Of a stretch of DNA of 64,000 nt, positions 1-64,000 are shown one piece after another. Under the pieces are notes generated by a model that was not told the DNA's origin, did no database searches, and saw only the letters and a program-made list of their open reading frames with translations. The DNA comes from Dictyostelium discoideum (Eukaryota), in the NCBI GenBank assembly GCA_000004695.1, contig CM000154.2, forward strand, positions 2,176,001 to 2,240,000. Reading direction: 5' to 3'. The position numbers and the translations under genes were made by a program. Within the stretch, counting starts at the first letter, position 1. Every line of letters starts with the position of its first letter.

Positions 1-252
1 TAATTGAAGAAATATTTTCATATCCAATATCTATTAATGAGCCACTTGATTTTTTAAATATTCTATGAGAAAAAAAAAAAAATTTGATAAATTATTAGTA
101 TGAAAAGAAAAAAGGTACACTATAATATTTATATGTGTATGTTAATTACTTTTGAAATTTTAAAAATGAACTTGAAAAATAGAATCCTAGCCACACTGGT
201 TCATTTGTACTTTTTATTTTAATTATTTTAAAAAAAAAAAAATGATATAAGT

Positions 253-294
<42 letters not shown>

Positions 295-313
295 TTTAAA
301 GTAATTGATATAT

Positions 314-481
314 TTACGATTTTTTAGCTTCGAGTGTTACAACAAATTCGACATGATTCTTTGATAATAAAACTGAAACACCAAATGGAAGTACACCTAA
401 ATTTGTGCCTTGTGATGATTCATCTTCTAAACTTTTAACCTTTCTAACTGCCTTTGTGCCTTCATAAACATTTAAATTCAT
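314..481 (-). CDS. small ORF (55 aa, MNLNVYEGTKAVRKVKSLEDESSQGTNLGVLPFGVSVLLSKNHVEFVVTLEAKKS) with GC-ending codons; possibly the terminal exon of a small highly expressed gene, function unknown
   Basis: ATG at 481-479 and TAA at 316-314 on the minus strand. It is a locally GC-enriched patch (ggc, aag, gcc codons) in a ~15% GC flank. The size is below the ORF-track cutoff, so I found it by manual translation. Confidence 0.3.
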   Translation of the reverse strand: MNLNVYEGTKAVRKVKSLEDESSQGTNLGVLPFGVSVLLSKNHVEFVVTLEAKKS

Positions 482-977
482 GTTAAATTCTGTTCTTTTA
501 TTTGTTTTTTTTTTTTTTTATTCTTTAATTTTTTTTTGATCAATTTTTTTTTTTTTAATAAATATATTTATTTAATATGCATATAATTCTTTGAACATAC
601 TCAACTTTTAAAAATAAAAAAAAAAAAAAAAAAAAAAACTCACTTTTTTTTTTTTTTTTCATTTTTCAAAAATTTTATTTTTTTTTTAAATTTTTTTTTT
701 TTAATTTCAATTTTTCATTTTTCATTTTTCATTTTTTTTTTTTTTTTATCTTTCCAATTATACAAAATCGGTTTCTTACAAATTTAAAACAACCCTGATC
801 CCCTCTATTTTTATTTTTTTATTTTATTTTATTTTTTTTTGGGATCAATATTTGGGGTTAAAATTATTTATTTGGATTAGGAAAGACTTAATTCATCAGA
901 TCGATTTATTTTTATTTCATCTATTTTTTTTTCAATTATATTCCACATTTGATTAAGAAAATATTTCTTGAAAGGGA

Positions 978-1125
<148 letters not shown>

Positions 1126-2098
1126 ATAATAATATTGTGTCATGAAATTTGATTTTCCAGCTTTTTGTTTTTTTTTAAAAAAAAAAAAAAAAAAATTTAA
1201 AACTAAAAAAAAGAAAAACAAAAATATTTTGTTTTGATTTGATTATTTGATTATTTGATTATTTATTTTTTATTTTTTTTATTTATAAAGTTTTGGTTAT
1301 GTGTGATTTTATTCATTTAAAAAAATATTTTTTAAATTAACAATATTTACATTTAATTTTTTTACACAGGAGGCCTCCATTTCATTAGATTCTTGAATTG
1401 GAACATGCGGAGCACTAATCATTTTGGATTTATTTGATGAGGGATAATAAGAGGAAAAGAAAAATAAAAAAAATTCTGAATTTTTAAGATTAATCTTAAA
1501 GCACCCAAAAGTTTTTACTTTGTCACAGCGGATATAGAAGATCATCAACCTAAATTAAAATAAACTATTAAAAAAATAAAACACCATTAAATTGGATGGG
1601 GGTGATAGGTTATTTTAATTAAAAAATAGTATTTCCAAAAAAAAAATATTTAATTTGCCAAATTAACATAATTCAAAAATATTCATAACATTGTTTTATG
1701 CTATTGAGTTGGTCAATATTTGAAAATAAAAAAAAATGAAAAAAAAAAAAAAAAATGAAAAAAAAATTTAAATCTAAAATGAAAAAAAAAAAAAATTTGA
1801 AAAATGGAATACGAATTTTTTATTTTTTTCTTTTTTCGTATTTTCATAATTGATTTATTAAAATAATCTTGTGTGTGATTTTATCCAATTATTTTATTTA
1901 TTAGATAAAAAATATATATATATATATACATTAAATTTTAATAGGAATCCTTGGAAAATCTAATTAATAAATTAAAACTGGATTTAAAATAAAATTGTTA
2001 AAATTTTATATTAATTATTATTTTAATTTGATTACCTATTATTTGATTCTTTTTTTATTTCTTTTGAATAACTAAAAAGAAAATAATTTTTTTTTTTT

Positions 2099-2133
<35 letters not shown>

Positions 2134-3220
2134 TATTAACAATAATGAGTTTTTTGAGTGGAAAAGCCACTTTTTTAGATAGTTTTTTTTAATTTTTTTA
2201 ATTTTTTCTTTAATTTCAAAAAAAAAAAAAAAAAAAATTCATTTTTTAATATAAGTTCAATTATTTAGTATTGGTTCTTTTTTTTTTTTTTTTTTTATTT
2301 TTAAATATTAAAATTTTTAAAATTTTAATTTTTATTTTAAATTATAACGACATGTAATAAATTTTTTTTGGAAATAAAGGAAAAAATAAAATTGAACTTG
2401 ATTGAGAGGAAATTTTTAGTGTCTGTTTTTTGTGTTTTGTTTTGTTTCCAAAGATGATTTTTAAAATTTTTTTTTTTTTTTTTTTAATATGAGATTGATT
2501 GTAAAAAAAAAAAAAGAAAAATCTTTTTCGTTGCTGTGTTGGTGTGAGACCAAAGTTTTTTCTCTGTGGTGTGAATCTTCACACTGAAATTATAAATTGT
2601 TAACTCCAATCAAACATTGCGAGTGAAAAAATGAAAAATTTTTTTTATCCAATCAAAGGTTTTTTTTTTAAAAATTAAAAAAAAGATTTTTACCTTTTTT
2701 TGATATTTTAGGAAATTGTTATAACTATAAAGTGTTTTAATTTTTTAAAAAAAAAAACAATAATAAATATAAAAAAAAAAAAAAAAAAAAAATTAAGAAG
2801 TTAAATTTAACTAATATTACTAATTTTTAAAATAAACATTATTTTTTTATTTTTTTTAGAATTGAAAAATGTATATTGATTTTTTTATTATAAATAATTT
2901 TTTAATAATTAAATTTTATTTTAATAATGATAGAGAATTGAGTTTTGTATTTTTAATTATTTTTTTAATTATTTTTTATTTTTTTTGTAAAAATGTAGAT
3001 GGATAATTTAATTATAAAAAAAATAAAAAAAATTTTAAAAAAAAAAAAAAAAATCAAAAAAATTAAAATATGGTACTAATCTGTGTGAAAAAAATATCTG
3101 AATTTTTTTTTTTTTTTTCCATTGGGTGTAGGGAAGGGTGCAATATTGCCAAATCACACAACTGAGTTTATTCATTTTTCGTGCAAATTAGCAAAACTTT
3201 CAGCAAAATGCTACACTTTT

Positions 3221-3252
<32 letters not shown>

Positions 3253-3729
3253 TCTTTTTTTTTTTCTTTTTTAAAAAATTCTAATTTTTACTATAAATAA
3301 TTATTTTTTTTTTTCTTTTTTTTTAACAACAAGCTTATGGGAAAATAAAAAAATAAAAAAAAAAAAAAAAAAAAAAAAAGCCATATATATATTTTTTTTT
3401 TTTTTTTTATTTTATATTTTTTTAGTTAAATAAAGAAATATATTATACATCATAATTCGAAATAACATTTTTGGTTTGCCAATCACCCATATATTTTTTT
3501 TAATCATAATTTTAGTTTGATTTTCAAAAACATTTTTGATTTTTTTCACTTTTTCACTTTTTTTTTTTTTTTTCTATTCAACAATAATTTTTTAAATCAT
3601 AGTAAATAATAATAATAATTTTGTTTTAAATACATTTGTATTGTTTTTTTTTTTCACATACCAAATTTGTTTTTTTAAATCTAAATCAATATTTTTTTAT
3701 TATTAAATTTTTTTTTTTTTTTTTCTTAA

Positions 3730-6568
<2,839 letters not shown>

Positions 6569-6727
6569 TAATAAAAAAAAAAAAAAAAATATATTAAAAA
6601 ATATATAAAAATATAAAAATATAAATAAAATAAAAAATTATATTTTTAATCCATATAATTTTAATAATATACCACTTTGGATCTAATTTGTATAAAAAAA
6701 AAAAAAATAGAATTAGAAAGGAGATAA

Positions 6728-6781
<54 letters not shown>

Positions 6782-6981
6782 GTAAATACTAAATAAAAAC
6801 AAAATATTTAAAAAAAACATCAAGATTCCAAAAACAACTTTTATTCATTTATTGGAATTATCTTTTTTTTAATTATTTTTAATTTTTTTTTTTTTTTTTA
6901 TTCACTTTTTTTTTCAGTTCCCTTTTAAATTAAATTTTTTTTTTTTTATATTCATTTTTTTTTTTTTTTTTTTTAAAAATA

Positions 6982-7713
6982 ATGAACAAAGGGAATAGCA
7001 ATAATAAGATAATTCAACAAGCTCAATATTTAACATTTCAAAAAAAATTAATAAGGATTGGTTCAGATAAATCAAAGAATGAAAATGAAATAGATATAAA
7101 GATAACATTAATAAAATTAAAGAAACCACATCAACAACAACAACCCCAAATTGAAAATAATAGTTTTTCAAAAAGTGTTAATAAAAAAGGTTATTTTGAA
7201 ATTGTTGGGTTTGAAAAAGGGGTAGATCATAAAATATTATCAAATTCAATTGATTTCAAGGGAGAGACTGATAAATTTCAATATATATCATCATGCTCAA
7301 TCATTGATGATACAATTCAAAATCAATATTTTATATATCTATTAATACAAGTTGAATCTTTAATACCAACCACACTAAAATATATTTTCGGTTATTTAGA
7401 TTCAAATTATAAATTTAATATTATACATAGATTCAATATACCATCATCATCATCATCATCAACAGCAACAACAACAACTAAACTCACATATAAAATATTA
7501 GATGGTCCAAATATTATCATTCATAATAGTAATAATAATATATTTTATGTTCAAAGTATTGATAAAGAATCATATAATTTTAATGATTATGAACCACAAC
7601 AGCAGCAACAACAACAACAACAACTAGTATATAAATGGATATCATTTGAACATCAATCAATACCAGATTCAAAACCAGTATCTTTCGCAACATTATCAAC
7701 AAATATAAATTTA

Positions 7714-7758
<45 letters not shown>

Positions 7759-10089
7759 TTATTTTTAGATGAAACTATTAATCAACAATATGAAATACCA
7801 TATGTAATAACATATTCACATGAACCAACATCAATTTTTAATAAGACAATATTAAATCAACCATCAATTAAAAGTACAAGTCCAGAATTAAAAAAGAATA
7901 TAAATAAGATTAAAAGTTTATCATTGAATATAATTTTAAATAATTTATATTCAAATAAAGAAATTAATCGTCAAGGTGAATTTCATATACTTAAATCAAT
8001 TAATGATTCAACCAATTCATATACAATTCAATTAGAGAAATCCATTTTAATATTTAGAGATAATGATAATGATAATACCGATAGTTATAAACCAATTTGG
8101 GAAATTGAATTACCAAAGAAACCTTTAAATATTTATTTCACATCATTACCATCGTTGTTAATTTTTGATAATAATTTTGATAATAATATTGATACTAAAA
8201 ATAAAACTAAAGAAGATATTGAAATATTTAAATGGTCACAAGGTTGTTTGGTTGTAAATTATCAAAAAGAGGATAAATTAGTACAAGTTTATTCAATGGC
8301 AACAAAAGAATTATTAAATGAATCAACCAATGTTTCAGAGATGTGGATACATGATTTCTTATCATATGGGTTCGATCAATTATTAATTCGTCATATGAAA
8401 GATGATAAAACAGATAAGAAAATCGTTTTATCAATGATACCTTTAAATTTTATTTCATTTAATAGACGTATAAAAATTGAAGATCCTCCTACCTCTACTT
8501 CTTTAAATACTATTGGTGGTGTTGGTGGTGTTTGTAGTGTTGATATTAAAGAAACAAAGAAACCAATTGCATTTGAAATTATAATGGAGTCATTAGAGAC
8601 AAGATCAAAATTAGCAAGTCAAGAATATAAAGATTTAGAAAAACAATTTATTTCGAAAAAAGGTTTATTAGAACATTCTTTAAAGATATTAGAATCATTT
8701 GGTACTCCAAAATCATTAAATATAAATAATATTAATGGTTCACAATTAAATAATTGGGATTATGAATTTAAATCATTAATTAATAATAATAATAAAGAAC
8801 AACAACAACAACAACAACAACAAAATAAACAAAGAGAAGAAAAAGAAACTAGTGATCAATTGGTAGTTAATATACAATCGATAGATATATCAATTAGTGG
8901 TAATACTCTATATTGTATGATAGAATTGAAGAAATCATTTAAACCATATACAATTGTATCTGTATTCTTAACTTGTAAAGATTTATCATTAATCACTAAA
9001 ACTAAATTCACACTTTCAGATAATAATCATCCATATGGTATTGATATTGATAATAAAGCAAATTCAACAACAACAACAACAACAACAACTTTATTATTAG
9101 AATCATCTTTAGATCCATTAAACATTGATTATAGTTTACCAAACTTGATCAACGTTTTCATTGAATGGGGTTTTACATTACCAAAAGAAAGATCTAAAAT
9201 CTCACCATCAAAAAATAATAATAACAATAACAATAACAATAATAATAGCAATAATAATAATAATAATATAGTTTATGATATTAGTTATGGTAATGATAAT
9301 ATAAATTCAACATTTTTATATTCATTTTATTTAAATGATTATATTGGGAAACATAATCAAAAACAGCAACAACATATATTAAAAACCTTAACAGAAAAGA
9401 AATCAAAGATAAATTTCCCTTTTGAATTGGATTTCGTAATAAGTGGTATTGATTTATCTTTATTGAAAACATCAAGAATGGTAGAGATTTTACAAGAGTT
9501 ACTTCCAAATTCAGATTTCATAATGTCAAAGAATTTCAACCCAATTGATATTAGTAGTAATGATGTTTCAATGAATGAAGATGATGACGATGATGATGAT
9601 GAATATGATGATAAATTATTAACATTCACTTCTTGTGATGATCCTTTTATTAATTTTCAATTTAATTTTGGTAAAAATAATAACAATCATCAAACAGCAA
9701 CAACAACGACAACAACGACAACAACAACAGCTCAATTACTATTACATATAAATTCAGTTTGTTTATTTACAATGATAACAAATATTAAAGTTTTCATTGA
9801 AAAATTAAAGAGTAAATCTGTTGTAAATTCAAATTTTAATATTAATTTATCAAATAGAAAGAATGAAAATAAATGGAATTATCAATTAAGAAAGGATATA
9901 TTACAACAGTTAAAGGATGAAATATACATGATCTCCTCATCGAATCTATCAAATGAACATAGTTTTAACAAAAAACTTCAAAAAGAGATTTTCTTAAAAT
10001 ATCATCAACTATATCAAAAAATTTATCAATCAAAAATTGAAACACAATCACTTCTTTATCATTTAGAATTATTAAATAAATTTAATTAA
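6982..10089 (+). CDS. hypothetical Asn/Gln/Ser-rich protein (1035 aa), no recognised domain
   Basis: It is a continuous 3.1 kb ORF with an AAAATAATG start context and low-complexity N/Q/T runs. It ends with an acidic D/E stretch and a predicted coiled-coil tail. Confidence 0.55.
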
Positions 10090-10147
10090 ATATTTATTTT
10101 TATTTTTATTTTTTTGATGCTGTACATATATAGGTGGTATTTTTAGT

Positions 10148-10156
10148 ATTATTTTT

Positions 10157-10213
<57 letters not shown>

Positions 10214-10214
10214 T
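10148..10214. repeat. (TTA)n microsatellite in the 3' flank of the NDUFA12-family gene
   Basis: A run of ~20 uninterrupted units read directly from the sequence. Confidence 0.9.
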
Positions 10215-10689
10215 TTATTGTTTTGGTATTATATTCCTATTATCTAAATTTTCTTGTTGTTGTTGTTTTTTGTACTCCATTTCTTGTACTCTTAATTTTA
10301 AATCCTCTTCTTCAAATATTTTTGCTTTTTCTTTTATTGATCTTTGTCTTTCATCTTCTTTTAATACATCCTATTATATTATAATTATTTTTTTTTTTGA
10401 TTAGATTACAAAATTATTATATGTTTTGAAAAAAAAATAATAAAAATAAACTTACTTCATAAGTTGGTGGATCAGAAACTCTAAATGCTAACCATCTATT
10501 CCAAATTGATGGAATTGTTCTTGGATTTGGTTCACGAATGAAATAATCTACATCCCTTCTAACTTTACCTTCACTATCGATAAATTGGTAATATCTATTT
10601 AAATGTAAATCTTCACCAATAAATGTTTTATTTCTAAACCTATCCAATCCCATCTTTTTTAAATTATAAATTAATTTGTTTTTATTCAT
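10215..10689 (-). CDS. NDUFA12-family protein, most like complex I assembly factor NDUFAF2 (mimitin)
   Basis: The CDS is join(10215..10370, 10456..10689) on the minus strand, with the intron at 10371-10455 (GTAAGT..ATAG, phase 0). The spliced protein is 128 aa. It carries the NDUFA12 signature GEDLHLNRYYQF...PSIWNRWLAFRVSDPPT (compare NDUFA12 GEDKYGNKYYED...WHRWLH..DDPPT). The short K/E-rich C-terminus resembles NDUFAF2 rather than NDUFA12. Confidence 0.75.
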
Positions 10690-10748
10690 TTTATTAATTA
10701 TTTATATATTATTATTATTTATAAGAAAAAGAATTAAAAAATAAAAAA

Positions 10749-10786
<38 letters not shown>

Positions 10787-10904
10787 TTTTCATTTTTTTT
10801 TTTTCCTATAAAAACTTTTTTTTTTTTTTTTTGCATTATTTTTTATTTTTTTTTTTTATTATTTTTATTTTGGAAATTTAGAAAACAAATAATTCAATGA
10901 ATGA

Positions 10905-12408
<1,504 letters not shown>

Positions 12409-12601
12409 AAATAAAAAAATAAAAAAATGAAAATAAAAATTAAAAAAATAATTATTATTAAATTGAATTTCAGTAATAATTAATGTGTATTTAAATAAAT
12501 AAATTTTAAAAAAAAATTTTAAAAAATTAAAAATTATAATAAAAAATAATTATTTTTATTATTAAATTGAAAGTGTCTTTCTCTCTCTTCCTAACTCAAA
12601 G

Positions 12602-12647
<46 letters not shown>

Positions 12648-13005
12648 CACTCACCCAACACACAAACATTCATGCACACAAGTAATCTAAAAATAAAAAG
12701 TAACAGCTTAAAAAATTATAAAATTTAATGATTTTTACTAAAATTGGTAAAAAAACATTAATCTTTAATAACAATAAATAATTGTAGAGTTGGTTAAAAA
12801 AAAATTATTATTTTTTTCAAATAAAAAGTAAAAATTTAATTTAATTATTTGTTTTTATTTTTTTATTTTTTTTTTTTAACAGATAAATTACTTATTATTT
12901 TTAGATTTTGTAAATAACGACTAATTGAATGTTGAAATTTTAAAAAAATATATATTATTTTACTTGATTAAAATGATGGTAATCCCAGCAACCAATTAAA
13001 AATAT

Positions 13006-13043
<38 letters not shown>

Positions 13044-14171
13044 TTAAATAAATTAATAAATAATATGATTATTTTTAAAAGATATAAAAGTGTTTTTAAA
13101 TTAAGTGTACTATTGTTTAAAATAACAACTATAAAAAAAACAAAAAAAAAATTCCAACATTAATGTTACTCCCCCATCTAAACACAGTTGCGTTACATGA
13201 AAAAAATTGTTTTTTTTTTTTTTTTATTTTTATTTTTATTTTTTAAGTTTTGTAGTGGCAATATAAAATTTATTTGGGTAGTTGTATTTACTACGTTATG
13301 GGTTAGAAAATAATGTTGTTGAAATGTATTCTAAGTAAATGGTAGCTGTGTTTGATATTGAGATAGGTGAGATACTTGATAGTTTAAAAAAAAAAAAAAA
13401 AAAAAAACATATGAAATATTATACTACCATTTTTCCCACCAAAAATTTCAAACTTAAAAAATATCACTTATTTAACGAGAGAGAGAGAGAGATCACACCA
13501 ACATTTTCTATAACCACACATTATATATATATACAAAAAATAATAATAAAAATAAAAATAATAAATAATAATTTAATTTAATTTAATATAATTTCCAAAT
13601 TATTTTTGGCACTTAATATGAGAAGTATATTGAAATTTTTAATTAACTTACATTTTTTTTGTAGATTAAAAAAAAAAAAAAAATATTGTACGAGTAGTAA
13701 AAATTATATATAAAACCCCCATAAAAATATACACTCACACAACACAATGATTTTTAACACAATAATTTTAAAAGAGTTAGTGTGTACTTTTAATAATTAC
13801 CACAAAAAAAAAAAATATATATATTTTGTGTATAAATTTAGTTTGAAAGAAAAAAAAAAAAAAAAAAAACAATTAAATAACAACAACTAATAATATTATA
13901 TTATAAATAACACTCAAGCAATTTTCATTTTCAATAAAAAACACACTCACACACTCACCACCATATATCAACATTATAATTCCACCACTATAAGGATTAT
14001 TTAAAGTTTAAAAAAAAAATAAATTTATTATTTTTTTTTTTTTATTGATCATGCCTATGGAATTTTGGATGAATATGATAATTTGCACATATTTGAATTT
14101 ACATTTCCATTTTATTTTATTTAAATTTTGTGTTAGTGTGTGGGGCTTGTGTGTGAAGTGTTATTTTGTAT

Positions 14172-14204
<33 letters not shown>

Positions 14205-14211
14205 TTTTAAA

Positions 14212-14242
<31 letters not shown>

Positions 14243-14414
14243 ATTTAAATGTATATATTTAATTGTAGTGTATACATTATAAAATCAAGCATTGGCAATA
14301 TATTTTTTAATTTAAATTATTTTTATTTATTTATTTATTTATTTATTTTTAAAAAATATTATTTTTAATTATTTTTTAATTTTTTTTTTTTTTTTAATCA
14401 TTAAAAATAATAAA

Positions 14415-14514
14415 NNNNNNNNNNNNNNNNNNNNNNNNNNNNNNNNNNNNNNNNNNNNNNNNNNNNNNNNNNNNNNNNNNNNNNNNNNNNNNNNNNNNNN
14501 NNNNNNNNNNNNNN
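14415..14514. other. assembly gap (100 N)
   Basis: A run of n characters in the sequence. Confidence 1.
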
Positions 14515-14607
14515 AAATAATTTTACCATTAAGTAAAAATAAAAATACCCATAAAAAGTAAAATTTTAAAAATAAAAAAATAAATTTTCCCCCTTAAAAA
14601 AAATAAT

Positions 14608-14639
<32 letters not shown>

Positions 14640-14714
14640 CCAAAAAATCATATATAATCTTTTAAAAGGTTTATATTTTTTTTAAAAATAAAAAATAATT
14701 TCATTGTGGGGAAT

Positions 14715-14761
<47 letters not shown>

Positions 14762-15292
14762 AAAATAATATTAATCATTAATTTTAATTTCACATTATAA
14801 TTGTATTAAAGTGATATATTTATAATAACGAAAAAAAAATTTAATTAAAATAATTTGCCAAATAATAATTTAAAATTCTAATTTTGTTCAATTATTTTGG
14901 GTAATTTAAAAAAAAAACTAGAATTATTTATTCTATCGAAAACTAATAAAATAAAAAAAAAAAAAAAAAAAAAAATTAACTTTAATTTACTAATCTTTTA
15001 TAAAAAAAAAAAAAATCCTTTCTTATTTCCAATTAATAATAGGAAAATTAAAATCTTTGTTTAAATTCAATTTTATAATTTTAAAAGATAAAAAGTATTA
15101 AATATTAATTTTTTTTCAAGTGTTGTTTTTTTTTTTTCCCCTTTTTTGTGTGGTATCTATAATTCCTCAATTATTTTATAAATAAAAAAAATAACATTTT
15201 TACTATTGTATTTTTATAATTTTTTTATTATAATCATTTTTTTTTTTGTTAAATTTTTAATATTTATTTATTTATTTTTTATAAGATGGAAA

Positions 15293-15328
<36 letters not shown>

Positions 15329-17092
15329 AAAAAAGATAAATATATTTTCATACCCATTTTTTTTTTTTTATCTTTAAATTTTTTTTATATTTTTATTTTT
15401 ATTTTTTTATGGATTCACTTTTAAGTAATCATAACTCACCAATGAAAAATTATTTCCTTAATTAATTTGTAATAAAATAATACCAATTTTTCATTGAAGA
15501 TTTTAAAAAAAAAAATTTTAAAAAAAAAAAAATTTAAAAAAAAAAAAAAATTGTAACCTTTAAAATTATTAATTTAAAAACCCATTTTCTTTAAATGTTT
15601 ATTACTACAAATTAAAAATTTACTTGTCCTTTTAAGTTTCATCATTTTCTGTTTTTTTACTTTTTTTTTTTTTTTTTTTTATATATAAAATAAAAAATAA
15701 AAATAATTCATCTCAAAGTTATTTTTTATTTTCACAACCTGTAAAAATTCTTCATTTCATCCCTTACTGTTTTTATTGTTTTTTTATTTTTAAAACTATA
15801 TTATAATTATTTTTTCTTTCTTTTTTTTTTAATTTTTTTCCATTTATTTTTTTTTTTTAAAAAAAAAATAATTAATTCGATATAAATTATCTTCACAAGC
15901 AACATAAAATTTAAAAAATAAAAAAATCTTTATAGTAAATATATATATATTTTTTTTATAAAATATTTTTAATGACTATAAATATCAAATATATACTATT
16001 ATTCAATTGTTTCTTAATATAATTTAAAATGTCATAATAAAACACCATTTTTATAGAAAATGGAATATTTAAAATTGTGTTTTTATTTATTTTTTTTTTA
16101 TTTTGTTTTTTTTATTTTTTATTTATTATTATTATTTTTTTTTTTCTGCTTAAAACAAAATAACATCAACCCACTAAACACACATTTTCCCTCAAAAACA
16201 TCACCCCCCTCCTATCATCAAATTAACACATATCTATTTTATATTTTTTATAAAATTTTTTATCAAAGAATTTTTTCCTTTTTTTTATTTTTTTTTTTTT
16301 TTTTTTTATCTTTTTTTTTTTTTTTTTAAATATTTATTCTTTTAAATAAATTATAAAAAAAAGAGATCATTTTTAAAAAAAAAAATTAAAAAAAATCTAC
16401 AATCTCCTTTTTAAAATAATTTTATTATCATCGTCCTATTTTTTATTTTTTTTAAATTCAATTTACTATTTTTTTACACACAAATTTTAAAATCAGATTA
16501 AATAAACAATAGTTTTTTGGTTTTTAAAATATAATAAATCATTTTAAAATAGATAACAACTATTTAAATCTATTTATTTCATCAAAAGATTTTATTAAAA
16601 AATAAACAATAATAATAATAAAATAATAATAATAATAAAAAAATAAAAAAATAAAAAAAAAAAAAAAAAAAAGGATCTTTAAAATTAAAAATATCGAAGC
16701 AATTTTTAAATTTAAAATCTACAGGATAATTATAATCACCCATTTTTTAGTAAATATTACTTTTTACTAAAATATTCATTTTTTTTATTATTTTATGTTA
16801 AATAATAAAATTTTAAAATTTACTTTTTTTTTTTTTTTTTTTTAATATATTTGTTAAGCAAATAATCAATAAAATCATAATACTAACACAATATTGTTTT
16901 TTTATTTTAAAAAAAAAAAAATAATAATAAATAAATAAATAAATTCCAAAAATAACTTTTTTTTTTTTATTTATTTTATTATCTTCTTTTTTTTTTTTTT
17001 TTTCCATAAATATTTTTTTTTTTTTTTTTTTTTTGTTATCTATTATTTATTTATTTATTTTATTATTTATTTAAAAAATATTAAATAAGGTA

Positions 17093-17103
17093 ATGGAACA
17101 AAT

Positions 17104-17188
<85 letters not shown>

Positions 17189-17190
17189 CT

Positions 17191-17260
<70 letters not shown>

Positions 17261-18980
17261 AATCCAAAAATGAATAATCAACCAAATGAAACCAGATTGC
17301 CATCTCCACCATTATTAAACTCTACTGTTCCAAAAAATGAATTAAATATTAATCATCACCATCAACATAATTATAAAATCAACTCTGCACCTCTAAAAGC
17401 AAGCCAACATGCCAATGAATATGATCATAATGAAGAATCTTTAAATTCCAGTAATAACAATAATAATAATAATTTTAATAATTCTCGTCCAACATTTTCT
17501 TCCTGCTCTGGAAATTCAAATAATACAACAACAACAACCACAACAACAACAACAACCAATCCAATCAATGGTTCAGTTAATTCTAATGTCACTACAACAA
17601 GTATTAATACAATTCATCAAAAATTTATCACTCAATTAAAACAAAGATTAGGAAAAGGTATTGATTATAATAACTATATTAATAAATTAAAAAATATTAA
17701 TAATATTAACAATATTTCTAAATTAATTAATCTATCTTCTCAACCTGATGCAATTGGAAAAAATAATAATTTAATTTCAAACACTGGTCCAGTGGCTGAA
17801 ATGTATGATGATGAAGAATTTGATGAATTTGATGAAGAAGAAGATGATGATATCTCTGCTCAAAAATTAGTTGGAATTCTCTCTAGGGAAAGTAGTAGTA
17901 GTAACCTATCCAGTATTGCTCCATCACCATTATTACAACAACCAAATTGTTTGCCGTCTCCATTCATAAATGGTACTCCACTATTATCAAACCATAGTAA
18001 TAACAACAATAATAATAATAATAACCACCACCATCATCATCACCACCACCACCAAAAAAGATTATCAATTGGATCAATGGATTCAACAAATCACTTAACC
18101 CCACTGCCATTATTACATAAACATACAAACAATAATAATAATATCAATAATAATAATAATCATAATCATAATAATATATTAGGTTCACCCAACCAACTTA
18201 ATAGATCACAAGATTTTACATCTAAAAATAATAATATTAATAATAATAATAATAATAATAATAAAATAATTAATGAAGAAAATTGTAATAAAGGATCACC
18301 AAATCAAAACTCGAGTGAAAATAATAGTGAAGAAGAAAATGAATATCATGGTGGTGAAGAAGGTAATGTTTATTCAGTTTATGATTTAAATTCTCCATAT
18401 TTTAATGAAAGAAAACAAAGAGCTTTATCAAATAATAAATCACAACAACCACCACAACATGTTCCAACTCCATGTACATATAATGATTGCTGTATTTGTG
18501 CCTATGGTCCACCACCATCATTTTTTACATCTGCGCCAACATGGGCTGATATTTGCTATATTGCTTTATACTGTTTAACCTTATCAAGACCCGAAGTTAA
18601 ATATTACCATATAAAGAAAGATATTTGTACTTTTATCGACTGCCATTATGAAACTATTTGTATGAGAAAACGTACTTCAATCTGGAGACAAACTGTAAAT
18701 ATGACATTATCACATCCACAATACTTTGAAATGTTTCAACAAGAAAGTGCTCTTGAAAATGGTAGAAAAGGATACTATGGTCTAAAACAAATTCATGATC
18801 CATATGAACACACCGCTCTCAATAAAAGAAGTAGAAGAAAGAGAAGACATGAACAAAAAATGATTCAAGAAGAATTAAAAAAGAATGGTTTCACAAATTT
18901 ATTATTAAATTCACCTTCTATAGAAAATAATGATCAACACCATAATGGTTATATTCAATCATATAATAATAATAGTAATC

Positions 18981-19058
<78 letters not shown>

Positions 19059-19349
19059 GTAATAATAATAATAATAATAACATTAATAATAATAATATTA
19101 ACAATAACAATAATAATAATATTTTAACTTCACCAATTCAACATCATCCACATTCACACCAACAACAACACCACCAACAACAATTACAACACCAACAACA
19201 CCAACAACAACAATTGCTACACCAACAACATCAACAATTGCTACACCAACAACATCAGCAACAATTACAAATACAGTATCAACAACAACAAACTCATAAT
19301 AACAATTTAAATCAAACTCAACAATTATATTATAACCACCATCATCATC

Positions 19350-19386
<37 letters not shown>

Positions 19387-20179
19387 TAACAATAATAATA
19401 ATAATAATAATTCCAATCATAATTCTGTATTAACATCACCTCCATTATCACAATTTCCAAAAACTCCACTACAATTATCACAGACACCGCAACACTCACT
19501 CTCAGCACTATCATCACCATTCCTTAAAACTCTAACCATTGAAGATGAGGACGATTCATATAATGGCCAAGTTCATAAAAAATTAAGAAGTGCCAAATTA
19601 ACCTCTGTCAATTCAATAAACTCAAATAGTGGAATGTCATTACCAATGATTAGTAGTCCATCACCAAATTTAAGTCATATGCAAAAGAATAGACCAAATT
19701 TCGATGATATATTAAATAGCTCACTTTCTTCAAGTAATACTACTAATTCAGCAACAACTTCATCATCAAATTCAATTCTTTCAAACTCACTATCAAATAT
19801 ATCCAATAGTAGTGGTGGAAGTGGTGGCGTTTGTATTAGTGAAGATTATGAATCAAATATTCAAAGAAGAAAAAGCTTAAATAACATTGTTTTAAATAAA
19901 ACAAATAAAAATATCTTGCCAAAACTTGATGATGAATGTGATGACGAAGATGACTTTCATTTTACAGAAAATGAAAGAGAAGTACCAGTTTCAAATTTAA
20001 AGAGTAGTTCCTTTATTATTAATAAAAATAATATAATTAATCAACAAAACTATAATGAAAATAATAACAATAACAATAATAACAATAATAATAATTATAA
20101 TATTAATAATATTAATAATAACAATAATAACAACTTTGATGATGCTGATGATGAAAATGAGTTTGAAAATAAAGATAAT

Positions 20180-20235
<56 letters not shown>

Positions 20236-21136
20236 GAACGATAAGAATGAAAGTGAATTTGAATCAAAAGAAAAATTAAATTCACCATTTGGGTCATCCA
20301 TACCAAATATTGTAAATAATGAACAATTATCTCCATATTCTCAACAAAGTTTATCCTCTTCCTCATCTGAAAATCCATCACCACAATGGTCAACCAATGG
20401 TCCTTCTCAAACTTCTTCTTCAAAACTCTCAAACTCGACCTCAACACTAATTAATAATAATAACAATTCAATGTCTATTATGAGTATCAATAGTAGTGGA
20501 AATAGTATTAATAATACAACAACCTATAATAATAATAATAATTTTATTAATAATAATAGTAATAATAATAATAATATGGAAATTGATGATGATGATGAAG
20601 ATGGTATTGATGGAATTGAAGGTGAAGATGATTCAAAAAAGAGAATGAGAAAAACAACTCGACCTGATGAAAAGATTTATTTAGAGATTTATTATCAACA
20701 TTTTTATGAAAACAATGGAAAACATTCAAAAGATGAACTAATTACACTTTCCAATAATTTGAATTGGAAAGTAAATAGAATTCAAAGATGGCTTGATAAT
20801 CGTAGAACTAAAGATAAATTAAAAAATCTTCGTGTCTCTCAAGAGAGAACTATTTCATTTGGTGCCAGTTCAACATCATCAACTCAAACGTCAACCAATT
20901 CTCCATCAAGTCAATTATCTCCATTAGTACCAAATATGAACAATAATGATCAACAATCAATTTCAACACCTTCCCTTATTTTATCTCAAATTAATAATAA
21001 TCAAAATAATAATCAAAATAATAATAATAATAATAATACTAACAATGCTGATGTTACACTTATTAGCAATAATAATGTACCAAATACACCAATTATGGCT
21101 AACACTCAATCAAACATTAATTCATTATTAAATTAA
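17093..21136 (+). CDS. homeobox-like transcription factor (1347 aa) with N-terminal 53-residue polyQ, Cys-rich module and divergent C-terminal homeodomain
   Basis: It is a continuous ORF. The C-terminal region is RMRKTTRPDEKIYLEIYYQHFYENNGKHSKDELITLSNNLNWKVNRIQRWLDNRRTK. This fits the homeodomain pattern (helix 3 W-x-x-N-R-R), with an insertion and WLDN replacing WFQN. The Cys/His-rich block CTYNDCCICAYGPP...CYIALYCL...CTFIDCHYETICMRKR (~18470-18720) is unassigned. The start carries a (CAA)55 array. Confidence 0.65.
17101..17268 (+). repeat. (CAA)n trinucleotide array (~55 units) encoding polyQ at the start of the homeobox-like gene
   Basis: A direct read of the sequence with a single CTA interruption. 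The antisense ORF 17067..17312 (poly-V) is an artefact of it. Confidence 0.95.
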
Positions 21137-21485
21137 TAATGGAATCCGATAAGAAAATATAAAAAAAAAAAAAAAAAAAAGTTTTTAAAAACCCCTTTTG
21201 TAAATATTAAAAATAAAATAAAAAATAAAATAAAAAAATAAAAAGATTTTTAACCTAAACAATGATGAATTTTGATCATATCTTGTTTTTTTTTTTTTTT
21301 CAAATAATCATTTTTAAAAAAAAAGATTTTTTTGATTGCATTTATTTGATATTTTTTTTTTTTTTTTTTTTTTTTTCGGGAGATTTTCTTTTTTTTTCTT
21401 TTTTTTTTCTTTTTTTGTCNTGAGATATTTTGTCTAATATGTAAGAAAAGATAAATAGAAAAATAAAAAGGGTAATCAAAAAAAT

Positions 21486-21585
21486 NNNNNNNNNNNNNNN
21501 NNNNNNNNNNNNNNNNNNNNNNNNNNNNNNNNNNNNNNNNNNNNNNNNNNNNNNNNNNNNNNNNNNNNNNNNNNNNNNNNNNNNN
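21486..21585. other. assembly gap (100 N); an isolated n also at 21420
   Basis: A run of n characters in the sequence. Confidence 1.
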
Positions 21586-21757
21586 AAAATTAAAGGGGTT
21601 TTTGAGAAAGTTTATTAATTAAAAAAAGTTCATTTTTGTTTTTTTTTTTAAAACTTTTTTCCCCTGATTGGGGTGGTTAAATTTTTTTTTTTTTTAATTT
21701 TTAATTTTTTTTTAATTTTTTTTTTTGTCGGTCGGGGTTTTTGGAATGGAAAATGGG

Positions 21758-21790
<33 letters not shown>

Positions 21791-21911
21791 AAAAAAATAA
21801 TTTTTTTTTTTTTTTTTTTTTTAACAATATCGATTGTAGTTGTAGCAAAGGGTAAAAAATACATTGTTTTTGGGCATCCCATTTATAAGTTTTTTATTTT
21901 ATTTTTTTAAT

Positions 21912-21949
<38 letters not shown>

Positions 21950-22023
21950 ATAATTGATTTTTTTTTTTTATATATAGATATTTCAAAAAAAAAAATTAAA
22001 AAAAATAAAAAATAAAAAAAAAT

Positions 22024-22057
<34 letters not shown>

Positions 22058-22402
22058 TTAAAATTTTTAACACCAACCACCAATTTTTTTTTTTTTTTTT
22101 TTTTAATTGTACTTAAAATAAAATAAATTTTGTATAAATATTAATATTGTATTATTAAAATAGATAAACCATTATAAATCTACAGCCAAAAAAAAAAAAA
22201 AAAACAAAAAAATAAAATAAAATAAAAAAAAAACAGAAAAAGATTATATCATTAGTTTTGAAAAACTGGGTGTTTCTTCTTTTGTTTTTAAAATTTTTTT
22301 TTTTTTTTTTTTTTTCTTTAAAGCCACACACATACTAGCAATAAACAATAATAACAAAACTAAAATCAACTAAAAGAGAAATAGAAAAAAAAAAAAAAAA
22401 AG

Positions 22403-22707
22403 ATGTCAAATTTAAATATAAATAGTCAAGCACAAAATTCACCAGATCCAACAAGGAGATCGTTTGGTACTGGTGGTAGTGGTAGTACATTTTCACCAGG
22501 CGGTAGCGATTCAAGAATTATGAGTGTAAATATTGTCGATATTATTGGACAACAAGATCATGTAAAAAGCGAAATTTTAGCAAAAAGTAAGAAATCTAAA
22601 AAATACATATACCCTCTATTATCATTATAATATCTTTTTATTTTTAAAAATATTATATAATATAAATATATCAATTAATCATAATAATAATAAATAATTT
22701 ACTAATA

Positions 22708-22770
<63 letters not shown>

Positions 22771-25058
22771 ATTTATAATTTAATTTAGATCAAAAACAAT
22801 TATTCGATTTAAAAAGAGAAATATCACAATCTAGTAAAAAGAATTTTACATTAGAAAGGGATATAAAGAATTTAGATAAAAAGATAGCATTATTAATTAA
22901 GAATAGAATTACATTGGAAGAGATTATGAATAGTGGTGATATAGTTGAATTACAAACTCGAACCGTTACATTGAAGGATAAATCACAAAGGGATCATTAT
23001 GGACAATTATTTTATTTACTTCAAAACAATACCACCTACATTGCACAATTGGCGAAATTGGTAAAGGTTGGAGAGATCGATAATCTATTGCAAACGGTGA
23101 TGTTTACACTCTATGGTAATCAATATGAGGAGAAAGAAGAGCATTTACTATTGTCAATGTTTCAAAAGGTATTACAAGAGGAATTCAAAGAGGCAACATC
23201 CATTGGTTCACTGTTACGTGCCAACACAGCATTGACACGTATGATGACAACATACACACGAAGAGGACCAGGTCAACAATATTTGAAACAACGTCTCACC
23301 AAACCATTGGCTGATATCACCAGCAACAAGGATTTGATATTGGAGGTGAACCCATCCACTGTCTATGAGAATTACATCAACGAGTACGAGACTAAAACCG
23401 GCAAACCTTCACCATTGAAACGTAAGGTATCACCAGAGGAGTGTGCTGATAATCAAAACGTTAAAGATATCATTAAACCACGTATCGATAAACTCATTGA
23501 AATTGGTGACCAATTCTTGGACTCCATTCTATCGAGTGTTGACGCCGTTCCCTATGGTATTCGTTGGATTTGCAAACAAATTCGTGAATTGGTAAAACAA
23601 AAGTTCCCACAAGCAACCCGTGCTCAAACTTGTGGTTTAATAGGTGGTTTCTTCCTCCTTCGTTATATTAATCCCGCCGTTGTCACTCCACAAGCATTCA
23701 TGTTGGTCGATGCTAAACTTTCAAATAACACCAAGAGAAATCTAACTTTTCCCGCTAAAATGCTTCAAAACCTTGCAAATAATATCATGTTTGGTGGCGT
23801 AAAAGAGTTCTTTATGGAACCACTCAATGTATTTTTAGATAGGAACAAGGATCGTTTAAATGACTTTTTGGAATCCCTCACTGACGTAGAGTCTTTGAGT
23901 GATCACCTTCAATTAGATAAATATTTAGCAATGGCAAAAACTTCCGATATCACCATCAATATCACTTTGAATGAAATGTACTTTGTTCATTCCCTATTGG
24001 AGCAACATATCAATAGTTTGGCACCCGATCAAAATGATCCACTTCGTGTGATCTTAAATGATTTAGGTGCTGCTCCACCACAATTATCTCGTACCGAGAA
24101 TGCAAATGTCGAATTGAAACTCACAAATCGTTTCGCTGCCGATCATCATAATTTACCAACTTCCTCATCAACCTCTTCATCTTTAAATATAGGTGGTTCA
24201 GTTGGTGGTGGCGGTGGAGGTGGTGGTGGTGATAATACATCGGGTCAATCAAATCCTGAACAAGTTTACAATGAAACCAAATATTTATTGATCACTGTAC
24301 TTCGTTCATTGGCTTCAACTCCTGGTACCGGTGATATGGGTGCATCTTTAGCAGAGGTTGCTAAACATGCTGCACTCAATAAGAATCAAGATATTGTAGA
24401 TAACATTAAAAAGATATTGGTCAATGTAAAGAAACTCTCATTGGAAGGCTATTTGAAAGGTGAAGATGATAATTTCACTCAACTTCGTAAAGATATCGTA
24501 GCGGAATTACTCAACTATGAAACCTATATCAGTAAAACTGCTAAAGACATTGAAAAACTTAAAGAGGTTTTATCAGCAATTCATCAACATAATCTATTCT
24601 TACAACAACAATTGGATTACTACGAAAAATATCTTTCAAATGTTCGTGAAAATTGTGGTACCAATGCAAGTGGTAGTAGTGATAAGAAATCAAAGAAGGA
24701 TAAAGATAAAAACAAAGATAAAGACTCTTCCACTGATAAAGCAACTGGAAAGAAAGCTATGGTTAAAAAGGGTCCTTTCAAATTTAGTTACAATCAAATG
24801 GAAAAGGATGGCTTAATCTGTCAATCCGAAGTACCAGAAGATAGAAGATCAAACATATTCTTCTCTTTTAGTTCTGAATCTCCTGGTATCTACGATGTCG
24901 TATTAATCTATAGAACTACCGCTGTCTCTGAAATTAGGTTACAATTAGATGAACTCTTGGAAATGCAATCAAATGGTCAAACTGAATACGAAACAACTTT
25001 CTTTAAATTAAATGTTAATTTATTGTTATATGTTTTAAATAAAACATTTATTTCATAA
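22403..25058 (+). CDS. IQGAP-related RasGAP-domain protein (DGAP1/GAPA family), ~817 aa
   Basis: The CDS is join(22403..22586, 22789..25058). The intron runs 22587-22788 (GTAAGA ... TTTAG, phase 1) and contains a (TTA)n array. A RasGAP signature is present (FLLRYINPAVVTPQAFML; compare RasGAP FLRFINPAI). There is a coiled-coil N-terminus and a Gly-rich linker. The length is close to the 822 aa reported for DGAP1, but I cannot distinguish rgaA from gapA from memory. Confidence 0.8.
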
Positions 25059-25167
25059 ATTAATTATAGAATTTTTTTTAAAAAAAAAAAAAATAAAATA
25101 AAAAGAAGTAAAAAAAAAAAAAAAGAAATTAGATAAATAATAAATAAACTACAAATAATAAATAACA

Positions 25168-25175
<8 letters not shown>

Positions 25176-25258
<83 letters not shown>
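25176..25258. repeat. (AAT)n microsatellite (~28 units) downstream of the RasGAP gene
   Basis: A direct read. The antisense poly-Y and poly-I ORFs 25064..25378 and 25129..25335 are artefacts of it. Confidence 0.9.
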
Positions 25259-25263
<5 letters not shown>

Positions 25264-25637
25264 CAGTAATAAAAAAAAGAAAAAGAAAAAGAAAAGAAAG
25301 AAAAAAATAAAAATAATAATAATCAAAACCAACACTCTTTAATTCAAGAACGATGCTTATACATGTTTTCAAATCCAATTTTAAATAAAATAATTTTTAT
25401 TGTAACATTATTAAAAAATTGATTTCCAATCAAAAACCACAGTCCAAAAATAGACTCAATTTCCCATTTTATTGTTATTATTTTTATTTTCTTATTTCAT
25501 TTTTATTTTAATTTTTATTTTATTTTTTTTTTTTTTTTTTTAATTAATTTCGGTTAAAAAAGCAAAAACAAAAAAAAAGCGAAAAAAAAAAATTATGAAA
25601 TGAAACATACCTTGGTATAATGAATTATAGTTAAACC

Positions 25638-27235
25638 ATGATAAACAATATAAATAGAATAAAGAAAACTTATAATACATTTTTAAATGTTAATAAATTA
25701 AGATATTCAACCTCAATAATATCTTCAAATATTTTAGAAAATGATAATAATAATATTGATGATTTTGAACAGGTTTTAAAGAGTACAAAAGTAAGAATGC
25801 CAACATCAGCTTTATTATTACCAAAGAAACCTAAAGTTTGTATTGGTATGTCTGGTGGCGTAGATTCAACAATTACTGCAAAATTATTAAAATTACAGGG
25901 TTTTGATGTTACTGGTGTTTTTATTAAAAGTTGGGATGAAGTTGAAGATACTGGTAGATGCCAAGGCGAACGTGATTGGAAAGATGCTTTAGAAGCTTCA
26001 AATTTTTTAGATATACCAATGTATAAAGTAAATTTTAATATCATTATTTAAACATATTTTTCAATATTAATTTTTGTTTTTTTTTATTATTATTCACACA
26101 CAATTATTTTTATTTTATCCTATTTTATTTTATTTTTTATTATTTTTTTTAATAGGCAGATTTTGTAAAAGATTATTGGAATAGAGTTTTTGTAGATTTT
26201 TTAAAAGATTATAAAAATGGGTTGACCCCAAATCCAGATGTATGGTGTAATAGAGAAATTAAATTTGATTTATTTTTTGATTTTGCAAAAGAGAATTTTG
26301 GTGTTGATTATATTGCAACAGGTCATTATTCAAATCTATATTATGGTGAAGAAAATGTTGGTGATAATAATAATAATAATTTACAATTACATAGAGCAAT
26401 TGATAAAAATAAAGATCAAACATTCTTTTTATGTATGACAAAAGGTGAAAGATTAAAACAAGCAATCTTCCCAATTGGTGGATTTACAAAGGAAAATATT
26501 GTTTCATTTGCAAAAACTATACCAAATTTCTCAAAAATTACATCAAAAAAATCAAGTAGAGGAATTTGTTTCATTGGAAAAAGACCTTTACCTGATTTTC
26601 TATCACAATATATGACTTTAAAACCTGGAGATTTCTTTGATATTTCAACAAACTCATTCATTAAAGGTAAAAAACACAAAGGTTCAGTTTGTTATACAAT
26701 GGGTCAAAAAGCAAATATTGATTCTTTATCAGAAAGGTAATTATTACCAATCAATTCTTAATTTAATTTTACTTCTAATGGAGAGGTTAAATAATTAAAT
26801 TCAAAAAAAAAAAAAACTATGATATTAATTTATTATATTTTATTTTAAAGGTATTTTATAGTTAGATCAGATATTGAAAGAAATATTGTATATGTTTGTC
26901 CAGAATCACAATTTGATCAATTTTCACTTTATTATGAATTTAATACACATTCATTCAATTGGATAAATGAAATACCGACTGAAGTTAAATCAGAACAAGG
27001 TTTTAAAGGAAGAGGAATTTGTAGACATCGTGGTGATGTAGTTAATTTAACAATTAAAGATACTGGTAAAACTTCACCAATAGATGGTAGTGTTATTTAT
27101 TCTGTTAATTTAGATCAACCATTAAGAAGTGTCGCCTCTGGTCAAATACTTTGTCTTTTTGATAGAAATACTGATAGATGTTTTGGTGGTGGTGTAATTA
27201 ACTCTTCTCCATTATATAATCCAACCCAATTTTAA
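25638..27235 (+). CDS. tRNA-specific 2-thiouridylase MnmA / mitochondrial MTU1 (TRMU) homologue, 451 aa
   Basis: The CDS is join(25638..26027, 26156..26736, 26851..27235), with introns 26028-26155 (phase 0) and 26737-26850 (phase 2). It aligns colinearly with E. coli MnmA. Matching motifs include the PP-loop CIGMSGGVDS, ADFVKDYWNRVF (MnmA AAEYWDNVF), TPNPDVWCNREIKF (TPNPDILCNKEIKF), DYIATGHY, and the C-terminal YFIVRSDIERNIVYVCPE (WYVVDKDVENNILVVAQG). The N-terminal ~60 aa look like a mitochondrial presequence. Confidence 0.85.
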
Positions 27236-27345
27236 TAAATTACATTATTATTTTATTTATTTTTTTTTATTAAAAAAAAAAAGAAAAAAAAAAAAACTTT
27301 TAGAAATTCCCATTTTTTTATTTTTTTATTTTTTATTTTAAGAAA

Positions 27346-27786
27346 TCAAAGAAATCTTTCTAAAATTATAAATTCTCTACCATCTTTAGTATATTTTTGA
27401 TTTGTAAGATTAAAATTAAATTTTTTAATATAAAATTCTGATTTTTCAATTCTAGCATTACACCAAATTCTTTTGATTGAATTAATTTTAGCATAATTTA
27501 TAACATATGAAAGTAATTTCGTTCCATAACCTTTATTTTGATATTCAACTTTAGTTGCAAACTTTCTAAATTGAATTTCATTTTTTTCTTTATTTAAAAA
27601 TAATGAAACGATTGATATTGGTTTTATATCACTATCATTTTCATATAGCCCTAAATGGATTGTATTACCATTTTGATCTTGATCATTTTCAACTTTTACA
27701 TAATCCAAATCTTTTTCTGGATACATAACATTCCTTCTTAACTCTAATATATCATTATAATTACATTCTTTTATTATTACATTCAT
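27346..27786 (-). CDS. GNAT-family N-acetyltransferase (146 aa)
   Basis: Intronless ORF with an ATG at 27786-27784. It carries the acetyl-CoA binding motif QFRKFATKVEYQNKGYGTKLLSYV (Q/R-x-x-G-x-G/A). Confidence 0.7.
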   Translation of the reverse strand: MNVIIKECNYNDILELRRNVMYPEKDLDYVKVENDQDQNGNTIHLGLYENDSDIKPISIVSLFLNKEKNEIQFRKFATKVEYQNKGYGTKLLSYVINYAKINSIKRIWCNARIEKSEFYIKKFNFNLTNQKYTKDGREFIILERFL

Positions 27787-28021
27787 TTTAATTTTTTTTT
27801 TTTTGTTGATTTATTTTTTTTTAAAAAAAAAAAAACAAAAAAAAAACTGAAAAACTATTAATAAAAAACTTAAAAAAAAAAAAAAAAAAAAAGAAATTTT
27901 TATCTATAATTTTGGAAATTATCCACTTCTTCAAATAAGAAAATAGATAATATTACTAATTAATAATTTTATCATATTATCTATTTTTAAAAAAAGAGTT
28001 ATTATTAATTTTAAAACTCTT

Positions 28022-28054
<33 letters not shown>

Positions 28055-28227
28055 CCCAAACCAATTTATTATTTAATTTTGAAATATGGATTAAATTATT
28101 TATTTGTATAGAAATGAGTTTGAACTTAAAAAAAAAAAAAAAAGAAGATATTGAAGATACATTTACTTAGATATTATCTAAACATTATTTATTTATATTT
28201 ATATTTTTTTATTTTTTTATTTAATTT

Positions 28228-29372
28228 AATTTATTGATTTTGTTGTTGTTGTTGTTTTCTTGAAATTCTTCTTTGTATTAATTGTTTTTGTAAGTTTATT
28301 AAATTTATAGATTCTTCAGATGAAATAACTTTAGGAAGGATTTTCTTATCACTTGAATTAACAATAGTTTCTTTAGTTGCTGGTCTGAAAACCAATTCCT
28401 CATCTTTAATCATATCATCTAAAGTTGGGAAATAAGTTGGGAAAGGTGGAGCTTCTTTCCATTTCATTGATCTTGAATCTGTGATCTTTAAATATCCACC
28501 TTTTTTACCTGGAACAGCACCTTTAACTAAAAGACAATTCATTTCTGTATTGATTTTAAGTACTTGTAAATTTTTAACTGTACAACTCTTTCCACCTAAT
28601 CTACCTGGCATTTTTCTACCTTTAAATACTCTACCTGGTGTCTAAATAAAAAAAACAATAAAAAAAAAATAAAAAAATTAATAAATAAATAATTTTACTA
28701 TATAAATTTTATAGATTAGTAACTTACTTGTCTACAACCAGTAGAACCAATTGCTCTATGAGTTAAAGAAACACCATGAGTTGCAGGTTGACCACTGAAA
28801 TGCCATCTTTTCATACCACCAGCAAAACCTTTACCAGTGTTTGTACCTTTAACGGTGATTAATTGACCAGGTAAGAAATGTTTTGGTAAGATTGGAGTAC
28901 CCAATTCCAAGTTCATAGCATTTCTAGTGACACGGAATTCCATTAAAACTCTTTTTGGTGGTACATTTGCTTTTGCGAAATGACCTTGTAATGTTTTTGA
29001 AACATTTTTTAATTTAATTTCATCGGCACCAACTTGAATCATATCAACACCATCATTGACTTTTCTTTTAATTTGTGTCACTTGATTATTTGGTAATTGA
29101 ATCACTGTGACTGGATAAGCAATATCACCAATATAGGTTGTCAACATACCAACCTTTTTACCAATTGCACCAACACGATGACTAACTTTTGTCCATCCTG
29201 ATTTTGTATCACGTCTAAATGGTGCTTCCATTGCTTTTTGTCCAAATGATGGTTTTGGAATAATCCATGTACCTGCATAACTTGCTTTACCATTTCTTTG
29301 ATTCATCGATATTATATTATTTGAAAATCCATTAATTGGCATTTTTCTCATAACTTGACTAATTTTATCCAT
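28228..29372 (-). CDS. bacterial-type ribosomal protein uL3 (mitochondrial ribosomal protein L3), ~352 aa
   Basis: The CDS is join(28228..28641, 28728..29372) on the minus strand, with the intron at 28642-28727 (GTAAGT..TTTAG, phase 0). Bacterial uL3 motifs are present: [36 protein letters not shown] | [17 protein letters not shown]...[32 protein letters not shown]. It lacks the eukaryotic cytosolic RPL3 architecture, so a mitochondrial role is inferred. Confidence 0.85.
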
Positions 29373-29888
29373 ATTTTTATATCTATATTATTGGTTTCTT
29401 CCAAAAACAATCTGCTAACCTACAATAATGATAATAATAAATATGTTTGATCAAAATTTTATGAAAAAGACGAAAAAAAAAAAAAAATAAAAAAAAATAA
29501 TTGTTTGAAAAATTGAAAAAAAAAAAAAAAAAAAAAATGAAAAAAAGTTTTTCATTTTTTTTTTTTTATTTTTATTTTTTAATTTTTTTTTTTTGTTTTT
29601 TTTCATTGCACTTAAAAAATTAATAATTAAATAATGATAAGATTTTTTTATTGTTTAATTTAGATAATGTTAAATTTTAAAAAAATAAAATAAATTATTA
29701 TTATTATTATTATTTATAATTATCTTAATTACTTTATTTTATTTTATTTTTTTTATTTCCAACCAAACAATTGTTTATTTAAATTTGATGATTTGTTTAA
29801 AAAAAAAAACAAAAAAAATTATTTTTATAAACTTTTGATTTAATTTTACTTTTTATTTCCATTTCCGGCTTTTTCGGCATAAGAATTT

Positions 29889-29921
<33 letters not shown>

Positions 29922-30144
29922 AAATAAAATGAAAAATAAAAAAAAAAAAAAAAATAAAAACATTTAGGGGGTGCTTTATTTAATTACAAAATTTTTTTTT
30001 TTTTTTTTTCGATATCACCAAACACACAGATAAACATAATTTTTTAATTCAAATTTTTTTAAAAAAAAAAAAAAAAAAAAAAACCAAAATAGAAAAACCA
30101 ATTTATTATATAATTAATAAAAAAAAAAAAAAAAATAATTAATA

Positions 30145-30765
30145 ATGACATTTAATATTTGTGTATTAATATCAGGTAATGGTACAAATTTACAAGCAAT
30201 AATTGATGCAATTGAAAGTAAATATTTAAATGTTTGTATAAAAGTTGTAATTTCAAATAAAGAAACAGCTTATGGATTAGAGAGAGCAAAGAAAGCATCA
30301 ATTGAAACACGTGTATTCTCACTTCAAAAATATTTAAAACAAGATCCAATCAATAATACACGTTCAACCTATGGATTGGAATTAGCAAAGATCATTAGAG
30401 AATACTCATCGATTGATTTAATAGTTTTAGCCGGTTGGATGATTATATTACCAGCAACATTTTTAAAAGAATTTACAGATAATAAACCAACCATCGATAT
30501 AATTAATCTTCATCCAGCATTACCAGGTCAATATCCTGGTGCACATGCAATCGAACGTGCTTTCAATGATTTCAAAGAAAATAAAATAAAACATTCAGGT
30601 ATAATGATTCATAAAGTTATTGAAGAAGTTGATGCTGGTGAAGTTATCTTAACAAAAGAAATTCCAATACTTCCAACTGATACATTAGAATCTTTAGAAG
30701 AAAGGTTTCATCAACAAGAACATAAATCATTAGTTGAATCAATAAAATTATTATCAACAAAATAA
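30145..30765 (+). CDS. purN: phosphoribosylglycinamide formyltransferase (PurN / GART), 206 aa
   Basis: Intronless ORF. Matching motifs are VLISGNGTNLQAII (PurN N-terminus), LIVLAGWMIIL and INLHPALPG (the NIHPSLLP catalytic loop). Confidence 0.85.
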   Translation: MTFNICVLISGNGTNLQAIIDAIESKYLNVCIKVVISNKETAYGLERAKKASIETRVFSLQKYLKQDPINNTRSTYGLELAKIIREYSSIDLIVLAGWMIILPATFLKEFTDNKPTIDIINLHPALPGQYPGAHAIERAFNDFKENKIKHSGIMIHKVIEEVDAGEVILTKEIPILPTDTLESLEERFHQQEHKSLVESIKLLSTK

Positions 30766-30847
30766 ATAAATGATAATTATTATTATTATTTTTAAAAAAT
30801 ATATATAATTTATTTCTTTTTTTTATTTTTATTTTTAATTTTTAATT

Positions 30848-32565
30848 TTAATTATTATTATTATTATCAATTTCAGTTAATTCAACTGGTAAATAATGAT
30901 TATTTTGTTTTCTAAATTTCTTTTTATAGAAAAGATAAAAAGATATTATTAAAACAGCAAAAGCTGTAATACAAATTACAGTGAATAATGTCCAACCATT
31001 TAAAGTTTTTTCAACTTCATCTTCTTCAATTTCTTCAGTGATTAAATAGATTGCATCGGTTTGTTCAATTTGATAAGATGATGAACTAATTAAACTATTA
31101 TTTAAGAAAATCTTTGTTGAAATGAATTGATTTGAATAACGACCACTTTCACATTTGAGTATATGATATTCACTATGATATTCAATATTTGGATTGAAAT
31201 AAATCTCTAAATCACCATTGAATAAACAATCACCATCAATTAAAAGATGTGGTGAAATTCTACCCAATCTATCGAATCTAATTAAACTTTGTTTTGAATA
31301 AATCTTTAGATCACCTTTAACCACTAATTTATTTAAAAGTAGATCAGAATTAATATTTGAGATTAATAATGTTGCGTTTCCATTCAACAATAAACTATCA
31401 GAAAGGTCCAATGTCGATTGTGCCCCGCCAACCACTGACAAAACACCGCCATTCAATGTTAAATTATAACATTGTATAGTGGAATTATCCAATGTTATCA
31501 TTGCCCCATTGAATAGAGTTAATCTCGCATTCTTATTTCGGTCCATTAATAATGACGAATTCGATTTAAATATAAGATCACCCCGAATATCCATTTTTGA
31601 ATGTTGATCATTAATTCTAACCATTGAATCATTCATAAAGGTAACCGTTGATTCACTATCAATATAAACCAAGGATTTACTTATATCAATGCCTTTTACT
31701 ATTGAATTTTCATTTCTAAACGTTAACGATGTGGAACTATCACTTGAGTTACCATTACTACCTCTATCAGTGATTGATGTAATAATTGAGTTTTTAATTA
31801 TAATTTGATTACCAATATCAGTTTGAATAATTGTATTTTCCAAATTTGATAATGTAATCTTTTCTCTAACTGAATTTTCCAATTGAATTTTACCACCGAT
31901 AATATTTGAAATTTCAACATTTATAAATTCGAAATTATCAACTTCTTTATCACTACCAATTATAATTTGTGAATTTTCTGAATTTAAAAGTTTAATATTC
32001 CCAACTTTTAAATTTTTATTTAAAATAAATGTTGAACTATCATCATCATCACTATCATTCTCTTCATCTTTATTATCAATTGGTGCTTGAAATCTAATTG
32101 ATGATTTTGATTCAATTTTAAAAGCACCATCTTCTGGATCACTATTGAATTTACCATTTACAATAACATTTGAAGATTCTGCTATTGTGAAACCAACACC
32201 TGATATTGATAAATCAACAAATTCAGATTCTTTATGTAATACACAATTACCTTTAATTGATACACTTGAATCATGAGAATATGATTTTATACCATTTGAG
32301 AAATAACAAGTTGGATCATTTATTATACTCATAAATTCGATATCCATAATTGTTGATTTTAATGTTAAACGTGGTTCAAATCTGAATTTTTCATCACTTT
32401 CATTTCCACTACCAATAAGTTGTAATTTTGAATTCTCTACATTAACTGTTATTGCTTCTGTATTTAAATCAATGATTTGAAATTTTATTTCACTATTTAT
32501 AATATTAATTGTACTATTATCAATTTCACATTGTAATTGTTTAATTAAACCAATTTTTGAATTAT

Positions 32566-32597
<32 letters not shown>

Positions 32598-32977
32598 TTA
32601 TAGTTATTTAATTCAATTATTAAATTTGCACCATTAACTTTTAAATTTTGGATATTTAATTGATCTAATGATTGTGTTGAATTATCATTTGAAATTTTAA
32701 AATGAACTGTTACACCATTTAATAAATCTATATTTGGTATATTTATGTTTTTATCTATTACATAATAACTATTTTCACCTGAAAATTTTAATAAATCACA
32801 AGTTTCATTGGTAGGAACTTTATTTGTTGGCCATATTGATTTTTGATTAAAATTGCATGGTTTACTTTTAGAACAATCCATCTCAATTGGTGAACAATAC
32901 ATACATACTACATTATTTATATGAAATGATAATGTTATTAAAATTAACAATAATGAAAATTTTAAAAACTTAATCAT
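30848..32977 (-). CDS. hypothetical type I membrane glycoprotein-like protein (709 aa): signal peptide, Ser/Asn/Ile-rich ectodomain, single C-terminal TM
   Basis: Continuous ORF with an ATG at 32977-32975. The N-terminus is hydrophobic (MIKFLKFSLLLILITLSF). A C-terminal TM helix (WTLFTVICITAFAVLIISFYLFY) is followed by a basic KKKFRK stop-transfer sequence. No recognised domain. Confidence 0.6.
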
Positions 32978-33539
32978 TTTATTTTATTTTATTTTTTTAA
33001 TTATATACATATAATTTTTATAAAAATTTAAATGATATATAGAGAGAAGAGACAGAGAGAAGTTATAATTTTTATTTTTAATTAAAAAAAAAAAAAAAAA
33101 AAAGAAAAAAAATTAATTTTTAAAAACCAACCAAAAAAAAAAAAATTAAATTGAAAAAAAAATAAAAAAAAAAATAAATAAAAATAAAAAATTTAGCTCT
33201 AAATATGTAGTAATTGCGGAGTCAGCAAAACCAAAATTTCTATGAAAATTAAAACCAAGATTGTAATCAAGATTGGTTAAAAAAAATATTAAACAAAACT
33301 TTTGGACAAAAAAAAAAAAATTTATAATCATTTTAATTTTTTTTATTTTTTTATTTTTCCATAATTACCAAAATATCTTAAAATCACTCTTTTTTTATTT
33401 TTTATTTTTTTTTAAAATTTTTTTTTTTATTAATTTTTTTGAATTTTCCTTAATCACTTTTTTTTTTTTGATTTCATTTTTTTTTTTTTTTTTTGTTTTA
33501 TTTTATTTTCAAACGAACGATATAAAAAAAAAAAAAAAG

Positions 33540-34312
33540 ATGAATAATTTTAGAAATTTAATTAATCAAAGTATTAGAAATTATTCAACAACAACAAATG
33601 TTGCAACTAAAACTAAAGTTTATGAATTAAAAACATATAATATTTTAGCAAATAATATTCCATCATTTTTTGAATTATTAGGAGAAAATAAAGGTTCAAA
33701 TAGTTTAGGTACTTGGGTAACTGAAATGGGTAGTTCAAATCAAGTTATTAGTTTAGTTGAACATGAAAGTTTAGATGACAGACAAATGAATGAATGGAAT
33801 ACTAAATTTCAATCAAAAGCAGCTAAATTAATTGAAAAACAAGAATCATTAATTCTTAGAGAATTCCCATGGGCACCATTTCAAAAGATTTCCAATGAAA
33901 AATCAAATGAAAATAAAGTTTGGGAATTAAGAACTTATCAATCCAAACCAGGTAAATTAGGTCAATGGGCCATCGATTTTACAACAGGTTTCGCTGAAAG
34001 AAAGAAAATCTCTGAACCAGTTGGTGTTTTCTATAGTGAATTCGGTCCTTTAAATACAATCGTTCATTTATGGCCATATAAAAGTTTTGAAGATAGATTT
34101 AGAATTAGAGATTTAGCTTTAAAAAATCCAGTTTGGTAAGAATAGAAAAAATAAAAAATAATAAAAAAATAAACTATAAAAGGAAATAATTTTTACTAAT
34201 AATTAAATAATTTTTTATAATAATATTATAAAATAGGGTTGAAACTGTTGCTAAAACAACTGCAAATTTAGATTCAATGGAAAGTAAAACTATTATTCCA
34301 GTAAAATTATAA
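33540..34312 (+). CDS. NIPSNAP-family protein (~223 aa), probably mitochondrial
   Basis: The CDS is join(33540..34135, 34237..34312). The intron runs 34136-34236 (GTAAGA ... AAATAG, phase 2) and splits a Trp codon. The NIPSNAP repeat hallmarks YELKTY...GTW and WELRTYQSKPGKLGQW are present. The spliced C-terminus MESKTIIPVKL matches the NIPSNAP1 tail (MESRIMIPLKISPLQ). The ORF-track ORF 33273..34139 starts upstream in a poly-F artefact; the real ATG is at 33540. Confidence 0.85.
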
Positions 34313-34607
34313 ATTATTTCAAAATAAAATTATTAAATAGTAGAGAGTATTTGTGTTTTTTGCTATCTTAAACTATTTTTATTATTATTTTTTTTTTTAA
34401 CCAAAATTTATTAATAAATTTCCTTTTTTTTATACATATAATATTACATGAATTTATTTTTTATTTCTTTTCTTTTTTTTTTTCCTTTTTTTTTTTTTTT
34501 TTCTCTCTCTTTTCTCCTTTATTGTTTGTTTGCTGCTTCTAACTATAAATTTTATAAAAAAAAAGAAATTAATAAAATATTTTTGAAAAAATAAATGTTT
34601 GAATGAA

Positions 34608-35097
34608 TTAAAAAATTACTTTTTTAGATAAATCATCAACTCTTTGAGTTAATGCGGAAACTTCAGCTTTGAGATCAGCATTTTCTTGTTTTAATGCATC
34701 AACATCGATACCTAAAGAATTTCCAAGATGTTTTTTAATAAATCTGTAAAATAAATAAAAATAAAAATAAAGCTATTAATAATTTATATATATTATGATG
34801 TGATATATTTCTAATATTAAAAAATATTTTAATATTACTCTAATGCATCTGAAGGTTTATCAGATTCTTCGTATAAGCCAACAAGTACTTTAGTTAATGC
34901 ATCTATGACACCACTCTTTTCTAAATAACCTTTGAATTCTTCTTTTTCTGCTGAATTCTTCAAAAATTCAAATAAAAAAAGAAATTAAAATAATGAAAAA
35001 TGAGATTTAAAAAAAGAAAAAAAAAACAAGTAAAATAAAATAAAATAAAAATAATTTGATAAATTTAGACATTAGTAATTTTAAAACTTACTTGCAT
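34608..35097 (-). CDS. c-Myc-binding protein (MYCBP/AMY-1) homologue, 86 aa
   Basis: The CDS is join(34608..34743, 34829..34947, 35092..35097) on the minus strand. There is a 6-nt first coding exon (ATGCAA), followed by two exons of phases 0 and 2. The spliced protein MQNSAEKEEFKGYLEKSGVIDALTKVLVGLYEESDKPSDALEFIKKHLG... matches human MYCBP (REQFRRYLEKSGVLDTLTKVLVALYEEPEKPNSALDFLKHHLG). It was not in the ORF track and I found it by hand. Confidence 0.8.
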
Positions 35098-35556
35098 GAT
35101 TTTAAATAGTCTTTATATATAATTGCGGGTATGAAATTTAAAAAAAAAAAGTTTTTTTTTTTTTTTTTTTTATTTTCAAAAAAAAAAAAAATCTAAAAAA
35201 AATAAAAAAAAAAAAAAATAAAAAAAAAAAAAAAAAAATTAATTAAACAATCCTTTTTTTAAAATTTTTTAAACATTCAAATTTGACTTTTAAAAAAGAA
35301 AAAAAAAAACATCAAAAGACTCCTACATCTAAAAAAATGATTAAAAAAAAAAAACTTTTCTCTAAATATTTTTTTATTCAATAATATTAAAAATAATAAT
35401 AAATAAAAAATAATAATTTTATTAAGAAAAAACAAATAATAGAATAAAGGTAAATAAAATTTTGAAAAATAAAACGAAAAAAAAAAAAAACAAAGAATAA
35501 GAATAATGGAAAAAAAAAAAATAGAAATTTTAAATTTTATTATATACATTTTTTTT

Positions 35557-35592
<36 letters not shown>

Positions 35593-35608
35593 GATAATCT
35601 TTTTTTCC

Positions 35609-38600
35609 TTAATCAGTTTCAACAGTTACATCACCACCAGTTCTCACAGGAGCACGAACTCTAAAAACTTTAACATATTCAGAGGTTTTAATATGATTTA
35701 GTGCTAAAGGTGTAACGAAAATATATTGTTTTGATCTATTTTCTTCAGCTTTTGACATTAAAAGATTGATAGAGATTGAACGATTTACTTCATCCATGAA
35801 AACATCGAATTCATCCATTGCACGGAAAGGACATTCCATATTCTCCCAGAAGGCCAATAATAATGATACAGTTGAGAAAGAACGTTCACCACCAGACAAA
35901 CCTTTGGTATCACCTTTGGCAGTACCATTTTGATTGGAAGGCAAAGCTTTTTGAAGTTCGACATTGATATCCAATTTACCATTTTGATGATCAAAAGTCA
36001 ACGAACCAGTGTAACCTTTCTTTGATAAGAAAATATTAAAGTATTGATCGGATCTACGAGAGATTGAAAGACGGAAACGTTGCCATTTCTTATAACGTTC
36101 ATTCAAATTTCTTTCCAATATGGTTGCCAATTCTTCAATGTTATCACGTTGCTCTGAAATCTCCTTGAGGGAATTATTTGCGTCTTGGAAAAGTTTCAAA
36201 GCTTCAGTTCTTGAACGTTTACCTCTGGACTCTTTCTCTAGTTGTTTTGTATATTGAATGATTTTATTGGTGAGTGTTGTATTGGTTTCATTGGTTGGTA
36301 TTTCAATACGTTCACAAATTTGAGTGGCTTTATCGGTTTTCTCTTTGACAATTTCTAAAATTCTTTGATATTCAGCTTTGAATTGATCTCTTTCTTGAGC
36401 ACTTCTACCTTGTTGTTGAAGCAATGCTTGTTTATTGTTATTGAGTTTTCTAAGACCTTCATTGAATTTTCTTAAATTATTTTCAATATTACCCAACTGA
36501 TTGGAAAGAACATCGATTTGATCATCCAATGCTCTGTTATTTTCAGCGAATGGTCCTTTTTGAGCGGCAACCTCAGTACGTTGAGCTTTTTGAATATTGA
36601 TCTCCTCATCCATTGATTTAATTTCCTCATCGAGTGAAGCTAAACCAATTTCCAACTCTGAATAATCATCAGTTTGTTGAACCAATGTATCTTCGATCGA
36701 TTTAATCTCATTAGTGATTTGTAGGATTTTACGAGAACATTGATTTTGATCTTGATCATTTTGACTGATTTTATGTTCAATGGCTTGAACATCACTACTC
36801 AATTCTTGTTCAATCTTTTTCTGTTGATTTAATGCTGGTAATTTCGATTCCATATCCCTTTGAGTACGTTGAATAGCAGCATCAGAATTTACACGTAACA
36901 TGGTGGCCTCACCAGAATTCTTTGCAGCTTGATAGAATGGATTACCACTCTTGGTTTTGGAATAATTGTTACCTTGTGGATCAAAGAATTGAGATAACCC
37001 ACGTGGACATCTATCAGTGTACAATACAGAATCAATCTCTTTACGATCATTACCCAACCCAATTTGTTCAACTTTTTTAGTATCAATTAAGAAATTAATA
37101 ATGAAATGAGAAGGTGAATCGAGAACACGTAACACTGTAGCTAAAGATGGATCCAATTCATCATGTTCCACAGTTTTATAGACTTCAGTGGTTTCGGGTA
37201 TTTTCGTATAATCAACTTTAATACCAAACTGATGACCCAGCTTTTGAAGGGTAATACCATCTGGAATGGAAAATACCAAAAAGTTTCTAAGTGTAGCCTT
37301 TGAGATTGCCGATTCAATAGCGAATGCCCAACTTTCATTCTTTATCTTTAAACTTAAACCAATGGGTCCAATGGGTAACTTTGAGAAATTACGACGACTT
37401 GCTTCAATTTTATGAAGAAAATCGGTCATACCTTTGCCATAGGCTTGATTTTCACCTTTTTGAGTTGATCTTAAATTGTTTAATTGTACTCTCAACCCTT
37501 CATACTCTCTATTCATCTGTTGGGTGATTGTACGTTGATTTTGATGATCTCTCTTTAAATTCTCTCTATCTCGCATTAGATCCTCTTTTTCTTTAATTAA
37601 TTCCTCCTTTCTTGCCTCCAATTGAAGTTTTTGTTGACCTTTCTTTTTAATCTCATCCAATTTCGATTGATTATTTGCCAATTGAGCATTTCTCTCTTTG
37701 ATTTCATTAATCGATTGAAGTTGAAGATGACGACGTTGTTTTCTTTGTTGTCTCTTTTTATTGTTTGCTTCAATTTGAGTTTGAATCTTTGCCTCTTCTC
37801 TTTCGATTGTCAATATCTCTCTATTGTTTGTCTCTTTCTTTTGTTCCTGTATTTTAATTTGATCTGTAAATTCTTTAATATCCTTTTTAATGTCTTCAAT
37901 TGATTTATTATATGTCTCAATGGTTTCATCAACTTTTCTAATATCATTATCAAAAGATCTCTCCTCTGCTTCTGCAACTTGTTTCTCTTTTCTCTTTGCT
38001 TCTCTCTCTGATTCAACAACAAAACTCCATGCTAATTGATTCTTAAATTCACTAATCTTTCTCTCTAATCCAACCATTTGTTGTAAATCTTTATATTCTT
38101 TATTATATTCTCTAACTTTTTTTTCTAATTCTTGAATTACCTATCATTTATTTTTAAAAAAAAATTAATAATAAAATTAATAATAAATAATAATTTTAAA
38201 AAAATTAAAAAATTAATTTTACTTACAACAACTTTTTGACTTAACATATCTTTAATTTTATCAATATGTTCTCTAATTGTTGTATAATCTTTGGTCATTT
38301 TATCTAATTGTGTTGCCATAAGGAATGATTTATATTTATCTTGTGGACCAGCAGAATTTAAGAATTGTCTACTGGTATCTTGAGTTAAAATTGACATTGG
38401 ATTATCAATTTGAATATTAAATTGTTCTAAAATCAATGATACATCATTAAATTTATCTGAAACCGTTTTACCATTATAATCTTTAACTTTATATCCACTT
38501 GAACCAGTTCTACTAATTCTTCTTTCAATAATAACTGATTTACCATATTTCTCTGGTTTAAATGCTTCTTGACCTTGATTTCTTAATTTAACTGTAATTA

Positions 38601-39007
38601 CTGCAGTACTTTATTTTTTTTTAAAAAAAAAAAAAAAAAAAAAAGTTAAAATAAAAAATAAATAAATAAATAAATAAAATATTAGTTAAATATATAATTT
38701 AAAAATTAAATAATTATATATACTCACTTTGTTTCAGCTTTTACTAAATCAGATAATTTACTACCTCTATTTGTAAAACCAGCTTTTGCACCTAAACAAA
38801 CGATTAATGCAATTAAAACTGCACTTTTACCACTACCATTTTCACCAGCAATAAAATTTACATTTGAACAGAAATCAAGTTTAAAATGACGATGACACAT
38901 GAAATTCTCCAATGTTATACTTTCTATGATACCAGCTTCAGGTTCTGTTACACCACTTTTCAATTGTTGTTCTCTTCTAACCGCCTCTCTTTCATCTTCA
39001 GAGTTAC

Positions 39008-39051
<44 letters not shown>

Positions 39052-39371
39052 CTACTACCACTATCACTTCCAGATGAATCCACATCCTCAACATCTTCAT
39101 CATCATCTTCACTTGAACCACTCTCTTCATCACTTGATTGAGCTTTTAATTTTTTTAATCTACCATTTGAAATTGGTTGTTGTTGTTGTTGTTGTTGGTG
39201 TTGCTTTGTTGGTGTCATTTGTTTTCCATTTTCAACTCTTTGTTGTTTATGTGGTCTATCTTGATCTTGTGTTGAATGAATTAATTCATCATCATCATCT
39301 TCTTCTTCTTCTTCTTCTTCTTCATCCAATTCGTGGGAATTTCCATCATGCCCTAACTTCCTCTTGGACAT
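35609..39371 (-). CDS. smc6: structural maintenance of chromosomes protein 6 (SMC6), ~1185 aa
   Basis: The CDS is join(35609..38140, ~38226..38608, 38728..39371) on the minus strand. The N-terminal head [48 protein letters not shown] matches the SMC6 Walker A region. Exon 2 carries [19 protein letters not shown]...[12 protein letters not shown] (SMC6 LDHFNIQVDNPVSVLTQE...DKYKFFMKATQL). The hinge region is present. The C-terminal [40 protein letters not shown] matches SMC6 [37 protein letters not shown]. The exon-2 boundaries may be off by 1 nt, because my codon walk and the ORF track disagree by compensating single bases in two homopolymer runs. The N-terminal ~150 aa is an acidic/polyQ extension. 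Confidence 0.85.
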
Positions 39372-39598
39372 AATTTATTTTTTTTATTTTTTTTTTTTAT
39401 TCCCAACAAAAATAATTATTTTCGTTATGAAATAGAAATTAAAATAAATAAATAAAAAAATAATTTTTATTTGCGCGCAAAAAATTAAAAAAATAAAAAT
39501 TAAAAAAAAAAAAAAAATTATTATTGAAAAACTTAAAAAATGAAAAAAAAAAAAAAAAAAAAAATATAAAAATAATTTTTAACCCAAAACCACTTAAT

Positions 39599-40069
39599 AT
39601 GGAATCAATGAACAACCAAGAAATTTTAAATGGTACAATTGAATATGTTTCAAGATCAAGTAAATTATTAAAAAAAGTTTCTGATATTACAAAAGAGAAA
39701 ATTAAAGATTATCCATATTTAGATGATTTAACAGAAGAATATATTCAAGTATTTATTTAAATAATAAATATATATATTTTTTATTTTCATTTTTTTATTT
39801 TTTTTTTTATTTTTTTTTTTTTTATTTTTATTTTTTTTTTTTTTTTTTTTTATTTTTGGTGTATTAATATTTATTTACGTCAAGGCTCAACATTTATATG
39901 ATAGAACACCAAAATTATTAAAATTATTGAGCGAAATTAATATAACCGATGCCATCATCTCAAATGAAGTAATTGAAAATATAAATAATATGAAATATGA
40001 GTTGGATCATCTTATAGAATCTACCCAATTTAGAATCGATGATATAGATACCTATTTTAAAAGAGTAAT

Positions 40070-40110
<41 letters not shown>

Positions 40111-40529
40111 AATAAATAAAATAAAAATAATAATAATAAAAAAATTAATAATAATAAATCTAGGTCGAAACTGAATACTTTTTAAAAGATAAAAAAAATG
40201 AATTTTATGTTGAGTTATCTTCATACAATTCACAAATTCAAGATAGTTTAAAGAAGTTAAAATCAATTTATGATGGTGTAACTATTTATATATTATTATT
40301 TTTTTTTTTTTTTTTAATCATATTTATAAAAAAAAAAAATATTGACATATTGTTATTTAAATAGGGTAAACTATTAACAAAAGAGGTTAGTGAAATTAAT
40401 AGGAAAAAATTTAAAAATTCAGATAAAGTCCTAACTAAACATATCAACACAGGAATTGCACTTTTCATCATTTTAACATCACTTTTAGTTTATTTTATTC
40501 AATTTAAACCAAAAATATCACAAGATTAA
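39599..40529 (+). CDS. hypothetical tail-anchored coiled-coil membrane protein (~202 aa), possibly an ER SNARE-like (Sec20/Use1-type) protein
   Basis: The CDS is join(39599..39748, 39885..40064, 40164..40277, 40365..40529), all phase 0, with GT..AG introns of 100-136 nt. A single C-terminal TM (GIALFIILTSLLVYFIQF) follows a predicted coiled coil. Function is inferred only from architecture. Confidence 0.5.
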
Positions 40530-40610
40530 TTTCCAAAGGAAAAAAAAAAAATAATAATAATAGAAAAATATAAATTACTATATACAATTTTATTTATTAT
40601 ATTTAACCAT

Positions 40611-41089
40611 TTAATTTTGTTGTTGTTTTAATTTTAAATTTTCAATTACTTTTAAAGATTCTTCAATATGAGAGGTGGCACTTAATAAAGCTGAATAAGT
40701 ATTAAGTATTTTACTATCGATATCAATGATAAATGTAGTTCTACCAGGTAATAATAAACCTTTTACGCCATAAGATTTTGCATTTTACCATCTTTATCAC
40801 TTAATAAAGTGAATGGTAATTTATATTTCTGTGAAAATTTTGAATGACTTTCAGAATCATCACAACTTATACCTATTACATCAACACCAGCATCTACGAA
40901 TTTTTCATATCTATCCCTAAATTCACATGCTTCTTTGGTGCAAACTGGTGTACCATCTTTACCATAGAAATATAATACAATTGGTTTTTTATTTATAAGA
41001 TCTTTTAATGTTACAATTTTACCATCTTTATCTGCACATGAAAATTCTGGGGCATAATCCCCAACATTTAATTTAATGGATTTTGTCAT
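40611..41089 (-). pseudogene. peroxiredoxin Q / bacterioferritin-comigratory-protein (BCP) family thiol peroxidase with an apparent +1/-1 frameshift near 40765-40775 (pseudogene or assembly error)
   Basis: ORF 40763..41089 encodes MTKSIKLNVGDYAPEF...PIVLYFYGKDGTPVCTKEACEFRD...FTLLSDKDGK, which carries the Prx catalytic TPVC motif, and then stops at ...MQNLMA*. The conserved continuation YGVKGLLLPGRTTFIIDIDSKI...LKVIEN* is read in the -1 frame down to a TAA at 40613-40611 (E. coli BCP FGVWGEKSFMGKTYDGIHRISFLID). No canonical intron can join the two frames, since the only GT..AG pair would be 29 nt long and would delete conserved residues. Confidence 0.7.
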
Positions 41090-41581
41090 TTTCTTAATTT
41101 TTATTTTTATATTTTTTATTTTATTTAAATTAATATTATTTTTTATTTATATATTTATTTATTTGTTTGTTTTATGGTTATTAAAAAAAAAAAAAAAGAT
41201 TTATTTAAATATCATTTTAAAAATAAAAATGAACGAAATCGAAAGTATTCCATTTTTTTAAAGAATAATGGAAATTTTTAATTTCATACCACTTCAAAGA
41301 AATCAGAAAATGAAAAAAAAAATAAAAAAAAATAAAAAAAAATAAAAAAAATAAAAAAAATAAAAAATATAAAAAAAAAAAGAAAAAAATCAAGAGAAAA
41401 TTATTGACCAACATTGTTATAATATATTATTATTATTATTATCATCCTTTTTTTTTTTTTTTTTTTTTTATTATTCCTTTTAATAAAAAAAAAAAAAAAA
41501 AAACTAACAAAATTTTTCTTTATTTTTATTGGGTGGCAAAACCTAACCCAAACTTTTTTTTTTAAAAAAATTTTTATTAAC

Positions 41582-41852
41582 CCAACAAAATATTTGCAGC
41601 TGATATCCACGAATGACCAATCGTTTTTATTTTATTATTAATATCCACGAGCGACCAATCGTTTTTATTTTTTACCAAAAATACGAATAATATTATGATG
41701 AGGTTTAAAATTCATAGCAAAAAAAAAAAAATTCGATAAAGCCTAATGGTTATTTGATAATGATTTCCAAACATAATCATTGTATTGAGATTATTTTAAT
41801 GGGTGCTATATATCTATTTTTTTGATAATTTACTTTTGACCAACCAAATTAC
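41582..41852. repeat. dispersed repeat copy A (~270 bp), unclassified
   Basis: Copy A shares three blocks with copy B at 44480-44750. The first is ccaacaaaatatttgc. The second is a GC-rich core, ccacgaatgaccaatcg / ccaggcgagcaaccaatgg. The third is ~80 bp, taatcattgtatt.a.attatttt.aatggg....atatatctatttttttgataa.....ttt.accaaccaaa. Copy A has an internal 38-bp tandem duplication (41601-41676). Confidence 0.7.
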
Positions 41853-41856
41853 AAAA

Positions 41857-41888
<32 letters not shown>

Positions 41889-44392
41889 AAAAAAAAAATA
41901 ATAATAATAATAATATAAATAAAAAAATATCCTCCCAAACCTAAACAGTTTTGAAAATAAAAAAATTAAAAAAACAAAAAAAATATTAATAAAAATAGTA
42001 TTAATAAATTATTATATTAAATATAATCATAAAAATTAAAAAAAAAAAATAAAAAAAATAAAAAAATAAAAAAAAAGAATTTGAAAAAGACAATCAAAAA
42101 TGTATTTACGTAATTCTTTTTTTATATTATTGTATTTGGGTTTATAAAAAATAAAAATAAAAAACAATAAATAAGAGAAAAAAAAAAGTATTAATAAATT
42201 ATTATGTTAAACTGGAAATTTCAAAAAAAAAAGTATTTTGGGTCAAACTGAAAAAAATCAAAAAAAAAAAAAAAAATATTAAATTTATTTTTTCTCTATT
42301 TCTATTTTTAAAAAAATGGTGAAACTGAAATACTCCCATTAAGCAAGAATTGAAAGAACGAAACTCAATAGATTGGTAAAATACATAAATGGGTGGTCCT
42401 TGTTGCATTTTTGTGAAGACTTCCCCAAAAACAGGGTTTAATGGTTGGAAATTGGAGAGGATTTTATTAAAAAAAAAAAAAAATTATTAAAAAAAAAATG
42501 GAAAAAAAAAAGAATTTGAAAAAAAAAAAAAATTAAAAATGTATTTACCTATTATTCTTTTTTTCTTTTTTTATATCTCTACATATTATTGCATTATTTG
42601 GGTTTTAAAAAAAATAATAAAAATTAGTTTAGGAAAAAAAAAAAAATATATTATTATTTTTTTTTTTTAATAATAATAGTTTTTTTTTTTTTTTTGAGTT
42701 AAATTGTTATTAAAACTTTTATTAAGAAATATGGAGGAAAATTATAAAGATATTATTTATTATATGATTAAAATTTTATTTATTTTTTTAATTGGAAATT
42801 AAAAGAAAATTGAAAAAAATCAGGTAAAACATTATAAGTTGATTTGTTTTGATTTTTTTTTTTTTTTTTTTTAAATATCCCTTTTTTTTATTATTATCAG
42901 AGGAACATAAACAATCACAATTTCAAGATTATTTCTCTAAAAAATAATAATAATAATAATAGTTTTAAAAATTGTGTTAGTACTTTTTTATTCTTTTTTT
43001 TTATTTTTTTAGAGCCACAAAAAATCTAATAATTTTTTTAAAGGAATAATATCTTCTTGGTGGCTATTTTTCAATTAATTAATTTTAAAAAACCTGTGGG
43101 AAAAAAAAAGAAAGAAAAAAAAAAAAAGAATATAAATGTTAGTAGGACTAAAATTATAATCCAGAATAATTAAATCTTCTCATGTTGGAAAAGACAAAAA
43201 AAAAAAAAAAAAAAAAATAGTTTTTTTCTTTTTCTTTTTCTTTTTTTTACTTACCAAAAGGCATTAGAAATACAAATTGGTTGGACTTGAAACTTTTTAT
43301 TTATACTGAGAAAAAATAATAAAAAAAAAAAAAAAAAAAAGAAAATTTAAAAATAAAAAAAATAAAAAAATGATGTAACAATGGCATTATTACATTTACA
43401 AATTACATCATAACGTATTGTTATTTAACATTTAAATATTCTAATAATAAAAAAAAAAAAAAAATAAAAAAAAAAAACTAATATAAATATAAAAAAAAAA
43501 CCCCAGAGAAAGAAAATAGATTGATGAAAAAGAATAATCTTCTGTGTGTGTGTCTTTTTTGTTTTGAAATGATTTTTTGAAATTTCAATATTTTCATAAC
43601 CACCAACAAAAAAAAAAATATTATTTTAAAAATAAAATTTGTAGTGAACCCCACCACACACAAAAATAAACAAAAAACAACTAGATTTAGGACTGAACAA
43701 CACATAATAAATTTAGTATTACAAACCACAGATTTTATTCGAAACTAATTGTTTAAAAAGCAGTTATTTTATAAAAAAAAAAAAAAATTAAAATAATAAT
43801 AGTTATTATTAGTATAATTATTATTTTTATTATTTTCACTTTTGAATTACCTAATTGATTAACCCCTTTTTTTTTTATTTTTATAATAAAAAATTAAAAA
43901 AAATGAAAAAATGATTCCGGAAGTGATTTTTATGAATTACCAGTTTTGAGTGACTATGGGTATATTTAAAATGAAAAGTGGACTGTTTTTTTTTTTTTTT
44001 TTTTTTTAAAAAATTGTCTGAATTCTTTGTTTGAATTAAACTCAAGAAAACCTTTGATAATAAAGTAAAAAGGTGGATAAATTTTTTTTTTTCAATAATC
44101 AAAAAAAAAAAAAAAAAAAGGATACGACTAGTCAAAATTTAACAACATTACAATAAAATTGTTCAACCCATTTACGGGGTTAATTGATTTACGTTATATA
44201 ATTCCAATTTGAATAAAAGTGTTTATCGGTTCAATTATTAATAAAAATAAAAAAAAAAAGGCTTTTTAATAATATTATTAAATGAATTTGTGAATCTTTT
44301 TTTTTTTTTATTATTTTAATTATTAAATTTTAACAATTTCGTGACCACCATTAAAGCACCTGTGCAATAAGCAAATTAAAAAAAAAAATTTC

Positions 44393-44423
<31 letters not shown>

Positions 44424-44479
44424 CAAAAAAAAACAAAATTTAAATATATCAAAATGTGTGCCTATTTTTATAAATATCC

Positions 44480-44750
44480 CCAACAAAATATTTGCTTATT
44501 TTTTTCATTATTTTTTTTTTTCCAGGCGAGCAACCAATGGTTTTTTATAATAATATACTAAAAATAAGAATAACAAATTGAGCTTTTTTTATTTTTTTTT
44601 TTTAATCATTATTTTTTATAGCGAAAAAAGTCGATACCGCTTAACTTTCAAAACAAAATAGTTAAAAAAATAATCATTGTATTCAAATTATTTTTAATGG
44701 GCACGTTATATATCTATTTTTTTGATAAATAACCTTTTACCAACCAAAAT
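44480..44750. repeat. dispersed repeat copy B (same family as 41582-41852, same orientation, ~2.9 kb away)
   Basis: The block-wise similarity is described under copy A. Confidence 0.7.
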
Positions 44751-47593
44751 TATTATTTTTTTTTTTTTTTTTCAAATTCCTTTTTTTTTTTTTTTTTTTT
44801 TTTTTTTCCCAACTGTCATTTGACAAAAATAACTATTTTTACTAAATTACAAAACAAAACAAAAAAAAAAAAAAAGCTTTTTTAAATTTTTTTTTTTTTT
44901 TTTTTATTTTTTTTTATTTTTTTTTTTTTTCCAAAAATTAATTTACCATTACCGCAATGGTACCAGTTGATTTTTATTTTTTTTTTATTCAAAAAAAAAT
45001 ATTAAAATAAAAAAAAAAATATTAAAATAAAAAAAAAAAAAAAAATAAAAAAAAAATGAAAATAAAAAAAAAAAACCACTTTTCCATGGTTTGAATTCAC
45101 ACACTTTCAAATTAATTTAATTGAGAATTCAAAATCTAGATATTTTTTAAATTTAAACGTTTAAAATTTAAACAAAATTATTTTTTATGACACGATGTGC
45201 TTCCTTTTAAGAAATGGTGGATGTTAAAAAATACTGAAATAAGATTCACAGATCTATATTATAGATTAATCCTAAAAACAAATAAATATAATGCGATGAA
45301 GCCTCACCAATATTAAAAAATGGGTTAGTTAGCCTCAATTAGTCGGGCATCCGTTTACCATCAATTATTTAAAACAAAACAAGATCTATCACTCACTTTA
45401 AATATAGGTTTGTAAATGAATTTAAAAGAATAAATTAAAATTTTTATTTTTTTTTTATTTTTATTTTATTTTTTTTTTTTTTTTCTAAAATAACACTATA
45501 AATTAAAAATTTTTTTTCATTATTATTTTTTTTTTTTCTAAAATAACAATCGATTATTTATTATTAAAAAAAAAAAAAAAAAATCAAAAAATAAAATAAA
45601 AAAAATCAAAAAAATAATAATAAAAATAATAATAATAAAAAAATAAAAATAAAATAAGGGATTAGGAAAAAAAAAAAAAAAAAAAAAAAATTTTTAAAAA
45701 AGATCTTTTTTTTTTTTAAAATTCCCCCCGCTCATTATAAATATTGTATATAAAAAACCAAAAAAAAAAAAACCATCAAAAAAATAATAAAAATAATAAT
45801 AATAAAAAAAATATTCTTAATAATTTTCTAAAAAAAAAAAAAAATAAAAACACCAATAATAATAATAATAATACACACACTTTTTTTTTTTTAATAACGA
45901 AAATCAAAAAAAAAAAAAAAAAAATATCTTTTTTTGCCAATACTCGAAAGCTTTTAAAAATAACAAAAGAAGTTTGGTAAGTTTTTTTTTTTTATTTTAA
46001 TTTTTTTTTAATTTAATTTTTTTTTTATTTTTTATTTTATTTTTTTTTTTTTTAATTTTTTTTTTTTTCATTCTTCGCAGCCAAAATAATGGCAAATCTC
46101 CAAAATAATTTGACCGTTTTTTTGGATATTTTTTACGATTTCCCACCTTGGAGACATTATTGTCACAATGTTTTTTTTTTAAAAAATTAGCGAGCAGCCC
46201 AAATGTTTTTTTAAGTGCAAATCATGTGATAACTGTATCCAATGGCGTTGTTTCTTTTTTTTTTTAGATATGTAAAGCAAAGCCACTGCTTATTGTTTTT
46301 TTTTTCTTTTTTTTTTTTTTTTTGATTTTTTTTTTTTTGTGCGCAGCCTCCTCGCCAATAAAAAAATTTTAAATTTAATTTTAATTTTTTAAAATATCCA
46401 TAGTTTATTCTTTTTTCTTTTTTTTTTTTTTTTTTTTTTTTATTTTTATATTTTTTTTTTTTTTTCTTTTTTTTATTTTTTTGATAATCCATAAATTGTT
46501 ATACGCTTTATTTTTTTATTTAAAAAATAATAATAAAAATCTACCTATATAATATATAATATATAATAAAATAAATTAGATTGTGTTTTTTTTTTTTCTT
46601 TTTTAAAAATTTAATAATAATAATTTATTACAAATCAATTAAATATTTTTATTATTAAACATTATAAATAATATAAAATTTTATTAAATTAATTATTTAT
46701 ACACCTTTCGTTTTTTAATTATAACACATATAACTTCATTCTTAAATATATTTTTTTTATTATAATTTTAAAAAAAAAAAAATAAATAATATAAAAACTT
46801 TTTTTTTTTTTTAAACAAAAATAATCACAACTGTTTTTTTAAATTTTATATATATATTATAAAAAATAAAAAACAAAAAAAAAAATTAAAAAAAATAAAA
46901 ACTTCAAAAACCCTTGATCTGCATTCACAAATATCACCCACCCACACATACACACACAAACCCTTACCATAGACATTTTTTATTTCACCTTTTATTTTTT
47001 ACACTTTTTAAAATTTAAAAAAGCCATTTTTTTTATTTTTTTTATTTTTTTTTCTTTTGCAAAACAATTACAATTTCCTATTTATTTGTAATTGACCTTA
47101 ACAGTTTGATATACTGAGAATATCATTTCATAAAAAAACACACACACACCGATCTATAAAAAAAAAAAAAAAAAAAAAAAAACCTACAATTATTTTTTTA
47201 TTTTTTTTCCAAATTTATATAAACTTTTTTTTGTTTTTTTATTTTTGAAACAAAACATCTTCCAGTTTTTTTTTTTTTAATTTTTTTAATTTAATTTTTC
47301 AAATTAATTTAAAAAGACCCAATCAAATTCCATTATTTCCCCACACCTTTCAAATTAATACCATATATAAAATAATTTTTCTTTTTTGTGTAGTTTAACT
47401 TGTTACAATTTGTGCAAACATATATTAATTAAAAAATAATTTTTTTTTTTTTTTTGCATCACCAATCCAAAAATAGTAATAATACCTCATTAGTCGTTAA
47501 TTTAAATTTTTTAATAATATAATATAATATAATATAATTAATTAATAATATAAATAAAAAAAGAAAAATAAAAAAATAAATAAAATAAAAAAA

Positions 47594-47644
47594 ATGGAAC
47601 CAACAACCACCACTACTACAACTCAAAATCAAGAAGTTGATAAT

Positions 47645-47705
<61 letters not shown>

Positions 47706-48689
47706 TCAATACAACAAATAATACAAATACAAATAATAATAATATAAGTAATACTACATCTACATCTACAAATACAAATAATACTACAATCCAACCACAA
47801 GAACAATCATCATCATCATCATCACAACAACAACAAGCACAACCACAACAACAAGCACCAAAATCACATGGTTACCAAAGAATGTTTAAAAGATTATTAT
47901 TAAATAGATCCACTCAACCAAAAACTATTGTTCAAGAAAGAGTAATTGCCTCATATAAAGTATATGGATGGTTAATTAATTATGATCCAGCCTATGAGTC
48001 AACTGCCTTTAGAAGAGAAGTACTTATTGCCATTGATGAAATTTTCGATATTGTTTTGGCCATCTTAGATATGATGAAATGTTCATCAAATCTTTTAATT
48101 CCAATCATCATTTATGCCGATAAATTTGTAAATAGAAGCGGTATTAAACATAATCAATTATTTAATTTATTATTAACAAGGTAAGTTTTTAAAATTTTTT
48201 TTTTTTCAAAAAATCAACCAATTAATTTTAAATCAAATTATTAATTTTTTATTTTTTTATTTTTTATTTTTTTTTTAAAAATTAATTAGCACTGTTGTAT
48301 CATTAAAATTCTGGTCAGAATCAACTCAAGTTAATAATGCAATTATTGCAGAAATTTTTAATTTTTCATTAAAAGATATGAATCTTATGGAAAGAAGATT
48401 CCTTACTGGCGTAGATTACAATTTATTTTTAAACTCAACTCATACTACAAACTTTTTATTACAACTTTACGAAAATCAACATACCTTTTTATCATACTTT
48501 AAACATCCATTCGATAATCCACCACAAATCTTTATGATGCCAATCGAATTAATTCAATATCAACAAACATTAGTACATCAACAACATTATGCTCAACTTC
48601 AAATGGTTCAAGAACAACAACTTGAACAAATTGAACAACAAAAAAAACAATTACAAAAATTTCAACAACAACAACAAATAAATAATAAT

Positions 48690-48728
<39 letters not shown>

Positions 48729-48986
48729 CATCATCATATTATTAATAATAATAATAATAATAATATTAATAATAATAATATTAATAATAACCATCATCAC
48801 CATAATAATAATAATCATCATAATAATTATCATCCTTATCCAGTTAAAAAGCAACTCACAAATCAAAGATACCAACAACAACAAGCTTTAAATCAAAAGC
48901 AACAACAACAATCACAACAACAACAACAACAAGAGCTATCTAATCCAGGTAGTTATCATATCCAAATGGTATCACCAATGTGTTAA
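47594..48986 (+). CDS. PHO80-like cyclin (cyclin U/P-type), ~427 aa, with polyN/Q/H tail
   Basis: The CDS is join(47594..48180, 48290..48986). The intron runs 48181-48289 (GTAAGT ... AATTAG, phase 2). The cyclin box VLIAIDEIFDIVLAILDMMK...IPIIIYADKFVNRSG...ALVSLKFWSESTQVNNAIIAEIFNFSLKDMNLMERRFLTGVDYNLFL matches the PHO80 pattern LMVASKFWDDS....AEVGGISLKELNKLERQFLFLIDFDLNI. Confidence 0.75.
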
Positions 48987-49714
48987 AAAATATATATATA
49001 ATAATAATACACCTATAAGTAACAACTTAAAACATATAGTAATAATAATAATATAATAATAATAATAATTTAAAAAGGATGCAAATTACTATAAACTTTT
49101 TTTTTTCCATTTTCAAATATTTTTTTTTTTCCATAAACCAAAAAATCATTTTTCTCTTCTCCTCTTCATCCCTCTCAATAGTTAATTTATCAAACCGAAT
49201 ATATAATCAGAGTTCAAGTACTTCTTCCTTTTATTAAGTGAAAGTCTTGTTTCAAACTTTTTTTTTCTTCCTTTTTTTTCCCCCCTCCCCTTATCCATTG
49301 CTTTTTTTTTCTCTAGAAATCTTTCAAATATTCTAGTCCAACGCGGCGGTGTGTTTCACTTAATAATAATAATTATATTTCAACACTCTTTTTTTTTATG
49401 GTTCGAATATAAAGTTGGTTGGTTGGCAGACTTTTTAAAAATAGTTTTCAAGAAACTTTTTATTAAAGTCTTCAACACACATCCTCCTCTCGAAATATCT
49501 CCTCTTCGATACAAATATCATTTTTTTTATTCTTCTTTCCCAACATTAATTAATTTTAATTTTGGGATAAATTAAAAAGAATTAATGATATTTAAATTTT
49601 TTAAATATTAAATTAAAAAAAAAAAAAAAAACTTTAACAAAAAAATATAAAATAAAAATAAAAAAAAAATTAGAAAAAAAACAAAAACAATATGTGTTCA
49701 TATTTATTTAACTT

Positions 49715-49956
49715 TTATTTTTTATTTTTAAATAGAAATTGTTCTTGATCATTTTGGATTATTCTTAAAGTATTTAAACCTAATAATCCTTTTAATCTTG
49801 TTTCCAATAATACCATTTCAATTGAAATACTTTCTAAATTATCCTTTGATTCTTTTAAATCTGAATTTAATTGTTCAATATCAGATAAAAATTCCATATA
49901 CTTTATAATATCTTCTTGTTCATTATCCTTCTGGTCAAAATTTTTATTATTATTAC

Positions 49957-49993
<37 letters not shown>

Positions 49994-50253
49994 GAAAAAT
50001 TGAGATTTTTGATTGTTTTCAATGAATTGGTTGGAATTGAGGTTATTGTTGCTATCTAAACTTCTAAATCTTTTAAAACCAATAATATCTTTACTTTGTT
50101 CATAATATTCTTTTTCAACATCTAATTCCATCTCATTCAATTCACTTTCTTTGTGAAATTGTGAATTTTGTTTTTGTACTTGTTTTTGTTGGTGATATTG
50201 GTATTGAGAATATGACTCTGGTACTTTTCTTTTAATTGGTAAATTATTATTAC

Positions 50254-50317
<64 letters not shown>

Positions 50318-50422
50318 TATATTATTATTATTATTAAATTCACCATTTGTTCCATTTGGGTGAATTATTGTTCTTTTAAAATTTTTTAAAATGCTATTAC
50401 TATTATCACTTTTAAATGACAT
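49715..50422 (-). CDS. hypothetical Asn-rich protein (235 aa) with acidic coiled-coil C-terminus
   Basis: Continuous ORF with an ATG at 50422-50420. No domain recognised. Confidence 0.45.
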
Positions 50423-50609
50423 TATTTGATTCCTGTTATGAGAGCTAATAAATAAAAATTGAATAGAGAATTTTTTTTTTTTTTTTTTTTTTTTTTATAT
50501 ATAAATAATTATTTTTTCTAAAATATTAAAACAAATTAAAAAAAACTCACTAAAAAATAGAAATAAAGAGAAAAATATATATATAAATAGAAGTTATTGT
50601 TTTTTTTTT

Positions 50610-50647
<38 letters not shown>

Positions 50648-50659
50648 TCCAATAAATAT

Positions 50660-51191
50660 TTATACATATAAGGAATTATAAGCAATAATCCATGATATCT
50701 AAAAAAAGAAATTTTGAATTTAGTAAAAAAAAAAATTAAAAAATTGAAAATTAAAAATTAAAAAAAAGGATAAAAACTTACAACAAAAATAGTTAAAGAA
50801 GACATAAAACCTTCTCTCATTAATTCCCATTTGAAATCATCTTCTTCAATTTCTAATACTTTAGTATAATATATAGCAACAAAACCGCAAGTGAATATTA
50901 AAAAGGCAATAAAACCTGGAAATCCTATAACCGGGATTGAACCAACTATAATTCCAACCAAAATACTAACAATTTGTCTCAACCAATGTACATTTTGAGC
51001 AATCTCTTTCTATTTTTTTTTATTTTATTTTTTTATTTTTATTTTTAAAAATATTAATATCTGATTGACTTTTTTTTTTTTTTTTTTTTTTCTTCTTTCT
51101 TTTTAATCATTATTACATTTGTAAATTTAAAATCCTTATTAAATGAATTCTTTAAAAGGAGTAATTGAGATCTTTCTTTTGTTTCACTCAT
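50660..51191 (-). CDS. small two-TM membrane protein (113 aa), possibly signal peptidase complex subunit 1 (SPC12)-like
   Basis: The CDS is join(50660..50698, 50782..51009, 51117..51191) on the minus strand. All junctions are phase 0, with GTAATA and GTAAGT donors and ATAG and TTTAG acceptors. The protein is MSETKERSQLLLLKNSFNKDFKFTN|KEIAQNVHWLRQIVSILVGIIVGSIPVIGFPGFIAFLIFTCGFVAIYYTKVLEIEEDDFKWELMREGFMSSLTIFVV|ISWIIAYNSLYV. The architecture and the DFK..Q..W motif resemble SPCS1. This is a weak call. Confidence 0.45.
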
Positions 51192-51886
51192 TTCTTTTTT
51201 TATGGTAGTCGCCTATTCGAATAAAAAAAATAAAAAAAAAAATGAAAATGAAAAATTATAAAAAAAAATTTTCAAATATTTGACCAAAAAAAAAAAAAAA
51301 TAAAAAAAAAAAGAAAAAAAAAAAAATAATATAAAATAAAAGTTAAAACATTAATTATCTTTATAAATTCAATGGTTAATTTCCAAAAAATAAAAATAAA
51401 ATAAAAATATATAAAGATCAAAAAAATAAATAAATAAAAAATAAAGATAAAAAAAAAAAAAATCATTTAATTTAAAGTGAATTAATTTTTTTTTTTTTTT
51501 TTCAGGTATACCTCTTTGTGAACTTGGACACTGTTTTAAAACAATAATTACAAAAATTAAAAAAAAAAAAAATAAAAAAAAAAAAAAAAGGTGTGATTAT
51601 TTTTATTATTTTTTTATTATTTTTAATTTTTTTTTTTTTTTTTTTATAATTTTTTTTTTTTTAATTTTTTTTTTTTTTTTTTAATTTTTTAATGTGTGAA
51701 GTGCACTTTAATTAAAATTTTTTTTTTTTTTTTTAATTTTCAATTTTTCTAATTTTTAATTTTTTTATATATATACATAAATATTTATTTTTATTTTTAT
51801 TTTTTTTTATAATTTTCCAACATAACAATATCTAATTATAATTTGGTATTAATAGTGTAATATTTGTTTTTTTTTTTTTTTTAAAA

Positions 51887-53274
<1,388 letters not shown>

Positions 53275-54097
53275 TAAAAAAAAAAAAAAACCAACAAAAA
53301 AAAAAATAAAAAAAAAATAAAACTTATTCATAAGGAAATATGGTATTTGTAAACAAAAACAAAAAAAAAAAAAAAAATAAACAAAAGTGTGCATTGGTTG
53401 TATAATATAATTTTTATTTTCCAACTTTTGTATTATAATTTTAATTATAAAGATGATTTTTAAAATTTAATAATTTCATTCTCAAATATTTATTTCTTTT
53501 TTTTTTTTTTTTTTTTTCGGGAAATTAATAATTATATTAAATTGTCACATTAACTAATTTAAATAAATCTTTTGGTTAACAATTCAATATCAAATGAAAT
53601 TAAATAAATAAATAAATAAATAATTTCCTCAGAGGTAATTTTTTTATCTATTTTATTTAAACTTTAATAATAAAACTCAATTTCCAATGTTAGAAAAAAA
53701 AAAAAAAAAAAAAAAAAAAAACATATCAAAGTTATATAATTTGAAATTGTTTTTTTTATATATATATTATATATATTAATTTTAATTTTTTAATCACTGA
53801 AACTCTGAATCTTATTTTAATTGTTTTATAACTGCTTTTTTTTTTTTTTCTTTTTTTTCTTTTTTTTTTTCTAAACTGAATTTTTACACAAATAAAAAAT
53901 AAAAATAAAAATAAATAAAAAAAATAAAAACTAATCAAATCTTAAATTCGTGCAAATCTTTTATTATTATAATAATAATCAATTTAGTATTACAATCTCT
54001 CTTTTCATACACAACCGCCACGTTGTGTTTGTAATTGATCCCTTAATTTTTTTAAGTCCAATATTTACTTTAAGAATCTTTTTTTTTTTTTTTTTTT

Positions 54098-54132
<35 letters not shown>

Positions 54133-54242
54133 CAAAATTTTTTCTAATTTTTATAAATAAATTGAAAATTGATCGAACCGATCTGACTTTTTGTGCATAA
54201 CGGAGGCTTTAAAAAAAAAATCAAAATATTTTTAATTTATTT

Positions 54243-54273
<31 letters not shown>

Positions 54274-54343
54274 GGCTGATAATTTACTATCAGAAAACAC
54301 ACCACCTTTCTAAATTTAGTTTTTTGTTATTTTTATTTTTTTT

Positions 54344-54378
<35 letters not shown>

Positions 54379-54552
54379 GCAGTTGCAATTGGTGTATATT
54401 ATTTATTTATTTATTTATTTGTTTGTTTGTTTTTTAAAATTTATATTATTTATTCACAAAAAAAAAAAATAAAAAAAAAAAAAAAAAAAATTCAAAAAAC
54501 AAAGAATTTAAAAAAAAAAAAAAAAAAATACTTTGATTTAAAAACAAAGGGA

Positions 54553-54755
54553 ATGAGTTCAGAGGATTTACAGGATCACCATGAAATTGGAAATGAGGTG
54601 ATTAAAAAAAAAGGGGTTTACACAAAAAAAAAATGTCAAGATTGTTTCTTTTTAATATTATTTTTATTATTTTGGGCTGGTATGATCGTTGTGGCAGCAT
54701 TTGGTGTAAAAAATGGTAAACCTGATAGGTATGTAAAATAAATCAAGAATAATTG

Positions 54756-54790
<35 letters not shown>

Positions 54791-56648
54791 ACCAAAAAAC
54801 CAAAAACTAAAATAAAAATTACAATGGTTATATATTACCTCATATATTACCTCGCATATATTAATTTTATTTTAATATTTTATTTTATTTTATTTTATTT
54901 TTTTAAAAAAATTTGAAAAAAAAAAAAAAAAAAAAAGAATTGTTAAAGGTACAGATCAATATGGTAATATTTGTGGTGTTAATAATATAGAACAAGGTAT
55001 TTTAAATGAAACACAAGCAAGAGATACAACTAATGAACCATATGTATATTTTATATATTATCCAGACTTGATTGGAATTAATTATAGAGTTATTTGTATT
55101 GAAGAATGTCCAAATTCTACATATACAGATTTGAATGATCCAAATCAATTAATTTGTGATTATGGTACAGTTCCAGCAACCAATCAAATATCACCAAATG
55201 GAACATGTATGGGAAAAATTAAGAGTAAATTAATATTCAATCGTTGTATACCCGATGTAACCAATACATCAGTGGTATTGAATTCAATTGTCGATGAAAT
55301 CTATCAATTTGTAAATAATCAACTTACATCGGATCTCAGTGTAGAGATATTAACAGATTTAACTAATTCATGGCGTTATTTAATTTATGGCGCATTGATT
55401 GCAATGGGGTTGGGTTTGACATGGATATTTTTATTAAGATTTTTCGCAGGTTTCATTACATGGCTAACTGTATTCGCAGCATATGCATGTCTTGGTCTAT
55501 TGACGGCTCAGGTGTATTTCCAATGGCAAGATTCAAAGGATGCCTATGAGAATACAATCCCATCACAACGTTTAGTTATGCAAGAGAAGAATATATTGGC
55601 ATTAAAGGTGATTTTCATTATTCTTTGTGTGGTTTGTGGTATTTTCGCATTGATTCTATTGGCTTTGTTTAGTCGTATTCGTATTGCAATTCGTATCATT
55701 AAAGAGTGTAGTAGAGCCATTGGTATTATGCCATCAATTTTCTTTTTCCCAATTTTCATATTCCTTTTATTATGTGGTTTCACAGTTTATTGGGTTTACA
55801 TTGGTGTTTATTTAGCTACGGCCGGTTCACCAACTTATGACGATCAATATAGATTCACAGGTTATGAAGCGGATTCAAAGTTACAGAAAATTCAAATCTA
55901 TCATTTCTTTGGCTACCTTTGGACTTTTGCTTTCATCTTAGCATTGAATCAAACTACGATCGCTGGTGCAATCTCATCATGGTATTGGGTACAAGATAAA
56001 AAGGATACACCTTTCTTCCCAGTTTGGTCTTCATTTTTCAGGGTAATTCGTTATCATTTAGGTTCAATTGCATTGGGTTCTCTCATTTTGGCCATTGTAC
56101 AATTCATTCGTTGGGTATTACGTTTCTTGGAGAAGAAATTCAAAGGAAAGGAAGCTTATTTGGCAAGATTCATCGTTAGATGTTTAAATTGTATTTTTGG
56201 TTGTTTTGAAAGATTCATAAAGTTTTTAGATAAAAATGCCTATATCATGGTTTCCATCTATGGTTACTCTTTTTGTCAAGGTGCAAAGAGAGGTTTCCAA
56301 TTGGTTCTCACCAATATCCTTAGAGTGGCCGCTGTAAATTTAGTAAGTTCTTTCTTAATGTTTTTAGGTAGAGTTTTCATTACCGCCGCAACCGTTGGTA
56401 TCTCACTTTATCTCTTAAAAGAGCATGAAAATTTATCTTTTTATATCATTCCTGTAATCTTAATTGGTTTCATCGCTTTTGCCATTTCAACTGGTTTCAT
56501 GTCTGTTTATGATATGTCTATCGATACAATGTTGTTATGTTTCTGTGAAGATTGTGAAAGAAATGATGGTTCTCCAGAACGTCCATACTATATGAGTAAA
56601 TCACTTAGAAAATTCGTTGATGGAAAAGGTCGTTCAAAATGTTGTTAA
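54553..56648 (+). CDS. choline transporter-like protein (CTL / SLC44 family), ~628 aa
   Basis: The CDS is join(54553..54728, 54938..56648). The intron runs 54729-54937 (GTATGT ... AAAAAG, phase 2). The spliced N-terminus GKPDRIVKGTDQYGNICG matches CTL1 GDPRQVLYPRNSTGAYCG. Conserved C-terminal CTL blocks are present: NAYIMVSIYGYSFCQGAKRGFQLVLTNILRVAAVNLVSSFLMFLGRV and CFCEDCERNDGSPERPYYMSKSL. There are multiple TM segments. The ORF-track M at 55068 is a TTG, not the real start. Confidence 0.85.
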
Positions 56649-56831
56649 AAAATAAAAAAAATAAAAAAAATAAAAATGTTATAAATAAAATAAAATAAAA
56701 TAAAATAAAATAATATTTATTTTTAATTATATCTTTTAAAGGGTTAAGAAAGAAATAAAATAAAATAATAGTTGTTTATTATAAAATAATTATTATTAGT
56801 ATGTTTGAATATAGAAATAATTTTAAATAAT

Positions 56832-57857
56832 TTAAACTTTAGTACTAATATTAGAACAAGATAATACACGGAATTGAGTTATTGGAATATTATATAAGGT
56901 TGATAAATCTGTTCCATATTGAGATTCCCATTGATTTGAACCAGAAGCACCAAGGTTTTCAAAATAAATACCAAAATCACCTGCATTATCAACCATGTAT
57001 CCTCCATAGGTTTGTAAAGCTTGTGCAATTAATTTGGCTTTTGGTGGTAAGGAGTTGATGTTATATGAAGGATTTAACTGAATTCTTTGACCCTCCATTA
57101 TGGTATTGTCCCCAACTACATAACCATCGGTACGGCTTGATACAGGACTACATAATTCATATGACCATGGACTGGAAGCTGATGATTTTTGTCTGTTGAG
57201 AGGTCCTCCAAATGCAATAGCATGATTTAGCTCACCTCTTTGAATCTCGTCAAATCTAATTAAACCAGCAATAAATGGTGCACCTGAACCTCTTACACCT
57301 TTCATCCACCAACGACTACCTGGGACGAATGCTGGATAAGTTCCATTATGAGTATAGGAAAAAGTATCGTATCTTGTGGCCTCTGCAGTGGTTGAATTTA
57401 CCCATTTAAATCTTGAAAACTCGTGGAAAACTTTTAAATTTGTGTCAAATACAATCATATGGCCATCAAGTTTTGGGTCTGGATTAAAGCTTGTTAATAC
57501 TGGTAAATTGGTTATAACCTTTAAACCTAAAGGATCCACAGTTTCATGGTATCCTTCACCTTGTGGTTGAAAAATTTTAATTCTATTAACTGGTAAAGAT
57601 GTATTTACAAGATGAAGCGGTGCTGTCCATTGATAATAATGTAATTGAAAATTTGTTGAAAGTCCTCCTTGACCCAATTCAGTATATATTCTATTGACCG
57701 TTGAACTTGATAAAGGATCAACTGTTGGGTTGTTACCAATTGGTGTGTTCCATGGTGAATTTGAAGATAAAACTTGAGTAGGAAAACCTGTTGATGTGAA
57801 TTGTGATTCAACTACAACTGAAATTATTAAAAATATAAGTGAAACTAATAATTTCAT
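56832..57857 (-). CDS. hypothetical secreted protein (~341 aa) with signal peptide; relatively GC-rich, few Asn runs
   Basis: The ATG is at 57857-57855; the ORF-track M at 57881 is a TTG in the leader. The signal peptide is MKLLVSLIFLIISVVVESQ. The body is rich in G/S/T/P/W/Y with no low-complexity tracts. GC content is roughly 38-40%, against ~25% for neighbouring genes. No family recognised from memory. Confidence 0.6.
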   Translation of the reverse strand: MKLLVSLIFLIISVVVESQFTSTGFPTQVLSSNSPWNTPIGNNPTVDPLSSSTVNRIYTELGQGGLSTNFQLHYYQWTAPLHLVNTSLPVNRIKIFQPQGEGYHETVDPLGLKVITNLPVLTSFNPDPKLDGHMIVFDTNLKVFHEFSRFKWVNSTTAEATRYDTFSYTHNGTYPAFVPGSRWWMKGVRGSGAPFIAGLIRFDEIQRGELNHAIAFGGPLNRQKSSASSPWSYELCSPVSSRTDGYVVGDNTIMEGQRIQLNPSYNINSLPPKAKLIAQALQTYGGYMVDNAGDFGIYFENLGASGSNQWESQYGTDLSTLYNIPITQFRVLSCSNISTKV

Positions 57858-57885
57858 TGTATTTATTTTTTTTTTTTTCAAACGA

Positions 57886-57916
<31 letters not shown>

Positions 57917-58317
57917 AAATAAAAAGGTGTCTTTTTTTTTTTAAAAAAAAATCTGGATATTTTTTCTAAAAAAAATGGTGAAGGAGTTATCTAAAAGATA
58001 TTTGTTTTCGGTTAATGGTTCGCTTAACAATTTCATTTAATTGATTTGAAAAAATGATTTCAAACAAAAAATAAATATTAAAAAAAAAAGATCAGAAATA
58101 AATAATAAAAACAAAATTATACCATTATTATTTTTAAAACACTTTTTTATATATTTTTTTTTTTGAATTGTTTATTTTAGATAATTTGAAAAATAAAAAT
58201 ATAAATTAAAAATACAATATTAAAACTAAAAAAAAAATAAATTAAAAATAGAAAAATTAAAAATGGTTTTTTTTTATAATTTAAGTTTAAATAAAATACA
58301 ACATATTTATTAATTGT

Positions 58318-59469
<1,152 letters not shown>

Positions 59470-59810
59470 TTATAGATTGAATAATGATAAGAAAAAAAAA
59501 AAAATTTAATATTTATCCAAAAATCAAAAAAAAAAAAAAAATCAAAAAAAAAAAAAAAAATCAAAATTAATTAAATTTTTATTCCCATTTTTTGATGGGT
59601 TAAATTTTGTGATTTTTTTTTGAAATTATTTGAAAATGAAAAAAAATGGTTCATTTTTTTTTTATTTTTTTTTTTTGATCATTTTTTTTAAATAAAACTA
59701 AATTATTTGAATTTATATATTTTATGCCTTTGTGTTGGGTTCATTTTTGATTTTGGAATTTTTTTTCTTCTATTTAATATTTTGTTAAATAATTTGGTTA
59801 AAAATTAAAT

Positions 59811-59841
<31 letters not shown>

Positions 59842-60038
59842 TAAATAGATAATAATTATTTTTTATCAAAAAAATGAAGTATAAAAGGAAATATTTTTTT
59901 ATTTTTTACATTAATTGATTTTTTAAAACAATAATTAAAAATATATATATTTTATTAAACCTTTTTTAATTTTATTTTAGTTTTTTGGTTTCTAATTTTT
60001 TATTTATAAATGATATCAACTTGTTTTCAAAATGCCAC

Positions 60039-60195
60039 AGTGCATAGATAAATCTTTCCTTTCTCTGACATTTGATTAGTATTGATTCATTTTATTGCTT
60101 TAGAAATAATATTTATATGATGGTCAACCTTTCTTTATGATATAGTGCATAGATAAATCTTTCCTTTCTACATCATTTGATTGGTATTGGTTCAT
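60039..60195. repeat. two copies of a ~52-bp direct repeat (agtgcatagataaatctttcctttct..acat.atttgatt.gtattg.ttcat) spaced 105 bp apart, ~600 bp upstream of the actin start
   Basis: Copy 1 is at 60039-60090 and copy 2 at 60144-60195, with ~90% identity. This is read directly from the sequence. Confidence 0.8.
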
Positions 60196-60775
60196 ATATT
60201 ATCTAGATTATTATTGAAAGTAAAACATTTTTACTTTATAAAAAATAATATTAAAGTTAGATTCATATTATTTAATTAGTTTTTATTTTTATTTTTTATT
60301 ACTTTACCTTTTTTTATATTTTAAGCAATCAACTTTTATCTAAACCTTTTTTAATTGTTAGAGTTAGATTTATTTTCTATTTGTTATTATTTTTTTTACA
60401 TTTGAATGATTATTATTTTATTTTTTTTTTCAAAAAATTTATTCTATTTATACTCGACCATTTTTCAATTTTAAAAATTATTTGAAATTAAAAAAAGGAA
60501 TACTCACTATATAAAGTAAAATCTGATTGCCAAAAAGAAAATTACCAAATCTGGAAATATCCAAAAAAAGAAAATGGTAAAAGGGGTGTTATGGTAATAT
60601 AATCTTAGTTTTAGTTTATTTGTTATTTATTTTTTTTTATTTTTTATTTTTTTATTATTTTTTTTAGATCTACTCACAATCACTCATCCACACATTTAAT
60701 TTGACTTTAGATAAAAAAAAAAAAAAAGATGGAAAGTTTATATACAAAAAAAATATACCAATAATTGGTATTGAA

Positions 60776-64000
<3,225 letters not shown>

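Follow-up and report, generated by a model that had tools for sequence, protein, structure and literature searches.

A probable recent pseudogene of a peroxiredoxin Q/BCP paralogue in AX4-type Dictyostelium discoideum

A 479-nt gene for a thiol peroxidase of the peroxiredoxin Q/BCP (PrxQ/BCP) type was found to be interrupted by a single missing T in the codon for Ile103, on the minus strand of a 64,000-nt stretch of contig CM000154.2 (positions 2,176,001 to 2,240,000; hereafter the window). At a probability of about 0.9, we regard it as a real, recent, lineage-specific and non-processed pseudogene of a PrxQ/BCP paralogue, still at its ancestral place on the chromosome, in D. discoideum of the AX4/NC4-type lineage. 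The window belongs to chromosome 5 of AX4-type D. discoideum, with a GC content of about 20% and long A/T runs; its ORF at 30848-32977 matched AX4 DDB_G0288987 (EAL62948.1) exactly, as did the ORF at 30145-30765 the AX4 purN gene for phosphoribosylglycinamide formyltransferase (EAL62947.1). A search of the literature on Dictyostelium peroxiredoxins, PrxQ/BCP, the neighbouring genes and the new species genomes found no paper on this locus.

Gene structure and the site of the lesion

Three-frame translation of the minus strand gave a frame-0 ORF of 108 aa (40763..41089), reading MTKSIKLNVGDYAPEF...TPVCTKEAC...LLSDKDGKMQNLMA; from the ATG at 41089 it ran MTKSIKLNVGDYAPEFSCADKDGK...FYGKDGTPVCTKEAC...LLSDKDGK and then MQNLMA. 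The remainder of the protein lay in the -1 frame, NAKSYGVKGLLLPGRTTFIIDIDSK...LKLKQQQN*, which ended at the TAA and encodes, past residue 103, the peptides SYGVK, TTFIIDIDSK and ILNTYSALLSATSHIEESLK. After repair of one base, the product was 159 aa long and matched positions 1-121 of the 124 of Pfam AhpC-TSA (E=1.5e-39); a nearly full-length match was obtained only with the two frames joined. Because repair extends the Pfam match from 1-95, as seen with the frame-0 ORF alone, to 1-121, the two fragments are two parts of one domain. With an intact orthologue as the query, tblastn located residues 1-103 at 41089..40781 and residues 104-158 in another frame at 40781..40617. A reading made earlier from the sequence alone had described a PrxQ/BCP gene here, with an intact N-terminal part that includes TPVC and stops at MQNLMA*, a C-terminal third that continues in the adjacent frame to a proper stop, and a single-base frameshift in between. 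Each of these points was borne out, the family by the Pfam matches, the two reading frames by translation, and the frameshift by the tblastn segments abutting at 40781. An exact look-up of the 108-aa ORF in the protein collection returned no entry. Coordinates are collected in Table 1.

Table 1. Features of the interrupted PrxQ/BCP gene, in window coordinates
Feature	Position	Strand	Detail
Probable PrxQ/BCP pseudogene, whole, intronless	40611..41089	-	ATG 41089-41087; ancestral stop TAA 40613-40611
Codons 1-102, original frame	40784..41089	-	Pfam AhpC-TSA positions 1-95 of 124, E=2.5e-33
Active-site motif G43-K-D-G-T47-P-V-C50 (FYGKDGTPVC)	40963-40940	-	Codons 43-50
Cp Cys50	40942-40940	-	Invariant, 137/137 homologues
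Candidate resolving Cys55	40927-40925	-	Invariant, 137/137 homologues
1-nt deletion site, AAAAT^GC, Ile103 ATT to AT	40781..40782	-	Alignment with orthologues
Six out-of-frame codons MQNLMA and premature TAA (40765-40763)	40763..40783	-	Three-frame translation
Codons 104-159 and stop, -1 frame only	40611..40781	-	YGVKG, PGR117TTF, C-terminal helix
Arg117, codon AGA	40742-40740	-	In -1 frame, past premature stop; invariant, 137/137
Derived replacements T124I and G126S	40721-40719 and 40715-40713	-	Gly126 in 120/137 homologues
29-nt GT..AG stretch, 'intron' of public model ACTFIT_000841	40760..40788	-	
5' flank, presumed promoter/5'UTR	41090..41484	-	Alignable to orthologous and relocated copies

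The position of the lesion was given by an alignment of coding sequences from seven genomes, the window included. Codon 103 was ATT in three genomes, ACTFIR (L004), ACTFIW (L005) and ACTFIZ (L006), as well as in D. dimigraforme (L003), and ATA in D. citrinum (L002), while AT alone was left in the window and in a second D. discoideum genome, ACTFIT (L001; GCA_054883475.1, CM142511.1). Thus the third position of the Ile103 codon is missing, and AAAATTGC of the relatives corresponds to AAAATGC in the window, a change of TT to T in a dinucleotide rather than in a long homopolymer. The sequence-only reading had put the transition in a short run around 'aatcttatgg'; this was slightly off, the lesion itself lying about 8 nt upstream. 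With the T lost and the ATG intact, translation would pass from 102 native residues into six wrong ones and then terminate. No other disabling lesion is present in the window gene, whose start codon and ancestral stop are preserved, as are both frames apart from the break.

An assembly or sequencing error, the true genome having AAAATTGC and a normal 160-aa gene, had been offered earlier as the alternative to pseudogenisation, in the form of a homopolymer indel. The genome is extremely AT-rich and indel-prone, and error-like stretches with 'stutter' differences from the second assembly do occur elsewhere in the window (42360-46900). However, the gene lies outside that region and the deletion falls in a dinucleotide, and ACTFIT, which aligned with window positions 51112..30592 at 99.59% identity, carries the same deletion: the 479-nt gene was 100% identical between the window and L001 10001-10479. 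The two sequences come from the same or nearly the same strain, with an SMC exon 100% identical, and differed at 51 places in 20.5 kb. Since these differences are mostly in homopolymer lengths, together with error-like, stutter-like clusters, the ACTFIT sequence is a separate assembly and not a copy, and since an independently assembled genome has the identical deletion, error as its source was rejected as very unlikely. Proteins are moreover annotated in AX4 for both of the other PrxQ paralogues and never for this locus.

Within 42360-46900 (for example at 42412-42470, 44734-44780 and 45658-45728), the differences from ACTFIT were clustered, with the preceding base repeated in the window, as in GAGAGAAATATT of ACTFIT versus GGGGGGAATTTT of the window, and were accompanied by several isolated A/G differences. 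Judged from the two sequences, this region looks like a locally low-quality part of the window assembly rather than real polymorphism.

The locus in related genomes and independent losses

Intact syntenic orthologues were present in D. discoideum ACTFIR (ACTFIR_001794, 163 aa) and ACTFIW (ACTFIW_007886, 161 aa), which had like neighbours, namely EMC6, a 202-aa gene, an SMC-like gene, NIPSNAP, a DDB_G0288987-like gene and purN. In D. dimigraforme, ACTA71_001116 (160 aa) was likewise intact, with flanks that aligned with the window and with NIPSNAP and the SMC gene common to both. The syntenic orthologues shared 96-97% amino-acid identity with each half of the window gene and differed from it in having ATT as codon 103, one ORF, Thr124 and Gly126 in place of the Ile and Ser of the window, and a longer C-terminal poly-Gln. 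Flank alignments by blastn extended over window 41381-40579 for D. dimigraforme (L003 9700-10512) and over window 41484-40617 for D. citrinum (L002 9641-10474), and the 5' flank of the window gene aligned also with ACTFIR. In D. citrinum, the syntenic site was empty (L010), and an intact copy with an upstream region of about 360 bp was located at a different locus (L002). The suggestion of recent pseudogenisation, made from the sequence alone, is therefore supported by the deletion in an independent assembly, by the intact syntenic orthologues and by the frameshift being the only disabling lesion.

Of the substitutions assigned by parsimony to the AX4-type branch, three precede the lesion and four follow it. 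Those upstream are synonymous at codons 10 and 84, with an ambiguous replacement at codon 19; those downstream are synonymous at codons 106 and 108, with the replacements T124I and G126S. On the aligned sequences, this pattern, with counts too small for a test, would fit a recent inactivation and the beginnings of some decay in the downstream part.

The same paralogue had been inactivated in two further lineages. The syntenic copy of ACTFIZ (D. cf. discoideum; L006 14886-15380), in which codon 103 is still ATT, was non-functional, having lost the ATG, with a 1-nt deletion in an A6 run at codons 33-35, a 16-nt insertion that contains the reverse complement of the adjacent GGTAAAGATGGT, and the replacement Gly116Cys (PGR to PCR). 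In ACTFIY (D. cf. discoideum; L009 about 8700-8780), a deletion of about 0.78 kb had left the last 70 nt or so of the coding sequence. The tree of the adjacent 2,469-nt SMC exon was (((((window, ACTFIT), (ACTFIW, ACTFIR)), ACTFIY), ACTFIZ), D. citrinum), D. dimigraforme; because it nests an intact lineage among the AX4-type, ACTFIY and ACTFIZ inactivations, the three are independent. Between the AX4-type sequence and ACTFIR/ACTFIW, the SMC exon differed by 1.7%; over 19 kb, substitutions amounted to about 3% and indels were numerous, a divergence that suggests deep lineages or cryptic species within what is called 'D. discoideum'. Scanned against metagenomes, the sequence around the lesion gave 0 matches in either allelic form.

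Some features of the surrounding DNA may be recorded here. The 6.5 kb or so upstream of the gene (41100-47590) is an unusually long gene-free stretch for a gene-dense genome; it aligned at about 75% to D. dimigraforme and contained no long ORF, tRNA or Rfam match, nor was a gene called there in the related annotated loci. Scans of the whole window for tRNAs and Rfam families gave no matches. Long trinucleotide-repeat tracts at 978-1134, 5729-5947, 18950-19120 and 63562-63757 cross-matched many places in the related loci and are typical Dictyostelium microsatellites of the poly-Asn/Gln type.

The 29-nt GT..AG stretch, public gene models and recoding

The best D. discoideum match to the window product was ACTFIT_000841 (149 aa, P0003), which equals that product minus KNAKSYGVKG. 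Since the ACTFIT_000841 gene spans 479 nt, as in the window, the 29-nt GT..AG stretch had been taken as an intron by the gene caller. This stretch is the sole GT..AG pair that joins the two frames, and its removal would take out K102-G111 with the conserved YGV block, as had been noticed from the sequence alone, where it was held to be an implausible intron; that view was confirmed. Were it a genuine micro-intron, its splicing would produce the 149-aa protein of ACTFIT_000841, and the boundaries, the restored frame and the use of this model in a public automatic annotation all agree with such a reading. Yet the median intron of D. discoideum measures 104 bp and the mean length is 133 bp (PMC4683709), far above 29 nt, and in every orthologue the stretch forms an uninterrupted part of the coding sequence. 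Splicing would also delete Y107, G108 (present in 130 of the 137 homologues) and V109 (in 122 of them) together with helix 102-106, and the real intron of a paralogue in L007 measures about 104 nt. A spliceosomal intron was thus rejected as extremely improbable, and the 'intron' of ACTFIT_000841 was judged an annotation artefact; if true, it would be by far the shortest Dictyostelium intron.

ACTFIT_000841 and ACTFIZ_003377 are both artefacts of gene callers bridging frameshifts, the public model of the latter (L006 10001-15380) spanning 5.4 kb across the lesions. A gene model with an aberrant N-terminus was seen also for ACTFIY_002368 (P0127, 130 aa). The intron of the sister paralogue, of the ACTFIZ_003930 type (L007 10001-10569), follows directly after the TPVCTK codons; unlike this paralogue, the window gene and its orthologues are intronless.

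Restoration of the full-length enzyme by recoding, either programmed -1 ribosomal frameshifting or transcriptional slippage, would require a shift of -1, which is the shift present here, and the site adjoins an A4 run (GGT AAA ATG). Against this, a scan of codons 1-110 in the zero frame revealed no X XXY YYZ slippery heptamer, and an A4 run is too short for known transcriptional slippage. Since the protein is read from a single frame in all close relatives, there is no conserved recoding signal, and the sister lineages ACTFIY and ACTFIZ have destroyed the gene outright. A programmed -1 frameshift gene was rejected on these grounds, and recoding in general is hardly to be credited, no more so than splicing.

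Predicted protein product and the remaining paralogues

Among the homologues of the repaired protein, dictyostelid PrxQ-type proteins ranked highest and bacterial peroxiredoxin Q/BCP came next, and the best solved structure for the repaired product was Sulfolobus solfataricus Bcp1 (PDB 3DRN; E=7.5e-39, residues 8-154). Like PrxQ/BCP enzymes, the repaired product has Thr47, the peroxidatic-position Cp Cys50, the C50-x4-C55 arrangement and the arginine of PGR117; it departs from them in the break of the window frame after codon 102, because of which the window gene cannot make the enzyme, and in a Gly that replaces the canonical Pro throughout its clade. The spacing of the candidate resolving Cys, a common trait of PrxQ/BCP enzymes shared by many of them, is retained as C50-TKEA-C55, the second Cys lying five residues after Cp, and the PxxxT/SxxC motif has Thr47 and Cys50, with Gly43 in place of Pro. 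This Pro was found in 125 of the 137 homologues and Gly in 10, all of them in the Dictyostelium clade of the window gene and including the intact orthologues. Clade proteins with Gly for Pro were P0001, P0002, P0004 and P0121-P0126.

In the alignment of the 137 homologues, Cys50, Cys55 and Arg117 were invariant, and Arg117 is encoded downstream of the shift, in a frame other than that of Cp. The AlphaFold model of the D. citrinum orthologue, 93% identical (pLDDT 85, pTM 0.82), showed that the part beyond the break contains helix 102-106, strands 118-122 and 127-133, and helix 138-164. The 108-aa product keeps Cys50 and Cys55 and lacks Arg117, helix 102-106, both strands and the C-terminal helix; as modelled, roughly one third of the thioredoxin fold would be absent from it, along with a residue essential for catalysis. 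Because Arg117, the two core beta-strands and the C-terminal helix are missing, the product is predicted to be inactive, and should neither fold nor catalyse peroxide reduction.

That the 108-aa product might nevertheless serve as a functional shortened thiol protein, a neofunctionalised fragment, would accord with the intact ATG, upstream region, Cp Cys50 and Cys55 of the ORF and with the lack of any clear replacement in the part before the lesion. A young pseudogene, however, would be expected to show no decay there, related lineages have lost the N-terminal part as well, and a fragment without the invariant Arg117 and the two central beta-strands of the thioredoxin fold is a poor candidate, so that this explanation is about as unlikely as an assembly error. 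Even taken together, a micro-intron, -1 frameshifting and a functional fragment are improbable. There is likewise only a slim chance, marginally better than that of an assembly error, that the gene is not dead, a working enzyme being made through splicing of the 29-nt GT..AG stretch or recoding at AAAAT^GC, or, in a milder form, that the repeated loss of the paralogue with Gly for Pro was selected and not due to drift.

The recent pseudogene is thus the preferred reading, and the loss can be set against the other PrxQ genes of AX4. The neighbour-joining tree contained three group-4 dictyostelid PrxQ clades, those of the paralogues forming sister clades to that of the window gene. AX4 has intact members in two of the three, EAL67458.1 (152 aa) and EAL69628.1 (198 aa, with an N-terminal extension), at other loci. 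They were 62-71% identical to the repaired product, as judged via the cluster representatives P0007 (71%) and P0010 (63%), and retain the canonical YPKD...C motif, unlike the clade of the window gene. Among the annotated proteins of AX4-type D. discoideum, that clade had no intact member, and an AX4 protein for this locus was not found. With two further PrxQ paralogues left in AX4, the gene loss is presumably tolerated, and these paralogues probably supply PrxQ activity. Members of the D. discoideum complex would appear able to do without the subfamily with Gly for Pro, and at least two further, independent events have destroyed this locus among them.

The result chiefly serves annotation, in which this locus of AX4-type D. 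discoideum should be entered as a pseudogene. The standard laboratory lineage is without one of the three PrxQ-type peroxiredoxin subfamilies of its closest relatives, which is of relevance where genes for oxidative stress are compared between strains. The phenomenon is an ordinary one, of low general interest, and opens no long-standing question; it offers a small, clean case of a divergent paralogue lost repeatedly and independently.
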